In this document: piece by piece, positions 1 to 64,000 of the stretch
Position numbering within the stretch: position 1 is the first letter of the stretch
How the letters are laid out: the number at the start of each line of letters is the position of its first letter
Origin: an uncultured Bacillota bacterium
GTDB lineage: Bacteria; Bacillota_I; Bacilli_A; RF39; UBA660
Length of the DNA: 64,000 bases
Direction of reading: 5' to 3'
Assembly: GCA_947650795.1 (NCBI GenBank)
Contig: CANSWR010000001.1
Location: forward strand, 272 to 64,271
Notes under the pieces: model-generated
The model's input: the letters and a program-made list of their open reading frames with translations, nothing else
What the model was told of the DNA's origin: nothing
The model's database searches: none
Made by a program: the position numbers and the translations under genes

Positions 1-741
1 ATAAGTCACAGTACCTTTATTATCATCTATACCATTATTTAACACATGTTTAACTTTTTTAATATGTTCACATTTAGAACATTCCCAATATTCATAATTA
101 GAATCATACCTTAATAATACATAATTACAATCCTCTAAAACACTAGCAATTTTAGTATCATCCCCATAAACACAAGATTTACTAACAATTCTCTCATGTG
201 TTCCATTTAATAAACTTCTATAACTTTCAACTGGAACATTATAAACATGACTATGTTTATTTATTTCAGAAGGTTTCTCAGTGTCTGCAGGTTTTCCATT
301 ATTATCATTAGATCCTTGATTCTTATCTACAGGTTTAGATTCTGTACCCTGTGACGAAGTTGTACCTTTATTTTGATCCTTTTTAGTTAAATCTTCCTCT
401 GCTTCAACTTTAATGACAACTTCTTCCTCTTCTTCAACAGTTTCCTTATCAAACTCTAACCCTGGAATTATAGAATTATTTCCCATAGGTGGTCTTAAAT
501 TTGGATCAACAACATCCTTCTCAAACTGATCCTCAACTGGAGGTCTAACATTATCCAAATCTTTATCCAAATCTTCCTGATTAAATAACCAATTTTTTAA
601 TTGGCAACCAGCTAAAGTAGCTACCAAAGCTACAGCTGCTAGAAAAGCTGGCTTCTTCCAGCTACGTTTTTTTATCTGATTAATCTTATCATCATTCATT
701 GATTTTGTATCATTTTGATCATAATTATTAAAATCTTTCAT
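1..741 (-). CDS. Lipoprotein, partial (C-terminus beyond the window start); acidic/Pro-rich linker followed by a Cys-containing C-terminal region
   Basis: Manual minus-strand translation from ATG (complement of 739-741) gives MKDFNNYDQNDTKSMNDDKINQIKKRSWKKPAFLAAVALVATLAGCQ..., a lipobox L-A-G-C. The open frame continues to position 1. It is absent from the supplied ORF track, probably because it is truncated at the edge. Confidence 0.45.
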   Translation of the reverse strand, partial: MKDFNNYDQNDTKSMNDDKINQIKKRSWKKPAFLAAVALVATLAGCQLKNWLFNQEDLDKDLDNVRPPVEDQFEKDVVDPNLRPPMGNNSIIPGLEFDKETVEEEEEVVIKVEAEEDLTKKDQNKGTTSSQGTESKPVDKNQGSNDNNGKPADTEKPSEINKHSHVYNVPVESYRSLLNGTHERIVSKSCVYGDDTKIASVLEDCNYVLLRYDSNYEYWECSKCEHIKKVKHVLNNGIDDNKGTVTY

Positions 742-1204
742 ATTTCTCACTCCCCCATTAAATAATTACTAATAGCAATTATACATATTAATATATTCTT
801 TGTCAACTAAGAAATAACTAATTTCAGCATTTGTCAAGACTTTTTGAACAAATTTTAATATTTTTCTAGAAATTCAAACTATTTTTTTATTAAAATCTAA
901 AGAATGTGTAATTAAAATAACTATTAAGATAAATAATATTCTAAATTACTTTAAGTATTTTAATTTCATTACAAAATAAAATATATTTTCACAAATTAAT
1001 CATTCACATTTAATAACACTTTAAACATTAAAAAAAACTATAATCATTAAGTTTTTTATCAAATAAGTCCTATCAAATGACAATATTATGAAAACAATTA
1101 ATAAAATTTTTAAATAATTAACAAAAAAAACTCACAATTAATAAAAAAATTATGTATAATGATATTAAGGAGGAAATCAATTAACAATTGATTGCAGTAT
1201 TAAA

Positions 1205-1804
1205 ATGAAAGAAGTAAAACAAAACAAAATAACAAAAATAACCTTAGGTTTTGTATCACTAATCCTAATTATAGTCGCGCCTATAATAATATTTGAAAAA
1301 TTTAATCATGAAGAAAAAACTTTAACAGACGCCAAAAAATTTGCAAAAGAATACAAAATATTAGATGAAGAAAACATATTTAAGTACTCTAACTCAAACG
1401 AAATAATAAAAATACTAGAAAGTAAAACAGGTATCATATTTTTAGGATATCCAGAATGTGAATGGTGTCAAGCATATGCTTCCATACTAAATGAAGCAGC
1501 TAAAGAAGAAAACATTAACCAAATATATTATTTCAATATCAAAGAAGATAGAAATAAAAACACAAAAAATTATGAAAAAATTATCTCACTATTAAAAGAC
1601 TATTTACTTTATGATGATGAAGAAAAAATAAGACTTTACGTGCCTGATGTAACAATTGTTAAAAATGGCAACATAATAGGACACAATAATGAAGGGGCAC
1701 TTATAACAAAACAAGATGGTACTCCTAATGAATATTGGACACAAGAAAGAAAAGAAAATCTAAAAACAACATTAAAACTTTATTTCAAGCAACTAAATTC
1801 ATAA
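1205..1804 (+). CDS. Membrane-anchored thioredoxin-fold protein (CxxC thiol-disulfide oxidoreductase-like)
   Basis: N-terminal TM helix. CEWC redox motif in FLGYPECEWCQAYASILNEA. Size and layout match TlpA/bacteriocin-accessory-like thioredoxins. The RBS is distant, so the exact start is uncertain. Confidence 0.55.
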   Translation: MKEVKQNKITKITLGFVSLILIIVAPIIIFEKFNHEEKTLTDAKKFAKEYKILDEENIFKYSNSNEIIKILESKTGIIFLGYPECEWCQAYASILNEAAKEENINQIYYFNIKEDRNKNTKNYEKIISLLKDYLLYDDEEKIRLYVPDVTIVKNGNIIGHNNEGALITKQDGTPNEYWTQERKENLKTTLKLYFKQLNS

Positions 1805-1907
1805 AATACGACTAAATTTAAGTTGTATTTTTTTGTAAATAGATACATATTTTAATAATATTTTTAAAATTAAATGATATAATAATATTATTAAAGAAGG
1901 TGAAAAA

Positions 1908-2312
1908 ATGAAAAAAGAAAAATTAAAAATAGGAGCTGCACTTGGAACTGGTGCAATAATTGGAGGATTACTTGGTGTATTATTCGCGCCTAAAAAAGGT
2001 AGTGAAACTAGAGAGCAAATAAAAATGAGTTTTATTAATCTAAAAGACAAATTAATGAATGTTGATGAAGAAAGTATAAAAAGACACATCGAAAAAAAAT
2101 TAGACTGTATTGATGTAGAACTTGCAAAGCTTGAAATAATAGACTCTTACAAAAAAGCTACTAAACAAGCTAAAAAAGTAGTAAAACAAATCAATAAATT
2201 AATAGATTATACTAAGAAAAAAGGTATGAGTGAATTTGAAGATTTAATTCTTGATTTAAAAGATAAAGCAGCTGAAATTTCAGAAGAAATACTAACTAAC
2301 CTTGACAATTAA
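1908..2312 (+). CDS. YtxH-domain (DUF948) protein
   Basis: N-terminal Gly-rich amphipathic/TM segment GAALGTGAIIGGLLGVLFAPKKGSETREQ, then a coiled-coil K/E-rich tail, typical of YtxH. RBS aaggtga lies 7 nt upstream. Confidence 0.55.
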   Translation: MKKEKLKIGAALGTGAIIGGLLGVLFAPKKGSETREQIKMSFINLKDKLMNVDEESIKRHIEKKLDCIDVELAKLEIIDSYKKATKQAKKVVKQINKLIDYTKKKGMSEFEDLILDLKDKAAEISEEILTNLDN

Positions 2313-2324
2313 TTCTAAAACTAT

Positions 2325-2358
2325 AAGATATTGAGCTTAATTAATATCTTATTTTTTT
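2325..2358 (+). terminator. Rho-independent terminator after the YtxH gene
   Basis: Stem AAGATATT / AATATCTT with a 10-nt loop, followed by ATTTTTTTAT. Confidence 0.5.
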
Positions 2359-2411
2359 ATACAATTATTCCTAAAATTTCAAATTAAACTAATCATATTT
2401 TAAAATACAAA

Positions 2412-2447
2412 AAAACTTTCATGATTTTACGAAAGTTTTTTATTTTA
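2412..2447 (-). terminator. Rho-independent terminator for the minus-strand DUF4097 gene
   Basis: Stem AAAACTTTC / GAAAGTTTT with a 10-nt loop. On the minus strand it is followed by a T-run. Confidence 0.45.
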
Positions 2448-2470
2448 CATCAAATTATAATTAAAAATGT

Positions 2471-3409
2471 TTAATTTACCTCTATATCTCCACTTGTTGT
2501 TGATATTTTCAAAGTAATATCACTATTTCTATCAAAATTATAAATTTCTTTTTCTCCACTTATAGTAGAAACATCTACATTAATTGCCTTAACTAATCTA
2601 ACTTCAACCTCTCCACTAACAGTAGAAATAAATGAATTTTTATTTAATAAAACATATTCCATTTCTATGTCTCCACTAGTTGTTTTTATATCTACACTAT
2701 CATTAAGTTTCTTTATATCAATCTCGCCACTTATTGTTCTGCCAGTAACATTATTAACATTACTTATTTCTATATCTCCACTCGTACTTTCAAATTTTAA
2801 ATTAGAAACATTTTTTAAAATCATATCTCCACTAGAAGTAGAAGCATCTGTATCAATAGAATTCATAACAACAATATCTCCACTTGTAGATTTAACATCA
2901 AGTTCCTTCATTCTAATAATTTCTATATCTCCACTTGTTGTTTTAATGTAACCACTTAAATTAAGAAAATCATCCACAAATATATCTCCACTCGCGCTTA
3001 CAGCATTAATATTTGCCACTAACTCTTCAGGCAAATATAATTTAGCTTTTCTGTTCGTATTACAAATACCAAAACATAAACCTCTAAATTTATCAAACTT
3101 AACTTCCAGACCTTCATTACTATTAGTAACATTAACTTTATTTTCTTCACTATCATAAATTTCTAATCTTATTTTCTCATCACTCGAATACATAACATCT
3201 AAATCAGCACTAATCAAATCAAAAGAAAATTTATTAATTTCATCAATACTAAATTCTTCCAAATAAACTAATTTATAATCAGCATTTCTTACGAAAAAGA
3301 AATTTCTTTTAAAATTGCCACTTAGAAGTACTACTAATATTAAAAGTAACAAAAAAGTCATAACTCCTAAAATAGATATTTTAACCACTACATAATTCTT
3401 CTTATTCAT
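2471..3409 (-). CDS. DUF4097 (LiaG/YvlB-like) beta-repeat 'putative adhesin' domain protein, membrane anchored
   Basis: N-terminal TM. Many tandem ~20-aa repeats of the form TSGDIE/TSGDIV/ISGEID, characteristic of DUF4097. Stop overlaps the upstream HTH gene, as in a LiaG-like pair. Confidence 0.55.
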   Translation of the reverse strand: MNKKNYVVVKISILGVMTFLLLLILVVLLSGNFKRNFFFVRNADYKLVYLEEFSIDEINKFSFDLISADLDVMYSSDEKIRLEIYDSEENKVNVTNSNEGLEVKFDKFRGLCFGICNTNRKAKLYLPEELVANINAVSASGDIFVDDFLNLSGYIKTTSGDIEIIRMKELDVKSTSGDIVVMNSIDTDASTSSGDMILKNVSNLKFESTSGDIEISNVNNVTGRTISGEIDIKKLNDSVDIKTTSGDIEMEYVLLNKNSFISTVSGEVEVRLVKAINVDVSTISGEKEIYNFDRNSDITLKISTTSGDIEVN

Positions 3410-3411
3410 AA

Positions 3412-4071
3412 CTACTCTCCTAACTCAAAAACTGATTTTACTATTTCAGTTATACAAGCATATATTATCCACAATATCCAAGTAATATTCCAAGCACCTG
3501 TAATAAAACTAACTATCATATATATAATAAATACCAACAAAGCTAAAATATCATTAATCATTTTTACTTTTTTATTAGATTTTTTCTCCAACTTTTGTTG
3601 TTTTACTTTTTTATCATTAACCATACTATTATAAATAATTATAGTTGTTGCAATAGCAATAATTCCTAAAAATATAGAAACATTAATATTTTCATTTACT
3701 CCAATTTCTTCTCCAAATATTATCCATATAACTGCAACAAAATATAAAAATACCGAAACACAGGTAAAAAAAGCATATTTTTTATTACTAATATTTTCAT
3801 CACTTTCTTTTACCTCTAAATCATTATTTTCATTATTTGATTTTATTTCTGAATCACTTAAATCTAAAAGTTCGTCTGCTGTTATTCCAAATAATTTACA
3901 AAGAGGAATTATTTTATTAAAATCTGGAGAACTTTGATTAGTCTCCCATTTAGAAACAGTCTGCCTTGAAACATTTAAACTGTTTGCAATATCTTCTTGT
4001 GAATAACCTTTAAGTTTCCTATACTTAAGTATTTTATCACCAATATTCATTATTTCCACCTCACAAAACAT
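3412..4071 (-). CDS. XRE-family HTH transcriptional regulator with C-terminal multi-TM domain
   Basis: HTH_3 signature GYSQEDIANSLNVSRQTVSKWETNQSSPD. Three or four hydrophobic helices follow. Confidence 0.6.
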   Translation of the reverse strand: MFCEVEIMNIGDKILKYRKLKGYSQEDIANSLNVSRQTVSKWETNQSSPDFNKIIPLCKLFGITADELLDLSDSEIKSNNENNDLEVKESDENISNKKYAFFTCVSVFLYFVAVIWIIFGEEIGVNENINVSIFLGIIAIATTIIIYNSMVNDKKVKQQKLEKKSNKKVKMINDILALLVFIIYMIVSFITGAWNITWILWIIYACITEIVKSVFELGE

Positions 4072-4157
4072 TATACTAGTTACTAATAATAATTTCTATC
4101 AACTAAACTTTGAATTTTGTTATTTTCACTTTGAAATTTTGTCAACTAACATTAACA

Positions 4158-4688
4158 TTATCTAATTTTATTCACTTTCAAGCTTTCTAAAAAAGTTGAA
4201 ACATCCATTTCAAAATCACTATCCCATATACAAACAGTAACTTCTAAATTATTATTAATATCAGTTGAAAGAAGTTTTCTACATGATTCTTTTTGCTCTT
4301 CTGTAAGTATAGTTTCATAATCTTGAGGAATTACTAAATTAACATTATTATTATCTATACTTTTACCCAATCCAAAATAAAGAACATGATTTAAACTAAT
4401 TAATAAACCATAAATAGTAAAATAATCCAATACATCCATATCTTCACTATCATTCTTTAAATAATCTCTAACTATTCTATCTCTAGATTTTCCTAAAAAA
4501 GCATTCAAATATTTTTCAAAAATTATAAAATGCTTTTCATCTCTTTTTACAGTAATAAATTCCCCATCTTGATTTATAGCATACCCGCCTTCAAAAAGAC
4601 TAACAAAATCTTTAGGTGTTACTCTAAAATTAATAAAACTATTATCATAAGATCTAATATGTTTTTCTAATTTCATATGTTTCCTCAA
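4158..4688 (-). CDS. Hypothetical protein
   Basis: Clean 176-aa ORF; no motif recognised. Confidence 0.35.
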   Translation of the reverse strand: MRKHMKLEKHIRSYDNSFINFRVTPKDFVSLFEGGYAINQDGEFITVKRDEKHFIIFEKYLNAFLGKSRDRIVRDYLKNDSEDMDVLDYFTIYGLLISLNHVLYFGLGKSIDNNNVNLVIPQDYETILTEEQKESCRKLLSTDINNNLEVTVCIWDSDFEMDVSTFLESLKVNKIR

Positions 4689-4780
4689 TTAAACTATATA
4701 TATAATAATATAACACAAAAATTAATAAGCACCTCAAATAAAATTCTTAACTTTACATAAAAATAAAAAGATGCAACATA

Positions 4781-5629
4781 TTATTGCACCTTAAGCTTAT
4801 TTTGTTTTCTAGCATATATACCTGCTAGTAATATAGCAACAACTATTAGACTTCCAAGAGTAATCCATAAATATTTAACGATTTTTTGATTATGAGTTTC
4901 TGCATCTTCTAAAGGTTTAGCATTTTTATCTTTATCAGAAATATCCTTATCTTTATCAGATGTAGGTTTATTATTCTCTATAGAATTATCTATGCTGTCA
5001 TTATCTTCATCCAAATCATTATTAGTTATGTCTTCTCCTTCATCTTCATCATCTAAATCATTACTATTATTTGGTCTATTAGAATTACTTTCAAAGTCAT
5101 CATCTTTATCATCTGGAACAACTGGATTTATAGGTGTTACTGGATTATTATCAACCTTAATTATGTATTCACTCACACTACCATCTCTGACAGTTAAGTT
5201 ATCATTAGCTTTATATGAAGCATCAACCATTGAAGCTTCCATTATTGAAAAACTATAATTTTGACTGATACCTGTATTATTAGATATCTTTAATTCTCCT
5301 ATATTCAAACATCCATATTTATCTAATAAATTCCTAGTGGAGTCTCCAGTTGAAATAATAATTCTTATAATTTTATTATTTGCATCATATGAGTATCTCT
5401 TAATATATGCACCTAATGAATTATTCCAAATTAAATTATCAACTTTAACATCACCATTAACTTTAATATAAGCATCCAATGCTCCAACATATCCATGATC
5501 AAACTTTAAATTAATTTTAATACTACCTACTGCAGTTTCTTCCGTTTCCAATATTGTATCAGCAAACATTATATTAGAGCTAAATAAGAAAGTAAACAAC
5601 ATCAAAATTACAAACATAAACTTTTTCAT
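4781..5629 (-). CDS. Cohesin-like domain surface protein with D/N-rich linker and C-terminal TM anchor
   Basis: Signal peptide. Beta-rich ~140-aa domain resembling type-I cohesin (GSIKINLKFDHGYVGALDAYIKVNGD...). Acidic low-complexity linker, C-terminal TM helix plus a basic tail. Lies immediately downstream of the dockerin-bearing peptidase. Confidence 0.4.
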   Translation of the reverse strand: MKKFMFVILMLFTFLFSSNIMFADTILETEETAVGSIKINLKFDHGYVGALDAYIKVNGDVKVDNLIWNNSLGAYIKRYSYDANNKIIRIIISTGDSTRNLLDKYGCLNIGELKISNNTGISQNYSFSIMEASMVDASYKANDNLTVRDGSVSEYIIKVDNNPVTPINPVVPDDKDDDFESNSNRPNNSNDLDDEDEGEDITNNDLDEDNDSIDNSIENNKPTSDKDKDISDKDKNAKPLEDAETHNQKIVKYLWITLGSLIVVAILLAGIYARKQNKLKVQ

Positions 5630-5643
5630 ATATTTACCTCCCT

Positions 5644-8600
5644 TTAATTATCTAATACCATTTGTTTTAAATCTTCCATTTTTGGAAGTAAAATACTTAA
5701 TGATGTACTAGTTACTCTCTGACCTTCTAAAGAAAGTGCATCATCCACTCTATAAAGAACTGCTCTAACTTCAGTATCAGCCATTTTTGAATATTCTTCA
5801 CTATCTAAAGCATATATCCAAGTACCATTAGCAACTTCATAAACATCACCATCACTATTTAACTTAGCAAAAAATAATTGCTCACCATTATATATAATAT
5901 TTGAATCATTTTTTGAGACTATAAGACCTACATTAAATGCTGGATTTCCTGTATAATCTCCTTTAATAATAATACTTCCACTCTTAATACAAGCTTTAGT
6001 AGTATTTCCTGTAAAGTTACCATTCTCATCAGTCTCATTAACATCATAACAATAATCTTCAGTTAAAATACCTACATTATTTGAATCAATATCAATATTG
6101 TCATTAGGTGGTCCTATTAAATCTATTTCAGCTCCACTAATTCCTAACTTATTATTAACAGATACTATTTTTACATAAGAAACATCATTATAAGTCCAAA
6201 TTTGATTTCCACCAGTAGTTCCTTCTTTATCAAAATAAACTATAATATGGTCGTTTTCATTTGATAAATTAAATTCACCACTTTTAGCTAAAATCCAATT
6301 ATCTTTGTCACTACTAACGTATATTTCATATTTATTAATAGTATTATCATTAAGATTTCCATCATTATCTTTCATTGCTTTATATTTCAAGCCAGAAATA
6401 GCCATTTTACTATTAAGTTCAATAACTAAATAAGCATCATCAGTTGTTTTATTATTAATTCTAGAATTCCCATTAAAATATGTATTTTGATCTTCATCAA
6501 TTAAATTATTAACTGATAATTTAGAATAATCCATATCAGGATCTTCATAATCTATTACATCCTCAGTATTAGCAAAATTACTTTGAATACTAAATCCAGA
6601 CTTAACAATACTTCCATCATGATTAAGCTTAATTTCATCTAAAATTACACTATTAGTTTTATTAAGTAAATAATCATATGCAGTTATTTCATAATTAACA
6701 GCCACATTATTTAAAGCTCCTATAATATCCGTATAAGTATTACCCTGAACAAAAGCAATAACTTCTCCATTACGTTTTATCTCATATCCGAGAATTTTAT
6801 CATTTTCATTATTAACACCAAAGTTAATAACTATTCTTTTATTTTGAGTATCTACTTGACCATAAGAAGCATTTAAAACACTATTAGTAATAGGTTTGCC
6901 ACCATTAATTCTGTATCTTCTTGCTTCATCATTCAAATACCATACAGATTTAGAAGAATTAGCATATCTACTATTAACATACTCTCTCGCTTCATCACTG
7001 ATGACTAATCCCCATTTTTCAAAAAATTCTATCAAATTTTCATTTGCTGCTTCACTAGCATACATAACAATTAAATCATCTTTACTTCCAGTCAATTTAG
7101 AAGTTCTTGCTATTTTATTAATTCTTGAATAAATAGAATTAGTATCACTAAATGTTAAATTATCATCATATGCAAGATGTAACTGCCAATACATTCCTAA
7201 ACTTACAAATACATTACTAGCTTTACCAGTAGTACCACTAGTAACTTTTTCATAAATTTTAGGATAAATATTGCTTAACTCTAATCGAGATTTGTCATCA
7301 TCATTTGCAGTTTGAGCAAGAAGTGAAAAAACATTGTTTGTAACTTCAGCAATTGCAAGTTTTCCTTGATTTATTTGATGACCTATCTCATGACTAATAC
7401 CCCAACCAAAATAACCATTAAAAGTTGGATTTTCAAAAGTTTTACCTACAAGTAGACCACCAGTACTATCAAACCCTATACCAATATGTAATCCACCAGC
7501 ATACATAAATGCTCCATCAAACATACGCATATAACGAATATTTACTCTACTAGTTGGAACTCTATTAATTTTTTTATTAATATCCTTAGCTTCCTCATCA
7601 GTAACTTCCATTAATCCCTTGTGACGATAAAACATATTCATCATTTCATCAAAAGCATTAGTACTTTCGAACACACGCTCAACTTTATCACTATCTTCAG
7701 TTAATCCCGAATTAATAGCTTTATAAGTACTAGTAGCAGGAATACTTAAAAGTCCTTCATTAGTAACTATTTCAGTAGAATTGTATATACTTGTTCTTTC
7801 ATTATACTTAATATCATTATCTTTATATAAATTAGGTAAATTATTAACATATTCACTTAATTCATTAATATAATTACTGATTAGCTCTTTCTTCAAAGTT
7901 TCATCATTTAAATTATGTAAATTTAAAACAGGTATTTTTTGTCCACCACTTACACGAACTTTAATAGTAGTATTACCTATTGCATTTGGAAATCTCATAT
8001 ATATAGATCCACCACGTTCAGTAGCATCAGATCCTATTTTAGGAACAGTAATTATATTTTGACCTTTAACTAACTTCTGACTAGTTACTTTCCATGAATT
8101 AGCTTCAGCATAATACTGAGTGAAAACTAATTCTGGCATTTGATTAGTATTACTACCTACATAAACAGCTATAGTTTCTCCAGCTTTAACAACAACACCT
8201 AAAGGTTGTAAATCACTTATACTCATAGCAAACCCTAAATGTGAATCATTAGCAGTACTTATTCTTGTATCTAAAGTAATTGTATCTTGAATTTCTTCAT
8301 CATTTAAAATCTTTTTAGCATAATCTAAATCAGCTAAAATAATATCTTTATCTAAATGATATTCTCCACTTATTTCATCCTTAGTCTGAGCTCGTTTTTC
8401 CAAATCATTTATAATTTTTTCTGTAACATCACTTCTTAATTCAACTCTTAAATCGTCCACGAATAAAGAAGCAACATCATTAGCTAAAGAATCATAATTA
8501 TAGAATTTTATCTCAGAAATTTGCATATCTCTAACACTACCACTTACGGATAAAGCAACTCTTACTTTATTTGTAGTTATAGGTTCATCAGTCTTAACAA

Positions 8601-10716
8601 TATAAAACACACGATTATTTTTATCTCTTCTACTACTTATACTAGCATTTACTCTAACCATAGAACCAAGTTCATTCCAATAATACACCACTGATTTATA
8701 AAATGAACGATTATAATTATCTGGAACTGTTAAAATAAAAGTATTCATAGTATATTTATCATCTAAAGTAACTGTAGGGGCAGTACTAATATTATATTCT
8801 GCTCCACTATCCCAATCATTGAGCTTCCAATATGACAAATCATCATTATCTACTAAAGCAAATTTATCTCCATTAGACATACTACCGCTTCCCAAATCTA
8901 CATCTACAATATGATTAGTTAATTCACCTATTTGATTAGAAGTATTAATTAATTTATATTTTGGTGTAATTGTAGGTATTGAGTCTTTAGTAATAACTTT
9001 ATGAATACTAGATCTACTTCCTTCTCCAAGCTCATTATTTCCAGTTAAATAAAGTTCATACGTAACTCCTACTTTCAAATTACGAACTTGATAAGAAGTG
9101 CCTTCAATCTCTTTTACTATTTTATAAGTATCCTCGCCTAATTCACGGTAATAAAGATTATATGTTTTAGTATCTTTCATTTTTTTCCAAGATACATCAA
9201 ACCCCGCATAAACTGGTGTAGCAACTACCATATCTGGAGCTGGCGGTTTACGAGTTGGAAGTGGAGTGACCACTACACTATTACCATATCCGCTTTTCCA
9301 TTCTTGATTAACAGATTGAACTCTTACACTATAATCAGTATAATTAGTTAACCCTTGAATGTGAAATTCATTATAAGTAGTCTGATATATAGTTTGCTTA
9401 ACAGCACTTCCATTAACCATCTCTTCTACTAATATTTCATACCCTGTAACATTTCTCATATTATCAAAAGTCACAACCATAGATTCACTACCAACATTGA
9501 CATTCAAATTAGTAGGCCTCTCAATATCAGGAACTGGCACTGTTTCATAAACATTATTAAGAAAATCAACTTTAGCAATATCTGCTAAATTATTACTTGA
9601 TGTTTCAGTAATTTTAATAATAACTCTTTTAACAGCTATTTGACCATCTAACTTAATAACTATTGTATTAGGGTTAGCTTTATCAGTAAAAGTATGAATA
9701 TCATTAGCAAGTTCAAAAGACTTATAAACGTTAGTTTCTTTTCCATCATCATCTATTACAATTATTTCCATTTCAGTAGGAATATTTTCATAACCTGTTT
9801 CTATCCTTATTTCACTCATTTCAGTTAGATTTTTCATTTCTACTGAAAGAATAGCAGGATTATCAGCAGAAATATTTTCACTATCATTTTCGGGTTTAAC
9901 ACTTACTGTCCCATTTCCACTTAAAATATTTTCAAAGTTATCTACTCCAGTTACTTTAATGTTTTCAGAATCCATAATTAACGAAGTATCTATTATACTT
10001 ATAGATTTCACACTTGAATTCATAGAAGCAGTAATATAATTTAAGTCTGCTAAACCTACAATTCCATCGCGATTCAAATCATAATCAATATCAGTTTTAC
10101 CAAAATGATTTATCATTAAATCAACATCTGTATCATTAATAATTCCATCAGCATTAACATCTCCTGGTTCAAAACCACCTTTTTCATTAGTAAGAGTAAC
10201 TCTTTTAGAATACTTATCTAATGTTACCGAAGTGTTAACAGTTCTATATCCATTTCCATATAACTGAATTTCATATTGAGCACGCTTTAAGCCATATATA
10301 GTAACACCAATATAAACAATAGAATTATCTTCATTTATACCTATTAAATCATTTCCCTCTTTATCAAGTTTTCTAATACTTACTTGTATATCTTTTCCAT
10401 CAAAATTATATGTTTTTAAAGATGGATCTATAATATCATCAAAAGATATATTAAGTTTATTTCCACTTTGATTAGAAAGATTTAGTCCCATATTGGTTTT
10501 AAGCGTATTAGATATAGGTAAAACAAACTTAATGTCCACTTCTAAATTTCCAGTTGATTCAAAGTATGTTTTCACTTGCTCTTCTTCTAAATTTTCACTT
10601 GTTGTAATTTCTTGATTTTCTTGGTCTAATATATCAGCAACTAAAATATATGAACTTGCCATCCAATTAAAAACTAATGAAAAACAAAGAAAATACCCAA
10701 GCAATTTCTTTACCAT
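5644..10716 (-). CDS. Secreted multidomain M60-like (enhancin-type) zinc metallopeptidase with type-I dockerin, FN3 and F5/8 type C (discoidin) domains
   Basis: Signal peptide. Dockerin Ca-binding repeats GDVNADGIINDTDVD...NRDGIVGLADLNY. HEXXH zincin motif in WGISHEIGHQINQG, flanked by M60-like regions. FN3-like and galactose-binding-like modules. 1690 aa. Confidence 0.65.
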   Translation of the reverse strand: MVKKLLGYFLCFSLVFNWMASSYILVADILDQENQEITTSENLEEEQVKTYFESTGNLEVDIKFVLPISNTLKTNMGLNLSNQSGNKLNISFDDIIDPSLKTYNFDGKDIQVSIRKLDKEGNDLIGINEDNSIVYIGVTIYGLKRAQYEIQLYGNGYRTVNTSVTLDKYSKRVTLTNEKGGFEPGDVNADGIINDTDVDLMINHFGKTDIDYDLNRDGIVGLADLNYITASMNSSVKSISIIDTSLIMDSENIKVTGVDNFENILSGNGTVSVKPENDSENISADNPAILSVEMKNLTEMSEIRIETGYENIPTEMEIIVIDDDGKETNVYKSFELANDIHTFTDKANPNTIVIKLDGQIAVKRVIIKITETSSNNLADIAKVDFLNNVYETVPVPDIERPTNLNVNVGSESMVVTFDNMRNVTGYEILVEEMVNGSAVKQTIYQTTYNEFHIQGLTNYTDYSVRVQSVNQEWKSGYGNSVVVTPLPTRKPPAPDMVVATPVYAGFDVSWKKMKDTKTYNLYYRELGEDTYKIVKEIEGTSYQVRNLKVGVTYELYLTGNNELGEGSRSSIHKVITKDSIPTITPKYKLINTSNQIGELTNHIVDVDLGSGSMSNGDKFALVDNDDLSYWKLNDWDSGAEYNISTAPTVTLDDKYTMNTFILTVPDNYNRSFYKSVVYYWNELGSMVRVNASISSRRDKNNRVFYIVKTDEPITTNKVRVALSVSGSVRDMQISEIKFYNYDSLANDVASLFVDDLRVELRSDVTEKIINDLEKRAQTKDEISGEYHLDKDIILADLDYAKKILNDEEIQDTITLDTRISTANDSHLGFAMSISDLQPLGVVVKAGETIAVYVGSNTNQMPELVFTQYYAEANSWKVTSQKLVKGQNIITVPKIGSDATERGGSIYMRFPNAIGNTTIKVRVSGGQKIPVLNLHNLNDETLKKELISNYINELSEYVNNLPNLYKDNDIKYNERTSIYNSTEIVTNEGLLSIPATSTYKAINSGLTEDSDKVERVFESTNAFDEMMNMFYRHKGLMEVTDEEAKDINKKINRVPTSRVNIRYMRMFDGAFMYAGGLHIGIGFDSTGGLLVGKTFENPTFNGYFGWGISHEIGHQINQGKLAIAEVTNNVFSLLAQTANDDDKSRLELSNIYPKIYEKVTSGTTGKASNVFVSLGMYWQLHLAYDDNLTFSDTNSIYSRINKIARTSKLTGSKDDLIVMYASEAANENLIEFFEKWGLVISDEAREYVNSRYANSSKSVWYLNDEARRYRINGGKPITNSVLNASYGQVDTQNKRIVINFGVNNENDKILGYEIKRNGEVIAFVQGNTYTDIIGALNNVAVNYEITAYDYLLNKTNSVILDEIKLNHDGSIVKSGFSIQSNFANTEDVIDYEDPDMDYSKLSVNNLIDEDQNTYFNGNSRINNKTTDDAYLVIELNSKMAISGLKYKAMKDNDGNLNDNTINKYEIYVSSDKDNWILAKSGEFNLSNENDHIIVYFDKEGTTGGNQIWTYNDVSYVKIVSVNNKLGISGAEIDLIGPPNDNIDIDSNNVGILTEDYCYDVNETDENGNFTGNTTKACIKSGSIIIKGDYTGNPAFNVGLIVSKNDSNIIYNGEQLFFAKLNSDGDVYEVANGTWIYALDSEEYSKMADTEVRAVLYRVDDALSLEGQRVTSTSLSILLPKMEDLKQMVLDN

Positions 10717-10940
10717 TTCTCTACCTCCTTTCTAATTATAAGTTTAGCATAATTGAATTATTCTTACAATTAATTTGTCGATTTTTGTATATGTTAATTA
10801 ATAAACCTAAATAGTACGTTTACATTACAAAAAAATACTTCATTGCCATTTATGTTTTTTTATCATATAATAAATTTATAGAGGAAAAAGATTAAAACAC
10901 TTAATGTGATTTAATAAATATTTTTGAGGAGGTATATTTT

Positions 10941-11468
10941 ATGAAAAAGATTGGCATTTTAATTGTATCATTATTATTAGTTTTTAATTTAACAGGATGT
11001 GGAGAAAAAACAGTAACTAAAGATGAAGAAGGAAATAAAAAAACAACTTTTAACATTAACGAAACTGCAACAGTAAATAAAACTAAAATAAAAATTAATT
11101 CAGTTAAAAAGATAATGAGTGAATGTTCTTGGGAATTTGAAGGAACATGTTATTCAGAATCTAAACCAGATGGCGATTTTTATTTATTAGTTGATTTAAC
11201 TATTGAAAATACTGGTGAAGATAGCTTAAACATATCATCTATAATGAGTTTTGAACTAAAAGATTCAAATGGCGAAAAAGGACAATATGCTTTATTAACT
11301 AAAAACATTACTAGCCAACTTGATGGATCAGTAATGTCTAATGATATGCTAAAAGGACAAATTGCTTTCGATGTAAAAGAAGCAGAAAGTTATAATTTCT
11401 ACTATCAAGATAGTTTACTAGATGACAAAATTAAATTCACTATAAACAAATCTGACATTACTGAATAA
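10941..11468 (+). CDS. DUF4352-family lipoprotein
   Basis: Lipobox LTGCGEK. DUF4352-like beta-sandwich segment (DLTIENTGEDSLNISS...KGQIAFDV). RBS GGAGG. Confidence 0.5.
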   Translation: MKKIGILIVSLLLVFNLTGCGEKTVTKDEEGNKKTTFNINETATVNKTKIKINSVKKIMSECSWEFEGTCYSESKPDGDFYLLVDLTIENTGEDSLNISSIMSFELKDSNGEKGQYALLTKNITSQLDGSVMSNDMLKGQIAFDVKEAESYNFYYQDSLLDDKIKFTINKSDITE

Positions 11469-11474
11469 TAAAGA

Positions 11475-11506
11475 AGCAGTAAAATTTCAAACTGCTCCTT
11501 TTTATA
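11475..11506 (+). terminator. Bidirectional stem-loop terminator between convergent genes
   Basis: Stem AGCAGT / ACTGCT with a 10-nt loop; T-rich on both sides. Confidence 0.4.
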
Positions 11507-13055
11507 TGTCTCCATATTCTGCATTTTTATGTAAATTATTTAGCTGCTCATTTATAATTAAACTATTTGTAGTAATCAGCATTGAAACAATTGAACACGC
11601 ATTAATAATAGAATTCATAACAACCTTAAAAGAATCAATCACAATAGTTTTATCAATTTCTTCAAATGCCTCATCATAAATATTAAATAATAAATTATAT
11701 TTAGACAATAATATTTTTTCTTTCATTTTTAAACAATCTAAACCAGAATTAATCATTAGCTGATTAAAAGGCGCTAGTAAAGCGTTTTTCCAAATATTTT
11801 CTATTAAATCATTATCATTTAAACTATCAGAAATTTTAAGCAGAGTATAACCACCTCCTAGTAATATTCCCTCATTTGAAGAATATACAGAACACAAGGC
11901 ATCCTCTAAACGCATTCTTTTTTCTCTTAACTCAATTTTTGTAGGAGCTCCTAAATTAATCTCAACTGTACCTTCATTAAACATGGCCAATCTTTTTAAA
12001 TAAAATTCTCTAATATATTCTTCTTTTATCTCTAATAATTCACTTTCAATATTTTGAGAATATTTCTCTATAATCTCATTAATTTCAAAGTTTATTCTTG
12101 TGTTCTCTCTTGTCAAGAAAACACTTTTAATAAAACCTATATTAGAAACAGTAATATCTTCTTCAGATTTCACTATTTTTGACCCACTTAAAATCTCTAA
12201 ATCATTTTTGACCAATCTTTCCATAATTCCACATTCATCAATTTTAATAAGCAAACATTTTAAATTATCATTTAAGACATACGTAACAATTTCATTTACA
12301 AAATAATCCGAAAAATCATTAGCTATTATAATTATAGATTTAGAATTATTCATAACATCATTTAATATAGACGCCATAAATTTAGTACATGTGACTAAAT
12401 CATCTATTATTAAAATTTCACAATTATTATACATAATAGAATTTTGACTTTTTAATAAAAAAGATGATGCTAAAATACTATTAAACTTGTAACCCTTATA
12501 ATATTTTATAAATAACTTATTTTCATCAATTTCTTTAATAGAAATAGCTTCTCTAATTGAAACCTTAGAAAACACTTCACTTACTACTTTTGAAATTTGA
12601 ATATCATTTGAAGCTATCCTTGCTAAGTTTTCTATCATATTATCTTTAAGAATTATCTTTTCTTTTTCTAAAGACTTTAAAATAATATCTAAACTTTTAT
12701 TTAGTTTTTGTTTTAAAACTATAGGATTTTCTCCATCTTTTATTACCTTTATACACGAATTAAAAAGACTTTGAAGAATCACTAAAGTTGTAGTTGTTCC
12801 ATCTCCTACCATAATATTTGTCTTTATAGAAGCTTCTTTAGCTATTTCCAAAATAACATTAATAACCTCATCATCACTTTGTATATTTTCTGCTATAGTA
12901 ACTCCATCATTAGTAATAAATGGCGTAAAACTAGAATGATCAATTATTACATTATTACCTTTAGGACCTAATGTACATTTAACTGTATCACATAATAAAT
13001 TTATAGCTTCATGCATTTTTAATTGTAATTCATTACCACTTATTATTTTTCTCAT
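11502..13055 (-). CDS. Cpn60/TCP-1 family chaperonin-like protein (GroEL paralog), last gene of the rSAM operon
   Basis: N-terminal chaperonin signature TLGPKGNNVII. Nucleotide-binding GDGTTT motif (MVGDGTTTTLVILQ). 517 aa. Start overlaps the stop of the upstream gene (ATGA). Confidence 0.55.
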   Translation of the reverse strand: MRKIISGNELQLKMHEAINLLCDTVKCTLGPKGNNVIIDHSSFTPFITNDGVTIAENIQSDDEVINVILEIAKEASIKTNIMVGDGTTTTLVILQSLFNSCIKVIKDGENPIVLKQKLNKSLDIILKSLEKEKIILKDNMIENLARIASNDIQISKVVSEVFSKVSIREAISIKEIDENKLFIKYYKGYKFNSILASSFLLKSQNSIMYNNCEILIIDDLVTCTKFMASILNDVMNNSKSIIIIANDFSDYFVNEIVTYVLNDNLKCLLIKIDECGIMERLVKNDLEILSGSKIVKSEEDITVSNIGFIKSVFLTRENTRINFEINEIIEKYSQNIESELLEIKEEYIREFYLKRLAMFNEGTVEINLGAPTKIELREKRMRLEDALCSVYSSNEGILLGGGYTLLKISDSLNDNDLIENIWKNALLAPFNQLMINSGLDCLKMKEKILLSKYNLLFNIYDEAFEEIDKTIVIDSFKVVMNSIINACSIVSMLITTNSLIINEQLNNLHKNAEYGDI

Positions 13056-13798
13056 CGTTCATCACTCACTTCCAAAATATATTTCCAATATCTCTTAGGC
13101 ATAAAATTAATTCTACACCTATCATTTTTTCTAGCACTTATACCGATTATTTTATAAAATAGTTTCCACAATTCTTGAATTTGTTCTTCCTCATTACTTA
13201 ATTTATCTGTAGAAATTAAAAAATCATCTTCATTTATTATTATAAATTTTTTCTTATTATAAATACTTAAAATTCCTCTTTTAACATCCTTTATAATCCA
13301 ATATTCATTTTTTAACCTTTTGCTAAAATGACTAGACAAAAAGAATAATACATCATTAATTGGTTCAATCTCAGCATATAATACTTTATTTTCTAATTCT
13401 TTAAATCTTAAAAAACCTTTGAACTTATGAATTTCGTGCTTAACATATTCTGAAATTTTTAACGTTTCACAAACACACTTTAAATCTCTTCTATAAATAA
13501 CACTTTTTCTATATTTAAAACCATTCAAAATAAAATAAAAAATTATAATTTCTTTTTTCTCATCAGCAGACAAAAATACATAATATAATGTTTTAAATAT
13601 TTCTCTACCAATAATACTAATTATTTTTTTTATAACTTCCTCATTATTATCTAAATTTACAAGTATAATTTCTTCTAGCAAATTAGGAAAATATTCATTG
13701 TTTTGTATATTATAGGGTCTAATATTATTACTTATCAGATAATGTATTAAACTTAAAAGACTAACAAAATCTCCATTATATATATAAATCTTATTCAC
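13052..13798 (-). CDS. Hypothetical protein, possibly the DUF4130-type 'probable DNA metabolism protein' that partners with TIGR03916 radical-SAM enzymes
   Basis: Sits in the operon between the rSAM and chaperonin-like genes, with start/stop overlaps. The 248-aa size fits. The family assignment is inferred from context only. Confidence 0.3.
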   Translation of the reverse strand: MNKIYIYNGDFVSLLSLIHYLISNNIRPYNIQNNEYFPNLLEEIILVNLDNNEEVIKKIISIIGREIFKTLYYVFLSADEKKEIIIFYFILNGFKYRKSVIYRRDLKCVCETLKISEYVKHEIHKFKGFLRFKELENKVLYAEIEPINDVLFFLSSHFSKRLKNEYWIIKDVKRGILSIYNKKKFIIINEDDFLISTDKLSNEEEQIQELWKLFYKIIGISARKNDRCRINFMPKRYWKYILEVSDER

Positions 13799-15008
13799 TA
13801 AACAAACTGAGTTGCTCTACATTTTTAGTTTCATATAATTTATCTTCTAAAACTAAATTAGAGACTATAAAATCCTTTTTAAAAAATTCATTACCAATAA
13901 AATATTTCCCATCACAAGTTATAAAATATTTAGCTCTTTTAATTACTACTCCCATTCTTTTTAAATCATCAAATTTAATATTAAAATTTCGCCTAGAACT
14001 TATTATTCTTTTAGCAGTAACTACTCCTATTCCAGGCACTTTGAGTAAATCATAATAAGAACACTTATTAATTTCTTTAGGAAACTCATCTAAATGTCTC
14101 AAAGCATAGTCTGCCTTTGGATCAATTAGTATATTAAAGAAAGGATTATCTTCGCTTAATAAATCATTTACCTTAAAATTATAATATCTAATCAGCCAAT
14201 CTGCTTGATATAATCTATTTTCTCTAACTAGTGGCGGTTTTTCTAAACTAGGAAGTAAACTATCTTTATTAACAGGAATATAAGCAGAATAAAAAACTCG
14301 TTTTAATTTATAATTAGAATACATATTCTCACTTTTTTGCATAATATCTAAATCACTTTCCTTTGAAGCTCCAATTATCATCTGAGTACTTTGGCCTGCT
14401 GGAACATATTTTCTACTTTGATTATCTTTCACATAATGCATTATTTCACTTACTTCACTTTGATTTTTATTAGGTGCAAGTAATTTAAGAGAATTTTCTG
14501 TTGGTAGTTCTATATTCGCACTTAATCTATCCACTAAATTTCCTAAATCTTTTAAAAGCTTCTTGCTAGCTCCTGGAATTGCTTTAGCATGAATATATCC
14601 TCCAAAATGATATTTGTTTCTTAACATTGAAATCGTTCTAATCATAAGCTCCATTGTATAATCTGGACTTCTTACAATGCCTGAACTTAAAAATAATCCT
14701 TCTATATAATTTCGACGATAAAAATTAATAGTAACTTCACATATTTCTTCTGGAGTAAAAATAGCTCTTTTTATATTATTACTTTTTCTATTTAAACAAT
14801 ACTTACAATCATATATACAAGAATTAGTCATCAAAATTTTTAATAAGGAAATACATCTTCCATCTGATGAAAAAGAATGACAAATTCCAAAAGAACAAGC
14901 ATTACCAATACCATAACTATTCGAATTTCTATTACTACCACTTGAAGAGCAAGATGCATCATATTTAGCTGCATCTGCTAAAATACTTAATTTCTCTTTG
15001 ACGTTCAT
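13791..15008 (-). CDS. Radical SAM protein of the putative DNA modification/repair type, with C-terminal helix-hairpin-helix
   Basis: CxxxCxxC cluster motif in NSCIYDCKYCLNR. C-terminal HhH LLKVPGIGVVTAKRI. Likely start at MNVKEKL, with GGTGGTGA RBS upstream. The ORF track begins 13 codons earlier, at 15047. Confidence 0.6.
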   Translation of the reverse strand: MNVKEKLSILADAAKYDASCSSSGSNRNSNSYGIGNACSFGICHSFSSDGRCISLLKILMTNSCIYDCKYCLNRKSNNIKRAIFTPEEICEVTINFYRRNYIEGLFLSSGIVRSPDYTMELMIRTISMLRNKYHFGGYIHAKAIPGASKKLLKDLGNLVDRLSANIELPTENSLKLLAPNKNQSEVSEIMHYVKDNQSRKYVPAGQSTQMIIGASKESDLDIMQKSENMYSNYKLKRVFYSAYIPVNKDSLLPSLEKPPLVRENRLYQADWLIRYYNFKVNDLLSEDNPFFNILIDPKADYALRHLDEFPKEINKCSYYDLLKVPGIGVVTAKRIISSRRNFNIKFDDLKRMGVVIKRAKYFITCDGKYFIGNEFFKKDFIVSNLVLEDKLYETKNVEQLSLFSE

Positions 15009-15084
15009 TTGTTCACCACCTAAATTAATTATACTATAAAACAGCAAAAAAGCAAACTATTATTTCGGTATGGCAAAAATTAAC

Positions 15085-15116
15085 ATAAAAAAATCATAAC
15101 TAGGAAATTATGATTG
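15085..15116 (-). terminator. Rho-independent terminator downstream of the HNH gene
   Basis: Stem AATCATAA / TTATGATT. The minus-strand reading is followed by TTTTTTTA. Confidence 0.45.
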
Positions 15117-15121
15117 AATTT

Positions 15122-15472
15122 CTAATATACTATTTTTTGAGTATACTTTTTTAAAATTTTAGCTTCACTAATATATTCATCACACGGCTTTGTCTTTGCT
15201 TTATTTATCAAAATAAATAAATTATTCCATTCATTATACAAAGCAATATCTAAACTTTCTACCATATTCAAAATTCTATGTGCGCGTTTAGTAAGTAATG
15301 CACCATTTTCTATACAACAATTGCCATTTTCACTAACTTTCTTAATATGATGAAAAGTTAAAATATTACTTTTAGTAATTTGATATTGCATCCAATCTGC
15401 AACTTCTGGATGATATATCTCTATCATTTGCAATATAATAATATGATTACTATTCTTATACACTTTTCCCAT
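15122..15472 (-). CDS. HNH endonuclease-domain protein
   Basis: H-N-H pattern in HHIKKVSENGNCCIENGALLTKRAHRILN. Confidence 0.5.
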   Translation of the reverse strand: MGKVYKNSNHIIILQMIEIYHPEVADWMQYQITKSNILTFHHIKKVSENGNCCIENGALLTKRAHRILNMVESLDIALYNEWNNLFILINKAKTKPCDEYISEAKILKKYTQKIVY

Positions 15473-15771
15473 ATACTACTCCTAAACTAAATTTATTAAT
15501 ACTTTTATTACTATAAAATAAAGAATATTTATTATTCACTTAATACTAGTAAAGATGAAATCAAAGTTTTTTCAGTTATTACTTTCTAAACATTTATAAT
15601 TTAATTTACACCTTTTTATTTTATCATGAAACTTGTATTCTTACAACAAAAGCAAATTCCTTCTTAAAACACTATATTATTTTCCAGCATTTTAAAAACC
15701 GTAGAATGTAGTTCTTATTCTAACGGTTTCTTTAATTTTTAACGAAAGTAATTTACAATTACTAAATAAAT

Positions 15772-16110
15772 CTACTTAATGACTTTTTCTAATAATAATC
15801 TTTTTTCAAACCCACCATTTTTCTGTTTCTTTCTATCTGCTTCATTTATAATTTCTTCTAAACTAAAACCACAAAACATAGACATTGCTCTTATAAGCTC
15901 AAACTTATCAGCTAACTCTTTTTTTTATTTCTTCCAAAGATTTAGCTATTCTAACCTCTTCTAACTTCTCAGCATCTTTCTTTAACAAATATTCTCAATA
16001 TTCTTCGTCATTTAAAACTCTTGTAATAGGGGTATCACCATTAGTTCTACAAATATTAAGAATATTATCGCGAACCAATTTATTATATACCTTTTCTCCT
16101 TTATCTAAAC
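15772..16110 (-). pseudogene. MazG-like nucleoside triphosphate pyrophosphohydrolase pseudogene (in-frame TGA plus a frameshift in an A8 run; no canonical start)
   Basis: Minus-strand translation gives KVYNKLVRDNILNICRTNGDTPITRVLNDEEY*EYLLKKDAEKLEEVRIAKSLEEIKK. After removing one A from the A8 homopolymer it continues ELADKFELIRAMSMFCGFSLEEIINEADRKKQKNGGFEKRLLLEKVIK*. This is the classic small MazG/HisE-like fold. Confidence 0.5.
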
Positions 16111-16185
16111 AAACCCTAAAGTTTGATTAATTCACATGGCACGATTATAAAAGGGGTTCAAAACTTTTATTTTTACGAGCCTTTC

Positions 16186-16425
16186 CTACTTAAATTTTTT
16201 TACATCAGCATCTATTATATATTTTGTTTCTATTTCGCGAGATGCACTTGCATGCATATTAATCAACTCTTGTGCAGATTTACTAAGCATATCCATAGTT
16301 ACTCGTTGCAAATCTAGATGTGGATTTTCTAAAAGCAACATTCTAATAATATCACTCATTAAATACTGCATCAAATTATCTTTTTCTTCTCTCAAATGCG
16401 TTAGATTATCTTTAACATCAGCCAT
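16186..16425 (-). CDS. Small hypothetical protein (79 aa), possibly a Spo0E-like helical regulator
   Basis: Helical, charged 79-aa ORF located between tRNA-Trp and the MazG remnant. Family uncertain. Confidence 0.25.
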   Translation of the reverse strand: MADVKDNLTHLREEKDNLMQYLMSDIIRMLLLENPHLDLQRVTMDMLSKSAQELINMHASASREIETKYIIDADVKKFK

Positions 16426-16475
16426 AACTACCTCCTTAAATATAACTAACTTGTTAATTCAAGTAAAATTCTAAA

Positions 16476-16549
16476 TGGCAGGGGTATCAGGATTCGAACC
16501 CGAACGGAGCGTTTTGGAGACGCTAATACTACCATTATATTATACCCCT
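16476..16549 (-). tRNA. tRNA-Trp (anticodon CCA)
   Basis: Reverse complement folds as a cloverleaf. Acceptor AGGGGTA/TACCCCT. D arm ATAT-AATGGTA-GTAT. Anticodon stem AGCGT/ACGCT with loop CTCCAAA. T arm TCGGG-TTCGAAT-CCTGA. Discriminator G, encoded CCA. Confidence 0.8.
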
Positions 16550-16611
16550 ATATCAAAACCTGTTAACAAATCTAATTCTAACATAAATAGCAAAAAAAAG
16601 AAACTATTTTT

Positions 16612-17169
16612 TTATTTATTTAAGTATTCCAAAATAATTTTGTACTCTAAAATCAAATCATTCAGACTTTTGTTCGCATTAGCAGGAGAAGTAGAAGAAA
16701 GTAATATAGCATTCATATTCAAATTAGACAAAACATATTTATTATAGAGACTCATAGCTTTTTTACCCAAAACAAAAATGTTAACAACTTTAGATTTATC
16801 AACAATCATTTTTATATCATTTACTTTTATATTTTTTATAGAACTATCACTAGATCCTTCTATATCACATGACTCAATAACATCCCATAAAGCTATATTA
16901 TGTTTTAAAAGAAACTCCTTTTTATCTAAAATTATTTCGTCAAACAGATTACTCATAACTTTCCAAAACCTATTTTGCGGATGTGAATAATACATCATTT
17001 TTTCTCTAGATTTAACACTTGGAAAAGAACCTAATATTAATATCTTAGAATTTTCATCATATATAGGTTCTAAAATATGATATTGCCTCATTAATATCAC
17101 TTCTTTCTTACTATATTTTAAACTCAAAAACATTTTAATTTCAAGATTTTTTAGTACCAAACAATACAA
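16612..17169 (-). CDS. Uracil-DNA glycosylase superfamily protein (Mug/TDG- or hypoxanthine-DNA-glycosylase-like)
   Basis: UDG-fold motif ILILGSFPS near the N-terminus. The true start is probably an internal Met (MRQYHILEPIY), so the gene is shorter than the track ORF. Confidence 0.5.
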   Translation of the reverse strand: MYCLVLKNLEIKMFLSLKYSKKEVILMRQYHILEPIYDENSKILILGSFPSVKSREKMMYYSHPQNRFWKVMSNLFDEIILDKKEFLLKHNIALWDVIESCDIEGSSDSSIKNIKVNDIKMIVDKSKVVNIFVLGKKAMSLYNKYVLSNLNMNAILLSSTSPANANKSLNDLILEYKIILEYLNK

Positions 17170-17201
17170 CTTCTACATATAATATTTTAGGTGAATATAA
17201 T

Positions 17202-17624
17202 ATGTTAATAAATTACACAAGTAAAGAACTAGACTTATGTGCCAGAATAATGCGTGCAGAAGCTTTAGCAGAAGGAGATTTAGGAATGCTTATGGTAGGG
17301 AATGTAGTAGTAAACAGAGCACTCGCTGATTGTTTAACCTTTAAAAATATAAGAACTATTACTGATGCAATATACCAAAAAAATCAATTTTCTGGTACTA
17401 CTAGTCCTCTATTCTTTACAAACGCTACTTCTAAAGAAAAAGAACTCGCACAAAGAGTGTTAAAAGGAGAATATTATCATCCTGCAACAAATTCTCTTTG
17501 GTTTTATGCACCTAAAAAAGGAGAAAATTGCAAAAGTACTTGGTATGATCAAAGCTTTTCAGGAAGATATAAAAACCACTGCTTTTATAAACCAGACCCA
17601 GGGGTATGTAAAGAATTACACTAA
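17202..17624 (+). CDS. SleB-like cell wall hydrolase domain protein
   Basis: Hydrolase_2/SleB signature LCARIMRAEALAEGDLGMLMVGNVVVNRA...AIYQKNQFSG. A terminator hairpin follows at 17623-17648 (AAAACTC/GAGTTTT plus T-run). Confidence 0.6.
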   Translation: MLINYTSKELDLCARIMRAEALAEGDLGMLMVGNVVVNRALADCLTFKNIRTITDAIYQKNQFSGTTSPLFFTNATSKEKELAQRVLKGEYYHPATNSLWFYAPKKGENCKSTWYDQSFSGRYKNHCFYKPDPGVCKELH

Positions 17625-17667
17625 AACTCAAAACGAGTTTTTTTTTATTAAAAGAATAACATTACCG

Positions 17668-18558
17668 TTATTCTAACTTCTCTAAATAGAAAATTAAACC
17701 TGGAGTAGCATGAATTAAAAAATTAATATTATTTATCATTACAAGCATTTTATTAGATAATTCAAAATCACTTTCAGCAAATTGATATTTACCACTAAAA
17801 AACTTATTTACAAAAGGGATAAAATCAGATGAAGTATTTGTTATCTTATCAAAATATTCTAAAAATTTTTCTTTATCATCCAGTTTATAATATAAAACTA
17901 ATAAAGGTATTAAAGCTTCTAATCTATTACCATCACATTCTTTCTTTAATCTTAATAAATTATCTTCATCTTCTTTATAAGCATATATACTAAGTAATAA
18001 ATACTTTATCTCCAAATCATCATTATTATTTAATTCTAATATTTTTAAGCATAATTGAAATGCTAAGTTTATCCTTCCTAAAAATAGTAATATATTAACT
18101 TTTTCTTTTAAAGCTCTAATATAATTTCTAGTTTCCACCTCTTCATAAAATTTACCAATATAATCTTTTTCAAAAAAACCTAAACGTTCTAATTTATTCT
18201 TTTCATAAAATATACATTCTTCAATTATATCTAATTTCAATTCATAATTTTCTTCTAAATTAATCCATAATAATAAAGCCTCAAAACATTCTTTAGAAAT
18301 ACTATAAGCCAATTGTGCCATTCTTTTCTGTTCATCTTTATTATCTGTTTGATTTACCTCATATAATTTTTTTCTTGCCTCCATTAACATAGGATTAACT
18401 ATTTCTTTTCTTTTTTTCAATAAAAATTCATCTGAATAACTTATATATTTTAATTCACTAAATATATTATTATAGTCTTCATAAGTAAGTTCATTTATAT
18501 TCTTTTTATTTTTTAATGCGTATTCATATACTTTCTTTTTAATCTTTTCATCAAACAT
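17668..18558 (-). CDS. Hypothetical helical-repeat protein
   Basis: 296-aa ORF, all-helical, K/E-rich with TPR-like periodicity. No catalytic motif. Confidence 0.3.
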   Translation of the reverse strand: MFDEKIKKKVYEYALKNKKNINELTYEDYNNIFSELKYISYSDEFLLKKRKEIVNPMLMEARKKLYEVNQTDNKDEQKRMAQLAYSISKECFEALLLWINLEENYELKLDIIEECIFYEKNKLERLGFFEKDYIGKFYEEVETRNYIRALKEKVNILLFLGRINLAFQLCLKILELNNNDDLEIKYLLLSIYAYKEDEDNLLRLKKECDGNRLEALIPLLVLYYKLDDKEKFLEYFDKITNTSSDFIPFVNKFFSGKYQFAESDFELSNKMLVMINNINFLIHATPGLIFYLEKLE

Positions 18559-18702
18559 TTAATATCTCCTCATGTTATTTTATTTTTCTTATTTAAGTTA
18601 CTTTTATACATAAAATAATATGAAATACTAAATAAATTTTGCTTGTTTATAAACTATTTTAACATAAAAAGAAAAAAGAAGTAACATTTTTTTGCTACTT
18701 CA

Positions 18703-19847
18703 CTACTTAGTAGGAATTAATAATTTTTGACCCACACTAAGAAGACTTCCTTCCAAATTATTAATATTTTTAAGCTCATTCACAGTTACACCATACGTGT
18801 TTGCTATTTTCCATAAAGAATCTCCACTTTTTACTGTATAAGTTACAAATTGATCTGTACCAGGAATTTTTAATACTTGCCCTATTTTAAGAATATTACT
18901 ACTTAGATTATTTTCTTTTTTAATATCATCTACACTAACTCCATACTTATTAGCAATAGAATATAAATTATCTCCACTAACAACAATATAATTAACTCCA
19001 CTAGTAGGCTCTTTTGGAACTTCTTCAACATTTATGTCACTCACTGGAATTAATAATTTTTGACCCACACTAAGAACATCGCTTTTTAAATTATTGGCAC
19101 TCTTTAATTTATCAACGCTTATTCCATAACTATTAGCTATCTTCCATAAAGAGTCTCCACTTTTTACTGTATAAGTTATACCATTATCATCTTTATCAAT
19201 ACTTATATCTATATCTTCATTTTTTGGAACTAACAATTGCTGATTGATAGTTAAATTATCACTTTTTAAATTATTTATACTCTTTAACGTCGCAACTGTA
19301 GTATCATATTTAGAAGCTATTTTCCATAAAGAATCTCCACTTTTTACTGTATAAACTAGATAATCTTCTACTGGCTTTTCACTTTCAGCTTTAACTTTTA
19401 AGTTTTGACCCACATGAATAGTATTATTAGTTATATTATTTAATGCTTTTAATTCATCTACAGTAATCCCATATTTTGTAGCAATACTCCATAAAGAATC
19501 TCCTTTTTGAACAGTATAATAATTGCTTTCAACTGGTGCATTATATGGAATATTTTTATACTTTGCTATTGCTCTTACTACCGCCTCTGCGTAATCCTTC
19601 CAATCATTTTTTAATTGATTAACATCATCTTTAGTACTATCAAGAAAACCATATTCAACTATAACTGCCTCAGTATCTGGAGTGTTTCTATGAATAAAAT
19701 AGTAATCTTTTACTGGATTAGAAGGTAATCTTTGCTGAAAATTTTTCCTAATATTTTGACCTTCACTGCTTAGCTCATCTAAAATCAAATCAGAAAAGCG
19801 AGAATTATTACGTAATGCATAAATTACTTCAGCACCATCGCCACCTC
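18703..19847 (-). pseudogene. 3' portion of a split N-acetylmuramoyl-L-alanine amidase gene (end of Amidase_3 domain plus 5 LysM repeats), interrupted by the ICE
   Basis: The frame reads *GGDGAEVIYALRNNSRFSDLILDEL..., then five LysM repeats (YTVKSGDSLWKIA...). It stops (TGA at 19846-19848) exactly at the element boundary. The missing N-terminal half is at 60751-61117. Confidence 0.65.
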
Positions 19848-19870
19848 AGGAGTGCCCTTATGTATAGTAA
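19848..19870. promoter_or_regulatory. Left attachment site arm (attL-type) with terminal inverted repeat CCTTATGTATAGT
   Basis: Reverse complement of the right-end arm at 60730-60742. Lies 2-25 bp beyond the recombinase stop codon. Confidence 0.6.
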
Positions 19871-19871
19871 T

Positions 19872-21554
19872 TTATCCTTTCTTCTTTTTTCGTGGTTTTA
19901 CTTCTTTTCTACGAGAAAACGGTGGTTTCTCATATACAAATTCTGTCTTAGGAATAACATTAAACTTATATGTTATTTCTATTTTTCTATCATTATCTAT
20001 GATTATTTTTTCTATTAACATATCATATATTTCTTTATTTGATTTTTTTAAATCTAATAGTTCCTTTATCTTTTTTGTGTAATCTGGAATAACATTTGGT
20101 TTATTTTTAATTTGATATTTTTCTATCTGCTTTTGTTGAATAAATTCATTAATTTTTTTTAGCTTTTCATCACATTCTTTTGAAAGCTCTTTATACATTT
20201 CAGCAGATATAATATCGTTGCATCTATCTTCATAGAGAATGGATAATTTTTTTGTTATCTTGTTTTTTTCTGTTTCATATTGAGTTATTACTTTATCAAT
20301 TTCATTAGTATTTTTATTGATTCTTTTAGCTACTTCATCATTTAACTTCTTAATATTTAATTTTTTTATATAAATATTAATATCATTATTTATTTTTTCA
20401 ATCAGTTGTTTTTCTAAATGCTCATAAGGGAAATAATGAGTTCCGCATCTTTGTCTGACAGGATCTCTAGAATATCTATTACAATTAACACTCCAAACAT
20501 CCGTTTTTTTATGATATTGAACAGATAATCTATTCCCACATTCTTTACAAAAAAGCATTCCTTCAAACATTCTTATTTCTCTATCTAATTTAGCTTTGCA
20601 TATTCTTGTATGACTTTTTTTAATATTTATACAATATTCAAAAGTTTCTTTATCTACTAATGCCTCATGTGTGTCCTCAACAACTAACCAAAGTCTTTTA
20701 TCTAGTGTTACTTTTTTCTTTGACTTATAATTAACCTTTGCTTGGGTATGCTGTATCATATCTCCTGTATAAATCCTATTATCTAATATTTTCCTTACAG
20801 TAGATATATTCCACTTAGTTGCATCAATTAATCTTGATGAATATGCTGTTCCTTTATATGCACTAGGTGTTGGCACTCCTTCATCATTTAATCTAGTTGC
20901 TATTTCAGAAGGACCTATTCCGTCAACTCTCCACTTAAATATTTTTTTTACTATTGGAGCTGTTTCAGGATTAGGAATGAGATGTCCTTTATCATCAGGA
21001 TCTCTCATATATCCATAACTTGGTAAACTACCAACAAATTTTCCCTTTTGCCTTTTTTCATTTAAAACATTTCTTATTTTTATTGAATTTTGTTTACTAT
21101 AATAATCATTACATGCAATTATGAAAGTTGATGAATCATTACTTGCCTGATTTTTAAAACTGTCATAAGATTCTAATATTGAAATAAATCTAATTTGATT
21201 TTCAGGAAAAAATGTTTCAATATAATATCCTGTCATAACATGATCTCTACCTAGTCTAGATAAATCTTTTACAACAACACAATTTATTTTCTTATTTTTT
21301 ATATCTTCCATCATTTTTTGGAAACCAGGTCTGTCAAAATCAGTTCCAGAAAAACCATCATCAACATATTCATTTACCAAATTAAAATTATGATTTTTAA
21401 CATAATCTCTTAATAATTCTTTTTGATTAGCAACACTTTCACTATCAGATTCATATTTTTTGTCTTTGTCTCTATCTTCCTGAGATAATCTTATATATAT
21501 CCCTACATTAAATTCAACATCAGTTAAGTAATTATTATTCATCTTTACCTCCAT
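19872..21554 (-). CDS. Large serine recombinase (resolvase/invertase N-terminal catalytic domain + recombinase domain + zinc ribbon + coiled coil)
   Basis: Catalytic Ser motif GIYIRLSQEDRD. DDGFSGTDFDRPGFQKMM and LSRLGRD motifs. Zn-ribbon CKECGN...CNRYSRDPVRQRCGTHY. 560 aa. Confidence 0.85.
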   Translation of the reverse strand: MEVKMNNNYLTDVEFNVGIYIRLSQEDRDKDKKYESDSESVANQKELLRDYVKNHNFNLVNEYVDDGFSGTDFDRPGFQKMMEDIKNKKINCVVVKDLSRLGRDHVMTGYYIETFFPENQIRFISILESYDSFKNQASNDSSTFIIACNDYYSKQNSIKIRNVLNEKRQKGKFVGSLPSYGYMRDPDDKGHLIPNPETAPIVKKIFKWRVDGIGPSEIATRLNDEGVPTPSAYKGTAYSSRLIDATKWNISTVRKILDNRIYTGDMIQHTQAKVNYKSKKKVTLDKRLWLVVEDTHEALVDKETFEYCINIKKSHTRICKAKLDREIRMFEGMLFCKECGNRLSVQYHKKTDVWSVNCNRYSRDPVRQRCGTHYFPYEHLEKQLIEKINNDINIYIKKLNIKKLNDEVAKRINKNTNEIDKVITQYETEKNKITKKLSILYEDRCNDIISAEMYKELSKECDEKLKKINEFIQQKQIEKYQIKNKPNVIPDYTKKIKELLDLKKSNKEIYDMLIEKIIIDNDRKIEITYKFNVIPKTEFVYEKPPFSRRKEVKPRKKKKG

Positions 21555-21798
21555 TCCTAATTACTTGACCAATAATTAAGACAAGTGAATAATAACACTA
21601 TATTAGAATTTAAACAAAACTGCGACATAACTTTAACTGGTATTTTTATCACCTAAAATTTTTTCTATAAGATATCTCAAAATTAAATCTTCAAAAGATA
21701 TTTTTTTATCATCATTCATATCTTTCACCATTATAAGATTATGCTACAAATACAATATTATTTATAGAATATCTATCCTTTCGTTAAGTGTTTCTAAT

Positions 21799-21912
21799 CT
21801 ATTTTTCTAAAATTGAATCATTCATTTCATCAGAACACGATGCAACTTTGCAACAACAAAAAAGAAATAACATTACAAATGCTATTCCCAAAATTATTAA
21901 TACAGATAACAT
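21799..21912 (-). CDS. Small hydrophobic peptide (37 aa) with CCC motif, translationally coupled (TAATG) to the upstream 75-aa gene
   Basis: Manual translation: MLSVLIILGIAFVMLFLFCCCKVASCSDEMNDSILEK. One TM helix. Its ATG overlaps the stop of ORF 21912-22139. Confidence 0.25.
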   Translation of the reverse strand: MLSVLIILGIAFVMLFLFCCCKVASCSDEMNDSILEK

Positions 21913-22139
21913 TAATTCACCTTCTCTTCTTTTTTAGATTCGTAATCCATTATTTCTAATTTAATATCAAAATCTCCATCTTTAAATAGGGATGATAAAC
22001 CAGTATGTTTCTCCAATTCAATCATTAATGCATCTTTAATAATAGTCCTAACTCTTTTGTCTACATCAAATTTATTAGTACCAGATTGTAACCCTGTACC
22101 TTCCAATATTAATTTATATTTTATTTTATATTCTCTCAT
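21912..22139 (-). CDS. Small hypothetical protein next to the recombinase (possible recombination directionality factor or small regulator)
   Basis: 75-aa charged ORF; role inferred from position only. Confidence 0.25.
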   Translation of the reverse strand: MREYKIKYKLILEGTGLQSGTNKFDVDKRVRTIIKDALMIELEKHTGLSSLFKDGDFDIKLEIMDYESKKEEKVN

Positions 22140-22219
22140 AATTTAACCACAAAAAAAACACATGTATCCTATGTGTTTGATTTCCTTTCATAATTTAAAT
22201 TTGACTTTTTCCAATTTTA

Positions 22220-22678
22220 TCATATATCTTTGTTAAGGATGGCCATGTTAAGTGCTAAAGCAAATTTAATAATACAACTTTTCTTAATGTGCTTTAAAGT
22301 CTTATCTGCACATTGAAGTTGTTCTTCCATTACAAGTTCTGTATTTCCCATAAAGAAGATTCCCTTAAAAAAGTGTTGTTCTTCCATTGTTAGATTATCC
22401 AGAACACTTAATATTATATTTAAATATTCTAGAAAATCCTCTTCTTTTTCTATTTTCTTTAAAACATATCTCTCTACTGGTGAAGAGGTAAATCCAGATG
22501 ACTGCACTTTAATCTCACTAAGATGAGATGTAATACTAGGTGGAAGTACACTAATGTATCTGAAATAATTTTCTTCAAATACTTCCATAAATTCATTTAC
22601 CTTCGATCTTGTTTTTTGATAATCATATTTTTTAATTACTTCATTGCTCAATAATTTCATAATGCCCTCCATAATCAA
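22220..22678 (-). CDS. ArpU/sigma-like phage-type transcriptional regulator
   Basis: Size, helical content and the C-terminal HTH-like segment (EEQLQCADKTLKHIKKSCIIKFALAL) resemble the ArpU family found in Tn916-type elements. Weak. Confidence 0.4.
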   Translation of the reverse strand: MIMEGIMKLLSNEVIKKYDYQKTRSKVNEFMEVFEENYFRYISVLPPSITSHLSEIKVQSSGFTSSPVERYVLKKIEKEEDFLEYLNIILSVLDNLTMEEQHFFKGIFFMGNTELVMEEQLQCADKTLKHIKKSCIIKFALALNMAILNKDI

Positions 22679-22696
22679 AAAAGAAGAGAATAAAAG

Positions 22697-22912
22697 CTAT
22701 TTACTGCGATTACTTCTCTTCTTATAGTTATTTAGATTTAGGGGTGCTTTATCCTTATGAACATATTCATCCAAAAACATAATGATATGTTTGTTGAAAA
22801 CAATTTGCACCATAAGAATCATCCCCAAATCTCTAAACAAAACCATTAAATTGTTATTTATTATATATTTTTTTGGGAAAAAGTCAATAACATTTAATGC
22901 AAAATAAAACAA
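22697..22912 (-). CDS. Hypothetical small protein
   Basis: ORF only. Confidence 0.2.
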   Translation of the reverse strand: MFYFALNVIDFFPKKYIINNNLMVLFRDLGMILMVQIVFNKHIIMFLDEYVHKDKAPLNLNNYKKRSNRSK

Positions 22913-23012
22913 TCAGCAGCTCTCTTTTGCTAATTGTTTCATTTTACTATATTTTATCATCTTGACTTTATTATTCAAGGGTATTTTTGGGGGTAAATTT
23001 GGGGGTACTTTT

Positions 23013-23327
23013 TTAAATTGTACTTTTACATCTATTTACTATATTTTCAGGAGTATTATTTTTAATAAAATCTACTAACTCTTCATAGTAATTAGTAGCA
23101 TCTATAACATTTTTATATTTTTCTAATAGTAGTGGACTTGCAATCAAATCTTTATCTTTTATATATAAATAAACTTCATAATTATTTGAATCAGTACACT
23201 CATTAAGCATTACACCAATGAAACCCTCCATGAAAGTATTTTGTGATGTCTTAAATATCGTTTTATCTTCTTTGATATTACTAATACAATATTTTTGTAA
23301 GTCTCGGATTATTTCTGATATATTCAT
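23013..23327 (-). CDS. Hypothetical protein
   Basis: 104-aa ORF; no motif. Confidence 0.3.
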   Translation of the reverse strand: MNISEIIRDLQKYCISNIKEDKTIFKTSQNTFMEGFIGVMLNECTDSNNYEVYLYIKDKDLIASPLLLEKYKNVIDATNYYEELVDFIKNNTPENIVNRCKSTI

Positions 23328-23445
23328 TTGAACCTCCCATTAACTAAGTAAATAGTATTATAACAAAATAACAATTTTAATCAATCCCAAATACCTAATT
23401 ATTTCTTCATAATTATATTATAGCTTTTTTTCAAAATTATGTATA

Positions 23446-24153
23446 TTATTTTACATATTTTAATATACCTTTATTTTTATAATATGAATCTATTAACATT
23501 TCATAATGTATTTTCATTTCATTTATTACATGATAATACACTTCTAAAGGATTTTTATCTTTATTTTTTCTTTGAAATTTTTTAAGATTTAAATGAAAAT
23601 TTTGAAATAAATATAAAGTAGAAAAATTATTAATGTTAGTCCATAAAAGACTTTTTAAAAATTTCATTATAGATTCTAAATCATCATTATTATCAAGATC
23701 TATACTTTGTAAATTTTTTATAAATGGTTTAAATAAGACCCTATCATCTATAAAAAGAATTGTTTCATAAAAATTATTAACTATTGCTTTGTCCATACTA
23801 TTAATAAAATATTGCATATTGTTATTATCTCCCCAATATTTCTTACATAATAGAAATTCTGGAACTTGATTCTCAAGAATAAATTCCAACATTAAATCTT
23901 TATGACATATTGTAGGAAATTTTGAATCAAAATAATAAATAAAATTATTTAGCATATCAATGAATTGTTCATTTCCTGTTAGGTAACCTTTTTTGACTAA
24001 AGAAGTTATAATGGTAGGTGTTTTTTCATCCGTAATTAGTTCTATTGCTTTATCTAATATATTTTTATTAATTAATTGATATATTCTTCCACCATTATCC
24101 GATTTTTTTAATGCTAATTTCTTTAATTGTTCCTTTCTTACATTATTCTTCAT
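23446..24153 (-). CDS. Hypothetical protein
   Basis: 235-aa ORF, divergent from the XRE regulator. Confidence 0.35.
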   Translation of the reverse strand: MKNNVRKEQLKKLALKKSDNGGRIYQLINKNILDKAIELITDEKTPTIITSLVKKGYLTGNEQFIDMLNNFIYYFDSKFPTICHKDLMLEFILENQVPEFLLCKKYWGDNNNMQYFINSMDKAIVNNFYETILFIDDRVLFKPFIKNLQSIDLDNNDDLESIMKFLKSLLWTNINNFSTLYLFQNFHLNLKKFQRKNKDKNPLEVYYHVINEMKIHYEMLIDSYYKNKGILKYVK

Positions 24154-24243
24154 TTAAATCACCTGTTGAATATCATTATAACACAGTTTTACCAAATGAC
24201 CCATAGTTTTGCGAATATTATTCGTTTTAATGGGAAAATTATA

Positions 24244-24678
24244 ATGGTGAAAGATATGAATGACAACAATTTAAAATTTTGTAGAGAAGAACTGGAAATG
24301 ACACAATCAGAACTTGGTCTTGTCTTTGGAGTTACTGGATCAACTGTTGCCGGTTGGGAAAATTCACATGATACTATGCCTCTTTCTAAATTAATAAAGT
24401 TCTCTAATTTATACCATTATTCACTTGATTATGTAACAGGATTATCTAGGGAAAATAATTACTACAAGATTGATAAATTAGATAAAAAGAAAATAGGTTG
24501 TAAATTAAAAGAAATAAGAAATAATTTAGGATTAACACAACAAGAGATTGCTGATGAGTGCATGATATCTCAAACAACATATAGTAATTATGAAACAGGA
24601 CAATATCTAGTTAGTTCGTTAGTTTTATATACAATATGTGTTAAACATAATTTATCATTTTATGACATATTAAAATAA
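24244..24678 (+). CDS. Tandem XRE-family HTH regulator (two HTH_3 domains)
   Basis: Two HTH signatures: MTQSELGLVFGVTGSTVAGWENS and LTQQEIADECMISQTTYSNYETGQ. Likely start at MVKDMNDNN or MNDNN (GGTGAAAG RBS); the track ORF starts earlier, at 24127. It is the only plus-strand gene in the ICE, divergent from 23446-24153 and convergent on the defence operon. Confidence 0.6.
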   Translation: MVKDMNDNNLKFCREELEMTQSELGLVFGVTGSTVAGWENSHDTMPLSKLIKFSNLYHYSLDYVTGLSRENNYYKIDKLDKKKIGCKLKEIRNNLGLTQQEIADECMISQTTYSNYETGQYLVSSLVLYTICVKHNLSFYDILK

Positions 24679-24696
24679 AGGCTCACCCTTTATTTT

Positions 24697-25242
24697 TTAA
24701 TTGTTCATACAAAGATTTAATATATCTTCTTCTGAGATTTCTTTATTGTATCTATCATTATATTCTGATATAAAATTGTAAATATTATTAATATAATCAT
24801 CTATTGTAGTAGCATCCTTTAATAATTTTTCTTCTAATATTTCAATACCACCTAAAACATATTGTTCAAATATTTTATTGCATTCCTCTTTTTCTTCGGT
24901 TCCAGCATTATATCTAAATGCATTATCTAATCTATCCTCAATAGATAATTTATCCTTATTGTGAAGTAACATAATTAATTCATAATTAAAATTAAGTGTT
25001 TTAGATTCGCGGTTCATTTGATCAAAATTAATCTTTTTAACATTATCAGTTGCAGGTCCTTCATCATCTCTCTTGGACATTCTTCCATATAAATAACCGA
25101 CAATAGGAGCAATTATAAGAACATCAATATTTCTTTCAAATAATTTAAATTTTGTATCACTATCTATTTCAGTAGTTAACTGTGTAACAATATTAGCGTG
25201 TTTACCTTTAAAATTATAGTCACGTTCAAACATATTACTCAC
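24697..25242 (-). CDS. Hypothetical 181-aa protein, translationally coupled partner of the SMC-like ATPase (last gene of the cargo operon)
   Basis: Start overlaps the stop of 25235-27256 by 8 nt. No recognised motif. Confidence 0.4.
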   Translation of the reverse strand: MSNMFERDYNFKGKHANIVTQLTTEIDSDTKFKLFERNIDVLIIAPIVGYLYGRMSKRDDEGPATDNVKKINFDQMNRESKTLNFNYELIMLLHNKDKLSIEDRLDNAFRYNAGTEEKEECNKIFEQYVLGGIEILEEKLLKDATTIDDYINNIYNFISEYNDRYNKEISEEDILNLCMNN

Positions 25243-27256
25243 CTACCTTTGTAATTTTACTATCAACAGGATATTCCTTATCTCTTAATGATACTTCATA
25301 TTCTATACCAATCTTAGATTGCATTTCTTTCTTTGCAATATTACCATCAGAATCTTTTATAAAGATTATTACTTGCCTGGCAATATTTGGAATAACCTCA
25401 CATATATTTTTTATTCTTCTTTGGTCGAAAGATGAAAGTGGAGCATCCATAACTAATGGATATTCATCTGTAACAATACTAGATTCTTCTGTCTTATCAT
25501 TTACTTTTTGTTTAGCTAAATTAATAACTCCAACAATGAATGCAAATATAATTGAATAACTCTTTGCAGTATTTGCATCAATATTTGCACTATTATCTTG
25601 AAGTTCATTTACATATGAAGTTATTTTATACTTTTCATCAATATTAATCGTCATACCACCAGCATATATTTGTTTAAATAAATCGTTAATTTGATCTTCA
25701 AGTTTTTCTCTTGTTTTAGCCTCTTCAAAATCATATGTTTGTTTAAACTTATTATAAGCTGCTCTTGCATATAAGATTTGTTCTTCAATTGATTTATTCT
25801 TTTCAATCTTCATTTGCAATCTACTTATTTCAGCTTCGGCATCTTGTTTTTCTTTTTCTAACACACCATTTTGAATTTCTAATCTCTTAAGTTGATCTCT
25901 TAAATCTTTAACTGTATTTTCCATATCATTTTGTCTACTCTTAAGATCTTTAACTTTAGTATTAGATGATTTTAGAATTGATTTATCTATCTCACCTATT
26001 TGATGCTCGATTTCTTCAATTTTATTACTACATCCTCTAATTGTACTTAAAAGAGATTCGATATTAGAAAAATAATTATCACTACTTTTAACTAGCATTC
26101 CAGCCCTATCTTGGAATTGACTTATTGCACTACCTAATGATTGAGGAGGAATATATTTTAATAATTGCATTAATTCTTGAACAGCATCAGATGTAGGATC
26201 AGACAAATCGCATCCACAAATACATTTTTTTCTATTCATTAAGTATTTAATAGTTTCATCTCTAACAGATGGTATACCTTTATCTACATTATCAGTATTT
26301 TTTAATTCTATTAATGCATCATTAATTAACTTTCTAGACATAAAACTAAATGTCTGTTTAGTGAAATTACTCATTAATGTTGTAATTGTGTTATTTTTAT
26401 GATTAATCTCCATTTGAAGATTTGCATTTAATTGATTTAATTCTTGTTGTAGCTTTTCCGCTTCAGCAAATGATAAAATCTCTGCTTTAGCTTTTTCTAT
26501 TTCTTTATCATAATATGATAATTCATCTTCCATTTTATCAATTTGTTCAGAATTCTTATCAATTTTATCGGAATTTGTATATATTATTTCTCTTAATCTT
26601 CTAGTTTCACTATCTCCAGCTGCATCTAATTGTGCATTATATTTACCTATAACACTATTTTTTACATTAGGATTTAAATGTTCAATAGCTTTAGTTAAAG
26701 CAGTTAAACCAAGTATATTTTGAACAGCTGTTTTAAACTCTTCACTTTTACCGCTATTAACTTCTCCAGCCATTTTTTCAATTCTTTCACCATCAAAGAA
26801 GAAATATTTTGATAATGATTCTGGTAAAATATTAGCTATTGTAGACAAGTTCTTGATTGGATTAACTATTACTGTTTGTCCATCTGGTTGTTTTTGATAT
26901 ATTTCTAAAACTGGATTTTCAGGTTTAACATTTCCACTTGTATCTTTTTTATATGTTTGTTTACGTATTATAGTATAATCAACTTCATTGTGTTCTAATT
27001 CTAATTTTGCGAATACATTTTGTTCAGTTCCACCCATCATCTCTTTTTCAACAACACTATTTAACACAGATTTATTTTTAAATCCATCTGTTTTAGAATA
27101 TAAAACCCATTGAAAAGCTTGAGCTAATGTAGTTTTTCCTGCTCCATTTTCGGCCATAACAAGTGTTATATTTTTTTCCTTATCAGTAGAGAATTCAATA
27201 ACATGTTCACCTTTAAATGGTCTAAAATTAGTTAAAGTTAATTTTTTTAGCAACAT
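25235..27256 (-). CDS. DndD-like SMC/RecF-type ABC ATPase with long coiled coil
   Basis: N-terminal Walker A LVMAENGAGKTTLAQAF. A ~300-aa coiled-coil middle. C-terminal Walker B/D-loop YPLVMDAPLSSFDQRR, matching the DndD/PtuA-like pattern (hhhhD-x-P-L-x-x-x-D). Confidence 0.7.
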   Translation of the reverse strand: MLLKKLTLTNFRPFKGEHVIEFSTDKEKNITLVMAENGAGKTTLAQAFQWVLYSKTDGFKNKSVLNSVVEKEMMGGTEQNVFAKLELEHNEVDYTIIRKQTYKKDTSGNVKPENPVLEIYQKQPDGQTVIVNPIKNLSTIANILPESLSKYFFFDGERIEKMAGEVNSGKSEEFKTAVQNILGLTALTKAIEHLNPNVKNSVIGKYNAQLDAAGDSETRRLREIIYTNSDKIDKNSEQIDKMEDELSYYDKEIEKAKAEILSFAEAEKLQQELNQLNANLQMEINHKNNTITTLMSNFTKQTFSFMSRKLINDALIELKNTDNVDKGIPSVRDETIKYLMNRKKCICGCDLSDPTSDAVQELMQLLKYIPPQSLGSAISQFQDRAGMLVKSSDNYFSNIESLLSTIRGCSNKIEEIEHQIGEIDKSILKSSNTKVKDLKSRQNDMENTVKDLRDQLKRLEIQNGVLEKEKQDAEAEISRLQMKIEKNKSIEEQILYARAAYNKFKQTYDFEEAKTREKLEDQINDLFKQIYAGGMTINIDEKYKITSYVNELQDNSANIDANTAKSYSIIFAFIVGVINLAKQKVNDKTEESSIVTDEYPLVMDAPLSSFDQRRIKNICEVIPNIARQVIIFIKDSDGNIAKKEMQSKIGIEYEVSLRDKEYPVDSKITKVGE

Positions 27257-27453
27257 TTTATTTCCTCCTCTATGATTTTTTCAATTTTCTTCTTCATATC
27301 TTCATCATTTAATTCTCTAGTTTTAACATTATTGTTTTCTAAAGTTATAATGGTTCTTACAATTCTAGTTAACTTTTGGTTATCAATCATACTTTGTTGT
27401 TCAAAATTTTGATTTGATGATTGAGTTTCAGTTTTAACTTCTTCATTATTCAT
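27247..27453 (-). CDS. Small 68-aa protein overlapping both neighbours (operon linker protein)
   Basis: Overlaps the upstream stop by 8 nt and the downstream start by 10 nt. Acidic, ends in CC. Confidence 0.3.
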   Translation of the reverse strand: MNNEEVKTETQSSNQNFEQQSMIDNQKLTRIVRTIITLENNNVKTRELNDEDMKKKIEKIIEEEIKCC

Positions 27454-29641
27454 AATAGTTTACCTCCATATCCATTTCTTCTTCATCGTTATCATCCTCA
27501 TTTAATCTATAAGTATCAGTTAGCTCATATATTAACTTATCAGATTCCATTTTACTCATAGCTAATCTATTAAATTCAATCATACGATTAACTTCATTTC
27601 TTACCATTGACTTTTCACATTTTATTTCGTCATATGTTAAATTAATAGCTTCATCTAAAGGTCTTGGTAAAGTTATGAAATCATATATTATTGCAAATTC
27701 TTTTCCTGGATATTTTCTTAATACTCTACCTCGCCTTTGAATATATTCTTTTGGATTAGTTGTACTTGCTAAAATAAATGCCGTTTTTATAGCAGGAATA
27801 TTAACACCTTCATCTAAACATTTTATTGCAATTAACGCTTGTAAATAATCTCCATCAAAGAATTTTCTTCTTAATAAATCTCTAGTATAACTATCTTCTT
27901 TTGATGTAAATTGTGCAACATTCATTTTTAATTCTTTTCCAAGTAATTCTGTTATAGCATCTATTTGTCTCATATCTTCGCCATTTTCATCTTGCTCTGC
28001 AATTTTAGTAGCACCACAATAAACCAAGATATGATTATCATCTTTATAAGGTTTAATTTCTCTAGCAAGTGCTGATACTTTATTAAATGCGCCTGCAACT
28101 AATCTTGATCTCTTTTGAGCAATTATTTTACCTTTATCGGATAATTTAGTTTTGCCATTCTTTTTTAATATACATTTTGCAATTTCTTTTGATAAACTGT
28201 GATATTCATCTAATTCTTCATCGGTTAAATATACTACAATTGGGTGATATTGATATGGGGTTAAGAATTTTTCTCCATTTTTTCCTTTAATAGCATCTTC
28301 TAACGTAAACTCAATACATTTTTCACCAAAATAATCTAAAAGTGCTTGTGTTCCTTCTTCATCTCCATGACGTTCTAATGTTGCTGAAAGAGCTAATCTA
28401 TAATTAAATTTATCAGTTAGAGTCTTTTTTAAGTTTTCGGCACCAAAATTATGTGCTTCATCAACTACTAATAAAACATTTCCTCTTATATTATTAATCT
28501 GTGATTGAATATAATCTGTAGCAAAAGTACCGTTAGTACAAACAAAACAAAAGAAATTTCTTACACCTAGATTATAATCCATTATTGCCATTTTAATTCT
28601 TTGTTTAAAATCTTTTTGTTCAGAAGAACTGTGTCCAATAATTGGGTGGATATTAAAATTAATAATATCTTCTACCCATTGATTTACTAAATGCTGATAT
28701 GGGCAAACAATTACAACTGCCAATTTACCTTTTAAATCTTTATATAATCTCGTTATTGCTCCTAACCCAGTAAAAGTTTTACCTGTTCCTGTTGCCATAT
28801 CAAATATACCACTATAATTATTATGACTCCAATTTTCTATAGCTTCTTTTTGATAATCATGTAATGTAACTCCAGCAGGTATTTCTGGTGAATTAGTAAC
28901 AGTTTTTAATTTTTCTATTGTTAAATCTATATGTTTAGTACTAAATTCTTTTTGATCTATTTCCCAATCTATACTATCCTTTCTATAAGATAATAATTTA
29001 TTTTTTACAACTGTAGGAAAATCAAAAATCATAGCACTAGCATCATCATTTTTCCATAATTTGTTAAATGCATTCTCTTTCATTGAAACTCTTTCAGGAT
29101 CGCTCCATGAAGTAAAAACATCAACGATTTCATAATTATTAATAAATGCATTTTCAGATTCGTTCATAGAACCAGAGAAAGCAACTACATTTCCTTCAGT
29201 ATCATACATTAAACCAAGTTTCTCATGATACAAACCTAATTTCTCATTTTTTAATGAAAAAGCAATTTTTATATCCAATTTCTCTTGTGCTATTAAATTA
29301 GCTAATAAATTCAATCTCTCTTCTTCAAAATAATTTTGTGGTTCTGTTATATATTGCATTAGAGCTCGTTCTACAATATCTTCTCTTGCTTCATATCCTT
29401 TATTAATTGCTTCAATATCTTCTTCCGATAAATGTGGTGAGGCAATCAATTGGATTTTTCCATTGTTGTTAATTAAGTGTGTTATTCCATATGATATTTC
29501 TAATAAAGATGATGATGAGAAAAATCCAACACTTCTTTTATATAAATTTGATTCTTTTAATAAAGGAATATAGAAATCATTTACTATATTATCTCTAGGA
29601 GATCTATATTCTTGTTTTAAATTAACATCTAATAAACTCAT
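27446..29641 (-). CDS. PLD-family (HKD) nuclease domain fused to an SF2 DEAH-type helicase
   Basis: N-terminal HKD motif LGLYHEKLGLMYDTEGNVVAFSGSMNESENAF (H-x-K-x4-D...GSxN). Helicase motif I FDMATGTGKTFTG, motif II LLVVDEAHNFG, and C-terminal motif VI-like QRRGRVLRK. Confidence 0.7.
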   Translation of the reverse strand: MSLLDVNLKQEYRSPRDNIVNDFYIPLLKESNLYKRSVGFFSSSSLLEISYGITHLINNNGKIQLIASPHLSEEDIEAINKGYEAREDIVERALMQYITEPQNYFEEERLNLLANLIAQEKLDIKIAFSLKNEKLGLYHEKLGLMYDTEGNVVAFSGSMNESENAFINNYEIVDVFTSWSDPERVSMKENAFNKLWKNDDASAMIFDFPTVVKNKLLSYRKDSIDWEIDQKEFSTKHIDLTIEKLKTVTNSPEIPAGVTLHDYQKEAIENWSHNNYSGIFDMATGTGKTFTGLGAITRLYKDLKGKLAVVIVCPYQHLVNQWVEDIINFNIHPIIGHSSSEQKDFKQRIKMAIMDYNLGVRNFFCFVCTNGTFATDYIQSQINNIRGNVLLVVDEAHNFGAENLKKTLTDKFNYRLALSATLERHGDEEGTQALLDYFGEKCIEFTLEDAIKGKNGEKFLTPYQYHPIVVYLTDEELDEYHSLSKEIAKCILKKNGKTKLSDKGKIIAQKRSRLVAGAFNKVSALAREIKPYKDDNHILVYCGATKIAEQDENGEDMRQIDAITELLGKELKMNVAQFTSKEDSYTRDLLRRKFFDGDYLQALIAIKCLDEGVNIPAIKTAFILASTTNPKEYIQRRGRVLRKYPGKEFAIIYDFITLPRPLDEAINLTYDEIKCEKSMVRNEVNRMIEFNRLAMSKMESDKLIYELTDTYRLNEDDNDEEEMDMEVNYYE

Positions 29642-29653
29642 TTGTTCACCACC

Positions 29654-30781
29654 TTATAAAGATTCTAATGCATTAATTAATAAATCAATATCATTTTTTG
29701 TATTAAAGTAATTTAAACTAATTCTTACAGTACCATTATACTCCATAGAGCCAATAAAGTCATGTATTAACGGTGCACAATGATACCCAGTCCTTACGTA
29801 TATACTATATTCATCATCTAAAATAGATCCAACATCATCTGATGAATAATTATTTATTCCTATAGATACCATGCCAAATATACTCTCATATTTATCTGGT
29901 AAAAATAATTTAACTTTTTTTAATGTTTTTAATTTTTCAATTAAATAATCAGTCAACTCTTTTTCATGATTATAAATATCAACATTATTAAGCCAATCAA
30001 TACTTGCATCTAATCCACAAATAGCTACAATATTTGGGCTTCCAGCTTCATATCCATCAGGTATTGTATCTGGCATATTTGGGTTCATTGTGTCAGAACC
30101 AGTTCCACCAAAAAGACTTTGTTTCAATTTATCGCTTTTTAATTTAATATAACCAGCTATACCAAATGATGCATATAAAGATTTATGTCCAGCAAAAACT
30201 ATATAATTAATATCTTCACTATTCTTAATAGGAACAATTCCGTATCCCTGTGAAGCATCAAGTATATTTATAGAATTATATTTTTTTGTTAATTGAAATA
30301 TTTTATCATAAGGTAACACATATCCTGTAACATTACTTACTTGTGAAAGAAAAATAGCTGCCGGATTATGTATTGCAAACATATCACTAATTTTATCATA
30401 ATTAGGTTTCCAAGTTTGTTTATCAAAAGGAAGTGTTTCAATATTAATATGTATTCTTTTCTTTAATTCTTCCAATGGTCTAACTATTGAATTATGCTCA
30501 AAAGGTGAAATATAAACATAATCATTTTCTTTTAACTCTATTCCAAATATTAAATCATTCAATGCTACAGTTGCAGAATTTGTATAGATAACTTTTGCAT
30601 TTTTAATATTATTTAACTTTAGTATTTTATTTCTAACAGTCTCTTTTGCTTCAGATGCCTCTCTAGCACATTTATAGCTTCCTCTACCTGTATTAAATGC
30701 ATTTCTATTTGCTTTATCGAGTGCTATGTACACATTTTCAGGTTTGGGATATGTTGTTGCCGCATTATCTAAATATATCAT
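29654..30781 (-). CDS. Group II cysteine desulfurase (DndA/SspA-like sulfur donor for DNA phosphorothioation)
   Basis: Class-V aminotransferase fold. PLP-lysine motif FAGHKSL. Active-site Cys in RTGYHCAP (SufS/CsdA-type). Confidence 0.8.
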   Translation of the reverse strand: MIYLDNAATTYPKPENVYIALDKANRNAFNTGRGSYKCAREASEAKETVRNKILKLNNIKNAKVIYTNSATVALNDLIFGIELKENDYVYISPFEHNSIVRPLEELKKRIHINIETLPFDKQTWKPNYDKISDMFAIHNPAAIFLSQVSNVTGYVLPYDKIFQLTKKYNSINILDASQGYGIVPIKNSEDINYIVFAGHKSLYASFGIAGYIKLKSDKLKQSLFGGTGSDTMNPNMPDTIPDGYEAGSPNIVAICGLDASIDWLNNVDIYNHEKELTDYLIEKLKTLKKVKLFLPDKYESIFGMVSIGINNYSSDDVGSILDDEYSIYVRTGYHCAPLIHDFIGSMEYNGTVRISLNYFNTKNDIDLLINALESL

Positions 30782-30789
30782 ATCTCACC

Positions 30790-33700
30790 TCACATATATT
30801 TTTTCATAATATCAATTAATACACTTATTTTTTCTTGTTCTGTTAATGAATCACCATATTCATTTATTATTTCTTCAATATTATTTTTCATTGTATTTCC
30901 TAATGCTGATAATTCATCACTGTTTGATAAATATTTTTCTATTTTTTCATCGCCACTTATTAAAGTAATTTTATTTGAACTATCAACACTGTTTTGATCT
31001 AATTCATTAATATTATTAATTATTTTTTCTAATTCTTCTTTAAAATTATTTATCTCATTAGGTTGCCAGTCTTCAATATAGAAACCTGTTACTATTTTTG
31101 ATATTTTTTCAATTATGTCATTTTCATCATGAGTAGTTAGTTCTTTAACATATTCAATTAGTTCTCTAGTCTTAATATCAAAAATCATATTAGATGATTC
31201 TAATTCATTATCAATTAACCAATCCTTTAATAGCGAATTTAAACTTCCCTTGTGATTTTTGTTAAATATTTCCTTAGTTTCCTTTATTACATACTCACAA
31301 TAAGAATTCATAAAACTATCAAAAGTTTGCTTCATATCCTTTATTAATTCTTTTATTTCTTCATAATTATTTGTACCAAATATTTCAATCAATTTTTGAT
31401 ATATAAATTCATTATTATTGATATCTGGTCTTAATAATTCATTTTTAATGATAATATATTTATCATTTATATTTAAATAATTGTAATCATTTGAATATTC
31501 TCTCAAAATTCTTGGTAAAGACAAAATCCATCTTCTCATTCCATCAACCAATTTTTTTAGATTAATTCTTTGATTATCAAGATTAGGAATATCATATATA
31601 TACATCAAATTTGATAAATATTTAATTTTGTCTGTTGTACCTTTTTCAGTTAAAATGTAATATTTTTCTGGATTATCATTTATTTTTATTAAATTATTGG
31701 CATCTAGATCTATTTCTTTATTCATAAAATAAATAATAATAATATCTGAATAATTGTAAAGAGCTATTGATAATAATATAGGAATAATTCCCTTTCTAAT
31801 ACTATAAGGTTTTGATTCTAATTTTTTATATAATTCACTAAAGCTCAATTTTTGGTTTTCACTATTTTCAACAAACGAATTTATTATCTTTAAAACTTCT
31901 TTAATTGATGATGTATTCTTTTTATCTACGATTGCTTTATAAATAGTAGCTTCAGCACTTGTCTTACTTTTTATTAAGGATAAGTCATTATTTAATACAG
32001 TATCAATTACAATATCTCTTGCTTTTTTTATTGGAGCGGATAGTTCTCTTTTATTTATCATTTCATTGTTGACTATAGGTGTTTTTGAATATATATCAAA
32101 GCATATATTAGATAAATATGAACTCAAATTTGTAACATTTTTATTTTTATTATTCATATATAAATATTCTTGTATGTTATCTGATGAAAAATATATTGAT
32201 AATTGTTCTATGAGTACTTCCATAGTTTCTTTCTTTATTAAAGAAAGTTCGTTATTAGTTTCGTCATTTTCTTTATTATTAATTAAATATTCTATCGATT
32301 TATACTCTCTTAATAATGAAACAATATTTTTAGGAAATATAGTTTTAGGTATTCTTAATACTACTCTATCATTTTTTAATTCAATAAAATGATCAATTAT
32401 ACTTTGTACATTTCTTGAATTCCTTATTAGATTAATAATAACACCATCGCAATAATTATTTTCAAATAAAATATCTAGATTTTTAATAGATAATAGTTCT
32501 TCTTCTGTCATATAAACATTATCAAAAAATCTTGTAATTTTAAATTCTTCATTATATCTACGTGGAAGAGAATATTTTTTTGTTTCTACCTCATTAATTA
32601 AATCTTTAATATTAATATCATAAAATTGATTTTCACTTAGTCTTTTAATTTCTTTAGATAATTCTCTATTGTATATATTAGTAAAATCAAGTTCATTTGT
32701 AATTTTTCTTCGTTTTATTATGCTTTTATCTATTAGTTTATTAATTATTTCTTCATATTTTGAAGAAGCCATATCAACTGATAATCTCAAAGTATTATCA
32801 TCAGGAACAAGTATTTCAGTCTCATTAATCATATAAATAATAGATAATGATTTAATTAAATCTTTTTCTTCTAACTCGTTGCATTTTGCTAAAGCATTTT
32901 CTGTCTTTAACCAAATATTCCTAATAACATCTGTTGTTTCTTTTTTGAAAAGAGGTCTAAAATAATCATATATCTTGCTAACATTAAATAATCCTTTACT
33001 GTTATTTGAAATAAAATACTTTAGTCCATTTTGATCATCATCAGTTAAAAACGTAAATAATGTTCTTTCATTTTGAGCTATTTTTTCAGATAATTGTATA
33101 AGACAGTATACTGTTAATGGATTTAATGGATAACATCCTCTATATAGAATATCTTCAATCTTATCTACATTTTTAAATATTGTTAATGATTTTATTTCAT
33201 CATATGTGTTTAAATATTTATTATAAAATGTATCAAATATTTCATCATATCCATCTTTTTTATTTAGAGCATATGAAACTATTTCATAGTTTTGCTCAAT
33301 ACTTCTATTAAAATATAATTCTTTAAATCTTCCTTCAACTGTTTTAAAAGCATTTAATTTGTCTTCTGTTAAATTTTTTGCATATTGATTGATTGTTTTA
33401 TGTGTTATACAACTTAAATGTATTTGTTCTGTTTCTCCAGTTCTATTTGCTAATTCAGCAAAATCTTGTAGTAATTTTAAGTCTTTCATCATATGTGAAT
33501 TTTCAACATATTCTAAAAATTTACTGAATTCATCAAATACAATGAACATTCCAGAATATCCATATTCAGTTATTTCGTGAGCCATATCTTTATATATTTT
33601 AACAATATCTGAATTAACTAATGGATTAAATTCTTGTCCATGTAATATACAACTATATACATTTTTAAATATTGCATAGTATTCTTCAGAATAATTTTTT

Positions 33701-34299
33701 AATCCCTGCTTTAAGTCTTTAAATGAACAATTATATTCAGATAAACATTTTTTAATTTCACTTATTACATCTTTATATTCATCTTCCCATTTTAAGATAA
33801 CTTTTAATGCAATATCAAAATAGGTATTTACTACTATAGATGAAAGTTTTTCTCTTTCTAATGACTCTGATAAAGCTAATAAGAATGCCTGATTTAAATC
33901 ACCATAATTACTATTAATGATAATTGGCATTAACTTAGTTTTTGTATCTCGTATATTTTTAATTAATTCATATGTATCGGAATCTACTTTTTTTATTTTA
34001 TTTAAAAAGATATCAATATCCTTTTTGTCTTCAGTATTATAGTTATTTAATAATGTGATAAGAACAAGTAATAAATGAGATTTACCTTTTCCATATGGGC
34101 CAATTAATGTAGTTGCTCTATTCTTAGAATTTAATACACTATTAAAATACTGGCCTAATAATTCACAACCATCTTTTGTGGGAATATACTCATTAATTTT
34201 TGATATGTTATTAATATCAAATTGCAAATTAACAGAGTATTGAAAATTCTCATTAACACTTATATAGTCTTTGTATTTCATACTATACACCTCATTCAA
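30790..34299 (-). CDS. Large P-loop ATPase of the DUF499-like class (SspC/BrxC-like)
   Basis: Walker A near the N-terminus: LIGPYGKGKSHLLLVL. 1169 aa, helical. Lies in the operon between the 281-aa gene and the desulfurase, as sspC does in sspABCD loci. No methyltransferase, PglZ or Lon nearby, so a BREX assignment is disfavoured. Confidence 0.5.
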   Translation of the reverse strand: MNEVYSMKYKDYISVNENFQYSVNLQFDINNISKINEYIPTKDGCELLGQYFNSVLNSKNRATTLIGPYGKGKSHLLLVLITLLNNYNTEDKKDIDIFLNKIKKVDSDTYELIKNIRDTKTKLMPIIINSNYGDLNQAFLLALSESLEREKLSSIVVNTYFDIALKVILKWEDEYKDVISEIKKCLSEYNCSFKDLKQGLKNYSEEYYAIFKNVYSCILHGQEFNPLVNSDIVKIYKDMAHEITEYGYSGMFIVFDEFSKFLEYVENSHMMKDLKLLQDFAELANRTGETEQIHLSCITHKTINQYAKNLTEDKLNAFKTVEGRFKELYFNRSIEQNYEIVSYALNKKDGYDEIFDTFYNKYLNTYDEIKSLTIFKNVDKIEDILYRGCYPLNPLTVYCLIQLSEKIAQNERTLFTFLTDDDQNGLKYFISNNSKGLFNVSKIYDYFRPLFKKETTDVIRNIWLKTENALAKCNELEEKDLIKSLSIIYMINETEILVPDDNTLRLSVDMASSKYEEIINKLIDKSIIKRRKITNELDFTNIYNRELSKEIKRLSENQFYDINIKDLINEVETKKYSLPRRYNEEFKITRFFDNVYMTEEELLSIKNLDILFENNYCDGVIINLIRNSRNVQSIIDHFIELKNDRVVLRIPKTIFPKNIVSLLREYKSIEYLINNKENDETNNELSLIKKETMEVLIEQLSIYFSSDNIQEYLYMNNKNKNVTNLSSYLSNICFDIYSKTPIVNNEMINKRELSAPIKKARDIVIDTVLNNDLSLIKSKTSAEATIYKAIVDKKNTSSIKEVLKIINSFVENSENQKLSFSELYKKLESKPYSIRKGIIPILLSIALYNYSDIIIIYFMNKEIDLDANNLIKINDNPEKYYILTEKGTTDKIKYLSNLMYIYDIPNLDNQRINLKKLVDGMRRWILSLPRILREYSNDYNYLNINDKYIIIKNELLRPDINNNEFIYQKLIEIFGTNNYEEIKELIKDMKQTFDSFMNSYCEYVIKETKEIFNKNHKGSLNSLLKDWLIDNELESSNMIFDIKTRELIEYVKELTTHDENDIIEKISKIVTGFYIEDWQPNEINNFKEELEKIINNINELDQNSVDSSNKITLISGDEKIEKYLSNSDELSALGNTMKNNIEEIINEYGDSLTEQEKISVLIDIMKKYM

Positions 34300-35137
34300 A
34301 ATGTTCTTTCATAATCTCATCAATTGACATTTTTGTCGTAAAATAAATCATATTCAATCCAGCAGTTCTATTAATAACGATTAAATCTTGTTTTTTCATT
34401 TCATCTAAATATTCATTTATTAGATTTTTATCTAAATTTAATAGTTTAGCTGGGCTATTATCTAATTTTATTAAGTCATCAATACTTAAATAATCTTTAT
34501 CCTCAGATAAAATAACCATCAAATAATAAACAATCAAATAATTTAAATTTCTAAAATCCGGTTTTACTCTTTCATAGGCATTTATATCCACTTTTTTAAT
34601 TAGATTTAATTCAGATAAAGGACAAATAAAATTATTTTCTGGATTATCGATTTTTTCATCAATAGAATATGTTTTTATAATCATATTAACTTCATCTTGT
34701 AAAATATTCTCACTATATTCTAATTTATTATTATTTAAAATTTGTGATATTTGTTCAAAAATATCTCTTTTTGAAAACACTTTCATTGTACATTTATTAA
34801 AAAACAAGTTATAAATATATGAATCTTCAATATTTAAAATCATTTTAATATGTATTAACCACCATGAAAAATTATCTTCTAAATATGGATCATATTTATC
34901 AATTAATTCACCAAACTTAGATAATGTGATAGAACGATTATTTTCTTCAATAAGACAAGTTGCAGACATCCAATATTTTAAGGATTTAACCATATTTGTA
35001 CCAATGCCTAATATATCTGTTGCATCAGCAGAAGAAAATGCTTTAGAATCTTCTTTTATTGTTCTAATCCCTTTTGCTAACCATCCCTCTCTAATTGAAA
35101 AACTTTCATGTCTTTTCATTTTTACTTTATTAATCAT
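34292..35137 (-). CDS. 281-aa protein in the position and size of SspB (DUF4007-like candidate DNA nicking/targeting subunit)
   Basis: Overlaps the downstream ATPase gene by 8 nt and follows the PAPS-reductase gene by 4 nt. Assigned from context and size only. Confidence 0.3.
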   Translation of the reverse strand: MINKVKMKRHESFSIREGWLAKGIRTIKEDSKAFSSADATDILGIGTNMVKSLKYWMSATCLIEENNRSITLSKFGELIDKYDPYLEDNFSWWLIHIKMILNIEDSYIYNLFFNKCTMKVFSKRDIFEQISQILNNNKLEYSENILQDEVNMIIKTYSIDEKIDNPENNFICPLSELNLIKKVDINAYERVKPDFRNLNYLIVYYLMVILSEDKDYLSIDDLIKLDNSPAKLLNLDKNLINEYLDEMKKQDLIVINRTAGLNMIYFTTKMSIDEIMKEHFE

Positions 35138-35141
35138 AGTT

Positions 35142-36893
35142 TTACTCCTTATCTTGTTTAGTTCTTAATACCTTTTTCATATAGCATCCACCACTAAAAT
35201 GTTTAACACATTCTAAACATCCTATACACTTCTTTTCATTTATCGTATATGATATATCAAATTTTTCTCCATCTTGTTTATTATTATGTTTAATTGTAAT
35301 TGCATCATATTTGCAAACACTTTCACAAGCCATACATCCAATACATGTTTGAAATTTTGTAATTTGGTTTTTTATAAGCATTTCACGAATTTTAGGATTG
35401 CTAAATACTTTAGTTTCCTTTAAAACAGAAACCTTTAAAAGTTTTTGTCCTACTTTACCAGTTAATTTTAATATTGGCTCTTTCGTTCTTTTATCTAAGA
35501 TATATACTTCTCCTAATCTCTTATTTCCAATATTAAAATCAAGTAATCCAAATGGCTTGAACAATTCGTACAATGTGTCATTAATTGGTTTATTTAAATC
35601 AAAATTAAATGCATTTTCTTCTAATACACAAGGTTTAAAAGATAGTATTGCATTTTCACTATAATTTAATCCATTCCCACCTTGTCTGGCTTTCCATCCA
35701 CCAGAAGAAATATATTCTTTTGGATCTGGTTTGCCGATTTGTGCAGCAAAATCTAATAATATATCATGAAATTTAATATATTCATCTTCCATATATATAC
35801 TGGATAAATATTCAGACCAATAGGAATTATTTGGGCAACACCAGCATCCAACCCTTGAAAATCCTTTTCTATAGGCACTATTAAATGGTATTTTTCTTGT
35901 TAATATATATAGCCACACATCAAAATCCATCCAGTCAATAATTGGTGCTACTGTTTCTTGCTTAGTTATTTTTGCACCTTTACTCTCCCTATCATATTTA
36001 CTACGAGCAATTGATTCGTTTCTCCTTAATCCTTGAAAAGTTAAAATTTTAGTTTTATTTTTAAAAGTTGCATCTATTTTTCTAGTAATGGAGCCTGTTT
36101 TGAAAATAGTACAACACCATCTCATCATTCTACTTGGAGGGCCTATAACTTTGCATAATTCATTAAAATTCTGTTCTTTATTTTTCGCTACAAGTAAAGG
36201 TGTTGTAGGGTGTATTTTTTTGAATTCTTGTAAATAATCTCCTGTCTCAGGATATTCAAGAGTTGTATCTCCATAGATGTGTATTATCTTATCTGTTCCC
36301 AATGAATTCATTACCAAATCACTTGTTACCGTAGAATCTTTACCACCTGAAAAAGAAACAAACATTGAATCTACATTGTATTTTTTTGAAATGTTTTTTA
36401 TGTAATCATGTGCTTCAGTAACAATTGAGCTATATCTGACACTATTTGCTTCAATGAATTTTCTTATATATGATTCTTCATAAAATGACTCAACATATTT
36501 TTGATTTTCTTTTTCGTTTTCTTGAATTATTTTTTTAACATCTTTATAATTAATATTATTAACAATATTTTTTACAGAAAATTTTATTTTTTCACCATTT
36601 ACAAAATAATAATTACCAGAAGTATTCCATACTGACTTTCCCACATATTTAAAAGGTTCTTTTTCAATAGCCTCTAATAATAATCTTTCTTGAGGAAATA
36701 CAGGCCTTATATCTGTTCCTATATACTCGGATTTCTTTCCACATATAGAGCAAACATTGTCAAATAAAGGTATATTACAATGTTTGCAATAATATATTTC
36801 AGATTTATCAATATAAGTTCTATTATTGCATACAGGACAGGTACTTGATTCACATATTAAATTGTCACAGTTACTACATACATATTTAATCAC
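35142..36893 (-). CDS. PAPS-reductase/ATP-pyrophosphatase family protein (DndC/SspD-like) with N-terminal 4xCxxC zinc ribbons and C-terminal double [4Fe-4S] ferredoxin motif
   Basis: PP-loop FVSFSGGKDSTVTSDL. N-terminal CSNC...CPVC...CKHC...CSIC. C-terminal CIGCMACESVC and CIGCLECVKHFSGGC. Confidence 0.75.
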   Translation of the reverse strand: MIKYVCSNCDNLICESSTCPVCNNRTYIDKSEIYYCKHCNIPLFDNVCSICGKKSEYIGTDIRPVFPQERLLLEAIEKEPFKYVGKSVWNTSGNYYFVNGEKIKFSVKNIVNNINYKDVKKIIQENEKENQKYVESFYEESYIRKFIEANSVRYSSIVTEAHDYIKNISKKYNVDSMFVSFSGGKDSTVTSDLVMNSLGTDKIIHIYGDTTLEYPETGDYLQEFKKIHPTTPLLVAKNKEQNFNELCKVIGPPSRMMRWCCTIFKTGSITRKIDATFKNKTKILTFQGLRRNESIARSKYDRESKGAKITKQETVAPIIDWMDFDVWLYILTRKIPFNSAYRKGFSRVGCWCCPNNSYWSEYLSSIYMEDEYIKFHDILLDFAAQIGKPDPKEYISSGGWKARQGGNGLNYSENAILSFKPCVLEENAFNFDLNKPINDTLYELFKPFGLLDFNIGNKRLGEVYILDKRTKEPILKLTGKVGQKLLKVSVLKETKVFSNPKIREMLIKNQITKFQTCIGCMACESVCKYDAITIKHNNKQDGEKFDISYTINEKKCIGCLECVKHFSGGCYMKKVLRTKQDKE

Positions 36894-37017
36894 ACAATAT
36901 CCCTCCTATACATTTGCATCCTCTTAAATATTATATCATATTTTTTACTGGAGAAAAATATTTTTATTAAATGTTTCTCCAGTTTTTATTTTGCAAAAAA
37001 ATTAGTAGCAAAAGCTA

Positions 37018-39420
37018 CTAATCAATATATTGTAATATATCAAAATCATTAATATCCTCATCATAATAGTCTTTACTCCTGTAAACACAGTCGATAGAAT
37101 TATCAAAATAATATTTTTTCTTATCTATAAATTCTTTTATATAGTATTCATATAAATCAATGTTATATTTTTCAAGAATATCTTTTTTTATTTCGCTAAC
37201 AAATATTTTGTTTTTCGTTACAAAACTATTTATGAATTTCTCTCTTGTTGCTTGTTCATCTGTTTTAATAAATACTACATTATTTTTTACAGTGAAAGTT
37301 TTAATATTAGGTATTGTAGATATAATAGTTTCATAAAAACAATCAGGAAAATTATGATTTTTTAAATTAGTTAAAAAATTATCTTTGTCTAAAGTGTATA
37401 GATTAAAATACTCATTTTCAGAAATAACTTTTTCTATTTCATTGATAAATTCTTTTATATTATCTTTACTTATTCCTAGCTCATTTAATCTTTTTATTGT
37501 AATATATTTTTCATTTTCAATTTCAAACAAATCAAGATTATATATAAATTTGTATAAATAACTAGAAAAAGTTGAACCTATTTTTTTCATTTCAGGTTTT
37601 ATTTCATAATAATCATTATTTAAAATTATATTACGTAAATATCCTTCTAAATTAGTAATAGAACTTTTCATTATATAGTTTCCTCTTAGCTTATATCCTA
37701 ATTTAGACATATTTAGATTATTAATCAGTTTAAAATCATTTACATCAAATAAATCTGTCAACAATTCTTTTATAGTTAAAATAGAATATATATCTTCTGT
37801 CAATCTTTCTTTTAATATATCCATTTGCTCTTGAGTAAATTCAGGACATTCACTTATAATTTGACCATTAGTAATATATTTACTAAAATTGTTTACTAAC
37901 AAAGCTCTAAAGGTATTATTTTTATGTCCATAATTTTGATATGCATAATCAACGAATTCATCTAAACTAATAGGAGACAATTCATGAATAAGATTATCAA
38001 TAAAGGCATTTTTATCATCACAATCAATAAATATATCAGGCATTCTTGAATAAATAATTTTACCATTATAATTTCCAATAAATTTTCTTAATAAATTATG
38101 TAATTCATATTCATTCTTTATATTTATATTTTTCATTAATAATTCATTGTTATTAAAGAAAAACTCAGCTGAATAATCACCAGATTCTACTTCTAACATT
38201 TTCTGAAGAGCTTTAACATCATCCTCATCAAGAGCATCGATATCATAATATCTATAATATCTACCTGCATCGCATAAAACATAATTAGATCTATTTAGTA
38301 TTGAATCAATATTTCTAAAATCCGCCTCACTTATAAGTTCAACATCTAAATTATTAGACTTTATTATCTCATTATATTCATTCATAATTTCAGAGTATTC
38401 CATTACTTTATCTGAACGTTTTAATATAGCATTTAATATATTAATCTTTTTAACAACTATGTTTTCACCTTTATATGAAATTAAATTATATTTCTTTTTT
38501 AATATAGCTAATTGTCTTTTATCCAAATTCCAACTATCTATTAATTCAGAAGGTTCAGTATCTCCCATTTTATATTTTTCACGTAAATAATAATATATAT
38601 ATTCATTTACATTAAAAAATTCACAAAATAGTTCACAATCGAAATTATAGGTTTCAAATATTTCTCTGTATTTTTCTTCTTCTCTAGTTGTAACAAATTT
38701 TTTAATTTCTTTCTGAATTATTTGTCTGATTCTTTCTCTTGTAATATTATATTCACTACCTATAGATTCCAAAGTTCTTCCAGTTAATTTTTTCAAAACC
38801 ATATCTTTATGATTTGAATCTTTTATTTTTTGTAATTCTTCTTTTAGTCTAGGTTTAACTAATGAATAATTAAGGTCCTCTTTTTTTAAAACTTTTTTAT
38901 TCAAAAAATCATTTAATAAAAATGATAAATCAGATGTATCATAATTACATTTTAAAACTTCTTCTTCAAGTTGTTCATAATAAAAAATATCATAACCATA
39001 TATATTTTTTATTAATGTTAATAATAAGTTCGATGTTAATTTTAATTTAATATGATTATTCATAATAAATTCATTATAACTCTTCATTATTTTTCTAAAT
39101 GTTGAATCGCTAATATAATCCTTGTGAGCAAGATTATCATTAATATCATCTATTGAAATATTATTTTTCACCAATAATCCAGTTATAGTTTTAGACAACC
39201 CAAAATACATCAAATCATAAATGGAAAATGTCTGTTCGTTATTAACCAATTCGTAAATTATATTCTTAATTTCTTCGGCTCTTTCACTTTTTGTACCAAG
39301 AACCTCATTTAAGCAATTTGGATTATTAATAATGCTATCACAAGTGATATTATTTTCTTTTAATCTTAATGCTGTATTATAAGGTATTCCAAAATCACAT
39401 AGTCTAAATATTGAATGCAT
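37018..39420 (-). CDS. 800-aa protein with sigma-70 region-4-type HTH and two RNAP alpha-CTD-like helix-hairpin-helix modules
   Basis: Sigma r4-like segment LTGRTLESIGSEYNITRERIRQIIQKEIKKF. N-terminal HhH-like repeats (LCDFGIPYNTALRLKENNITCDSI; IYDLMYFGLSKTITGLLVKNNISIDDI). Separated from the defence operon by 124 bp. Confidence 0.4.
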   Translation of the reverse strand: MHSIFRLCDFGIPYNTALRLKENNITCDSIINNPNCLNEVLGTKSERAEEIKNIIYELVNNEQTFSIYDLMYFGLSKTITGLLVKNNISIDDINDNLAHKDYISDSTFRKIMKSYNEFIMNNHIKLKLTSNLLLTLIKNIYGYDIFYYEQLEEEVLKCNYDTSDLSFLLNDFLNKKVLKKEDLNYSLVKPRLKEELQKIKDSNHKDMVLKKLTGRTLESIGSEYNITRERIRQIIQKEIKKFVTTREEEKYREIFETYNFDCELFCEFFNVNEYIYYYLREKYKMGDTEPSELIDSWNLDKRQLAILKKKYNLISYKGENIVVKKINILNAILKRSDKVMEYSEIMNEYNEIIKSNNLDVELISEADFRNIDSILNRSNYVLCDAGRYYRYYDIDALDEDDVKALQKMLEVESGDYSAEFFFNNNELLMKNINIKNEYELHNLLRKFIGNYNGKIIYSRMPDIFIDCDDKNAFIDNLIHELSPISLDEFVDYAYQNYGHKNNTFRALLVNNFSKYITNGQIISECPEFTQEQMDILKERLTEDIYSILTIKELLTDLFDVNDFKLINNLNMSKLGYKLRGNYIMKSSITNLEGYLRNIILNNDYYEIKPEMKKIGSTFSSYLYKFIYNLDLFEIENEKYITIKRLNELGISKDNIKEFINEIEKVISENEYFNLYTLDKDNFLTNLKNHNFPDCFYETIISTIPNIKTFTVKNNVVFIKTDEQATREKFINSFVTKNKIFVSEIKKDILEKYNIDLYEYYIKEFIDKKKYYFDNSIDCVYRSKDYYDEDINDFDILQYID

Positions 39421-39491
39421 AAATTCACCTCCTAGTTCTAAATAGTTATATAATATCTACACATTTTTCTTTGTTATACAAAATATCAATG

Positions 39492-39725
39492 CTAATCATC
39501 TTCGTAATAATAATCGTCTTCCTCTAAATTCTCTTCTTCAAAATTCCAAGGTTCATATTCTCCTTTTTTTACTAATTCTTTTTGCCAATCTTCTAATCCA
39601 TATGCATCTAACTCTTTATCCGTGTAGTTGCTATTATTTTGTTGTTCCTCTATGAAAGAAAACAATCCAAATGCTTGTTGACTTTTCTTTTTGTTATTTC
39701 CAAATAAATCATCAAATAATCCCAT
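39492..39725 (-). CDS. Small highly acidic protein (77 aa)
   Basis: C-terminal EEENLEEDDYYYEDD tail. Lies between the 800-aa gene and the T4CP. Confidence 0.3.
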   Translation of the reverse strand: MGLFDDLFGNNKKKSQQAFGLFSFIEEQQNNSNYTDKELDAYGLEDWQKELVKKGEYEPWNFEEENLEEDDYYYEDD

Positions 39726-39839
39726 ATTATCACCATCTTAAAAATATCATTTTTTTATTTTCTTTTTCTACTAATGCCAAACAAAAACTGAATACTACTG
39801 CAATTATACCACAAAAAAAGGAGCTAGTCATCAGACTAG

Positions 39840-41951
39840 CTATTTCATACCTAAACTTAAGTTAGGATTTTCATTAAATATATTTATTATTGTTTTTTTA
39901 TTTTCTTCTTTTACTTCTGTATGGTAAAATTCAGATTTAATTTTTGTATTTAAAAATGATTTTTCTTTTTGAATCATATTTCTATTAACTGTTACTTTCA
40001 TATAAGCCCTATGATTTGTTGTAACATTATATTTAATATCAAAATCAGTTTTAAATATCTTCTCAATTATGATTTCAACTGGTTTTAAATTCTCTTTATC
40101 AGCAAGTTCTAAAGCATCATAATATTCTTTAGAAACCTTGTTATCCCTTGATCTCTTATTTTTAACTTCATGCTTAATATCTTCAACAGTAAAATATGTA
40201 CTAGATAGGTTTTTCAATGGATTTAGTATTCTTCCAACTGTACCTGATTCATAGCAACTAAACTTACTATATAAAACAGTATCTCTAAATATAGGAAATC
40301 CTATGATTGGAAAAATAATTGTTTTGTAGTGTAACTGTTTTACTTCCTCTGGTGTCATTAAATCTCTACCAATTAAATTAGTAGATTTATCACCATTATA
40401 ATTCATTAAAGACATAGATTGCCTTACACTATTAGATTCAATAGTTTTTTTACCTAACCGTTTTGAAATTGCTTCTGCTGTTTCTTGGGTATTAGTTTTA
40501 AGATATACCAATCCACAGTTATCAAGAATAATCTGTGCAACATCTTTACCATATACATTATCTAATTGAGAAAAAGATTGAATAAAAAAATGAAAATGCA
40601 TTCCCCTCGATCTTGCAACAGATACTATTGCTTCTATATCAGCAAGTGGAGGACAGTTAGCAAATTCATCAAGAATAAAGTCTATTTCTAAAGGCAATTT
40701 CTTTTTCTCATTACTATTAGCAAGTTTTACTAAATTCCTATACAATAATCCGACTATAATAGTTACAAGAGTAAAATATGTTTTATCTTCATCTGGAACT
40801 ATAACATATAAAGCAACTGGTTCTTTGCCTAAAACATTAAATTCAAAATCACTTGTACTGGTAACATTTGCAACATTAATGTCATCAAATATATTCATTT
40901 TTTGACCAAACACTGCTGTAATAGATTTATATGTATTATCACTAGCACTTAATATACTCACTAATGCATCTTTAGATTTACTACCATATTCTTTAGTATT
41001 GATATAATCTTTAAACTTTTTAAAGTTATTTTCTTCCATAGAACTATTTTGAAATTTTCTAATACTAGTCATAGTAATCTTATCTCTGGTAATATTACCT
41101 TCTTTATACTCTTCTAAAAAAAGTCCAATTAGTCCTTCTAATAAATTTTTTGCAGAATTATTCCAAAAAGGATCTTTTTGCTCTACTTTTTCTTGCATCA
41201 CCATCGTTGATAAAGAAGATATAAGTCTATTTGTTTCAGCATAATGTGACATAGATTCATTATTCATTGATATTTTCCTATTTTTCAACTTATCTATTAT
41301 CTCTTTGTTGCTTTTAATTTTATTATTAATCCTGGAAATATTGATAACACTTAATTTAAGTTTTTTTAACTTATCATTTAACATATCATTTTGTTCAATA
41401 TATGGATTTATAGTATTTTGAATTTCAATAGATTTATTTTCAAATTTAATACATTCTTCATATTCTTTGATAATCGGATCTAATATATTTATCTTATTTG
41501 ATAATTCTGGATTTCTAAAATCTATAGTTAATATTTTATAACCTTGATTTTGAAACATCTTTGATGTAGTTTGATAAATCTCTCCTTTTGGATCAGTGAT
41601 AAAAACACTTCGTTTCTTTTTTGCTTTTGAAATAAAAGTACAAGTAGGAATTACTGCTGTTACACTTTTACCACTTCCAGTTGAACCTAAATAGACATAA
41701 TGGGGTGTTTCTCTGTCAAAATAAACATATTTTAAGTCTTTGCTAAAAGAAACAGGGAATCCTGCTTCAATAATATGATTAACCTTTTCTTTTTTAAAGT
41801 TACTTCTTATTTCAGATTCTGTACTAAATCTTGCTGATCCATATTCATTATCATTTTTTACTTTATGCTTCATTAGTAATGGTTCAAGATAAATAAATCC
41901 TAACAAAAAAGCTATTAAAATTACAAGTAAGACAATTAGAATGGTATTCAT
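39840..41951 (-). CDS. Type IV secretion coupling protein (VirD4/TraG/TcpA-like T4CP)
   Basis: N-terminal TM helix. Walker A YLGSTGSGKSVTAVIPT. 703 aa, typical of conjugative coupling ATPases. Confidence 0.75.
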   Translation of the reverse strand: MNTILIVLLVILIAFLLGFIYLEPLLMKHKVKNDNEYGSARFSTESEIRSNFKKEKVNHIIEAGFPVSFSKDLKYVYFDRETPHYVYLGSTGSGKSVTAVIPTCTFISKAKKKRSVFITDPKGEIYQTTSKMFQNQGYKILTIDFRNPELSNKINILDPIIKEYEECIKFENKSIEIQNTINPYIEQNDMLNDKLKKLKLSVINISRINNKIKSNKEIIDKLKNRKISMNNESMSHYAETNRLISSLSTMVMQEKVEQKDPFWNNSAKNLLEGLIGLFLEEYKEGNITRDKITMTSIRKFQNSSMEENNFKKFKDYINTKEYGSKSKDALVSILSASDNTYKSITAVFGQKMNIFDDINVANVTSTSDFEFNVLGKEPVALYVIVPDEDKTYFTLVTIIVGLLYRNLVKLANSNEKKKLPLEIDFILDEFANCPPLADIEAIVSVARSRGMHFHFFIQSFSQLDNVYGKDVAQIILDNCGLVYLKTNTQETAEAISKRLGKKTIESNSVRQSMSLMNYNGDKSTNLIGRDLMTPEEVKQLHYKTIIFPIIGFPIFRDTVLYSKFSCYESGTVGRILNPLKNLSSTYFTVEDIKHEVKNKRSRDNKVSKEYYDALELADKENLKPVEIIIEKIFKTDFDIKYNVTTNHRAYMKVTVNRNMIQKEKSFLNTKIKSEFYHTEVKEENKKTIINIFNENPNLSLGMK

Positions 41952-42397
41952 GCTATATCGTACCCTTCATCTAATTCTCTACAGTAATCTATAATGCTAT
42001 CTAATGTATCGTTTGAATCTAAAGAGCAAAGATAACTTTCTAAATCATCTTCTTGATCTTCAGTAATTTTAATATCATTATCATTTAAATAGGAATATGC
42101 AAAGTACTTCATAACATCATCTTTATATTCATATAGTTCTTGCTCAAAAGCATAATACTGTCCCTGTTGAATCTGTTTTATTATGTCATTAGGATTGCCA
42201 AATTCTTTAGTTGCTTCATCAATATACCATAAATTATTCTTTCCCCATTCAAATAAATCTGATGTATATAGATCCACATTGCTATTAGCAATTTCAGAAA
42301 ACACATCACCAATATAACCAGAATCATAATTTGTAATATCTGAACCATAACAAAATTTTAGTTCTAATTCTAAATCGTTTATTATATCATCATACAT
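41948..42397 (-). CDS. Acidic hypothetical protein (149 aa)
   Basis: Start/stop overlap with the T4CP gene. D/E/Y-rich. No ArdA signature. Confidence 0.3.
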   Translation of the reverse strand: MYDDIINDLELELKFCYGSDITNYDSGYIGDVFSEIANSNVDLYTSDLFEWGKNNLWYIDEATKEFGNPNDIIKQIQQGQYYAFEQELYEYKDDVMKYFAYSYLNDNDIKITEDQEDDLESYLCSLDSNDTLDSIIDYCRELDEGYDIA

Positions 42398-42421
42398 ATT
42401 CTTCCTCCCATAATAAAAGAA

Positions 42422-43012
42422 CTATTCAAGTTCTATGTTTTCTTTTCTCTTTTGTTCTAAATAATCACTATATTCCAAATCTTGACTTAACCATTTATCT
42501 GCATATTCAAAGTCTTCTATTGGAAACTCTTCAACCCAATAATTGTCTGGTGGACAGGCTGTAGCATCTATACAGACAATCTGATTGTGTTCATCAAAAT
42601 AATAAAATGAAACTTCATTACTCTTGATTATATAATCATTGTATAAGTCTTCCATATCTTCATATCTATTAAGTGTACTTTTATATATTTTGTTATTCTT
42701 TTCAGCTAAATATTTATCAGCTTTAAATCTTAATAAATCTATTTTATCTATATCAAAATATTTTCTAAGTTGCTTTTCTTCTTCAAGGCTAACATCTTCT
42801 GGATCAATTGATGATCCATATATATGATTTGTTCCATCAGTAAAACATATTTGATTATCATTCAAATGTTCTTTCACTTCAAAATAAATGTTGGTATATC
42901 TGTCTCTTTCTGAGCCTTCAGAACTATAAATACAGTCTTCAAAAAAATCTATTACTTCACCTTTTGATTCAAATTTCATTAAATCTCCACCACAATTAAC
43001 ATATATATTCAT
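42422..43012 (-). CDS. Hypothetical conjugation-module protein
   Basis: 196-aa ORF in an operon with its neighbours. Confidence 0.3.
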   Translation of the reverse strand: MNIYVNCGGDLMKFESKGEVIDFFEDCIYSSEGSERDRYTNIYFEVKEHLNDNQICFTDGTNHIYGSSIDPEDVSLEEEKQLRKYFDIDKIDLLRFKADKYLAEKNNKIYKSTLNRYEDMEDLYNDYIIKSNEVSFYYFDEHNQIVCIDATACPPDNYWVEEFPIEDFEYADKWLSQDLEYSDYLEQKRKENIELE

Positions 43013-43437
43013 ATATCAAAGTCCTCCTTATCATATTGGTGCATATTATCTTTAACCCAATCATCATCAAATTCTCTTATCATGCTAGGATATTCTAAAT
43101 CCTGTTCTTTCTCATTCTGACTTTCATAAGAAAATTCATCATAATCATCATAAGATTCACCTATTCTTGCATATCTATAAGACATATCTTTTTCTTTTAA
43201 ATGTTTTAATCCTTCCATAATTGCTGATATATCTTCATATCCTTCACAATCCTCATACCATTTAATTGAATTCCATCCAAAATATTTAGACCACTTATTT
43301 TCACTTATTATCCTGCATTCATCTAAAAGGTTGCCATAAGTATAGTTTTTTTTATTTAAATAATTATCAGTAAATTTTTTAAGCTCATCAAAACCTTTTT
43401 TTGATGTAATTATTCTTACATCTGATCTATATCCCAT
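43009..43437 (-). CDS. Acidic hypothetical protein (142 aa)
   Basis: Overlaps the downstream gene by 4 nt. Acidic C-terminus. Confidence 0.3.
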   Translation of the reverse strand: MGYRSDVRIITSKKGFDELKKFTDNYLNKKNYTYGNLLDECRIISENKWSKYFGWNSIKWYEDCEGYEDISAIMEGLKHLKEKDMSYRYARIGESYDDYDEFSYESQNEKEQDLEYPSMIREFDDDWVKDNMHQYDKEDFDI

Positions 43438-43481
43438 AAATCATTCCTCCTTCCACAAAAAATTGTTTAGAATTATAAATT

Positions 43482-44771
43482 TTAATAACTTCTAGAATAA
43501 TTATTACACTCCTGAAATAACTTATCAAAATCTCTTTCTGCCTCTTCCAATTCATCATTTATACTTTTTACTGCTTGTCTAATTTGATATTTATTTTTAA
43601 ATTTATTACTACTTACATTAGATGATAAATAATTTAACAAAATAGTATATTTTGACTGTTTATTATTCCTCTTATATTGCTTATAAACAATTTCTTGAAT
43701 TAAATCGTTTTCCGTAATTTTTGCTTTATTATGTTGATAATAAGCATGATTGACTATAGCATTCAAAACATAATTATCTAAATACTTTTGTTTTTCTTTT
43801 ATTAATGAATTATCTACTATATTTGAATTATTACTTTTAGCAATCTTAATAAAATAATCATTAATATTCACTAAAGCTTCTTTAAATTGCATATATTCAT
43901 CTTTAAGATTAGAATCTTTTGAAAAAATATATTTTTTTATTTCTTTTGTTAGAGCCTTTATCTCTTTATCCTTAATAGAATTAAATTTTATTCTTGTATT
44001 TGAAAATTCTCTTTTTTCAGATATTAAATTACCTAACTTAACAATTTTATCTTCTAATAAAATATCTTCTTTGTCACGGAGTAAAAAATTTCTTTCTTTT
44101 GGATTAAAATATCTTTTTAAGGATTCAATCTCTTGATTAGTTTCTTTTAGTAAAGGTGTAAATACTTTTTCTTTTTCAATATAATGTTCTATCTCATTTT
44201 TTAAGAATCCTAACTCTTTTTGTGATAACTTACCAGCATGTCTATATTTTAATTTCTTTCCATAAGATTTATAATTGGGTTTCTTTTCAGCAAATGATAA
44301 ATGAAAATGAAGATTATCTTGATCAGTATGTAGTGAAAACTGATAACTTATGTTTTTGATATCAGCATACCCACACTTTTTTAGAAACATTGGAATAATA
44401 TGCTTGGCCATTGCCTTTTCAAATTGAGGAATATCTACACTTTCTTCCAAATAACCTTCAGGAAAAGATATAACTAATTTATTAATATTAGAATTTTCAA
44501 TATATCTTGCATACTGCTTTTTCCTTTTTTCTATTTCATCTTTTGTAGCATATTCACCATTTTCAAACATAATATTCATTTCTTCATTTTTACCTAATTT
44601 ACCACTAAAATAATCTAGCATAAAAAATGCTTTTTTCTTATTATCAGAATAGTAGTCAAACATATTCATAGTAGAATCATATACTGCTTGTTGAGTTTTA
44701 TATTTATTATTAAGACTTCTGTAACTAGGAGTAAACATATTCATAACTACTACTTTAGGAGTGTTAGTCAT
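43482..44771 (-). CDS. Relaxase/mobilisation nuclease (MOBP/Q-type, three-His motif)
   Basis: HTDQDNLHFHLSF matches the H-x-D-x-D-x-x-H-x-H metal-binding motif of MobA/TraI-type relaxases. Start taken at MTNTPKVVV (44771), which overlaps the upstream RHH gene stop by 8 nt. The track ORF starts 30 codons earlier. Confidence 0.65.
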   Translation of the reverse strand: MTNTPKVVVMNMFTPSYRSLNNKYKTQQAVYDSTMNMFDYYSDNKKKAFFMLDYFSGKLGKNEEMNIMFENGEYATKDEIEKRKKQYARYIENSNINKLVISFPEGYLEESVDIPQFEKAMAKHIIPMFLKKCGYADIKNISYQFSLHTDQDNLHFHLSFAEKKPNYKSYGKKLKYRHAGKLSQKELGFLKNEIEHYIEKEKVFTPLLKETNQEIESLKRYFNPKERNFLLRDKEDILLEDKIVKLGNLISEKREFSNTRIKFNSIKDKEIKALTKEIKKYIFSKDSNLKDEYMQFKEALVNINDYFIKIAKSNNSNIVDNSLIKEKQKYLDNYVLNAIVNHAYYQHNKAKITENDLIQEIVYKQYKRNNKQSKYTILLNYLSSNVSSNKFKNKYQIRQAVKSINDELEEAERDFDKLFQECNNYSRSY

Positions 44772-45078
44772 TATATTTATCCTTATATCGTTCAGACTTG
44801 AATTTTTGTAAAGCTTTATTATTATTTGGATTAAAAACTTTTTCAATTTCCATATCTGCATAAAATTGTTCTAATAAATCTCTTATATAAATCTGTCTAG
44901 AGTATATCTTTTCCATCAAAGAATTATTTAAATCCAACTTTTTATTGGTATCAATATTATTTAAACCTTGTTCAATTAATTTTCTAACAGCTTGAGAATA
45001 TTTCAAATCATTAGCAATGCAATAATCTCTTATTCTTTTATCTAATTCATTGGTTAATGAAATATGAGGACTTATCAT
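44764..45078 (-). CDS. Ribbon-helix-helix relaxosome accessory protein (MobC/CopG-like)
   Basis: RHH-like KYSQAVRKLIEQGL. Immediately upstream of, and coupled to, the relaxase. Confidence 0.5.
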   Translation of the reverse strand: MISPHISLTNELDKRIRDYCIANDLKYSQAVRKLIEQGLNNIDTNKKLDLNNSLMEKIYSRQIYIRDLLEQFYADMEIEKVFNPNNNKALQKFKSERYKDKYND

Positions 45079-45087
45079 AAGATTCTC

Positions 45088-45528
45088 CTATATGTCTCTT
45101 CCCATGTATTTTGCTTTTTCTTTTAAATGATTTTGAATCAGATTTTCATATTCATCTGAATTTTCAATATCATAAGAAATTTGCCAAACTTCTTCTATTT
45201 CATAATCCACACCATTAGATTGACCAAGTTCATAAATCTTTTTCTCAAGTTTAGACATTAATCCATCAAAATAAAATACCATATCAAATTCTTGTCTTTC
45301 TTCATCATAATCTAATTGAGCAACATTCTCATTTGAATGAACATCATCTATAATTTCTTTAATATGTGATTTGATATAATTTCTAGTATCATCATCATAA
45401 TCATCTAAAAAGTCATTTAAACTAACAATATAATTAAAACTAGATGTTTTATCCATCCCATAGTTTACTATATCATTTGCTATCAATTTACTTATACTTA
45501 ATTTTTCCATACTTTTCCTCCTTCTCAT
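45088..45528 (-). CDS. Acidic hypothetical protein (146 aa), first gene downstream of the candidate oriT
   Basis: D/E/Y-rich (DDYDDDTRNY..., DYDEERQEFD). Confidence 0.35.
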   Translation of the reverse strand: MRRRKSMEKLSISKLIANDIVNYGMDKTSSFNYIVSLNDFLDDYDDDTRNYIKSHIKEIIDDVHSNENVAQLDYDEERQEFDMVFYFDGLMSKLEKKIYELGQSNGVDYEIEEVWQISYDIENSDEYENLIQNHLKEKAKYMGRDI

Positions 45529-45689
45529 AAATAGTTAATAATCCTACTTCGATTATTTCAACTAACATATCATTAATACTTATTCCCCTAGAATCAGCTT
45601 CTATTTTAACCCTTTTAAATAATACATCTTTTATTCTTAATAAAAATCTGTGCATTTTATCACCTTTCTTTTTGGTTTTAATTGGTTTA

Positions 45690-45900
45690 GTTTAGACCAT
45701 AGTTTTTTAAATTATTATTACTAATAATTCAAGAGCATAAGAAGTTGATATCAACACTTTAAATAAAGCCTTATAAAATAAGACTTTGGTGTGATATCAA
45801 ACATATTTTGCACTTGCAAAATGAATCCATTAATATGGTCTAAATTAATAAATAATCCCTTATATAATAAGGATTTTCTATGGTCTAAACTATGGTTTAT
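45690..45900. promoter_or_regulatory. Candidate oriT/regulatory region with nested inverted repeats
   Basis: 15-bp perfect IR TAGTTTAGACCATAG (45698-45712) paired with CTATGGTCTAAACTA (45879-45893). A third ATGGTCTAAA copy at ~45836. A 12-bp palindrome GTTGATATCAAC (45753-45764). An IR TTTTGCA-ct-TGCAAAA (~45806-45823). Largest non-coding gap in the ICE (~360 bp), adjacent to the relaxosome genes. Confidence 0.45.
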
Positions 45901-46828
45901 TTTTATTGTTTATATTCAAATCTAAATATTGATTATGGTCTAATCCGTTATTAAAATCAGGTTTATACAATGGTGTTTTTTCTGAAAAATCTATCAAACT
46001 CATACCATCTACATTACTTTCATCAAATTGTACTTGATAATGTAAATGAGGTCCTGTCGAATAACCTGTAGTCCCAACTCCTGCAAGTTCATCACCTGCT
46101 TTCACCTGATCTCCTTCTTTTACTTTTGATGAACCTGGATACAAATGTGCATACCATACTGTATAAGTTACTTCATCATCTATTTCACATTTAATTTTAA
46201 TTTGATTACCTCCACCTGCTGATGTGTTTGTAACATTTTCATTTTGTGTAAAACTTACTTGAGTTACTGTTCCATCACATGTAGCATAAACTGGTGTCTG
46301 ATTACCTGCTGCTAAGTCCCATGCTGTATGTACATCTGATTCTCCAAAGACAATTCTTTCTTCCATAAAAAAAGATGTAATTGTTGCTTTAGAAAAATCA
46401 ATTGGTGAATTAAAAGGTTTGTTTTGTTCTTCATCAATCTGATTACTAGAATCTAAATCCCTACATACATCATAATTCTTATATTTTTGTAATTCACATA
46501 CTTCACTTATGGTCATCATTTTATTAGTATCTGTATCTATATTATCTATATAAATATCATAAAATGGTAGCTGGTCATTCTCTAAATAAAAGTATAGAAT
46601 TCTGTTTAATGGAACATATCCATATCCATTTTTTAAAGCCTTATTTAAAGTGGATTTATATTGATCTGCATAATCCATATTATTCTCAACATAATCATCA
46701 GTAATATTTGCTCCAAAAAAATCCAATATCATTAAGCAAGGAATAATTATTACAAGTGCCATAGTTACCATTCCTATACTACTTCCCATAACTAATTTCA
46801 TTATTTTACTTTTTTTGTTTTTCTTCAC
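45890..46828 (-). CDS. Membrane-anchored M23 family peptidoglycan endopeptidase (T4SS cell-wall hydrolase)
   Basis: N-terminal TM. M23 motifs HTAWDLAAGNQTPVYA and GYSTGPHLHYQVQ. Confidence 0.75.
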   Translation of the reverse strand: MKKNKKSKIMKLVMGSSIGMVTMALVIIIPCLMILDFFGANITDDYVENNMDYADQYKSTLNKALKNGYGYVPLNRILYFYLENDQLPFYDIYIDNIDTDTNKMMTISEVCELQKYKNYDVCRDLDSSNQIDEEQNKPFNSPIDFSKATITSFFMEERIVFGESDVHTAWDLAAGNQTPVYATCDGTVTQVSFTQNENVTNTSAGGGNQIKIKCEIDDEVTYTVWYAHLYPGSSKVKEGDQVKAGDELAGVGTTGYSTGPHLHYQVQFDESNVDGMSLIDFSEKTPLYKPDFNNGLDHNQYLDLNINNKNKP

Positions 46829-46864
46829 TTATCTACCTCCATAAAAAAAGATAGATTCCTCTAT

Positions 46865-47647
46865 CTATTTACTTGATATATCATTTGATATAATTTTCTC
46901 AACAATCTTATTATTGTCAATATCTACAATAATAAGATCAATTATCTGAATTAGATATTTTTGTACAGTATTAAAATCTTTTACAATTCTGTATACAGAA
47001 TCAGGCATTACTCGTAAAAAAGTGTTTTCTGATAAAGATGTTATTGCAATAGAGTATCGATGTGTCATTTGATTTCTTAATTCACAAATATAATCATGAA
47101 CACCTTTATTTATGTCTGAATCTGTAATATCAAACTTTTCACTGATATAAGATAATATTTCTTGAAAGTTCATTTCATTGCAACCTTTATTTGATAGCTC
47201 TGTAATAATATTTTTATAACTAACCTTTTTAACATCCTTGCCTAAATTATAATATAAATTTAATAATTGAGCCAAAGAATCCCATAATATGATTTCCCTA
47301 AATAGAGCATTTTCAAAATAATAACAAGCATTATTCTCATTTTCACTTAGGATGTTATTCATTGGATTAAATGTATTATAATTAACTTTTTGATATTCAT
47401 CTATACATTTTTCAATAGAGATTCTTGTTTTATTAGACAGATCATTTATTGATTCTATAAAATGATTGTATTTAAAAAAATTCTTAATATCACTATCCAC
47501 TGTATTTCCAATTATTCCTGCAATATATTTACCATTTTCAAAGTTTATATGCAAATTTTTCAAATTAATTTTATATTCGTTTAATAAAACTAAAAATTCT
47601 TTTTTATCTTTTTCATTTATCAACGGTTTAAAATCTTTCTTCATCAT
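46865..47647 (-). CDS. HEPN-domain protein (Abi/Cthe_2314-like candidate RNase)
   Basis: R-x4-H HEPN motif in ICELRNQMTHRYS near the C-terminal third of a helical 260-aa protein. Embedded between the M23 and VirB4 genes. Confidence 0.45.
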   Translation of the reverse strand: MMKKDFKPLINEKDKKEFLVLLNEYKINLKNLHINFENGKYIAGIIGNTVDSDIKNFFKYNHFIESINDLSNKTRISIEKCIDEYQKVNYNTFNPMNNILSENENNACYYFENALFREIILWDSLAQLLNLYYNLGKDVKKVSYKNIITELSNKGCNEMNFQEILSYISEKFDITDSDINKGVHDYICELRNQMTHRYSIAITSLSENTFLRVMPDSVYRIVKDFNTVQKYLIQIIDLIIVDIDNNKIVEKIISNDISSK

Positions 47648-47706
47648 TTCAATCCTTTCTATTTTAATGGAATTTACTTACTGATTATGATTATACCACA
47701 AATCTA

Positions 47707-50169
47707 TTATTTCGTATCCCCTTCACCCATCATTTCTCTTTCAAGTTCAGTTGCTCTAATCCAAATTCTAAGTCTATTTTTAGAGTCTATATTAAGTAAG
47801 AATTCTCCTCTTCTTGCTGACATTAAAAAGTTCTTTTGAGTATCTGTAAGAGGATTTTGCTTAAATAATTCTAGATATGCAAGTAAATCATCTTCTTTAA
47901 GCATACCTATCATCTGATATTGACAGTTATTAAATATAGCTGTTGCATGTCTTAATATTGATTGACTTCCCACAAAATCTTTTACTGATTGAGTTGCAAC
48001 TACAAGTGATCCAGAATATTTTCTAATTCTTCTTGCTAGTTGACCGAAGTTTCTTAAAACCTCAAAATTGTTTTCATCTATAAATAAATGAAATTCATCA
48101 GCAATTATCATCACATGTTTTCTATCTTCCACTTTCATTTTATCATTAAGAATCTTATTTGAAACAATACTATTATTTAAGTATGTAAGAAGATTTAATG
48201 TTTGTGTATTAATAAGTCTTTGATTACCACTATACAAAAGTTCTTGTAGATTAAATGCAATTAAATCATTTTCTAAGTTAATTGTTGTATGTCCATCAAA
48301 AAGATATGAATCTGTTCCAGTTAAGAATCTAGAAAGTAATATATCCAATTGTTCAATTATCTTTTCTTTTTCTTTACTCTTAATATCTTTCTTGTACTCT
48401 GGTAAGAATTCATATAACTCACTAAATATAGGATAATCTTCAGGTTTCATATTTTGCAGTGTATTAATAGATGTATTCTTAAAAATACCTTTTTTATTAT
48501 ATAGACTTTCAACTATTGCAAGTAACATAACTAATTCTTTTTCATTTATACTTTCAAATGCTGTCTTAAAGAATGCTTCTAGGAATCCTAAATGTTTTGC
48601 AAGTGGACAATCAGTTTCTTTAGTATCATGATTTTCATCATCTGATGGAATAAATCTTATTTGTAATGGATTAATAATTCCTCCAGTTTTAGAATAAAGA
48701 TCTATATATTCTCCATGATTTGCTTCTACAATTCTCTTATACTCATTCTCAGCATCAAAAATAAATATTTTAGTACCTCTTCCATATTCATTTACAATCA
48801 TCTTTTTCATGGTATAAGACTTTCCTCCACCTGTAGAAGAAATAATTGCCATATTGTGTGAAGTACGAGAGTTAGTTAAGATAAATGGATCGTAAAATAT
48901 AGGTAAAGATGTATGAATATCTACACCAAACATGTATCCATTTGAATCATTAAAATATGTTTTAGTAAATGGAAAACCAGCACTTAATGTAAGTGTAGGA
49001 AGATAAAAACTATAGTCTTCAAAAGTCTTAGTTGATATATCATAACTTTGCCATGCTTCCATTTGTCTTAATCTTGGAACATCGAGTTTAATTTGATATG
49101 AATCAGCTATTCTTTTTAAATCTCTTACTACTTCTTCTCTGTGTTTTCTATCTCCTTCAACAATTAATATTAAAGAGATTTCTTTAATCTTCTCATCACC
49201 ATTTTTAATATCTTGCATTAAAGCTTGAAAGTTTTCTTTTTGAGTATCAAGTTCTGTAGCATCACTTAATTTCTTTGTAGTATTTCTATCAGTTAATAAA
49301 AATTGATACTGTGAATTTACCCATCTTATCAACTCTTCCTGTGTTATACATTCTTGAATACTAATAGATGCTCTAACATCTGGATAATTAAATATATCTT
49401 CAAAAAACAATTCTGATACAAATGGTGGAACATTTTTAACGGTTAATAACTGTAACTCCTTTTCATCGAATTTTAATTTATCCACCTTTTCAGATATATT
49501 CATGGGACATACTAAGCTAGGTAAATCACTCCATACTAATTCATCCAAGGAATTAGATGTTAGATAAAGGTTTGATAAAAATTTGTAAATTTCTAATTTA
49601 TTGGTAATACCTTCAATATATATTCTAGGAACAATATTTAAAGTAATATCCTCAAGTTCATCTAATTGTTTATTAAGTAATGCCATATCTTTAGCAATTA
49701 TTACCCAATAATAAATGCTTGAAACAGTAAAATTTTTTTCTTCCAAATCATCAATCAATTTTCTTGATTCTTCCAATAAGATTCTTTTATTTTCATCATT
49801 TGAATATTTTTCAATCTTTTTCTCTAAATTAACTTTATTTGCATTTAAGTTTAATTTTTCATTTAATTTATAACACTTCATATTCAAATTGGGTATTTGA
49901 TATAAAGATTTTAACATTGAAAAAAATAAATTCTTTTCATGATTACTAGTTAATGATAAGTCTATTGCTTTAACTTCGATTAAAGTAGCAACTTCACCAG
50001 ATTTCAAATAAATTAATCCATCTTCTCCTATTTCTTTAATATTTGTTATAACTTTAGAATTTTTAATTCTCTTTTTCATTTGACCTTTGGATGAAAACTT
50101 TCTATTATTTTTAGTATCTAGTTTTTTAATTTTCTTTAGAACCTTTTCATCTTTAGTTTGTCTTTCCAA
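47707..50169 (-). CDS. VirB4/TcpF-like T4SS ATPase
   Basis: Walker A ISSTGGGKSYTMKKM. Walker B VMIIADEFHLF. 820 aa. Confidence 0.8.
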   Translation of the reverse strand: MERQTKDEKVLKKIKKLDTKNNRKFSSKGQMKKRIKNSKVITNIKEIGEDGLIYLKSGEVATLIEVKAIDLSLTSNHEKNLFFSMLKSLYQIPNLNMKCYKLNEKLNLNANKVNLEKKIEKYSNDENKRILLEESRKLIDDLEEKNFTVSSIYYWVIIAKDMALLNKQLDELEDITLNIVPRIYIEGITNKLEIYKFLSNLYLTSNSLDELVWSDLPSLVCPMNISEKVDKLKFDEKELQLLTVKNVPPFVSELFFEDIFNYPDVRASISIQECITQEELIRWVNSQYQFLLTDRNTTKKLSDATELDTQKENFQALMQDIKNGDEKIKEISLILIVEGDRKHREEVVRDLKRIADSYQIKLDVPRLRQMEAWQSYDISTKTFEDYSFYLPTLTLSAGFPFTKTYFNDSNGYMFGVDIHTSLPIFYDPFILTNSRTSHNMAIISSTGGGKSYTMKKMIVNEYGRGTKIFIFDAENEYKRIVEANHGEYIDLYSKTGGIINPLQIRFIPSDDENHDTKETDCPLAKHLGFLEAFFKTAFESINEKELVMLLAIVESLYNKKGIFKNTSINTLQNMKPEDYPIFSELYEFLPEYKKDIKSKEKEKIIEQLDILLSRFLTGTDSYLFDGHTTINLENDLIAFNLQELLYSGNQRLINTQTLNLLTYLNNSIVSNKILNDKMKVEDRKHVMIIADEFHLFIDENNFEVLRNFGQLARRIRKYSGSLVVATQSVKDFVGSQSILRHATAIFNNCQYQMIGMLKEDDLLAYLELFKQNPLTDTQKNFLMSARRGEFLLNIDSKNRLRIWIRATELEREMMGEGDTK

Positions 50170-50447
50170 TCAACATCATCTCCAATCTTTGAGTAGGAAT
50201 ATTCCCTACATCTAAATAAATATCGAAACAATAAAGCTACTACTTTATACATTCGATTCTTTTTTGAAACCTTAACTGGTAACATTAAAAAGACACATAT
50301 TGTCAGATATACTAACGATTGTAGCTTTAAGTTAGTAAATGAAAATATAAGTAGAAAAGAAAACAACATAGGTAATCCTATGTATAAATCATTCATTTCA
50401 ACATATTTTCCTAATGTTTTTTTTATACTTGAAACCGTAATATACAT
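50136..50447 (-). CDS. Small integral membrane protein (TcpE/Orf17-like)
   Basis: 103 aa with two TM helices. Overlaps both neighbours. Confidence 0.4.
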   Translation of the reverse strand: MYITVSSIKKTLGKYVEMNDLYIGLPMLFSFLLIFSFTNLKLQSLVYLTICVFLMLPVKVSKKNRMYKVVALLFRYLFRCREYSYSKIGDDVDWKDKLKMKRF

Positions 50448-51853
50448 TATTCATCTCTCCCTCTATATCTTCTTCTATACATACTTCTTGTCGGTATTAC
50501 ACTGTTAACTGCATGAGCCATTGAGTTAGCACCTGCATTCATCATTCCAGATCCAAATCTAGAAAGTTTACTAGAAGTTGGTTTCCCATCTTTACCGATT
50601 GGATGATTTCTGACACAAGATGATGCTTGAAGATAATCTCCAACCATTTTAAGATTACTTCCTATTCCTCCACTTTCATAATTACCACCCATTTTAGATC
50701 CAAAAGATGATACAGCTTGTCCTACTTTTCCTAATGCTGAATTCCCAACACTACCAGCTTTTGATGTTCCTTTGGCAATTGCTCCAGCTCCCATTAATCC
50801 TGCTCCTACAGTTGCAAGACCACCTGTTGTTGCTACAGCACCCATACTATGTCCAAATCCCATCATAGCTATAAGCTGTTCTCTTCCAGAATTTGCTGAT
50901 ACATTTCCACCTATGAATCTATTTACAACTTGTGATCCAGTAAGTAGGAATGAGCCACATCCAATATACATAATAGATTTAATAATTATATCCTTAAATG
51001 AATTAGTAAAGAATGTTGTTTCATTTATTTGACCCATTACTATTGCTGTAAGAGAAATAATAAGCATTATTACTGCCCCTTGTAGCATCAGTGATACTAA
51101 TTGTTGTACTACTGCACTTCTTCTTTCTTTATTTCCTACTGATGTAGCAAAAATAATAGGACTAATCACAAATAAGAATAAAAACTCAATTTGCCTTCTA
51201 GCCAACATCATTCCACAAAAGAATAATGAATATAAGAAGAAGCCACCGACAATGACTGCTAAAATCCAATCAATTTCATATTTATAGTCTTTTTCATCTG
51301 GTAAGATCCATCTAGAAGAGGTTACATATTTATCGTTGTACATTTTCTTCCCGTTAAAATTACCATTAGATATATTTTTAGGAATATCTTCCTTTTTAAA
51401 TTCATCAGAATCTTTATAACCATCTGAATAATCAATAAACATAGTAAGCATAGAGTCAGATAATGTTACATTATTGCTTGTAAAAATATTAGAAGTAAAT
51501 CCTGCAAGTTTTATAGAAAAGGTCGATGCTTGAACAAATAAAAATGTACTCATAATAATAAGTACACCACACTTTGCTATTTCTTTTACTATACCTTCAG
51601 TGCTTAACCCTTCATCTGGATCAATAATCTTTTTTACAAATCGAGTTATTGCAAATAAGCCTAATAAAGTAACAGCTATGGCAATTACTCCAGTTTGAAA
51701 TTTACTAAAATTGTTATCTCCAGATACTGAATTAATAATATCAAAAGCATTTAATCCTTTTAAAATATCAAACAAAGAATCAATCAGTGAAAATATAAAG
51801 TGAACTAAACTCCAACCTAATGTTCTTAACAAATCTAATGCTTTTAATAACAT
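50447..51853 (-). CDS. VirB6/TcpH-like polytopic membrane protein with Gly/Ala-rich C-terminal tail
   Basis: At least six predicted TM helices. C-terminal GAVATTGGLATVGAGLMGAGAIAKG repeat region. Sits next to VirB4. Confidence 0.55.
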   Translation of the reverse strand: MLLKALDLLRTLGWSLVHFIFSLIDSLFDILKGLNAFDIINSVSGDNNFSKFQTGVIAIAVTLLGLFAITRFVKKIIDPDEGLSTEGIVKEIAKCGVLIIMSTFLFVQASTFSIKLAGFTSNIFTSNNVTLSDSMLTMFIDYSDGYKDSDEFKKEDIPKNISNGNFNGKKMYNDKYVTSSRWILPDEKDYKYEIDWILAVIVGGFFLYSLFFCGMMLARRQIEFLFLFVISPIIFATSVGNKERRSAVVQQLVSLMLQGAVIMLIISLTAIVMGQINETTFFTNSFKDIIIKSIMYIGCGSFLLTGSQVVNRFIGGNVSANSGREQLIAMMGFGHSMGAVATTGGLATVGAGLMGAGAIAKGTSKAGSVGNSALGKVGQAVSSFGSKMGGNYESGGIGSNLKMVGDYLQASSCVRNHPIGKDGKPTSSKLSRFGSGMMNAGANSMAHAVNSVIPTRSMYRRRYRGRDE

Positions 51854-51864
51854 TTAACCACCTC

Positions 51865-52143
51865 CTAGAACAAATCTATGATTAGATTGACTATTGAAAT
51901 TGCAAGAATAATACCAACAATACCAAACATAGTTTGAATTATTCTTTGTTTTACTCTAGGTTTTTGATCCACATCTACTACTGCATATAAAATAAAACCA
52001 ATAATTAATGATACACCTGCTGCTGCAATCCCAATTCTTAAAGCCCATGTAGAAAATGTTTGTATAGCCTTGATAATTGAATCAACATTATATCCGCCAC
52101 CTTCAAGATGTTCTATTTTTAATAAATTAACCAATTTATTCAT
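51865..52143 (-). CDS. Small two-TM membrane protein (pilin/VirB2- or TcpD-like)
   Basis: 92 aa with two hydrophobic helices. Confidence 0.35.
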   Translation of the reverse strand: MNKLVNLLKIEHLEGGGYNVDSIIKAIQTFSTWALRIGIAAAGVSLIIGFILYAVVDVDQKPRVKQRIIQTMFGIVGIILAISIVNLIIDLF

Positions 52144-52257
52144 TCTATCTCCTCCTTAAAAAAATAAATGAAAAAGAACAAAGAAGGTGTGTTAAAATAA
52201 CTATATGAGTTATTTGCTGACAGGCATTAACTCTTTTTCTTTGTTCTTTTCTCATAA

Positions 52258-52626
52258 TTACATATCTAAATCATCATCTGATTTTTCATTATCAGAATCT
52301 TTTTCTTTAGTTGTTGATAAAAAAGTTACTTTTTCAGCTACAATTTGAGTTGATTTTTTCTTTTCACCATCAGCATTTTCATAAATATTAGTTTCAACTT
52401 TGCCTTTTACTCCAACTAAATCACCTTTTTTACAGTATTCTGCTGTATTAGAAGCAACTCCACCCCAAAGGACACAATCTACAAAATCTGTTTCATATTC
52501 TCCTTCAGCATTCTTGTAGCTTCTTGGAACTGCTAAAGTAACAAAAGCTCTTTCTTTACCTGATTCTGTTTTTTCAACAGTAGGTTCTTGAACTAATCTT
52601 CCGACAATAACAACTTGATTCAACAT
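52258..52626 (-). CDS. ssb: Single-stranded DNA-binding protein
   Basis: OB-fold N-terminus MLNQVVIVGRLVQEPTV...AFVTLAV and an acidic C-terminal tail DDDLDM. Confidence 0.8.
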   Translation of the reverse strand: MLNQVVIVGRLVQEPTVEKTESGKERAFVTLAVPRSYKNAEGEYETDFVDCVLWGGVASNTAEYCKKGDLVGVKGKVETNIYENADGEKKKSTQIVAEKVTFLSTTKEKDSDNEKSDDDLDM

Positions 52627-52712
52627 TATTTCACCTCCTTGTCTTTTTGAATTTTAATATTTTATCTTTGTATATCTATAAAACCACCACCTTTCATGTG
52701 AAAAAATAAGGC

Positions 52713-52934
52713 TCATTTGCCTCTTTCATCTGCATCACATAGTCGCACAATTGAATCCTCTATTTTTTCCCATAAAGTATCTAGATAGTCATAACACTTT
52801 TGAAAATTTTTAAATTCTTTAGAATCTAAATATTCCTTGAATGAATCCATATCAGATAAAACTAATCCAATATGTTCTTGAAATTCACTCATTGCCTCGA
52901 CTTCTAACATTTTTAATTCTTCAAGTTTCTTCAC
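52713..52934 (-). CDS. Hypothetical small protein
   Basis: 73 aa, coupled to the upstream gene. Confidence 0.25.
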   Translation of the reverse strand: MKKLEELKMLEVEAMSEFQEHIGLVLSDMDSFKEYLDSKEFKNFQKCYDYLDTLWEKIEDSIVRLCDADERGK

Positions 52935-53707
52935 AAATCAATCTCCTCCATTTCATAATCATCTAACCAATCAAATTCATCATCAGAGTAAAGATCTTCT
53001 GAATAATTTTTAAATTTATTAATATTAGAAATTATTGAACTTTTAAAATAACCATATTTATTTTGAATTTCATTATCATTCTCATCAATAAAATTTCTTT
53101 CCTTTACTCTTTTGATAATATAATGTGTTATAGTTAATAAATCTTTATAAGTATTACCTTCATCAATAAGTTTTTCAAACAAATCATCAAATAAAAAAGA
53201 ACTAGAATCATCTTCATTAATATAATTAAGATTTATTAGCTCTTTAGTTAAAATATTGTGTTCAATTTTTGTTTTATCTATTTTATCTTTTTTATTATTG
53301 ATATTTATTTGTGTGCAGTTACCGGTGTTCCGATTATCGGTATGCCGATTATTGATATCTGGATAATTTCTTGTTTTTAGCCATTCTGGATAGGGTAAAT
53401 AATAAACCATATATTTATATTTAAAATATCCTTTTTCATCTCTATACTGCTTTATTTGAACATATTCTGCCTTTTTTAATTCATCTAAAGTTGTTCTAAT
53501 AGCATATTTACCTTCTTGTGATATTTTCTCAAGTCCACTTATGGAATAATCCCAATCTTTAGACATAGATAACATCATAGAAAGCAAACCTTTAGCTTTA
53601 AGTGATAGATTAGAATCTCTTAAATGATAGTTTGACATAACAGTATATCCAGTAATACCAAAAACCTCAAAATCTCTTGTACTATCATTCATATTACATT
53701 CCTCCAA
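52931..53707 (-). CDS. RepA_N-like/replisome-organiser-type winged-helix protein
   Basis: The N-terminal third (FGITGYTVMSNYHLRDSNLSLKAKGLLSMMLSM...ISGLEKISQEGKYAIRTTLDELKKAEYV) resembles Firmicute RepA_N / DnaD-like initiators. Confidence 0.4.
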   Translation of the reverse strand: MEECNMNDSTRDFEVFGITGYTVMSNYHLRDSNLSLKAKGLLSMMLSMSKDWDYSISGLEKISQEGKYAIRTTLDELKKAEYVQIKQYRDEKGYFKYKYMVYYLPYPEWLKTRNYPDINNRHTDNRNTGNCTQININNKKDKIDKTKIEHNILTKELINLNYINEDDSSSFLFDDLFEKLIDEGNTYKDLLTITHYIIKRVKERNFIDENDNEIQNKYGYFKSSIISNINKFKNYSEDLYSDDEFDWLDDYEMEEIDL

Positions 53708-53718
53708 AATAAAAAGAG

Positions 53719-54204
53719 CTATTGCTCTTCATAATCAACTTCTACATAATACTTTATATCTTCATAATCACGATGGCTACCATCAGATGGATGGATTATT
53801 TTATCTAATCTAAAATATATCTCTTGAATAATATCAGTGAGAACATCTTTATTAGACCAATAATTATATTCGTGCAATAACATAGCATACGAATATAAAT
53901 GCATATCATTATTCCAAACTTGTTTAATTAGTCTATTCTCATCAATGTATTCTAATGGTTTTAAATTATAATCATTTTTGGATACATCTAAAGTAGGCTC
54001 ATGATATGGTACTCCTTCTGAAAGACAAAATAACCAATCAATAAGCTCATTTACTTCTTTACTTGTACTATCAAATTCTTGCATAAGATAAGACATTCTA
54101 TTAATAAATATAATTCTTTTTTTATTTGTTTTATCTACTTTTCCTTTAGAATAATCAAAATACCTTTCCATAATCCACCTCTTACATTTAATTATATCAG
54201 TCAT
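53719..54204 (-). CDS. Hypothetical protein
   Basis: 161-aa ORF. Confidence 0.3.
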   Translation of the reverse strand: MTDIIKCKRWIMERYFDYSKGKVDKTNKKRIIFINRMSYLMQEFDSTSKEVNELIDWLFCLSEGVPYHEPTLDVSKNDYNLKPLEYIDENRLIKQVWNNDMHLYSYAMLLHEYNYWSNKDVLTDIIQEIYFRLDKIIHPSDGSHRDYEDIKYYVEVDYEEQ

Positions 54205-54233
54205 ATTGTATAAAGTTAACTTTGTGAAAAATA

Positions 54234-54554
54234 TTACCGTTTTATAATATCTTCAATTTTTAGTGGTGATTCACTCGTTATCTTCAACTCGTATGTTTCT
54301 TCTAATATTTTCTTTACTAATTCAAAATCACAGTCAGCATTTGTAAATTGTGATAAATCATCTATAGCTGTACTTACTTGATTAGAAAATGATTGTTGCC
54401 ACATTGCATTGCCTCTAAAATATACTGCTATATGAAAAGCAATATATTGATTAAAAAAATTATCTTTAACATAATTAGTTACCATTTCTTCACAAGGAGC
54501 AACAGCTCTGAAAAACTCCTCATCTGATACTTCATCCATATCCGTTCTAATCAT
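54234..54554 (-). CDS. Hypothetical protein
   Basis: 106-aa ORF. Confidence 0.3.
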   Translation of the reverse strand: MIRTDMDEVSDEEFFRAVAPCEEMVTNYVKDNFFNQYIAFHIAVYFRGNAMWQQSFSNQVSTAIDDLSQFTNADCDFELVKKILEETYELKITSESPLKIEDIIKR

Positions 54555-54617
54555 ATTGCACCTCCATGATTTTAATTATAAATAATATTATTTTAAAAGG
54601 AAAAGGTGCTACAAACT

Positions 54618-55238
54618 TTAAGACTCTAATTCACAAATTATCACTATTTGCTTTTTAGTATTGTGCCTGCAAGTAATTAATGTAAGTGTGCTTTTGTTTT
54701 TATCTCTAATTATTTCTGCTTTACCAGTTTTCTCTATATCATAGATATCAGTTACTTTATATGAATATACTTTATTATTATAATTAATATAAACCATATC
54801 TTCTAAAGTTAACTTATCTAGGTTTCTAAAATAAGATATTCTTGCACTACCAGAATGTCCAGCCAAAATGACATTTCCATTTTTTTGATCAGGCATCGAA
54901 GATCCTTTTACGATTTCTACATTGTAATTAACATTGTTTAAATAACTATTTGGATTTACTAGACCTCTTTCTAAATTAATTTTAGGGATTTTAAGTACAG
55001 CAATATATTCTATTTTTGTTTGCTCTTTCACTTCTTCTTTTTCTTGAGTATCTTCAGTAAATTCCTCAATATTTATCACTGTTTCATTTTTGTAAAAATC
55101 ATTTAAAGCATTATCCTCTATATCTTTAATGTTTTTATTAGATAAATAATCGTAACTAATTAAAGAAACTCCTATTAAAAATAGGAAAGAGCCGATTACT
55201 ATAAACCAGCTCTTATTTTTTGTTTTTCTTTTTTCCAT
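54618..55238 (-). CDS. Sortase (class B/C-like transpeptidase)
   Basis: N-terminal TM. Catalytic His in ILAGHSG and TLXTC motif LTLITCRHN. Confidence 0.75.
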   Translation of the reverse strand: MEKRKTKNKSWFIVIGSFLFLIGVSLISYDYLSNKNIKDIEDNALNDFYKNETVINIEEFTEDTQEKEEVKEQTKIEYIAVLKIPKINLERGLVNPNSYLNNVNYNVEIVKGSSMPDQKNGNVILAGHSGSARISYFRNLDKLTLEDMVYINYNNKVYSYKVTDIYDIEKTGKAEIIRDKNKSTLTLITCRHNTKKQIVIICELES

Positions 55239-57927
55239 ATACGATAATACCTGTTCCTAAAACAATCAAACCAATTCCACTAATTAAAAGTTTTTTATAA
55301 TCAGATGCATCAGTATTTGGTACTTCTACAATTTGATGGTCTTTCATAACAGATTTAACTATTTCTCCATCTTCTTTAATTTCAAAATACATTTTTTCTG
55401 GATTTATTTCATATCCCTTTGGTGCTTCCTTTTCTAAAATATAATATTTACCATACTTTAGTTCTTTAATAATAATCTTTCCGTTTTCATCAGTTCTTCC
55501 ACTAAATACAAGTTCATCATTTTCATTATAGATTTCTATTAGTGTATTTGGTAAAGGATTATCATTTGAAAAATCTAATTTTGAAAATTCTAATGTTCCA
55601 GTAATGTCCTCATCTTTCATAGTTGATTTAACTATTTCACCATTTTCTTTAATTTCAAAGTACATTTTTTCTTCATTAATTTTATATCCCTCTGGTGCTT
55701 CCTTTTCTAAAATATAATATTTTCCTACAGGTAATTCATCAATAACTATTTTTCCTTCTTTATCTGTTCTACCAAAGAATATTAGCTCATCAGCTTCAGT
55801 ATAAATCTCAATTAGAGTGTTAGGTAAAGCCTTTGATTCTGATAAATCAATTTTAGTAAATTCTAATTTACCTTTCTTTAAATAATTAATTTTACTTAAT
55901 GTTTCATATACTATTGGAGTTCTATTATCTTTTTCAGTTAATTTAAACTCATGTCTAGTTGTATCTAATACATAATTATCTTTAGTTTTAACTTCAATCA
56001 TATAGTAAGATCCTAAAGGTAATTTTTTACTTATAGCATAACCATCTTTATTTGTAGTAATAGTATCTACTAATTGATCTTTTTTATAATATAAGGTATT
56101 GCCATCAGATGATAATATATCTTCTTTAGCATAGATATTAAATGTTACTTTATCTAAAGGAATAAATTCATATTCAATTGTATTATCTACAATAACTACC
56201 TTCTCACCTTTTTTATTAACTTCAATTTGTCCTTTTATTGGAGTATCTTTAAATGTTACCTCAACAATTGCTCCATAAGTAGTATAAGTATAATGAGTAT
56301 CATTGCCTAAAGTAAATTCTACTCCATCAGCATTTATTAGATATCCTTTTGGTGATGTAATTTCTACAATTTTATAATGTCCTGCTTCTAATTTTAAGAA
56401 AGTCATAGATTTACCTGTTTCATCAGTTACAAATTTATCATATACTTTTCCACCTACATATTGAGATACATATTGATTAGTATCTGTATTTAATATTCTA
56501 AATGTGGTATTAGGTAATGCAATAGATTTACCTGTCTCAGCATCTATCTTTTTTATTTGAACATAAGCAGATAATTTATTATTAAGAATATTATAATAAT
56601 GCTCTTTTGGACTATCATAATTTACTGTTATATAGAAATCGTGAATTTTTTCAAATCCAGCAGTTGTATTTACTTGATGAAATTTCCAAGTACCATACAC
56701 TAAATCAAAAGAAGCATAGCCACTTTTATCAGTAGTAACAGTTTTTAATACTCTCCCATCTGGATAAGATATTTCAAATTTGATTCCTTGTTCAGCATTT
56801 AAGAAAGTAGTATTTCCATCTACATACTCATATTGTTTTAAGATGCTTATATGATTTTCAACTACATCTTCAGTAACATTCTTTGAAACTTCTGCTCTAC
56901 CTTTAATATCAAAATTATATTTAGTTGTATCTAAATAATAACCTTCTGATGGACTTATCTCTTGTAAGTAATAAGATCCATAACTCAATACATTGTCACT
57001 TTTAGCATAGCCATTTTCATCAGTAGTAATTCTAGTTACTTCAGTACCATCAGTTCTATATACACCATATACAGCTCCCTTTAAAGTTGCTTGTCCTTGT
57101 GCTTTTTCAGTAATACTATCTGCTTTTACCATATCTACACTTCCTAAATAAGCCTTTACTTTAAAACTTGCTACAACTGGATCCACAGTACCTGGTACAA
57201 TCATATTTTGAATTTCATTTCCAGAATAAATTTTATATTCACTATCGTATGGCATTATTTTAGTAAGTCTAACATTTATATCACCATTTACTGTTGGAGT
57301 AATATTTAATTTATTACCTTCTACAGAATAATTTGCTCCTGTAACTGAAACATTATAATTACTTAATACATTATTTGTATCAGTAAGAGTAAATGTTTCT
57401 CCAACTTGATATGTATAATTTCCACCATTAAATGATGGCTTAACATAATGATTAGCAATTAATCTTTCTATCTCACTTTCTTCATTAGAAACATCAAATC
57501 TAGTTCCAGCTCCCCATCTTTCTGTAGAAAAATCTGTATGACCATTATGTCCTACAATTGTACTCCATAAAAGGCCTTGTGTAGCTGCTCTATATTTTAA
57601 TGTATTATGTCCTGGATATGTATAACCATAATATGCTAGTAAAAGAACCCTTTCTTTAATATCATTAGGTAGCCCTGTAGCTTCATAACTTGTTTGAGGA
57701 TAAGTTGTACCTTCAGGAACATTTGGCTCAATACAGTATGCTACTTTTCCATCCATAGTATACAATTGCCAGTACCATGAAGCATTATTACCAACATCAT
57801 TAAATCTATTATAATAATATCCAGATTTTTCTTTTACTAAAGTTGCAGCATGTACATTAGTTGTAGTAAATCCACAAGCTAACAATAATGCCACAGCAAA
57901 TAAAATTCTCTTAATGTTTTTTTGCAT
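55213..57927 (-). CDS. Cell-wall-anchored surface adhesin with tandem CnaB/SpaA-type isopeptide domains
   Basis: Signal peptide. Two ~95-aa near-identical repeats (GKLEFTKIDLSESKALPNTLIEIY... / GTLEFSKLDFSNDNPLPNTLIEIY...). C-terminal sorting signal EVPNTD followed by a hydrophobic stretch and KKKNKK. Confidence 0.7.
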   Translation of the reverse strand: MQKNIKRILFAVALLLACGFTTTNVHAATLVKEKSGYYYNRFNDVGNNASWYWQLYTMDGKVAYCIEPNVPEGTTYPQTSYEATGLPNDIKERVLLLAYYGYTYPGHNTLKYRAATQGLLWSTIVGHNGHTDFSTERWGAGTRFDVSNEESEIERLIANHYVKPSFNGGNYTYQVGETFTLTDTNNVLSNYNVSVTGANYSVEGNKLNITPTVNGDINVRLTKIMPYDSEYKIYSGNEIQNMIVPGTVDPVVASFKVKAYLGSVDMVKADSITEKAQGQATLKGAVYGVYRTDGTEVTRITTDENGYAKSDNVLSYGSYYLQEISPSEGYYLDTTKYNFDIKGRAEVSKNVTEDVVENHISILKQYEYVDGNTTFLNAEQGIKFEISYPDGRVLKTVTTDKSGYASFDLVYGTWKFHQVNTTAGFEKIHDFYITVNYDSPKEHYYNILNNKLSAYVQIKKIDAETGKSIALPNTTFRILNTDTNQYVSQYVGGKVYDKFVTDETGKSMTFLKLEAGHYKIVEITSPKGYLINADGVEFTLGNDTHYTYTTYGAIVEVTFKDTPIKGQIEVNKKGEKVVIVDNTIEYEFIPLDKVTFNIYAKEDILSSDGNTLYYKKDQLVDTITTNKDGYAISKKLPLGSYYMIEVKTKDNYVLDTTRHEFKLTEKDNRTPIVYETLSKINYLKKGKLEFTKIDLSESKALPNTLIEIYTEADELIFFGRTDKEGKIVIDELPVGKYYILEKEAPEGYKINEEKMYFEIKENGEIVKSTMKDEDITGTLEFSKLDFSNDNPLPNTLIEIYNENDELVFSGRTDENGKIIIKELKYGKYYILEKEAPKGYEINPEKMYFEIKEDGEIVKSVMKDHQIVEVPNTDASDYKKLLISGIGLIVLGTGIIVYGKKKNKK
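55330..55880. repeat. Tandem ~270-bp intragenic repeat (two copies) encoding the CnaB-type domains of the adhesin
   Basis: DNA segments beginning TTCAAAATACATTTTTTCTGGATTTATTTCATATCCCTTTGGTGCTTCCTTTTCTAAAATATAATATTT and TTCAAAGTACATTTTTTCTTCATTAATTTTATATCCCTCTGGTGCTTCCTTTTCTAAAATATAATATTTT are ~90% identical. Confidence 0.5.
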
Positions 57928-57980
57928 TTTTTCCTCCTATATTAATTCATAAAAAAAACACCATTTAAGGTGCTAAAAAA

Positions 57981-58634
57981 CTATTTATATTTTTTTAAAT
58001 CAATTTGTGTTTTATATCTATTGCAATTATCTGAATTACAAAAAATATTTAAATAATACCCTAGAACCTTTCCAGTTGTTGAAGTTACTTCATAGCATCT
58101 ATAGTAATTGATATCTACTGTATTTAAAAATGCTATTTCTTCTCCAGCTGATAAGCACTTATCTTGGGATGATGTATCTATATTCCCATTATGAATTGAA
58201 TAAAAGAAACTATTAGTATCTACTATATCATCTCTTACTTCTTCAACCACAATTTTAGGTTGTTCTGTTATTTTAATTTCCTGGTTACTTGTTTTCTTAT
58301 CTTCAACTACTTTGGGAACTTCTATGACATTAGTGTTACTAACATTATCATTCTCCATATTGTTTTTATTAGGAACATTATCATTAGAATCATTATTCTG
58401 AATAATGACATGATCACCCTTAGTATCTTCAATAATATTTTCTTTATTAAGCTCATTTGATTCAACTTCTTTCTTTTCTTCTTTTTCTTTACCAATATCT
58501 ACGATCTCAATATTATCCTTCTCTGATTCTATTGAACCTGATTTAAAATAATGGGTTGTAAATAGAAAAGATATTATAAAGAATATTCCGAAAGTAAAAA
58601 ACAGTTTTTTCATACATTTCACCTCATAAAACAT
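57981..58634 (-). CDS. Membrane-anchored N/D-rich hypothetical protein
   Basis: N-terminal TM, then a low-complexity N/D/E-rich region. Confidence 0.35.
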   Translation of the reverse strand: MFYEVKCMKKLFFTFGIFFIISFLFTTHYFKSGSIESEKDNIEIVDIGKEKEEKKEVESNELNKENIIEDTKGDHVIIQNNDSNDNVPNKNNMENDNVSNTNVIEVPKVVEDKKTSNQEIKITEQPKIVVEEVRDDIVDTNSFFYSIHNGNIDTSSQDKCLSAGEEIAFLNTVDINYYRCYEVTSTTGKVLGYYLNIFCNSDNCNRYKTQIDLKKYK

Positions 58635-58666
58635 TATATATTGAAGTTATAAGTAATTCTAAGGTG

Positions 58667-59599
58667 CTACATATCTAAATCATAGGCATCACCCCTTTCA
58701 AGTTTTTTATCTTTAGAATAATTAATTAAAGCATTTATAATGTACTGTTCTATATACCTTTTATCCTTTTTTAACAATTCAGAAGGAAGTACATCTTCTA
58801 TTCTTTTCTTATTAAATGAAATTTGTTCTTTTTGATTTCCTTTTTCTTCACTTAATATTTCATCTAAAACTTCTTCACTTAATTTATTTTGTTCTTCTAA
58901 CTTTCTAATTTCAATAGCTTGGGCATGAGAAGGAGTTGCTTGATTGTAATCAATAGCATCTGCTACTAACTGTTGATTAGTTGTTGATAAAAAAGATAAT
59001 TCTACAGCTGGTTTTATTCCTATTGTTAATGGTTCATTTCTATTAAGAACAGTTTTATCTACATACTCTAATAACTCTGGAATCAAATAAGTAAGTCTAA
59101 TATATCTTTTTATATTCGTAGCACTTTCTCCAAATTCTAAGCCTATTTTTCCCACAGTATTTAACTTTAGCTCCTGAGGGTCCAAAGTATCAATTTTTTT
59201 ACCTTGATGTTTCATTGCCTCTAATTTCATCTTGTAAGCAAATGCTTTTTCACTTGGTAAAACTAATTCTCTTTGCAAATTAGAATCTACCATTTCAATA
59301 ATAGCTTGATCATTAGTCAACTCCTTAACTACAGCAGGTATTGTTTTCTCATTATTTTGCTTCATAGCTAACAATCGTCTATGCCCAGAAATCATTTCAT
59401 ATCTACCATCTTCTTTTTTTCTTAAAACTACTGGATTTAATAATCCATTATTTTTAATACTTTGCCTTAATTCAAAAAAACTTAAATCCTCATTTACTTT
59501 AAATGGATGATTTTTAAAACTATCTATTAAAGATATATCTATATCTTTTATTTGATTTTGACCCTTTTCCATAAGTTTCTCCTTCCTATTTTTGTCCAC
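58667..59599 (-). CDS. ParB/Srx-like nuclease-domain protein
   Basis: ParB N-terminal domain motif MISGHRRLLAMKQ. Confidence 0.65.
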   Translation of the reverse strand: MDKNRKEKLMEKGQNQIKDIDISLIDSFKNHPFKVNEDLSFFELRQSIKNNGLLNPVVLRKKEDGRYEMISGHRRLLAMKQNNEKTIPAVVKELTNDQAIIEMVDSNLQRELVLPSEKAFAYKMKLEAMKHQGKKIDTLDPQELKLNTVGKIGLEFGESATNIKRYIRLTYLIPELLEYVDKTVLNRNEPLTIGIKPAVELSFLSTTNQQLVADAIDYNQATPSHAQAIEIRKLEEQNKLSEEVLDEILSEEKGNQKEQISFNKKRIEDVLPSELLKKDKRYIEQYIINALINYSKDKKLERGDAYDLDM

Positions 59600-59630
59600 A
59601 AAAAAACACCAATTAAGGTGCTAACATTTT

Positions 59631-60182
59631 TTATTTTGTTCCAATTTGTCTTTTTATAGCATTATATCTATTGTGCCACCATGTTGCATTATCATTTGCC
59701 TCATCTATTTCTGCTTGTAAATTTAAAATATAATCTAAAAATTCATAGCATTCACTATGCTCTAAATAAAAATCACAATCTTCCTTAACACTTCTTTTTA
59801 ATTCTTCTAAAATCTCTAATTGCCTCTTTGCATATAAGTCAATTTCATCAATATCAGATTCTGTTGTTCTTTCATTCTCATACAATTCATAATAATTAAA
59901 TTTACATTTTTTCCAAATACTTTCAATTTCATATTCTATTTCATCTAAATCCATACATTCTATTGCATATATTTTAGTTTTAACCCAAAATTTATCTTTT
60001 TGTGTTACTAAAATAAATTCATAATTATAACTATCATTTAATTCATATTCATATACATCAATATAATATTTGACTCCATTATTATCTTTGATTTTCTTTT
60101 GAAAAAATCTATTTGCATATTGTTCTGTTTTTGGAACATCTGATTCCTTATATCCCGCATTTATCAATACTTTATCTGTCAT
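59631..60182 (-). CDS. Hypothetical protein
   Basis: 183-aa ORF. Confidence 0.3.
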   Translation of the reverse strand: MTDKVLINAGYKESDVPKTEQYANRFFQKKIKDNNGVKYYIDVYEYELNDSYNYEFILVTQKDKFWVKTKIYAIECMDLDEIEYEIESIWKKCKFNYYELYENERTTESDIDEIDLYAKRQLEILEELKRSVKEDCDFYLEHSECYEFLDYILNLQAEIDEANDNATWWHNRYNAIKRQIGTK

Positions 60183-60200
60183 AAAGATCTTCCTCCTAAA

Positions 60201-60677
60201 TTATTTATTGTTTTCATAAACAATGTCTGAAAATTCAAAAATTCTTTTACAACTATGACAAGCTATTGCAGTTATATCACATCCAATTATTGATTCTCCA
60301 TTTCCTTTTACTAGGGATATACTAAGTGACTTACAAATTGGACATTTTATACTATTTTGAGATAGCACATCACTTTGCTTTAAATTACTTTTTATGATTT
60401 CAAAGTCTTCCATTGTAATTTTAGCTAATTTTCTTATATAAGATAATTCAATATAATCATTAGGATTTCCAGTTCTTTTCATATATTCAGTTCCACCATC
60501 TACAGCTACCGATTTACAACTACAATATTTTAAATCATTAACATCAGTGGATTCTATAATATCCCCACATTTTTTACATTTAATTTTATTAGGTTTAATT
60601 TTATATACCATTTCCTGCATAATTTCTCTCCCCACATTCATTATACATAATTTATAAATTACTTTAAAAAGGTGCAA
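60201..60677 (-). CDS. Cys-rich zinc-ribbon protein (first gene inside the ICE right end)
   Basis: CKKCGD...CSC, CPICK...CHSC pairs. The likely start is an internal Met (MQEMVYKIKPN). Confidence 0.35.
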   Translation of the reverse strand: MHLFKVIYKLCIMNVGREIMQEMVYKIKPNKIKCKKCGDIIESTDVNDLKYCSCKSVAVDGGTEYMKRTGNPNDYIELSYIRKLAKITMEDFEIIKSNLKQSDVLSQNSIKCPICKSLSISLVKGNGESIIGCDITAIACHSCKRIFEFSDIVYENNK

Positions 60678-60729
60678 AATAAAAACTAGCTACATTAAAT
60701 ATAACTAGTATATCCTAATATTGGTCAAA

Positions 60730-60756
60730 ACTATACATAAGGAAACCTTTCACCTC
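60730..60756. promoter_or_regulatory. Right attachment site arm (attR-type): ACTATACATAAGG inverted repeat plus CACCTC core
   Basis: Reverse complement of the left arm at 19856-19868. CACCTC is shared with the left junction. Confidence 0.6.
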
Positions 60757-61117
60757 CTGCATTTATATGATTACTTATAACAATAACATCTTTTCCAGTT
60801 CCATATGCGTCTGTAATTCTTTTAGATCTAACTGTACTATCTAAAGTTTCATCCCCAGTTCTAGTCATTTTAACAGGAACTCCAAGTTCTCTCAACCTAT
60901 CATACATATATTTACTGATTAATAAAGTCAAATCTTTTTCTATAATTCCATTTCCACTTGCACCAGGATCACTTCCACCATGCCCAGCATCTATAACAAC
61001 TCCTGTTAAAGCTCTAAAATCATCATACATAGTATCATCACCTATGATAATGTATGATTTATAGAAAAATAAGTTACTAAAAAACAATACGCAAAATCTC
61101 CAAAAACGAAAATTCAT
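60751..61117 (-). pseudogene. 5' portion of the split N-acetylmuramoyl-L-alanine amidase gene (signal peptide + N-terminal half of Amidase_3)
   Basis: VVIDAGHGGSDPGASGNGIIEKDL...VISNHINAGG is the amidase_3 N-terminal consensus. It then runs 6 element-derived codons (ERFPYV) to a stop. Joining to 18703-19847 across the CACCTC core gives the in-frame ...SNHINAGGGDGAEVIYALRNN... Confidence 0.65.
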
Positions 61118-61135
61118 ACATATTGCAAAAAATCC

Positions 61136-62350
61136 TTAATACTTTATATTTTCCTGCTCCAACTTCACACCCTTTTTTAGCATGTAATCAAAAACTTCCT
61201 TATACTCACACAAATTTCCGATATTTCTTAATTTACTTATTCTCTCCTTTTCCTTGTCTGTCAAAGTCACAGTAAAATCACTATATTCCTCCAAAGTTAA
61301 AACATCCATATTCCTTCCCTTAAAAGGAATATCTGTATCTTCGATTAAATGATTTAAAATATAAAAACCACCTGCATCTATATCCCCTGAATGATAAAAA
61401 GAAATATTTTTATCAAATTCATACATCTTACACAACAATTTTTTTCTTATTCTATTATGAAATCCTCCCAAATAAATCACACATCTATCAGTTTCTGGAT
61501 AATCATAAAAAGAAGTTAAATTCTCTACAGTTATTACTTCTTTACAATCAAGTCCATTTACTTCAACCATCTCAATTTGATTTCCAGATAATAATAATTC
61601 ACTACCAAGTAACTTTAAATCTATAAATTGATTATTAATTTTAAACTTACCTACACCTTTTAAAATCACAAAAGAAGGATTCTTATAAATATTAAAATTC
61701 TCTAATATATTTTCTTCACTATCTAATTCAAAACCACCAAATAATTTTATAATACTAATTATTTTACTTTCCATTTTCTCTAATCTTTTAGAATCATTCA
61801 AATACATAGCACTAAACCTACGTAGACTTATATCTTCTTTCTGATTCACTATTTTATATAAAATAAATAAAAGTTCTTCTAGCTCACTAAAAGTTTTAAA
61901 ATATTTATCTGTTGACTTACTATTTGATATTCTTTCCTCAATAAATATTACAAAATTTTTTACAATATTACCTTTATCCTTATACCTTTTCAACAAATCC
62001 ATTATTTCTTTTTTTCTATCAGACAAAGTTCTTTTCCCTAAATAAAGATAAGCATTATCAACAGCACTTAAATTCAAATAAACTTTTCTTATTCTTTCAT
62101 CCAAATTATAGTCTACTGTTATTAACCCTAAATCTTTCAATTTATTAACTGAACTTTCTATATCTGCCTCATATAAATAACTAGAATCACTCACATAATC
62201 AGGCATATTTTTTTCATCAAAAACCATTCCAATTTTAATATTATTAGTAGAACAATCTTTAGATAATTTACTATTTTGGTATTTTTTTATCAATTTTTCA
62301 ATTATTTTTTCTTCATATGATTTAGACATCTTTAATTTCCTCATCTTCAT
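61136..62350 (-). CDS. JetD-like protein (Wadjet Toprim/DUF2220-type nuclease subunit)
   Basis: C-terminal Toprim-like pattern: acidic residue in VITVENLTSFYDY and DxD in YHSGDIDAGGFYIL. ~400 aa, immediately downstream of the SMC-like gene. Confidence 0.45.
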   Translation of the reverse strand: MKMRKLKMSKSYEEKIIEKLIKKYQNSKLSKDCSTNNIKIGMVFDEKNMPDYVSDSSYLYEADIESSVNKLKDLGLITVDYNLDERIRKVYLNLSAVDNAYLYLGKRTLSDRKKEIMDLLKRYKDKGNIVKNFVIFIEERISNSKSTDKYFKTFSELEELLFILYKIVNQKEDISLRRFSAMYLNDSKRLEKMESKIISIIKLFGGFELDSEENILENFNIYKNPSFVILKGVGKFKINNQFIDLKLLGSELLLSGNQIEMVEVNGLDCKEVITVENLTSFYDYPETDRCVIYLGGFHNRIRKKLLCKMYEFDKNISFYHSGDIDAGGFYILNHLIEDTDIPFKGRNMDVLTLEEYSDFTVTLTDKEKERISKLRNIGNLCEYKEVFDYMLKKGVKLEQENIKY

Positions 62351-64000
62351 ATCTTATATTTTTTACATATGCACTTTCCTCAGTATTAATTACTACCAAA
62401 GTAGTATCCACATATGGAGCAATAATATGTACTTTCTCAGACGGAACTGCAATCAAAAACTGAATATTTAAACTCTTATAAAAATCCATCATTGCCTCTA
62501 TTCTAAACTCATCCATATTATTGAATGCTTCATCAAACATAACAATACAACCAGTTGAACTTTTTCGCCTTGTATTTACCAACAACTGTTCAAATGCAGA
62601 ACTAATAATTACATAAAATGGGGTTTGAATTTCTCCTCCACTTTTTTCTTTTGAAACACTAGAAAAATAATAAACATAACCTTCATCATTAGTTATTTTT
62701 ATATCATAAGACATATAATTTCTATAATCAGTATACATATCCAAAAGTTTCTTCGTTTTATCCTCTGTATTATTAATAGTTAATTTATTAAATAATTCAT
62801 TTAAAATATTTTTATCTTCAATACTTAAATCCTCATCAAACAAAGTCTCTTTTTCATAATTAGCTCCACTTGTTATAATTCTATAATAATCTGCCATTTC
62901 AATATTTTTACATTTATCAAAAACAAATTCATAACTTTCTTTACCAAATTTTTTAGGTTTTAACACTTTATTTAACTCTTTTATTTCCCTCTGAGCAGAT
63001 TCTATTTGTTCTCTCAATTTACAAATAAAGTCTTCTTTAAAAGATAATTGACAAGATTCTTTAAACTCTGCACTTAGATCTTTCTTATCTACTATACCTC
63101 TTTCTCTTTTAAAATATAATTCTTTCATATATAATGAAACATTGTTAAATACAGGTATTTGATCAAAATGATAACTCTCATTATATGAATTTAATTGCAT
63201 TTCTATAGTAGCCTCTAACTTTTGTAACTCTTTACTAATTTCATTTTCTTCATCCAATAATTTTTTTTCATACTTTTGAAGATTAATAGTTTTAGATTTA
63301 TTTTGAAATTCTCTTTCCCAATCAGAATTAATATCAATTACCTTTAAAGAATTAAGTTTACCTTCTTTCTCGATTATTTGAAAGTCGTATATTTTATTAG
63401 AATTCTTTAACTCTGCAACTTCATCTATTAAATCTCTAACTTCATTTAATAAACTATTATTTTTTCTATTAAATTCCTCTATTCTCTCTGGAAAATTATT
63501 TAAAATTCCTTCAATTTTTAACGAACCTTTTTCATTTTCTGTAAGAACATATTTTTCCTTTAAATTCTTAAATTCTCTTAAACTATCTAACCCAAACCTT
63601 AATTCTTCTAACTTAGAATTACGTAGTAAATCTGATTTAATATCTAATTCATTATAGTCTTTTACTAATATAGTATATTCATTATTTATTTTATTATATT
63701 CCTCTTTAGTATTCTTTAACTGTCTTTCTAATGCAATTTGTCCTATATAATAATCACTATATACTTTCGGATTAATTTGCCTTGCTACATGATTACGATA
63801 AGTCATACAAGTCTTTGTAATGGAATTATTATAATTCTTCAAATCTTCTAATTCTTCACAACAAACTACTTTATTTAAAAGTGAAAGAGCATACCTTTTA
63901 GCATAAATATTATTTGATTTTACTTTACTAGCTAATGTATTTTCTTTAGGATCTATTTCAACTAGCTTGTTTGTATTAACCAAACCTACTCCATGAATAT
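62322..64000 (-). CDS. SMC-like ATPase, C-terminal part (JetC-like), N-terminus beyond the window end
   Basis: Long coiled coil. ABC signature EKSGGEIQTPFYVI. Walker B/D-loop CIVMFDEAFNNMDE. The ORF is still open at position 64000. Confidence 0.45.
   Translation of the reverse strand, partial: IHGVGLVNTNKLVEIDPKENTLASKVKSNNIYAKRYALSLLNKVVCCEELEDLKNYNNSITKTCMTYRNHVARQINPKVYSDYYIGQIALERQLKNTKEEYNKINNEYTILVKDYNELDIKSDLLRNSKLEELRFGLDSLREFKNLKEKYVLTENEKGSLKIEGILNNFPERIEEFNRKNNSLLNEVRDLIDEVAELKNSNKIYDFQIIEKEGKLNSLKVIDINSDWEREFQNKSKTINLQKYEKKLLDEENEISKELQKLEATIEMQLNSYNESYHFDQIPVFNNVSLYMKELYFKRERGIVDKKDLSAEFKESCQLSFKEDFICKLREQIESAQREIKELNKVLKPKKFGKESYEFVFDKCKNIEMADYYRIITSGANYEKETLFDEDLSIEDKNILNELFNKLTINNTEDKTKKLLDMYTDYRNYMSYDIKITNDEGYVYYFSSVSKEKSGGEIQTPFYVIISSAFEQLLVNTRRKSSTGCIVMFDEAFNNMDEFRIEAMMDFYKSLNIQFLIAVPSEKVHIIAPYVDTTLVVINTEESAYVKNIRYEDEEIKDV

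Follow-up and report, generated by a model that had tools for sequence, protein, structure and literature searches.

A minus-strand operon pairing a predicted Ssp-type phosphorothioation module with a PbeABCD cassette

The operon at positions 24697-36893 of the window (the whole 64,000-nt stretch of DNA analyzed) probably encodes a single defense system that distinguishes self from non-self by phosphorothioate (PT) marks and is composed of two known modules. Judged by profile matches, the upstream four genes are an Ssp-type PT modification module, and the downstream four are the named PbeABCD cassette, not a new effector. Both halves have already been described; no paper describing or testing the Ssp + Pbe pairing was found in the literature. 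The data establish the family of each protein, the integrity of the catalytic motifs, the translational coupling of the genes, and the conservation of their synteny.

Operon structure and genomic context

Eight consecutive minus-strand ORFs, encoding products of 583, 281, 1169, 375, 731, 68, 673, and 181 aa, are separated by stop-to-start spacings of +4, -8, +8, +12, -8, -10, and -8 nt, with extremes of a 12-nt gap and a 10-nt overlap, and form a single tightly coupled operon. An earlier note on this DNA had the outer coordinates and strand right, and its description of one operon whose genes lie at most 12 nt apart or overlap by 8-10 nt is borne out by the junctions; its count of nine genes does not hold, as the ORF list contains eight and the note itself names eight products. 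The true starts of SspC and PbeD are probably located a few codons inside the listed ORF starts, at ATG 34281 (preceded by GAGGTG; 1163 aa) and ATG 25233 (preceded by AGGTGAG; 178 aa), both of which match public gene calls; two junctions then change to +10 and +1, and the spacing remains tight. Because family matches are strong for every operon ORF of at least 70 aa and the gene order is repeated at more than 90 independent loci, a chance origin of the operon is excluded. Conjugation genes (coupling protein, relaxase, VirB4) on one side and a serine recombinase on the other place the operon in a position that fits cargo of an integrative conjugative element (ICE), in agreement with the earlier proposal.

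The putative control region upstream of the operon (36894-37023, minus strand) begins with a terminator-like hairpin (37023-37000) that closes the preceding gene. It also holds a second 9-bp inverted repeat and a TGnTATAAT extended -10 element (TGATATAAT), which together with an AGGAGG ribosome-binding site precedes the GTG start at 36893. The combination of hairpin, promoter-like -10 element, and AGGAGG fits a separate transcription unit of eight genes. The preceding gene (37018-39420, minus strand) encodes an 800-aa protein whose sole recognizable motif is a sigma-70 region-4 helix-turn-helix (Pfam Sigma70_r4, 8.9e-6). It is a possible accessory gene of uncertain membership: the 8 Ssp-Pbe loci most similar to this one have it in the same place, and its distant homologs adjoin other gene sets. 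A sigma-70-like gene directly 3' of PbeD, present in 47 of 66 metagenome relatives, is absent from the window, where the sigma region-4 protein is encoded upstream of the operon and not after PbeD.

The upstream genes resemble an Ssp-type modification module

The first gene (35142-36893, minus strand) encodes a predicted SspD-like PT sulfurtransferase of 583 aa, assigned by profile matches and motifs to a long form that resembles BrxP. Two N-terminal zinc ribbons are followed by a PAPS-reductase/PP-loop ATP pyrophosphatase domain (PP-loop SGGKDS, residues 182-187), by CC and CWCC motifs, and, at the C terminus, by a ferredoxin domain that carries two 4Fe-4S motifs (Pfam PAPS_reduct, 4.6e-33; Fer4). 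The same PP-loop, CC260-261, CWCC350-353, and full set of eight ferredoxin cysteines occur in 40/40 homologs. This long PAPS-reductase architecture is known from BrxP and a subset of SspD (PMC12839542).

The second gene (34292-35137, minus strand) encodes SspB, a DUF4007 protein of 281 aa composed of three helix-turn-helix/winged-helix modules (Pfam DUF4007 over its full length, 3.3e-74; PADLOC SspB, 1.9e-52). SspB is the DNA-recognition component of Ssp systems. The third product (30790-34299, minus strand) is the BrxC-related P-loop ATPase SspC, with 1169 aa from a TTG start or, likelier, 1163 aa from the inner ATG; it matches SspC far better than BrxC (PADLOC, 2.5e-104 vs. 6.4e-28) and carries a precomputed match to PF19557 (BrxC-PglY_N). 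Its Walker A (G67/G70/G72-K73-S74) and Walker B (D256-E257) residues are invariant in 49/49 homologs. The fourth product (29654-30781, minus strand) is an SspA-like class-V cysteine desulfurase of 375 aa (Pfam Aminotran_5, 2.6e-63; NCBIfam TIGR01977, 350 bits at a cut-off of 377; PADLOC SspA, 8.8e-28, and DndA, 8.8e-27), whose family suggests a role as sulfur donor; 48/48 homologs retain its PLP lysine, K200, and its catalytic cysteine, C335.

The PADLOC scores of the SspD-like protein (BrxP, 2.3e-84, far above SspD, 9.5e-12, and DndC, 2.5e-11) might be taken to indicate a variant of BREX type 4, particularly as the operon ATPase has secondary BrxC matches, BrxC is homologous to SspC, and BrxP corresponds to SspD fused to SspB. 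However, the BrxP match covers only profile positions 21-517 of 779, which is BrxP minus its DUF4007 part; the DUF4007 protein that is joined to the PAPS reductase in BrxP is a separate gene here, and the ATPase scores as SspC. Moreover, neither PglZ nor BrxL is present among the window ORFs of at least 500 aa, all of which were scanned, whereas PglZ is kept in 457/457 type-4 taxa analyzed (PMC12839542). Their absence contradicts a BREX type 4 identity, which is very improbable. It is extremely improbable that the four genes leave DNA unmodified and instead function in sulfur transfer of another kind, for example tRNA thiolation or cofactor synthesis. PAPS-reductase/PP-loop enzymes and cysteine desulfurases do work in tRNA thiolation, and the NCBIfam matches of the 583-aa protein are sub-threshold only, but DUF4007/SspB and SspC occur specifically in PT and BREX type 4 systems, a PT-dependent effector is encoded in the same coupled set of genes, and the locus is ICE cargo.

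The downstream genes correspond to PbeABCD

The first gene of the downstream module (27446-29641, minus strand) encodes PbeA, a 731-aa protein in which a single-HKD endonuclease domain of the PLD family is fused to a DEAH SF2 helicase (PADLOC PbeA, 3.8e-249; TIGR04095 dnd_restrict_1, 514 bits, below the 600-bit cut-off; Pfam PLDc_2, ResIII, and Helicase_C). Among 50 homologs, little or no variation occurs at residues H139, K141, D147, and G157-S158-x-N160 or in helicase motifs I, II (DEAH), and VI. The gene for the small, charged, helical PbeB (68 aa; 27247-27453, minus strand) shares 8 nt with the 3' end of the PbeA gene and 10 nt with the 5' end of the PbeC gene. The protein had no HMM match in the profile searches (PADLOC, Pfam, NCBIfam), but its slot is filled by an ORF of 49-73 aa in nearly all related loci examined (the one exception being L043), with the same 10-nt PbeC overlap in most. 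These ORFs share a short core (N-x-K-T-R-E...I-E-E-E-x-K-C-Y/C), outside of which PbeB evolves fast. Size and position agree with PbeB of Haloterrigena jeotgali (66 aa, PMC6459918).

PbeC (673 aa; 25235-27256, minus strand) belongs to the CxC-type ABC ATPases and contains a coiled coil as well as a zinc hook, C345-x-C347. The two hook cysteines, Walker A, and the D604-A-P-x-S...D611 motif show no variation among 46 homologs, and its profile scores (PADLOC PbeC, 1.5e-108, vs. DndD, 1.6e-36; TIGR03185 DndD, just 113 bits at a cut-off of 246) are those of a sister to DndD. The last gene (24697-25242, minus strand) encodes its putative partner PbeD, a double ribbon-helix-helix protein with a DndE-like fold that belongs to PF27807/TIGR04062 and has 181 aa from a GTG start or, likelier, 178 aa from the inner ATG.

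The motifs named in the earlier note (SGGKDS, HCAP, HKD, DEAH, the Walker A motifs of the 1169-aa and 673-aa proteins, and LVMDAPLSSFD in the latter) are all present, each invariant in 40-50 homologs, and the profile searches that it proposed (Pfam, NCBIfam/TIGR, PADLOC) agree with its view of the upstream genes as Ssp-type PT enzymology. Its statement that the downstream genes could be placed in no described family is overturned by the matches to PbeA, PbeC, and PbeD, and the 673-aa protein is a CxC-type ABC ATPase (PMC10853773) instead of an SMC ATPase. Although the effector thus falls into an already named system, that system is PT-dependent, so the idea of a modification-dependent defense survives. 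The label of an uncharacterized variant applies only narrowly, to the pairing, because both modules are known.

Ssp pairing is the rule in this Pbe clade

The gene-neighborhood search suggested in the same note revealed that the pair of PLD-helicase and DndD-like ATPase recurs with Ssp genes. SspB and SspC adjoin PbeABCD in 47/47 genome loci whose sequence extends 6.5 kb or more beyond PbeA on the upstream side, and likewise in 45/46 metagenome loci that have 7 kb or more there. The records label these loci as Bacillota, Bacteroidota, Alphaproteobacteria, Spirochaetota, Cloacimonadota, and Gastranaerophilales. PbeA relatives at greater distance (33-40% identity) either have Dnd as their partner or stand alone; therefore, the Ssp-linked Pbe proteins represent a clade of their own, within which Ssp pairing is the rule. 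This combination is frequent among bacteria from the gut and the environment. Even a published "solitary" pbeAC locus, that of Pontibacillus marinus (NZ_AULJ01000001), has SspB (1e-55), SspC (1e-114), and SspD (7e-14) directly upstream of PbeA. Of 553 pbeAC loci, 320 have been termed solitary, and 83.9% of sspBCD loci were reported without a known effector (PMC8092258).

The modules could also be independent neighbors in an ICE cargo or defense island, an orphan SspABCD that serves epigenetic or redox functions next to a stand-alone PbeABCD. Stand-alone PbeABCD cassettes do exist (on an L. plantarum plasmid, in Pseudanabaena, and at a further locus, L127), orphan sspBCD loci are common, and the correlation of pairwise identities is weaker between the modules (rho 0.44-0.62) than inside either one (Ssp, 0.86-0.93; Pbe, 0.66-0.74). 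The lower cross-module values indicate that modules are exchanged among cassettes and do not strictly co-evolve. Nevertheless, independence is rather improbable in view of the near-constant presence of Ssp in this clade, the PT dependence of PbeABCD in the one case tested, and the tight SspA-PbeA junction, which measures 12 nt in the window and 8-25 nt in most loci of the D-B-C-A order (about 200 nt in the B-C-D-A class). Moreover, the pairing outlasts changes in gene order, being retained in three arrangements (D-B-C-A-Pbe, B-C-D-A-Pbe, and Pbe-sigma-BCD), and also the replacement of the long by the short canonical SspD, as at locus L020 (3.8e-136, next to Pbe).

Proposed mechanism

In the favored reading as one system, the SspA, SspD, SspB, and SspC proteins would mark host DNA: the SspA-like desulfurase would draw sulfur off cysteine as persulfide, the SspD-like PP-loop/Fe-S enzyme would use ATP to place this sulfur on a backbone phosphate, and SspB and the SspC ATPase would choose the site. 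PbeABCD would act as the effector, with the PbeC ATPase and the DndE-like PbeD scanning DNA and reading its PT status, PbeA moving along unmarked invader DNA to nick it, cleave it, or block its replication, and PbeB serving as a small regulator or adaptor. PT chemistry, target motif, PT dependence, and mode of restriction are what we infer, and that PbeCD can read Ssp marks is assumed. Pbe experiments to date have been conducted with DndCDEA only. The Ssp-type PT of Vibrio is single-strand only, and Pbe was tested with the double-strand PT of Dnd. PbeABCD with DndCDEA reduced plaque formation about 10^4-fold, required PT in the host, and spared PT-marked virus (PMC6459918). By analogy, the Pbe effector discussed here probably needs PT in host DNA for its activity and spares PT-marked DNA. 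PT is made by brxPC genes in Bacteroides (10.1101/2024.06.03.597175). The action of Pbe is disputed: no DNA cleavage was seen by Xiong et al. 2019 (PMC6459918), and Rakesh et al. 2024 (PMC10853773) argued that the HKD domain cuts DNA, possibly the cell's own.

The latter authors also proposed for CxC ABC-ATPase/DndE systems that the pair corresponding to PbeC and PbeD is mainly a second target-recognition pair for modification, like DndD/DndE, or a sensor of modification status. PbeA would then be the sole effector, and removal or modification of PbeB by a phage may let PbeA cut the cell's own DNA, with an outcome of the abortive-infection type. The DndE fold of PbeD, the relationship of PbeC to DndD, the invariant HKD residues of PbeA, and the small, fast-evolving PbeB are in line with this proposal. 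So is the low median pairwise identity of SspB, SspC, PbeC, and PbeD (27-31%, the fastest-evolving, vs. 50% for PbeA), which is expected if both pairs set specificity. However, dndCDEA of H. jeotgali alone produces PT, its pbeB, pbeC, and pbeD are required for defense and not for modification, and neither toxicity nor DNA cleavage was seen (PMC6459918); SspBCD alone is enough for PT in the Ssp systems characterized in the literature. This alternative division of roles, with PbeA as the sole effector, is unlikely, though it deserves some weight.

Comparison with known systems

BREX type 4 (brxP-brxC-pglZ-brxL), for which Yuan et al. (PMC12914056) demonstrated PT formation in Bacteroides salyersiae, shares with the operon a PAPS reductase with PP-loop, extra domain, and 4Fe-4S ferredoxin, and the order PAPS reductase-DUF4007-ATPase. 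In the favored reading, the Ssp module is the split form of BrxP-BrxC, with which SspD-SspB-SspC is colinear; a cysteine desulfurase is frequent in BREX type 4 loci too (PMC12839542). By contrast, the operon has an unfused DUF4007 gene, an ATPase that scores as SspC, and Pbe as its effector, and it lacks PglZ and BrxL.

SspABCD-SspE (Vibrio cyclitrophicus FF75) and SspABCD-SspFGH likewise combine a cysteine desulfurase, a DUF4007 protein, a large P-loop ATPase, and an enzyme of the PAPS-reductase family, and share the logic of a PT mark and an effector that senses it. The present operon differs in having PbeABCD in place of SspE (DUF262-DUF1524) or SspFGH, and its long SspD, with zinc ribbons and ferredoxin domain, fits BrxP far better than the 277-position SspD profile; its Ssp genes are in the order D-B-C-A.

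The closest parallel in the effector is DndCDEA-PbeABCD of H. jeotgali A29 (Xiong et al. 2019, PMC6459918), which Rakesh et al. 2024 (PMC10853773) describe as a CxC ABC-ATPase/DndE system. Both have the same four-gene order of HKD-SF2 helicase, protein of about 66 aa, CxC ABC ATPase, and DndE-like protein, directly 3' of a PT module whose last gene encodes a cysteine desulfurase. Unlike that system, the present one is predicted from sequence and resides on an ICE in a bacterial host, and PbeA of its clade shares only 33-40% identity with the plasmid-borne relatives sampled, which are Dnd-linked or solitary. Its modification half is Ssp-type (SspB/DUF4007 and the BrxC-related SspC) and not Dnd-type (DndD and DndE); therefore, the operon carries two unrelated pairs of ATPase and DNA reader, which bears out the earlier observation of an SspC-like and a DndD-like ATPase side by side in one operon.

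Organization of the operon

The operon (positions 24697–36893, minus strand) consists of eight consecutive ORFs, which encode proteins of 583, 281, 1169, 375, 731, 68, 673, and 181 aa. From each stop codon to the next start, the distances are +4, −8, +8, +12, −8, −10, and −8 nt. An earlier note on this DNA had described nine coupled genes; the coupling holds in essence, but the gene count does not. For two of the genes, the start site is probably located a few codons further downstream: in the 1169-aa gene (SspC) at the ATG in position 34281, preceded by GAGGTG, and in the last gene (PbeD) at the ATG in position 25233, preceded by AGGTGAG. Both starts are used in the public gene calls for the same contig (ENA metagenome assembly ERZ14425201), which yield products of 1163 and 178 aa, and the junctions remain at 12 nt or less with either set of starts. 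A terminator-like hairpin (37023–37000) closes the upstream gene for an 800-aa protein and is followed by TGATATAAT, then AGGAGG, and then the GTG start at 36893, an arrangement that makes the eight genes look like a single transcription unit. A general scan for sigma-70 promoters was uninformative in this DNA of 25% GC (139 sites versus 156 expected).

The Ssp modification module

Scans of the operon proteins against PADLOC, Pfam, and NCBIfam identified the first four genes as the modification half of a DNA phosphorothioate (PT) system. The product of gene 1 (583 aa) is a PP-loop ATP pyrophosphatase of the PAPS reductase family with an invariant SGGKDS motif and a 4Fe-4S ferredoxin domain (Pfam PAPS_reduct, 4.6e-33). 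It matches the PADLOC profile of BrxP (2.3e-84; profile positions 21–517 of 779) and weakly those of SspD (9.5e-12) and DndC (2.5e-11). Gene 1 encodes the long SspD subtype of PMC12839542, which reports that PAPS reductases extended by a ferredoxin and one further domain are found in BrxP and in “a subset of SspD”. Gene 2 encodes SspB, a DUF4007 protein matched over its full length (Pfam, 3.3e-74; PADLOC SspB, 1.9e-52), and gene 3 the large P-loop ATPase SspC (2.5e-104, versus 6.4e-28 for BrxC), whose Walker A and B motifs are intact and invariant in 49 homologs. Gene 4 encodes SspA, a class-V cysteine desulfurase (Aminotran_5, 2.6e-63; SspA, 8.8e-28; DndA, 8.8e-27), in which the PLP lysine K200 and the catalytic C335 are invariant among homologs. 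The modification proteins are intact across 40–49 homologs, with the SGGKDS, CC, and CWCC motifs and all eight ferredoxin cysteines also retained. The reference Ssp system produces single-strand PT of the CpsCA type. An assignment of these four genes to tRNA thiolation was rejected, because SspB and SspC are specific to PT and BREX type 4 systems.

The PbeABCD effector module

The effector set PbeABCD was defined by Xiong et al. 2019, with PbeA as a PLD-ResIII-helicase, PbeC as an ATPase, and PbeB and PbeD as proteins of 66 and 152 aa (PMC6459918). Rakesh et al. 2024 re-annotated PbeA as an HKD-SF2 helicase, PbeB as a small, rapidly evolving protein, PbeC as a CxC ABC ATPase, and PbeD as a cognate of DndE (PMC10853773). 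These defining features are all found in the four downstream genes. Gene 5 encodes PbeA (PADLOC, 3.8e-249; Pfam PLDc_2, ResIII, and Helicase_C), which scores 514 bits against TIGR04095 (“DNA phosphorothioation system restriction enzyme”), under the cut-off of 600 bits. Across 50 homologs, little or no variation occurs in its residues H139, K141, D147, and G157-S158-x-N160 or in its helicase motifs I, II (DEAH), and VI. Gene 7 encodes PbeC, with a PADLOC match (1.5e-108) clearly above that to DndD (1.6e-36); all 46 homologs retain C345-x-C347, Walker A, and the D-loop region without change.

The two small proteins were assigned by other means. The 68-aa product of gene 6 has no match in the PADLOC, Pfam, and NCBIfam scans, and no profile exists for PbeB, but its position, size, and conservation identify it as PbeB. 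The ORF overlaps both neighboring genes, and nearly all loci examined have an ORF of 49–73 aa with a common helical core between PbeA and PbeC, usually overlapping PbeC by 10 nt; the exception is a single locus (L043). Gene 8 encodes PbeD, which belongs to the dnd_assoc_4 family (TIGR04062, 7.9e-5; precomputed annotation, PF27807) and is a DndE-like protein with a double ribbon-helix-helix. When the PDB was searched with a profile from a PbeD alignment, only chance matches at the level of calmodulin were obtained, and the link to DndE is visible by fold only.

The earlier note could not place the effectors in any described family and had regarded the 68-aa protein as a linker. Neither view survives, since profiles, motifs, and slot place all four proteins in PbeABCD, with the supposed linker as PbeB; because the downstream genes thus belong to an already named system, the idea that these effectors form a new set is refuted.

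Genomic context

The region upstream of the operon encodes a VirD4-type coupling protein (39840–41951), a relaxase, a VirB4-like ATPase, an M23 peptidase, a ParB-like protein, and an adhesin containing thioester and SpaA domains; a large serine recombinase (19872–21554) is encoded on the downstream side. The gene content fits the interpretation, already proposed in the earlier note, that the operon is cargo of an integrative conjugative element (ICE). A double Xre-type helix-turn-helix protein (24127–24678, plus strand) is convergent with the operon and ends 19 nt from the PbeD stop codon. It matches the PADLOC entries HTH_VI, RmrA-like, and “control protein” and could regulate either the ICE or the Ssp-Pbe system; among the related loci, only L007 has a homolog (37% identical).

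In the stretch that separates the operon from the serine recombinase, four small ORFs (235, 104, 152, and 75 aa; 21912–24153, minus strand) have no PADLOC match, and the 235- and 152-aa ORFs have no Pfam match; none of the related loci contains the four ORFs, which recur solely on the contig of the window itself (L001). Beyond the conjugation genes, the right edge of the window (61136–63983, minus strand) carries type I Wadjet genes, namely JetD (PADLOC, 7e-98) and the C-terminal half of JetC (8e-135). Outside the ICE, three overlapping genes (11502–15047, minus strand) encode a radical-SAM protein with helix-hairpin-helix motifs, a DUF4130 protein, and a 517-aa chaperonin-like protein of the Cpn60/TCP-1 family, an unusual coupling of a thermosome-type chaperonin to a putative DNA-repair pair.

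Distribution of the Ssp-Pbe pairing

The pairing of Ssp and Pbe is the rule for this clade of PbeA. When one genome per species was scanned, 53 loci with PbeA 45–96% identical were recovered, and SspB and SspC are located beside PbeABCD in all 47 loci with at least 6.5 kb of upstream sequence. A metagenome scan with a PbeC alignment added 80 further loci, and where 7 kb or more of upstream sequence is available, Ssp is present in 45 of 46. Among complete loci, the order of the Ssp genes ahead of Pbe is D-B-C-A in 28 cases and B-C-D-A in 10. A short canonical SspD (265–297 aa) occurs in five loci, one of them ordered Pbe-sigma-BCD. The hosts are labeled as Bacillota, Bacteroidota, Alphaproteobacteria, Treponema, Cloacimonadota, and Gastranaerophilales, and the closest relatives of the window are in MAGs labeled Bacilli or Clostridia. 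One PbeA that is 96% identical (L006, on the 3.7-kb contig CAZHBQ010000127.1) was binned in a “Methanobacteriaceae archaeon” MAG, which probably reflects a binning error or a recent transfer. At 33–40% identity, one of the plasmid-borne relatives of PbeA is linked to Dnd, and others (L. plantarum, Pseudanabaena) are stand-alone; the gene order on the Pontibrevibacter plasmid is dndBCDE, desulfurase, sigma-like protein, PbeABCD.

Correlations of pairwise identity (rho) are 0.86–0.93 within Ssp, 0.66–0.74 within Pbe, and 0.44–0.62 across the modules, so that each module is cohesive and some exchange of partners takes place inside a family that stays paired. The fastest-evolving proteins are SspB, SspC, PbeC, and PbeD (median identity 27–31%) and the slowest is PbeA (50%), as expected if both ATPase/reader pairs set specificity.

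Sigma-like genes and other neighbors

In many related loci, PbeD is followed by a sigma-70-like gene (353–418 aa; Pfam regions 1.1, 2, and 4), which mostly starts within 25 nt of the PbeD stop codon. Examples are L016 (14932–16023), L020 (15389–16450), L025 (14866–15951), and L051 (14492–15748), and the gene is also found in 47 of 66 metagenome loci (L066–L145). It seems to be a regular ninth member of Ssp-Pbe cassettes; no such gene follows PbeD in the window. A 1017-aa “sigma factor-like HTH” protein abuts PbeA on a Dnd-Pbe plasmid, and no mention of the sigma-like gene was found in the Pbe papers.

The 800-aa gene just upstream of the operon (37018–39420, minus strand) is a possible candidate for the ninth gene of the earlier note, or for a component specific to the system. 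Its sole recognizable motif is a sigma-70 region-4 helix-turn-helix (aa 212–237), which is all that links it to the sigma-like genes found at other Pbe loci. Conservation of the 800-aa gene is limited to the eight closest loci, and the terminator-like hairpin sets it apart from the operon. Distant homologs (25–31% identity), some with a match to the RpoA C-terminal domain, have unrelated neighbors, either Metallophos/DUF2130 or candidate defense genes (HEPN_Swt1, HIRAN, UvrD-PDDEXK, WYL).

Other clades have different genes behind PbeD. The slot in the B-C-D-A clade contains a ~330-aa protein without Pfam match and then an HNH endonuclease (L035, L036, L037, L042, L045, L049, and L058; ~14.8–16.9 kb in each locus), and that of another clade a different protein of 287–582 aa. 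A DndB-family (DGQHR) protein is encoded further downstream in several related loci.

Proposed mechanism

The protein families, their intact active sites, the translational coupling of the genes, and the conservation of synteny support the general prediction of the earlier note that the operon serves PT-based defense; the individual steps are modeled on characterized homologs. SspA would mobilize sulfur from cysteine, and SspB together with SspC would choose the site. PbeC and PbeD would scan the DNA and read its PT status, PbeA would translocate on unmarked DNA and cause either a cut or a replication block, and PbeB is a putative regulator. The only Pbe system tested, DndCDEA-PbeABCD of H. 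jeotgali, provides ~10^4-fold protection that requires PT in the host but not the Dnd proteins themselves; a PT-marked virus escaped, and neither toxicity nor DNA cleavage was observed (PMC6459918). The invariant HKD site in the present clade favors a real nuclease activity, as argued by Rakesh et al.; it may be directed either at invader DNA or at DNA of the cell itself.

Comparison with known systems

The Ssp-Pbe pairing is a point where two published puzzles meet: sspBCD is mostly found without a known restriction partner (PMC8092258), and more than half of the pbeAC loci were reported to lack a modification partner (PMC6459918). Neither sspE nor sspFGH is located near 83.9% of 2,678 sspBCD loci, and further Ssp effectors have been proposed to exist (Wang et al. 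2021, PMC8092258); 320 of 553 pbeAC loci were considered “solitary” in Xiong et al. 2019, which predates the discovery of Ssp (PMC6459918). This operon and its more than 90 syntenic relatives show that sspBCD and pbeAC are frequently partnered with one another. At least one published “solitary” pbeAC locus is actually linked to Ssp: the locus of Pontibacillus marinus DSM 16465 (NZ_AULJ01000001, pbeA 223330–225303), listed without DndC, DndD, or methyltransferase (supplementary file 6 of PMC6459918), lies in L055 (213327–235483), where SspB (1.1e-55), SspC (9.7e-115), and a short SspD (7.4e-14) are encoded directly upstream of PbeA.

The chances are about even that Ssp-Pbe represents a distinct, widespread, and unnamed architecture of PT defense with a specialized reader, the third effector pairing of Ssp after SspE and SspFGH. 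In such a third pairing, the CxC-ATPase/DndE reader, known only with Dnd marks, would be specialized for Ssp-type marks, which may be confined to a single strand, and the sigma-70-like protein would usually be a ninth, co-transcribed component. If true, this would explain some of the sspBCD loci counted as “orphan” (84%) and some of the “solitary” pbeAC loci (58%). The clonable 12-kb cassette offers a route to the possible reading of Ssp-type PT by Pbe, the possible cutting of DNA by the invariant HKD site, and the roles of the two ATPase/reader pairs, and its fit as ICE cargo makes it an example of a full mark-and-restrict system on such an element.

What is new here is apparently the pairing itself, that is, a BrxP-like Ssp module wired to PbeABCD, which is widespread and seems to be undescribed; a full-text search found no paper that describes it. 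CxC systems were reportedly first described by Krishnan et al. 2020 (NAR 48:10045). Because that work is cited for SspB and SspC by Rakesh et al. 2024 (PMC10853773), it may already depict the Ssp-Pbe neighborhood, so that the claim of novelty is modest. No new principle is involved, as each protein belongs to a described family and the mixing and matching of PT modules is already an accepted theme.

The operon differs from each of the established systems. Neither SspE (DUF262-DUF1524) nor SspFGH has a PADLOC or Pfam match among the eight operon proteins and the scanned flanking genes. Canonical Dnd was rejected, because the scores for DndC (TIGR03183, 38 bits versus a cut-off of 290) and DndD (TIGR03185, 113 versus 246) fall below the cut-offs and DndB, DndF, DndG, and DndH have zero PADLOC matches. 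BREX type 4 was likewise rejected: neither PglZ, which is kept in all 457 BREX type 4 taxa (PMC12839542), nor the Lon-like BrxL is present among the eight operon proteins or the other ORFs of at least 500 aa in the window. The likeness to BREX type 4 lies in the modification genes; since BrxP is a fusion of SspD and SspB and BrxC is a homolog of SspC (10.1101/2024.06.03.597175), genes 1–3 are the unfused equivalent of BrxP-BrxC, with the order kept.

Follow-up and report, generated by a model that had tools for sequence, protein, structure and literature searches.

Immunity based on phosphorothioate (PT) modification of DNA is usually described as Dnd combined with DndFGH, PbeABCD or DndI, or as Ssp combined with SspE or SspFGH. 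SspABCD-SspE was reportedly introduced by Xiong and colleagues in 2020, and the conflict systems anchored by a CxC ABC-ATPase and DndE are said to go back to Krishnan et al. in the same year. The Ssp systems differ from the Dnd systems in that they write PT on one strand and at asymmetric sites, and in that their reader, SspB, is unrelated to DndE. The archetype of the Pbe systems is DndCDEA-PbeABCD of Haloterrigena jeotgali/Natrinema thermotolerans A29, where all four pbe genes are needed for a ~10^4-fold protection that is PT-dependent, and where pbeABCD by itself neither harms the host nor protects it (Xiong et al., 2019; PMC6459918). Such activity has been demonstrated for the H. jeotgali system only. 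Linkage to Dnd is not universal, as 58% of pbeAC occur without dndCD (PMC6459918). PbeABCD was re-annotated by Rakesh, Aravind and Krishnan (2024; PMC10853773) as CxC ABC-ATPase/DndE-anchored conflict systems, and the accessible part of that paper links them to DndD/DndE-centred PT modules, to cytosine methylases (plus MTaX1) or to no partner, with Ssp appearing there only as a separate system. On the Ssp side, no partner is known for 84% of sspBCD clusters, and further partners have been predicted (Wang et al., 2021; PMC8092258).

Here, we analyze a locus in a 64,000-nucleotide stretch of DNA from an uncultured Bacillota bacterium (GCA_947650795.1, CANSWR010000001.1:272-64271), referred to as the window. 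Judged by their sequences, the genes that an earlier note had flagged as a candidate effector pair are the known PbeABCD module, alias CxC ABC-ATPase/DndE-anchored system; a role as the restriction or effector half of a phosphorothioate system is indeed likely, but it falls to a four-gene module rather than to a pair. The four protein identities are already known, and the less ordinary part is that the partner is Ssp instead of Dnd, a pairing that is conserved in over 50 species.

Organization of the Locus

The features of the locus are listed below, with positions counted from the first letter of the window.

37000-37023, minus strand: terminator-like hairpin that separates sspD from the 800-aa gene preceding it and bounds the operon upstream
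24697-36893, minus strand: eight-gene operon sspD(long)-sspB-sspC-sspA-pbeA-pbeB-pbeC-pbeD, running from 36893 to 24697 (12.2 kb), the pbe genes forming its distal half
[quoted passage not shown]
34292-35137, minus strand: sspB (DUF4007; Pfam DUF4007 3.3e-74, PADLOC SspB 1.9e-52)
30790-34299, minus strand: sspC, BrxC-like P-loop ATPase (PADLOC SspC 2.5e-104)
29654-30781, minus strand: sspA-like cysteine desulfurase, 12 nt upstream of pbeA (Pfam Aminotran_5 2.6e-63; PADLOC SspA 9e-28, DndA 9e-27)
24697-29641, minus strand: PbeABCD module, complete and intact
27446-29641, minus strand: pbeA, with an HKD (PLD-family) nuclease domain (aa ~10-220), an XPB/Rad25-like SF2 dsDNA translocase (aa ~255-660) and a C-terminal helical region
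29162-29227, minus strand: PbeA HKD catalytic motif, H139-E-K141 ... D147 ... G157-S-M-N160, from translation and alignment
28775-28795, minus strand: PbeA helicase motif I/Walker A, ATGTGKT at aa 283-289 (MATGTGKT at 282-289), read from the translation
28451-28462, minus strand: PbeA helicase motif II, DEAH at aa 394-397, from the translation
27716-27739, minus strand: PbeA helicase motif VI, QRRGRVLR at aa 635-642, from the translation
27247-27453, minus strand: pbeB, 68 aa, variable at the N-terminus and conserved over the C-terminal ~45 aa
25235-27256, minus strand: pbeC, 673 aa, ABC ATPase of the CxC clade, sister to DndD, carrying a zinc hook and two coiled-coil arms
27131-27148, minus strand: PbeC Walker A, N37-G-A-G40-K41-T42, with N37, G40, K41 and T42 invariant in 46 relatives
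26216-26224, minus strand: PbeC CxC zinc hook C345-I-C347 in KKCICGCD at the protein midpoint, both Cys invariant in 46 relatives
24697-25233, minus strand: pbeD, DndE-fold, with two ribbon-helix-helix (RHH) units (aa ~9-93) and a C-terminal helical extension (aa ~100-178)
24672-24696, minus strand: probable operon terminator, an A/U-rich hairpin of 10 bp with a U tract behind it, lying immediately past the pbeD stop (folding -9.3 kcal/mol, z = -2.45)

The eight genes are regarded as a single operon because their spacing is tight (-10 to +12 nt) and terminator-like hairpins are found only at the two ends, at 37023-37000 and 24696-24672. In the distal half, four minus-strand reading frames of 731 aa (27446-29641), 68 aa (27247-27453), 673 aa (25235-27256) and 181 aa (24697-25242) agree with the earlier note, which had described the first three as overlapping and the last as coupled. 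The overlaps are there, at 8 nt (pbeA/pbeB) and 10 nt (pbeB/pbeC), and the small genes are translationally coupled to the two large ones, but pbeD almost certainly starts at ATG 25233, 1 nt past the pbeC stop, and not at GTG 25242, since all homologues begin with MF(E/D) and the length called for this gene on identical contigs is 178 aa rather than 181. The interval of 25235-29641 that the earlier note had assigned to the pair leaves out this fourth gene, which is part of the module. For sspC, the true start is likely ATG 34281 (1163 aa), on which gene callers agree.

The archetype has the same four pbe genes in the same order, co-transcribed and directly downstream of the cysteine desulfurase of the PT module, and its products match those of the window in size and domains: PLD+ResIII+Helicase_C for the first, 66 aa for the second, an AAA_23 coiled-coil ATPase as the third and 152 aa for the fourth, here of the ~150-180 aa class (PMC6459918). 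It is the partner that differs, being of the Ssp type in the window (SspB with DUF4007, the SspC ATPase and a BrxP-like SspD) and not DndC/D/E, and the sequences are distant, with a Dnd-linked bacterial PbeA ~34% and a PbeC 26% identical.

The cassette is most likely cargo of an ICE-like conjugative element in a low-GC gut Bacillota-type organism. A megablast search of the 12.2-kb operon against plasmids returned no near-identical DNA, and no PbeA relative was found in the viral contigs searched, so within that collection the system is not carried by phages. Homology of the upstream 800-aa protein to the "sigma factor-like HTH" protein found beside a Dnd-linked PbeA was considered and rejected, as the similarity covers only a ~30-aa region-4 HTH.

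The Four Pbe Proteins

As had been proposed, the 731-aa protein combines an HKD/PLD nuclease and an SF2 translocase in one fusion, with all motifs found and the catalytic residues unchanged throughout 47 relatives (45-96% identity): H139, K141, G157, S158 and N160 in the HKD domain, and G285, G287, K288, T289, D394, E395, H397, S419-T421 (the SAT motif, motif III, at aa 419-421) and Q635-R639 in the translocase. The HKD spacing is HxK(x)5D, compared with the textbook (x)4. PbeA matches the PADLOC PbeA profile with an E-value of 4e-249 and Pfam ResIII (6e-23) and Helicase_C (5e-13), with PLDc_2 (6e-6, 26.6 bits) just under the Pfam 27-bit cut-off; against the NCBIfam equivalog TIGR04095, "DNA phosphorothioation system restriction enzyme", it scores 514.2 bits, below the 600-bit cut-off. 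The helicase core also matches XPB/Rad25 (PDB, NCBIfam). An AF2 model of PbeA is of low confidence at ~residues 159-170 and 605-647, catalytic motifs included.

A resemblance of this protein to type III Res and DISARM motors, as had been suggested, extends only to the SF2 helicase fold, and no methyltransferase (Mod) and no DrmA/DrmB match was found in the operon with Pfam and PADLOC. DISARM comprises DrmA/DrmB (DUF1998) and a separate PLD protein, DrmC, and type III systems have a Mod methyltransferase partner. SauUSI (PLD plus SF2 helicase), the type ISP enzymes LlaGI/LlaBIII and type III Res (EcoP15I) have target-recognition or methylase domains or subunits of their own, whereas PbeA has none and relies on partners, namely an ABC ATPase/DndE-like pair encoded separately and a small protein.

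The 68-aa reading frame is the counterpart of PbeB in the archetype, which has 66 aa (PMC6459918). It has no profile match in Pfam, PADLOC or NCBIfam, which is expected because the protein is fast-evolving. The gap between pbeA and pbeC holds a reading frame of 49-70 aa in 45/45 related loci, and these share the core "..KL..h+.+Ih..E..N.KT+...M...I++hI.EE". It is the N-terminus that evolves fast, while the C-terminal two-thirds is conserved and not disordered; unlike the "mostly disordered" protein described in PMC10853773, PbeB here retains C-terminal ~45 residues that are conserved across phyla.

For the 673-aa protein, first described as a DndD-like SMC ATPase, the relation to DndD stands, in that it is a coiled-coil ABC ATPase, but it belongs to the sister CxC clade, of which the CxC zinc hook is the defining feature (PMC10853773). 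The PADLOC PbeC profile is matched at 1.5e-108 versus 1.6e-36 for DndD, and 26% identity to a Dnd-linked PbeC extends over the full length, KCICG included. DndD proper was rejected, as TIGR03185 (DndD) gives 113.1 bits against a cut-off of 245.85, the CxC hook is present and there is no Dnd-type DndC/DndE. In Pfam, AAA_23 and SMC_N match the N-terminal end, and the hook is flanked by coiled-coil families (aa 229-298 and 410-519). An SMC protein was likewise rejected, given a total of 673 aa, a CxC hook in place of the hinge and sub-cut-off scores (SMC_N 31 bits versus 40, aa 3-104 only; TIGR02168/02169 32-35 versus 567-729). Nor has the ATPase been newly recruited to the nuclease, as the earlier note had it, since it belongs to the named PbeABCD module and always accompanies the HKD-helicase (PMC6459918; PMC10853773).

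PbeD has the DndE fold with two tandem RHH units, a relation that required fold comparison, as searching the PDB with a profile yielded nothing beyond a chance-level match (E 0.1). It scores 22.8 bits (E 8e-5) against the NCBIfam equivalog TIGR04062, "DNA phosphorothioation-associated protein 4", with a cut-off of 74.25, and its homologues are covered by the newer Pfam family PF27807 (DNA_S_mod_dnd_assoc_4). All four components of the CxC/DndE-anchored systems, namely the HKD endoDNase-SF2 helicase, the small fast-evolving protein, the CxC zinc-hook ABC ATPase and the DndE with two RHH units, are found here.

The Ssp Module

All four clustered components of an SspABCD module (SspB, SspC, an SspD-type protein and SspA) are present. 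SspD matches Pfam PAPS_reduct (4.6e-33) and Fer4, its Cys-rich N-terminus being read from the translation, and in PADLOC it matches BrxP (2.3e-84, profile positions 21-517 of 779) ahead of SspD (9.5e-12) and DndC (2.5e-11). By sequence comparison, this long SspD resembles BrxP minus its DUF4007 part and is an atypical form, longer than the SspD of the SspE and SspFGH systems, with the Cys-rich segment and the ferredoxin domain in addition. BrxP is an SspD-SspB fusion, which is split here into adjacent genes. The locus thereby recalls BREX type 4 (BrxP-BrxC-PglZ-BrxL), for which PT synthesis has been shown (PMC12914056), as its PAPS-reductase protein best matches BrxP and SspC is a BrxC homologue; PglZ and BrxL had no match (Pfam, PADLOC) among nine proteins from the operon and its immediate surroundings, and the locus is not assigned to that type. 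BrxP/BrxC and gut sspBCD clusters make PT (PMC12914056).

As in SspABCD-SspE and SspABCD-SspFGH, a predicted PT-writing module of the Ssp type is paired in cis with a restriction or effector module, yet the effector is the four-gene Pbe module and not SspE (DUF262-DUF1524) or SspFGH. An SspFGH effector was rejected, as SspF/G/H are a Walker-A protein, an unknown protein and an FtsK-like translocase (PMC8092258).

Linkage of Ssp and Pbe Across Genomes

Relatives of PbeA were recruited by peptide patterns from the window protein, giving 53 species-level genome loci that represent the clade of this PbeA and not the whole Pbe family. Ssp-type genes adjoin the PbeA relative (at least 45% identity) in 52/52 informative loci, and Dnd genes were found in none, with no DndE or DndD in any of the 53 or in the window operon. 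The Ssp-linked loci show three gene layouts and span at least six phyla (Bacillota, Bacteroidota, Alphaproteobacteria, Treponema, Cloacimonadota, Gastranaerophilales). Five of them (L015, L020, L039, L050 and L052) gave no tblastn match to the long SspD and SspA; a different modifier was considered and rejected, as L015, L020 and L050 carry a canonical short SspD (PADLOC) and the layout of L039 and L052 is that of L015. A sphingomonad plasmid has the same Ssp-Pbe layout with a PbeA that is only 32% identical. Pbe modules at a greater distance are linked to Dnd genes or to methylases, or stand alone, and those on L. plantarum and Pseudanabaena plasmids have no modification genes nearby.

Within modules, similarities co-vary closely (PbeC-PbeD, r = 0.96; SspB-SspC, r = 0.97). 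Between Pbe and Ssp, the close clade accounts for the overall r of 0.82, and the Spearman coefficient for deep pairs is 0.07-0.09; as the correlation vanishes among deep pairs, co-evolution of the two modules is not claimed. Correlation within modules and none between them at depth indicates that the modules have been repeatedly reassorted, always with an Ssp-type partner.

The earlier note had found a DndD-like ATPase beside SspC unusual, and there is some substance to this, although the ATPase is not DndD proper: no description of Pbe paired with Ssp was found in the searchable literature, an earlier mention in Xiong 2020 (Nat Microbiol) or Krishnan 2020 (NAR) being possible. The Pbe clades score below NCBI cut-offs, so that relatives are labeled only "DEAD/DEAH box helicase", "AAA family ATPase" or "hypothetical protein", and current annotation misses the Ssp-linked Pbe clades.

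Proposed Mechanism and Alternatives

We consider it likely that the eight-gene operon is a complete PbeABCD plus Ssp PT-dependent defense cassette on an ICE-like element that operates as follows. By homology to characterized Ssp systems and BREX type 4, SspABCD would write PT marks on host DNA. A PbeC dimer and PbeD, as a DndE-fold, double-RHH DNA binder, would load on DNA and read its PT status, a step suggested by their folds and by the model of Rakesh et al. (PMC10853773). On invading DNA, they would license PbeA, which may translocate and then nick, cut or block the DNA, such that replication is halted. With a single HKD domain, PbeA would have to dimerize to form an active site, and its nuclease step is putative because no viral DNA cleavage was detected in the archetype despite the HKD domain (PMC6459918). 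PbeB, from its gene coupling and universal presence, could be a small subunit that is tightly co-translated with PbeA and PbeC and forms a bridge or gate between them. Since SspB is unrelated to PbeD, and Pbe also occurs with Dnd, with methylases or alone, Pbe is plausibly a plug-in effector that senses modification state rather than a shared recognition sequence.

The absence of visible cleavage in the archetype would also fit an abortive-infection or suicide effector, an alternative proposed by Rakesh et al. (PMC10853773), in which PbeB restrains PbeA/PbeC/PbeD until a phage enzyme removes or modifies it and the HKD nuclease attacks the cell's own DNA, the Ssp marks serving another purpose or only setting a threshold. 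A universal small protein with a fast-evolving N-terminus would suit such a role, and many Pbe modules are solitary (those of L. plantarum and the Pseudanabaena plasmids; 320/553 in PMC6459918). However, PT-modified virus escapes in the archetype and activity needs host PT, which indicates modification-based discrimination (PMC6459918), irrelevant marks are hard to square with the strict operonic linkage to Ssp in 52/52 loci, and the conserved, non-disordered C-terminal two-thirds of PbeB suits a structural subunit. We regard this reading as unlikely.

Defense genes are known to cluster (PMC12914056), and Ssp and Pbe could be two independent systems that share a defense island or mobile cargo, with Pbe acting alone or on another signal. 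The lack of correlation between the two at depth and the Pbe modules without any modification genes agree with this, but sspA and pbeA are separated by 12 nt and no terminator, the adjacency holds in 52/52 loci, in at least six phyla and with three Ssp gene orders, and also in the 32%-identical lineage, and reassortment that always retains the same partner type is the pattern of functionally dependent modules, which makes independence quite improbable. It is very doubtful that PbeC and PbeD, although sister clades of the modification components DndD and DndE (PMC10853773), act as a scanning pair that helps SspABCD to place phosphorothioates, as they always travel with PbeA/PbeB, even in loci without a PAPS reductase or desulfurase, PT in the archetype is made by DndCDEA alone while deletion of pbeC or pbeD abolishes protection (PMC6459918), and sspBCD with IscS or SspA suffices for PT in characterized systems (PMC8092258; PMC12914056). 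Such a role would be closer to the premise of the earlier note that DndD-like ATPases normally act in modification. Scarcely credible is a DNA-repair pathway unrelated to defense, an outcome that the earlier note had named as refuting, here built on a Rad50/SbcC-like ATPase and an XPB-like helicase. Weak NCBIfam Rad50/SbcC/SMC matches of PbeC, XPB/Rad25 matches of the PbeA helicase core and the RefSeq GO term "double-strand break repair" on PbeC homologues speak for it, but the matches fall far below cut-offs (Rad50 54 bits versus 700, XPB 41 versus 610), there is no Mre11/SbcD partner, the location is on a mobile element beside PT genes, and the matches to Pbe profiles are strong and specific, the family having a demonstrated antiviral role (PMC6459918).

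Beyond the PT-dependent cassette itself, it is possible, though short of probable, that SspABCD-PbeABCD is an undescribed, widespread third class of Ssp-based defense beside SspE and SspFGH and part of the 84% of orphan sspBCD, with Pbe as a universal plug-in for Dnd, Ssp and methylase writers that senses PT itself or PT density on one strand. As the DndE/CxC-ATPase pair shares no ancestry with SspB, Pbe in such a class would have to sense the phosphorothioate or its density and not a shared sequence. A conserved Ssp-Pbe operon in gut Bacillota, Bacteroidota, Alphaproteobacteria and other phyla would supply an effector for orphan sspBCD clusters (PMC8092258), and the unrelated readers of writer and effector offer a clean test of PT chemistry versus sequence recognition by Pbe. 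Its place on a conjugative element gives the cassette a bearing on gene flow, and on phage therapy, in gut communities. None of this alters the identities assigned to the four Pbe proteins. Beside the Ssp-Pbe cassettes, a sigma-70-like protein recurs, which may be an unrecognized extra component of the cassette.

Organization of the Operon

Eight closely spaced ORFs run from 36893 to 24697 on the minus strand of the window (~25% GC):

35142-36893, minus, sspD-like, 583 aa, Cys-rich N-terminal segment, PAPS reductase and 4Fe-4S ferredoxin
34292-35137, minus, sspB, 281 aa, DUF4007
30790-34299, minus, sspC, 1169 aa, BrxC-like ATPase, start probably ATG 34281 (1163 aa)
29654-30781, minus, sspA, 375 aa, class-V aminotransferase/cysteine desulfurase
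27446-29641, minus, pbeA, 731 aa, first of the four genes under study
27247-27453, minus, pbeB, 68 aa
25235-27256, minus, pbeC, 673 aa
24697-25242, minus, pbeD, 181 aa as mechanical ORF

With the mechanical ORF starts, the junctions from sspD to pbeD measure, in order, +4, -8, +8, +12, -8, -10, and -8 nt. The true start of pbeD is most likely ATG 25233, 1 nt past the pbeC stop, which gives a protein of 178 aa; its homologs all start with MF(E/D), and gene callers assign 178 aa to pbeD on identical metagenome contigs. With the corrected starts of sspC and pbeD, the sspB/sspC and pbeC/pbeD junctions are gaps of +10 and +1 nt rather than overlaps, while the overlaps of the 731-aa ORF with the 68-aa ORF and of the latter with the 673-aa ORF, to which the earlier note had drawn attention, are real. 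Terminator-like hairpins are found just 5' of the first gene (37023-37000) and immediately past the last stop (24696-24672; -9.3 kcal/mol, z = -2.45), and nowhere else in the operon. Because the junctions are short and such hairpins stand at both ends only, the eight genes look like a single 12.2-kb operon, in which the Pbe genes are translationally coupled to the Ssp writer.

The Distal Genes Encode PbeABCD

On profile searches, the four distal genes are, with near certainty, PbeABCD. Their order, sizes and domains agree with the archetype from Haloterrigena jeotgali (PMC6459918), where a PLD+ResIII+Helicase_C protein is followed by one of 66 aa, an AAA_23 ATPase and a last protein of 152 aa. 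All the motifs on which the earlier note had based a fusion of HKD nuclease and helicase are there in the 731-aa protein (HEK 139-141, D147, GSMN 157-160, ATGTGKT 283-289, DEAH 394-397, and QRRGRVLR 635-642), and an alignment with 47 relatives (45-96% identity), taken from 53 genome loci, shows H139, K141, G157, S158, N160, the Walker A residues, D394/E395/H397, SAT and Q635-R639 to be invariant. PbeA matches the PADLOC PbeA profile at 3.8e-249; its 514 bits on NCBIfam TIGR04095 ("DNA phosphorothioation system restriction enzyme") fall short of the 600-bit equivalog cut-off. In Pfam, ResIII, DEAD, and Helicase_C are matched, and PLDc_2, for which the cut-off is 27 bits, is marginal at 26.6. 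Sequence matches in the PDB (1e-20) place the helicase core with XPB/Rad25, and the best structural alignments of an AlphaFold2 model of moderate quality (pLDDT 75.5) are to CSB and Rad25. For PbeA as for PbeC, no structure of a close relative has been solved. The exact PbeA sequence is present on nine metagenome contigs.

PbeC matches PADLOC PbeC at 1.5e-108, as opposed to 1.6e-36 for DndD, and stays, with 113 bits, below the 246-bit cut-off of TIGR03185 (DndD). In the middle of the protein, with coiled-coil segments on either side, it carries C345-x-C347, which is invariant among aligned relatives; a zinc hook of this CxC form is the defining feature of the "CxC ABC-ATPase" clade, which has been equated with PbeC (Rakesh, Aravind, Krishnan; PMC10853773). 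PbeD is predicted to have the DndE fold, and in its AlphaFold2 model (pLDDT 88, pTM 0.82) a helical extension comes after two strand-helix-helix units; it matches TIGR04062 ("DNA phosphorothioation-associated protein 4") weakly (8e-5), and its homologs belong to the newer Pfam family PF27807 (DNA_S_mod_dnd_assoc_4). PbeB, described as a mostly disordered, fast-evolving small protein (PMC10853773), gave no match in profile searches, and in 45 of 45 related loci an ORF of 49-70 aa lies between pbeA and pbeC. Common to these ORFs is a C-terminal core, ..KL..h+.+Ih..E..N.KT+...M...I++hI.EE.., and their variation is confined to the N-terminus, the C-terminal ~45 residues being kept across phyla and often ending in C-C or C-Y.

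The module of the window is intact, with catalytic and nucleotide-binding residues all conserved. The genes are therefore of a known kind, as every structural feature that defines PbeABCD, or the CxC ABC-ATPase/DndE system, is present. The earlier note had proposed the 731-aa nuclease-helicase and the 673-aa DndD-like SMC ATPase as an effector pair encoded at 25235-29641; what it observed is confirmed and the genes are real, but its interpretation is only partly supported, the unit being the known four-gene PbeABCD, and the coordinates omit pbeD, which is part of the module. For each other assignment considered, the defining feature was checked and did not hold, namely DndD or SMC for the 673-aa ATPase, type III Res/Mod or DISARM for the module, SspE or SspFGH for the effector, and BREX type 4 for the operon.

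The Ssp-Type Partner and Its Long SspD

By sequence, the four proximal genes form an Ssp-type phosphorothioate (PT)-writing module, sspB matching DUF4007/SspB at 3e-74 and sspC matching SspC at 2.5e-104. The PAPS-reductase protein, a long SspD (35142-36893, minus), has BrxP as its best match, over positions 21-517 of the 779 in the profile (2.3e-84), as against 1e-11 for canonical SspD. BrxP is effectively an SspD-SspB fusion (PMC12914056), and the long SspD is in effect BrxP minus its DUF4007 part, with the DUF4007 half being the adjoining sspB. Both BrxP/BrxC and gut sspBCD clusters produce phosphorothioate (PMC12914056). In profile searches, the proteins of the operon had no match to PglZ, BrxL, SspE, or methyltransferases, and nothing but cross-hits to DndC/D/E.

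Constancy of the Ssp-Pbe Pairing

A scan with PbeA over one genome per GTDB species yielded 53 loci (45-96% identity; numbered L001 onward), against which the proteins of the window were searched by tblastn. Ssp-type genes stand beside pbeA in 52 of the 52 loci whose contig extends past pbeA, L009, with a contig cut within pbeA, being left out. Hosts include Bacillota, Bacteroidota, Alphaproteobacteria, Treponema, Cloacimonadota, and Gastranaerophilales, and the nearest genome loci are from gut MAGs of Clostridia and Bacilli. The closest genome match, L001 (CAZHBQ010000127.1; PbeA 96%, PbeC 94%), is a 3.7-kb contig in a "Methanobacteriaceae archaeon" MAG; the other close relatives are all from Clostridia or Bacilli MAGs, and L001 is probably a mis-binned contig of the mobile element rather than archaeal.

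Three layouts recur, sspD(long)-B-C-A-pbeA..., as in the window, sspB-C-D(long)-A-pbeA... and sspB-C-D(short, canonical)-pbeA..., so that the long SspD is used in two gene orders among related loci and others use the canonical short SspD. Five loci (L015, L020, L039, L050, L052) have no tblastn match to the long SspD or SspA; the three of these that were scanned, L015, L050, and L020, each have a canonical short SspD (PADLOC SspD 3.8e-136 in L015, less strongly matched in the other two), and L039 and L052 have the layout of L015. In L020 the order is reversed, with pbeA-D first and sspB-C-D after. A genuine DndB/C/D/E set was likewise run by tblastn against all loci; DndE matched in none, DndD gave cross-hits on pbeC only, and DndC gave weak matches on SspD genes only. 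DndB-like (DGQHR/ParB-type) genes flank three Ssp-Pbe cassettes (L025:1030-2250, L027:7191-7637, L036:15530-15988).

Pairwise-identity matrices correlate strongly within modules (PbeC-PbeD, r = 0.96; SspB-SspC, r = 0.97), while the PbeA-SspC correlation is 0.82 overall (Mantel 0/999) and falls to a Spearman value of 0.09 for pairs below 60% PbeA identity. This weak correlation between modules at depth, together with the constant Ssp neighbor, points to halves that were reshuffled over deep time, with an Ssp-type partner every time.

Among PbeA relatives at greater distance (32-40% identity), taken from annotated plasmids, the other known contexts are seen. A Pontibrevibacter plasmid carries dndBCDE and a desulfurase followed by pbeABCD, with a DGQHR gene after the module, a Haloprofundus plasmid carries pbeABCD with a methyltransferase, and Pbe modules are solitary on L. 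plantarum and Pseudanabaena plasmids. A Sphingomonadaceae plasmid (L062; CP099618.1 103460-125956) has a canonical sspA-B-C-D(short)-pbeA-B-C-D operon under generic annotations (among them "DUF4007 family protein," "hypothetical protein," "PAPS reductase family protein," "DEAD/DEAH box helicase," and "AAA family ATPase"); as its PbeA is only 32% identical, the pairing reaches past the clade sampled by the genome scan.

Relation to Described Systems

In the literature searched, with Xiong 2020 and Krishnan 2020 outside its scope, no description of Pbe coupled to Ssp was found; in reviews and primary papers, the partners given for Dnd are DndFGH, PbeABCD, or DndI, and those for Ssp are SspE or SspFGH only. 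Of 553 pbeAC, 320 were counted as "solitary" before Ssp was known (Xiong 2019, PMC6459918), and 84% of sspBCD were reported to be without a partner (Wang 2021, PMC8092258). Ssp-linked PbeA and PbeD fall below the NCBI equivalog cut-offs, and public records give them generic names. We rate Ssp-Pbe as a conserved recombination of two known modules with no new protein type, a coupling whose mechanistic implication is useful.

Proposed Mechanism and Alternatives

In the archetype, ~10^4-fold protection requires all four pbe genes and depends on PT modification, not on Dnd proteins; in the absence of PT, pbeABCD gives no protection and is not toxic, and viral DNA replication is blocked with no detectable cleavage (PMC6459918). 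Functional coupling of Pbe to the Ssp module is likely, and the mechanism as a whole can be inferred as follows. SspABCD would mark host DNA, on which a PbeC dimer with PbeD would load and read the modification state; on unmarked invading DNA, the PbeC/PbeD complex would license translocation by PbeA, whose single HKD domain would need dimerization before nicking or cutting, and PbeB may act as a co-translated adaptor or gate. SspB, the reader on the writer side, is a triple wHTH (PMC10853773) and is unrelated to PbeD, and the same Pbe architecture serves Dnd, methylase, and Ssp writers; hence, on the simplest reading, which is also the least certain step, Pbe would respond to the modification as such rather than to a sequence common to both halves.

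Both the operonic conservation and the archetype genetics count, to differing degrees, against four other readings, namely that Pbe is a suicide effector gated by PbeB, that Ssp and Pbe are two independent systems merely co-located, and that PbeC/PbeD act in modification. The fourth, that the genes form a DNA-repair pathway, is argued against on the same two grounds.

Mobile Element and Neighboring Genes

The operon is cargo inside an ICE-like conjugative element. Features of the window beyond the operon are:

5644-10716, minus, M60-like (enhancin) peptidase, 1690 aa, with fn3 and F5/8-type-C domains, outside the cassette
11502-13055, minus, divergent Cpn60/TCP-1-family chaperonin, outside the cassette
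13791-15047, minus, radical-SAM protein with helix-hairpin-helix motifs, outside the cassette
16476-16549, tRNA-Trp
19872-21554, minus, large serine recombinase, part of the ICE-like element
39840-41951, minus, VirD4-type coupling protein, part of the ICE-like element
47707-50169, minus, VirB4-like ATPase, part of the ICE-like element
55213-57927, minus, SpaA/thioester-domain surface adhesin, part of the ICE-like element

A 183-aa protein with two XRE-type HTH domains (24127-24678, plus), also present on an identical metagenome contig, converges on the 3' end of pbeD, 19 nt off its stop, and may regulate either the cassette or the ICE. The window has no conserved same-strand "ninth gene" after pbeD of the kind that other loci have in that position, where it differs by family (L024:14809-15810; L019:14935-16104; L030:15876-16754); these families, of ~330 aa in 10 loci, ~389 aa in 8 loci and, as a second gene, ~309 aa in 7 loci, have no NCBIfam match.

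Sigma-70-like proteins recur next to Pbe cassettes (window 37018-39420, minus; L011:14932-16023; L015:15389-16450; L020:14866-15951; L055:7948-11001) and may be an unrecognized accessory or regulator. The 800-aa protein 5' of the operon in the window has a region-4 HTH only (aa 212-237), and seven close loci have full-length homologs of it 5' of the cassette. A full sigma-70-family protein of ~355 aa (MzaA-like; NCBIfam MzaA 3e-37 for the L011 copy) stands directly 3' of pbeD in about 11 other loci, and on a Dnd-linked plasmid a 1017-aa "sigma factor-like HTH" gene is found immediately upstream of pbeA.

What the first reader, a model, noticed from the sequence alone, without database searches (positions are those of the whole stretch)
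35142..36893. DndC/SspD-like PAPS-reductase enzyme with extra N-terminal zinc ribbons and C-terminal double ferredoxin motif
Canonical DndC/SspD proteins carry the PP-loop domain and a cysteine-ligated cluster. They do not typically carry four N-terminal CxxC pairs plus two C-terminal CxxCxxCxxxC ferredoxin-type motifs (CIGCMACESVC, CIGCLECVKHFSGGC). The added Fe-S and Zn modules suggest a built-in electron-transfer or DNA-binding function, which would make this a divergent family member.
Basis: seen in the sequence. Interest (0 to 1): 0.55.

Follow-up and report, generated by a model that had tools for sequence, protein, structure and literature searches.

The report
Long-form SspD phosphorothioation enzyme, known type
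This gene encodes the sulfur-inserting enzyme of a DNA phosphorothioate (sulfur-for-oxygen backbone) defence system; its extra iron-sulfur and zinc modules are real, but they are the normal, already described make-up of a large "long SspD / BrxP-like" enzyme family common in gut anaerobes.

Summary
ORF 35142-36893 (-) encodes a 583-aa protein with four N-terminal CxxC pairs, a PP-loop PAPS-reductase domain and two C-terminal ferredoxin-type Cys motifs.

The gene is the first of an sspD-sspB-sspC-sspA operon, followed directly by pbeA-B-C-D, on a conjugative element. Canonical proteobacterial-type SspD proteins are only 264-299 aa and lack these modules.

It is not a divergent oddity:
- It belongs to a very large family: 389 clusters (50% identity) at E<1e-30.
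- Its best defence-library match is BrxP of type 4 BREX (2.3e-84).
- In 93 diverse relatives, all eight ferredoxin Cys are kept in 88-90.
- An APS-reductase-type CC...CxxC cluster site is kept in 89-93.
- The second zinc ribbon is kept in about 70-75. The first is kept in about 5 of the 93 and is intact in 26 of 80 species-representative loci.
- The same operon recurs in about 40 of those 80 loci.

A 2026 paper already describes the alpha+beta plus 4Fe-4S ferredoxin extension in BrxP and "a subset of SspD", with its role unknown.

Most likely function: ATP-dependent sulfur insertion into DNA. The ferredoxin domain probably relays electrons to the catalytic cluster; that step is inferred.

Verdict: new member of a known kind, modest interest.

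The parts
35142..36893 (-). sspD, long form (BrxP-like), 583 aa: PP-loop sulfurtransferase of the phosphorothioation module
   Evidence: ORF with RBS. Pfam PAPS_reduct plus Fer4_7. PADLOC BrxP 2.3e-84 over residues 55-581; SspD 9.5e-12 and DndC 2.5e-11 match the PP-loop core only. AF2 model pLDDT 89.3, pTM 0.87.
36810..36884 (-). Zinc ribbon 1 (residues 4-28; C6, C9, C19, C22), restricted to a subclade
   Evidence: Sequence. Beta-hairpins E3-6, E12-14 and E27-30 in the model. Kept in about 5-6 of 93 diverse relatives. Four intact CxxC pairs in 26 of 80 loci, of which 21 also have both ferredoxin motifs.
36717..36797 (-). Zinc ribbon 2 (residues 33-59; C36, C39, C48, C51), family-wide, followed by the conserved D-x-RPVF motif
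   Evidence: Kept in 69-75 of 93 relatives, and in 66-71 of the 78 stand-alone proteins. Mostly absent from the 15 DUF4007 fusions. Strands E33-36, E41-43 and E56-59 in the model.
36369..36716 (-). N-terminal beta/helical extension (residues 60-175) preceding the PP-loop domain
   Evidence: pLDDT above 90; H67-76, E88-98, H107-169. Covered by the BrxP model and by the archaeal PRK13795-type NCBIfam models. Absent from short SspD.
35823..36368 (-). PAPS-reductase / PP-loop ATP pyrophosphatase domain (residues 176-357) with SGGKDS and a CC...CxxC cluster site (C260, C261, C350, C353)
   Evidence: Pfam 4.6e-33. G184-K185-D186-S187, C260, C350 and C353 are invariant in 50 sequences of 25-51% identity. 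C260/261 and C350/353 align with the ECC and GCEPC Cys of APS reductase 2goy. Foldseek best hit is 2goy, TM (target) 0.71.
35364..35822 (-). Helical linker plus alpha+beta domain (residues 358-510), including the conserved loop Cys C422 (KPC)
   Evidence: Secondary structure E418-490 and H500-516. C422 is kept in 60 of 78 stand-alone relatives. Literature calls this domain Mog1p/PsbP-like (PMC12839542). I did not test the fold assignment.
35169..35363 (-). 2x[4Fe-4S] ferredoxin-type domain (residues 511-575): C517/520/523/527 and C556/559/562/570
   Evidence: Pfam Fer4 and Fer4_7 above cut-off. Similar to complex I TYKY/NuoI. All eight Cys are invariant in alignment A2 and kept in 88-90 of 93 relatives.
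34292..35137 (-). sspB (DUF4007, DNA-binding/nicking partner)
   Evidence: Pfam DUF4007 3.3e-74. PADLOC SspB 1.9e-52. Adjacent to sspD in most related loci.
30790..34299 (-). sspC (P-loop ATPase related to BrxC)
   Evidence: PADLOC SspC 2.5e-104; BrxC 6.4e-28. Conserved synteny.
29654..30781 (-). sspA (class V aminotransferase-fold cysteine desulfurase, the sulfur donor)
   Evidence: Pfam Aminotran_5 2.6e-63. PADLOC SspA 8.8e-28 and DndA 8.8e-27.
27446..29641 (-). pbeA (PLD/HKD nuclease fused to an SF2 helicase), presumed restriction effector
   Evidence: PADLOC PbeA 3.8e-249; Pfam ResIII, Helicase_C and PLDc_2.
27247..27453 (-). pbeB-like small ORF (68 aa) between pbeA and pbeC
   Evidence: ORF list. 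Position matches the 'small rapidly evolving protein' PbeB in PMC10853773. No homology test was done.
25235..27256 (-). pbeC (CxC-type ABC/SMC-like ATPase, DndD-like)
   Evidence: PADLOC PbeC 1.5e-108. Pfam AAA_23. CICGC motif in the sequence.
24697..25242 (-). pbeD-like (181 aa), by position the DndE cognate
   Evidence: No family hit. Homologues follow pbeC in L007, L008, L031, L035, L044, L047 and L052. Assigned by position only.

Best explanation
The gene encodes the long form of SspD, the PP-loop (PAPS-reductase-fold) sulfurtransferase of an SspABCD-type DNA phosphorothioation module. The module here is written sspD-B-C-A and is coupled to a PbeABCD restriction module on a conjugative element.

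Proposed working:
1. SspA strips sulfur from cysteine as a persulfide and passes it to SspD. This follows the Vibrio/Shewanella Ssp system.
2. SspB (DUF4007) and SspC (ATPase) find and open the DNA target.
3. SspD uses its intact SGGKDS PP-loop to spend ATP and activate the backbone phosphate, then delivers sulfur to give a phosphorothioate. This is inferred from the PP-loop thiolase family and from the demonstrated BrxP/BrxC-dependent phosphorothioate synthesis.
4. The catalytic domain carries an APS-reductase-type [4Fe-4S] site (C260, C261, C350, C353).
5. The C-terminal 2x[4Fe-4S] ferredoxin domain most likely forms an electron relay from a cellular low-potential donor to that site or to a persulfide, possibly on the conserved loop Cys422. 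That would supply the two electrons needed to release sulfide from the persulfide. This step is inferred, not shown.
6. The N-terminal zinc ribbon(s) are most likely nucleic-acid or partner-docking modules, as in TtuA/NcsA-type thiolases. The first ribbon looks like a tandem copy of the second. Both points are inferred.

The architecture is the standard one of the BrxP/long-SspD clade, not a novelty of this locus.
For: Identity and context:
- Pfam PAPS_reduct plus Fer4_7.
- PADLOC BrxP 2.3e-84 over residues 55-581, against SspD and DndC at about 1e-11.
- Neighbours are SspB, SspC and SspA, then PbeA and PbeC.
- The same sspD-B-C-A operon (or the order B-C-D-A) occurs in about 40 of 80 species-representative loci, and pbeA and/or pbeC follow in about 27 of them.

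Conservation:
- The PP-loop, C260/C350/C353 and all eight ferredoxin Cys are invariant in 50 sequences of 25-51% identity. Counts in 93 relatives are.

Cluster site:
- C260/261 and C350/353 align with the [4Fe-4S] ligand motifs of APS reductase 2goy. 2goy is also the best structural match.

Literature:
- BrxP is effectively an SspD-SspB fusion, and BrxP plus BrxC make phosphorothioates in Bacteroides (PMC12914056).
- BrxP and a subset of SspD carry an alpha+beta domain plus a conserved 4Fe-4S ferredoxin-type region of unknown role (PMC12839542).
- SspA binds SspD (PMC7188994).

Distribution:
- Long forms were found mostly in anaerobe lineages: gut Clostridia, Treponema, Fibrobacter, methanogens, Desulfonema, Syntrophomonadaceae.
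- The three short forms I examined came from Vibrio, Agrobacterium and Thermomicrobium.
- This fits an oxygen-sensitive, ferredoxin-fed variant.
Against: - No biochemical data exist for any long SspD. The electron-relay role is inference from domain type alone.
- I could not read model coordinates, so cluster-to-cluster distances were not measured.
- In APS reductase the CC...CxxC cluster is not thought to cycle redox states, so a relay feeding it is not a given.
- Short SspD works without a ferredoxin domain, so the domain is not intrinsically required for phosphorothioation.
- The second ferredoxin motif has non-classical spacing (Cx7C).
- The canonical PADLOC SspD model matches only weakly (43 bits). 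'SspD' here is therefore assigned by operon position and function, not by membership of the characterised short clade.
- Archaeal homologues with the same architecture sit among housekeeping-looking genes (L057, L074). The fold is therefore not exclusive to DNA phosphorothioation.
Confidence: 0.8

Rival explanations
1. The ferredoxin domain is not an electron wire. It is a structural or sensory module, for example an oxygen/redox sensor that switches phosphorothioation off when the clusters degrade, or a scaffold for docking SspA or SspC.
For: - Short SspD proteins perform phosphorothioation with no such domain (PMC7188994).
- The authors who described the domain state that its role is unclear (PMC12839542).
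- The skew of long forms towards anaerobes fits a sensor as well as it fits a relay.
Against: - All eight Cys of a classical dicluster fold are nearly invariant over sequences down to 25% identity.
- The nearest sequence relatives of the domain are true electron-transfer subunits, TYKY/NuoI.
- The domain is always attached to a catalytic domain that itself keeps a four-Cys cluster site.
Confidence: 0.2
2. The protein is a sulfur-assimilation or RNA-thiolation enzyme (an APS/PAPS reductase with built-in ferredoxin, or a TtuA/NcsA-like thiolase) that only happens to lie next to defence genes.
For: - It has the APS-reductase-type CC...CxxC site, and its best PDB structural matches are APS/PAPS reductases followed by TtuA.
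- Archaeal homologues of the same architecture sit in housekeeping-looking neighbourhoods (L057, L074).
Against: - It scores far below the curated cut-offs of the CysH/APS reductase models (45-54 bits against 154-235).
- Gene order with sspB, sspC and sspA is conserved in about 40 loci across phyla.
- It overlaps or abuts sspB in one operon on a mobile element.
- Its best library match is BrxP, whose family has been shown genetically to be needed for phosphorothioate synthesis (PMC12914056).
Confidence: 0.04
3. It is a component of a type 4 BREX system (BrxP proper) rather than of an Ssp system.
For: - The PADLOC BrxP model is by far the best hit (282 bits).
- SspC also matches BrxC models.
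Against: - It is not fused to DUF4007, which is a separate gene.
- No PglZ or BrxL appeared among the operon genes or the ten flanking ORFs scanned. The downstream genes are sspA and pbeA-D instead.
- The true fusion proteins are only 26-32% identical and form a separate group of loci, L056-L080.
Confidence: 0.03

Closest known systems
BrxP, the PAPS-reductase-DUF4007 fusion of type 4 BREX (PADLOC PDLC02510; shown to be required with BrxC for phosphorothioate synthesis in Bacteroides, PMC12914056)
   Same: - Same N-terminal extension, PP-loop domain, alpha+beta domain and 2x[4Fe-4S] ferredoxin region. The model aligns over residues 55-581.
- The eight ferredoxin Cys and the C260/C350/C353 site are kept in all 15 fusion proteins examined.
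- The partner ATPase is related (SspC/BrxC).
   Different: - DUF4007 is a separate downstream gene here.
- No PglZ or BrxL was found in the genes scanned.
- Most of the fusions examined lack the N-terminal zinc ribbon and Cys422.
- Identity to the fusion loci is only 26-32%.
Canonical short SspD of SspABCD-SspE (Vibrio cyclitrophicus FF75 type; PADLOC PDLC02782, 277 positions)
   Same: - Same operon partners (SspA, SspB/DUF4007, SspC) and the same PP-loop core.
- C260, C350 and C353 are conserved.
- Presumably the same reaction.
   Different: - Short SspD is 264-299 aa and starts at the PP-loop.
- It has no zinc ribbons, no N-terminal extension, no alpha+beta domain and no ferredoxin domain.
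- It has RWCT instead of RWCC, and a C-terminal CxxC-x-K tail.
- The model match is only 43 bits over 127 residues.
DndC (TIGR03183), the PP-loop [4Fe-4S] sulfurtransferase of DndABCDE
   Same: PP-loop ATP pyrophosphatase fold, an Fe-S cluster, a cysteine desulfurase partner, and phosphorothioate DNA as product.
   Different: - It scores 38 bits against a cut-off of 290.
- DndC works with DndD/DndE, not with DUF4007/SspC.
- BrxP-type enzymes lack the DndC-specific Cys dyad and add the alpha+beta and ferredoxin regions (PMC12839542).
Assimilatory APS reductase (PDB 2goy, Pseudomonas aeruginosa)
   Same: - Best structural match, TM (target) 0.71.
- The unusual tandem-Cys plus CxxC [4Fe-4S] ligand set aligns with C260/C261 and C350/C353.
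   Different: - About 20% identity and below all family cut-offs.
- No ferredoxin domain or zinc ribbons.
- Different substrate and pathway; different genomic context.
TtuA / NcsA / TtcA tRNA thiolases (PDB 5b4e, 5mkp, 6scy)
   Same: PP-loop domain with a [4Fe-4S] cluster used in sulfur transfer, flanked by CxxC zinc fingers. They are structural hits. They give a precedent for zinc fingers helping a PP-loop thiolase hold a nucleic acid.
   Different: - Their cluster has three Cys ligands.
- They have no dicluster ferredoxin domain.
- Their substrate is RNA, and they have no defence-operon context.
Archaeal PRK13795-type 'hypothetical' PAPS-reductase proteins (NCBIfam NF010366-NF010369)
   Same: - Best NCBIfam hits (1.4e-57 to 7.6e-48), spanning the N-terminal extension through to the ferredoxin region.
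- Two archaeal genome loci found by homology to the window protein (L057, L074; not scored against these models) show the same zinc ribbon, RPVF motif and two ferredoxin motifs.
   Different: - Scores lie far below the equivalog cut-offs (195 against 745 bits).
- Those two archaeal loci lack sspB/sspC neighbours and sit among housekeeping-looking genes.
- Their function is unknown.

Membership tests
SspD (sulfurtransferase of SspABCD phosphorothioation systems), in the functional/operon sense | PAPS-reductase-fold PP-loop ATP pyrophosphatase domain with an intact SGGKDS motif | tested here: met
   Pfam PF01507, 4.6e-33. SFSGGKDS at 180-187. G184-S187 invariant in A2.
SspD (sulfurtransferase of SspABCD phosphorothioation systems), in the functional/operon sense | Encoded in one operon with SspB (DUF4007), SspC (P-loop ATPase) and usually SspA (cysteine desulfurase) | tested here: met
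   The same arrangement occurs in about 40 of 80 related loci.
SspD (sulfurtransferase of SspABCD phosphorothioation systems), in the functional/operon sense | Sequence membership of the experimentally characterised short SspD clade | tested here: not met
   PADLOC SspD reaches only 43 bits over residues 179-305. Short SspDs are 264-299 aa, 24% identical and lack all the extra modules.
SspD (sulfurtransferase of SspABCD phosphorothioation systems), in the functional/operon sense | ATP pyrophosphatase activity and phosphorothioate formation in DNA | not testable with these tools
   Needs enzymology and LC-MS or PT-seq.
BrxP / long-SspD clade (PAPS reductase + alpha+beta + Fer4) | Full-length similarity to the BrxP profile across the PAPS, alpha+beta and Cys-rich regions | tested here: met
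   PDLC02510, 2.3e-84, residues 55-581 onto model positions 21-517 of 779.
BrxP / long-SspD clade (PAPS reductase + alpha+beta + Fer4) | Conserved C-terminal 4Fe-4S ferredoxin-type Cys-rich region | tested here: met
   Fer4_7 33.7 bits against a cut-off of 27. Eight Cys invariant in A2 and kept in 88-90 of 93 relatives.
BrxP / long-SspD clade (PAPS reductase + alpha+beta + Fer4) | Alpha+beta (Mog1p/PsbP-like) domain between the PAPS and Fer4 regions | tested here: inconclusive
Type 4 BREX (brxP-brxC-pglZ-brxL) | PAPS reductase fused to DUF4007; PglZ and BrxL in the cluster | tested here: not met
   DUF4007 is a separate ORF. No PglZ or BrxL hit among the four operon proteins and ten flanking ORFs scanned with Pfam and PADLOC. 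The rest of the window was not scanned for them.
DndC (TIGR03183) | Score above the equivalog cut-off; DndD/DndE partners in the modification module | tested here: not met
   38.4 bits against a cut-off of 290.4. The modification partners are SspB and SspC. The DndD/DndE-like proteins here belong to the Pbe module.
Assimilatory APS/PAPS reductase (CysH; TIGR02055, TIGR00434, NF002537) | Score above the family cut-off | tested here: not met
   45-54 bits against cut-offs of 154-235. The context is a defence operon.
Assimilatory APS/PAPS reductase (CysH; TIGR02055, TIGR00434, NF002537) | CC...CxxC [4Fe-4S] ligand set of the APS-reductase subclass | tested here: met
   Alignment to 2goy puts C260/261 on the ECC motif and C350/353 on GCEPC. 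This is a shared feature, not sufficient for membership.
2x[4Fe-4S] bacterial-type ferredoxin domain (Pfam Fer4_7 / Fer4) | Two CxxCxxCxxxC(P) motifs in about 55-60 residues | tested here: met
   The first motif is canonical (517-527). The second is CxxCxxCx7C (556-570), and neither is followed by Pro. Pfam scores are above cut-off. Iron content is not testable here.
Zinc ribbon (rubredoxin-like Cys4 knuckles) | Two CxxC knuckles on beta-hairpins, conserved in relatives | tested here: met
   Both ribbons are modelled as three short strands each. Ribbon 2 is kept in 69-75 of 93 relatives and ribbon 1 in about 5-6 of 93. No Pfam zinc-ribbon family hit at E<0.1. Metal binding is not testable here.

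The most novel reading that the evidence does not exclude
The long SspD/BrxP clade may make phosphorothioates by a truly different, reductive chemistry. A three-cluster wire (two ferredoxin clusters plus the APS-reductase-type cluster) would be fed by low-potential ferredoxin. It would reductively cleave an enzyme persulfide, perhaps on Cys422, to deliver sulfide to the activated backbone phosphate. DNA phosphorothioation in anaerobes would then be coupled to, and gated by, cellular redox state. In this reading the duplicated N-terminal zinc ribbon of the gut-Firmicute subclade would be a DNA- or SspB/SspC-docking head. None of this is excluded by my evidence, and none of it is shown.
Probability: 0.3. 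Interest if true: 0.55.

Novelty: new member of a known kind. Interest (0 to 1): 0.3.

Why it matters
For this window the result is mainly a correct annotation. It shows a complete eight-gene Ssp-Pbe phosphorothioate restriction-modification system carried on a conjugative element of a low-GC organism whose nearest relatives are gut Clostridia.

More broadly, the analysis shows that phosphorothioation systems have two clearly distinct SspD classes:
- A minimal form of about 280 aa, seen in Vibrio, Agrobacterium and Thermomicrobium.
- A form of about 530-590 aa with three predicted [4Fe-4S] sites and one or two zinc ribbons, seen mostly in anaerobes and shared with BrxP of type 4 BREX.

All biochemistry so far was done on the short class or on DndC. 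What the ferredoxin domain does is an open question acknowledged in the literature (PMC12839542). The long form is the prevalent one in the gut-associated genomes and MAGs that dominated the related loci here. If it draws on cellular reducing power, that would matter for how phosphorothioate epigenetics respond to redox state in the gut. The locus itself adds no new principle.

Tried and rejected
- Megablast of 30-40 kb of the window against plasmids found no match, so the element and host stay unidentified beyond 'Clostridia-like'. The closest species-representative locus is L001, 77% identical, from a Hadza gut MAG.
- The first AF2 model, built on 38 close homologues, was too poor in the Cys-rich regions (pLDDT 70). 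I replaced it with a model on a more diverse alignment (pLDDT 89.3).
- Model coordinates are not exposed to scripts, so no inter-cluster distances could be measured.
- The original Ssp paper (PubMed 32251370) is not held. I established the length of canonical SspD from annotated plasmid loci instead. It agrees with the 5.2-kb span of the ssp query region given for V. cyclitrophicus FF75 in PMC7464106.
- A tblastn of SspD against plasmids gave few informative hits.
- Considered and rejected: CysH-type assimilatory reductase, DndC, and BrxP proper. See the membership tests.
- Considered: the zinc ribbon substitutes for covalent fusion to DUF4007, since the ribbon is absent from most fusions. This is weakened because 3-4 of the 15 fusions keep the ribbon, and because archaeal stand-alone homologues without sspB neighbours also have it.
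- The 800-aa HTH protein upstream was considered as a system component. It recurs only in the closest locus, L001, so it is not counted.
Full report
**1. Observation**

The minus-strand ORF 35142-36893 is intact. It is 583 aa, starts at GTG and has an AGGAGG site about 8 nt upstream.
- Four N-terminal CxxC pairs: C6/9, C19/22, C36/39, C48/51.
- The PP-loop SFSGGKDS at 180-187.
- CIGCMACESVC at 517-527 and CIGCLECVKHFSGGC at 556-570.

Pfam gives PAPS_reduct at 177-355 (4.6e-33) and Fer4/Fer4_7 at 516-564, both above their gathering scores. No Pfam zinc-ribbon family matched at E<0.1.

**2. Context**

The gene heads a co-directional, tightly packed minus-strand cluster:
- sspD (this gene).
- sspB, DUF4007, 3.3e-74 (34292-35137).
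- sspC, PADLOC 2.5e-104 (30790-34299).
- sspA, a class V cysteine desulfurase (29654-30781).
- pbeA, a PLD nuclease fused to an SF2 helicase, PADLOC 3.8e-249 (27446-29641).
- A 68-aa pbeB-like ORF (27247-27453).
- pbeC, a CxC-type ABC ATPase with a CICGC motif (25235-27256).
- A 181-aa pbeD-like ORF (24697-25242).

Upstream lie an 800-aa HTH protein, a type IV coupling protein, a relaxase and a VirB4-like ATPase. Downstream lies a large serine recombinase. The system is therefore cargo of a conjugative element in DNA of about 25% GC.

**3. Which family**

- In the defence library the best match by far is BrxP of type 4 BREX: 2.3e-84, with residues 55-581 aligned to model positions 21-517 of 779.
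- The SspD model (277 positions) and the DndC models match only the PP-loop core, at about 1e-11.
- NCBIfam's best hits are the archaeal PRK13795-type 'hypothetical protein' models. CysH, APS reductase and DndC all score far below their cut-offs.
- Published work explains the BrxP match. BrxP is in effect an SspD-SspB fusion, and BrxP plus BrxC are the minimal genes for phosphorothioate synthesis in Bacteroides (PMC12914056).

**4. Are the extra modules unusual?**

Relative to the characterised short SspD, yes. Relative to the protein's own family, no.

Annotated Ssp loci show SspD of only 264-299 aa:
- Vibrio scophthalmi pVS127: SspA, DUF4007, a split SspC, SspD, then a DUF262 SspE-like gene.
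- An Agrobacterium plasmid.
- The Thermomicrobium megaplasmid.

These short proteins begin at the PP-loop and lack the ribbons, the N-terminal extension, the alpha+beta domain and the ferredoxin domain. The 5.2-kb span of the V. cyclitrophicus FF75 ssp query region quoted in PMC7464106 fits the same size.

The window protein's own family is very large:
- An exhaustive search of representatives of 50%-identity clusters found 3077 at E<1e-3 and 389 at E<1e-30.
- The first 120 hits at 90% clustering are nearly all 583 aa and 68-99% identical.

Cys conservation in the 93 near-full-length representatives:

| Site | Kept in (of 93) |
|---|---|
| Eight ferredoxin Cys | 88-90 |
| C260 | 93 |
| C261 | 89 |
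| C350 | 92 |
| C353 | 92 |
| Ribbon 2 (C36/39/48/51) | 69-75 |
| Ribbon 1 (C6/9/19/22) | about 5-6 |
| C422 | 64 |

In a 50-sequence alignment at 25-51% identity, the invariant columns include the PP-loop, C260, C350, C353 and all eight ferredoxin Cys.

The roughly 770-830-aa fusion proteins (BrxP proper) keep the ferredoxin Cys but mostly lack the ribbon and C422.

The 2026 NAR paper from the Aravind group states that the BrxP PAPS reductase carries an extra alpha+beta (Mog1p/PsbP-like) domain. [quoted passage not shown] The paper adds that the same arrangement occurs in a subset of SspD (PMC12839542, section 34 and supplement).

**5. Conservation of the system**

A scan of one genome per species returned 80 loci. 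I searched their ORFs with the window's proteins.

- L001-L055 encode stand-alone proteins that are 35-77% identical. Wherever enough flanking DNA is present, almost all show sspD-sspB-sspC-sspA. Six show the order sspB-sspC-sspD-sspA.
- About 27 of these continue straight into pbeA and/or pbeC, and seven also have the 181-aa pbeD-like gene.
- L056-L080 are fusion proteins, 26-32% identical, several followed by a BrxC-like ATPase.
- Hosts are mostly anaerobes: gut Clostridia, Lachnospiraceae, Erysipelotrichaceae, Christensenellaceae, Treponema, Fibrobacter, Methanobrevibacter, Desulfonema and Syntrophomonadaceae. There are a few others.
- Four intact N-terminal CxxC pairs occur in 26 of the 80 loci, and three pairs in a further 10. 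The double ribbon is therefore a common subclade trait.
- The two ribbons share the pattern Y-x-C-x2-C-x8-9-C-x2-C-x3-5-Y-I, which suggests a tandem duplication. This is my inference from the sequence.
- Two archaeal homologues (L057 Bathyarchaeota, L074 Thermoproteales) have the ribbon, the RPVF motif and both ferredoxin motifs, but no ssp neighbours. The architecture probably predates its use in defence. This is also an inference.

**6. Structure**

With a more diverse alignment (58 sequences) AlphaFold2 gave mean pLDDT 89.3 and pTM 0.87. The model shows:
- Two three-stranded ribbons (residues 3-30 and 33-59).
- A confident beta/helical extension (60-175).
- The Rossmann-like PP-loop domain (176-357).
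- A helical linker, then an alpha+beta unit (about 418-516).
- The small ferredoxin unit.

Foldseek against the PDB returns APS reductase 2goy as best match (TM of the target 0.71). After it come CysH/PAPS reductases, the FAD synthase PAPS domain, and the [4Fe-4S] tRNA thiolases TtuA and NcsA.

A sequence alignment to 2goy places C260-C261 on its 'ECC' motif and C350/C353 on 'GCEPC'. From my own knowledge these are the four [4Fe-4S] ligands of that enzyme. The protein therefore probably binds three [4Fe-4S] clusters and two zinc ions.

**7. Mechanism**

Shown here, or shown elsewhere for relatives:
- PP-loop ATP pyrophosphatase fold with an intact motif.
- Operon with a cysteine desulfurase, DUF4007 and an SspC ATPase.
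- SspA-SspD complex formation in the short system (PMC7188994).
- BrxP/BrxC-dependent phosphorothioate synthesis (PMC12914056).

Inferred:
- SspD accepts persulfide sulfur from SspA.
- It activates the target phosphate with ATP and transfers sulfur.
- The ferredoxin dicluster relays electrons from a cellular donor to the catalytic cluster or to a persulfide, possibly on C422. C422 lies in the lower-confidence stretch just before the alpha+beta domain (block-mean pLDDT 68-73 over residues 401-430).
- The ribbons hold DNA or a partner.

The anaerobe bias of the long form and the presence of the short form in aerobes or facultative organisms fit an oxygen-sensitive, ferredoxin-fed variant. Only three short-form loci were inspected.

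The main rival is a structural or sensory role for the domain. Assimilatory reductase, tRNA thiolase, DndC and BrxP proper fail the membership tests.

**8. Verdict**

The gene is a typical long-form SspD (BrxP-like) in an Ssp-Pbe phosphorothioate restriction-modification system. The ferredoxin extension is family-wide and already published. Only the duplicated zinc ribbon and the tight Ssp-Pbe coupling were not described in the papers I read, and both are widespread in public genomes. It is a new member of a known kind. Interest is modest (0.3) and rests on the still-unknown role of the Fe-S extension, not on this particular locus.

Noticed in passing
window 24697-30781 (-), directly downstream of sspA: A complete pbeA-pbeB-pbeC-pbeD-like module follows sspDBCA in one co-directional block: a PLD-helicase, a 68-aa small ORF, a CxC ABC ATPase and a 181-aa DndE-position protein. 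The same Ssp-then-Pbe arrangement recurs in about 27 of the related loci across Clostridia, Treponema, Fibrobacter, Lutibacter and Methanobrevibacter. The papers I read describe Pbe with Dnd genes, or with 'PT-modifying genes' in general. I did not find this Ssp-Pbe operon described explicitly.
   Followed up: partly
L081:12308-13207 and L082:12199-13038 (short SspD of Vibrio scophthalmi and Agrobacterium): Short SspD proteins have RWCT instead of RWCC (one Cys fewer at the cluster site). They end in a conserved C-x2-C-[YH]-K tail. That tail could supply the missing ligand or a persulfide relay, doing in the short form what the extension does in the long form. This was not tested.
   Followed up: no
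L057:9980-11533 and L074:5762-7606: Archaeal homologues (Bathyarchaeota, Thermoproteales) have the same zinc ribbon, RPVF motif, PAPS domain and two ferredoxin motifs. Their neighbours look like housekeeping genes, judged only from ORF starts, and no ssp or brx neighbours were detected. They probably belong to the uncharacterised PRK13795-type group and may represent the ancestral, non-defence role of this architecture.
   Followed up: partly
window 37018-39420 (-): An 800-aa protein with a single sigma-70 region 4 / HTH match (residues 212-237) lies 124 nt upstream of sspD on the same strand, with a weak resemblance to MzaA. It recurs only in the closest locus, L001, and in no other Ssp locus. 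Its function is unknown. It may be a regulator or cargo of the mobile element.
   Followed up: partly
window 19872-21554, 39840-51853 and 55213-57927 (all -): Hallmarks of an integrative conjugative element surround the defence genes: a large serine recombinase, a T4SS coupling protein, a relaxase, a VirB4/TraG-like ATPase, and a SpaA/thioester-domain surface adhesin.
   Followed up: partly
window 61136-63983 (-), running off the window end: A JetD C-terminal-domain protein and an SbcC/Rad50-like Walker B ATPase lie side by side. This suggests a Wadjet (JetABCD) anti-plasmid system, a second defence cargo on the same element.
   Followed up: no
window 11502-15047 (-): A Cpn60/TCP-1-family chaperonin-like protein (517 aa) lies in one block with a 248-aa ORF and a radical SAM protein (418 aa). 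This is an unusual pairing and is unexplained.
   Followed up: no
window 5644-10716 (-): A 1690-aa secreted-type protein with a peptidase M60 (enhancin-like) domain, fn3 and F5/8 type C domains. It fits a mucin-degrading gut organism.
   Followed up: no
L085 (Treponema saccharophilum plasmid pTS1), about 7300-9000: The long sspD homologue (41% identical) is missing from the PLSDB gene table, while its sspB, sspC and sspA neighbours are listed. There the Ssp module is followed by a different helicase / ATP-binding / PLD trio rather than pbeABCD.
   Followed up: no
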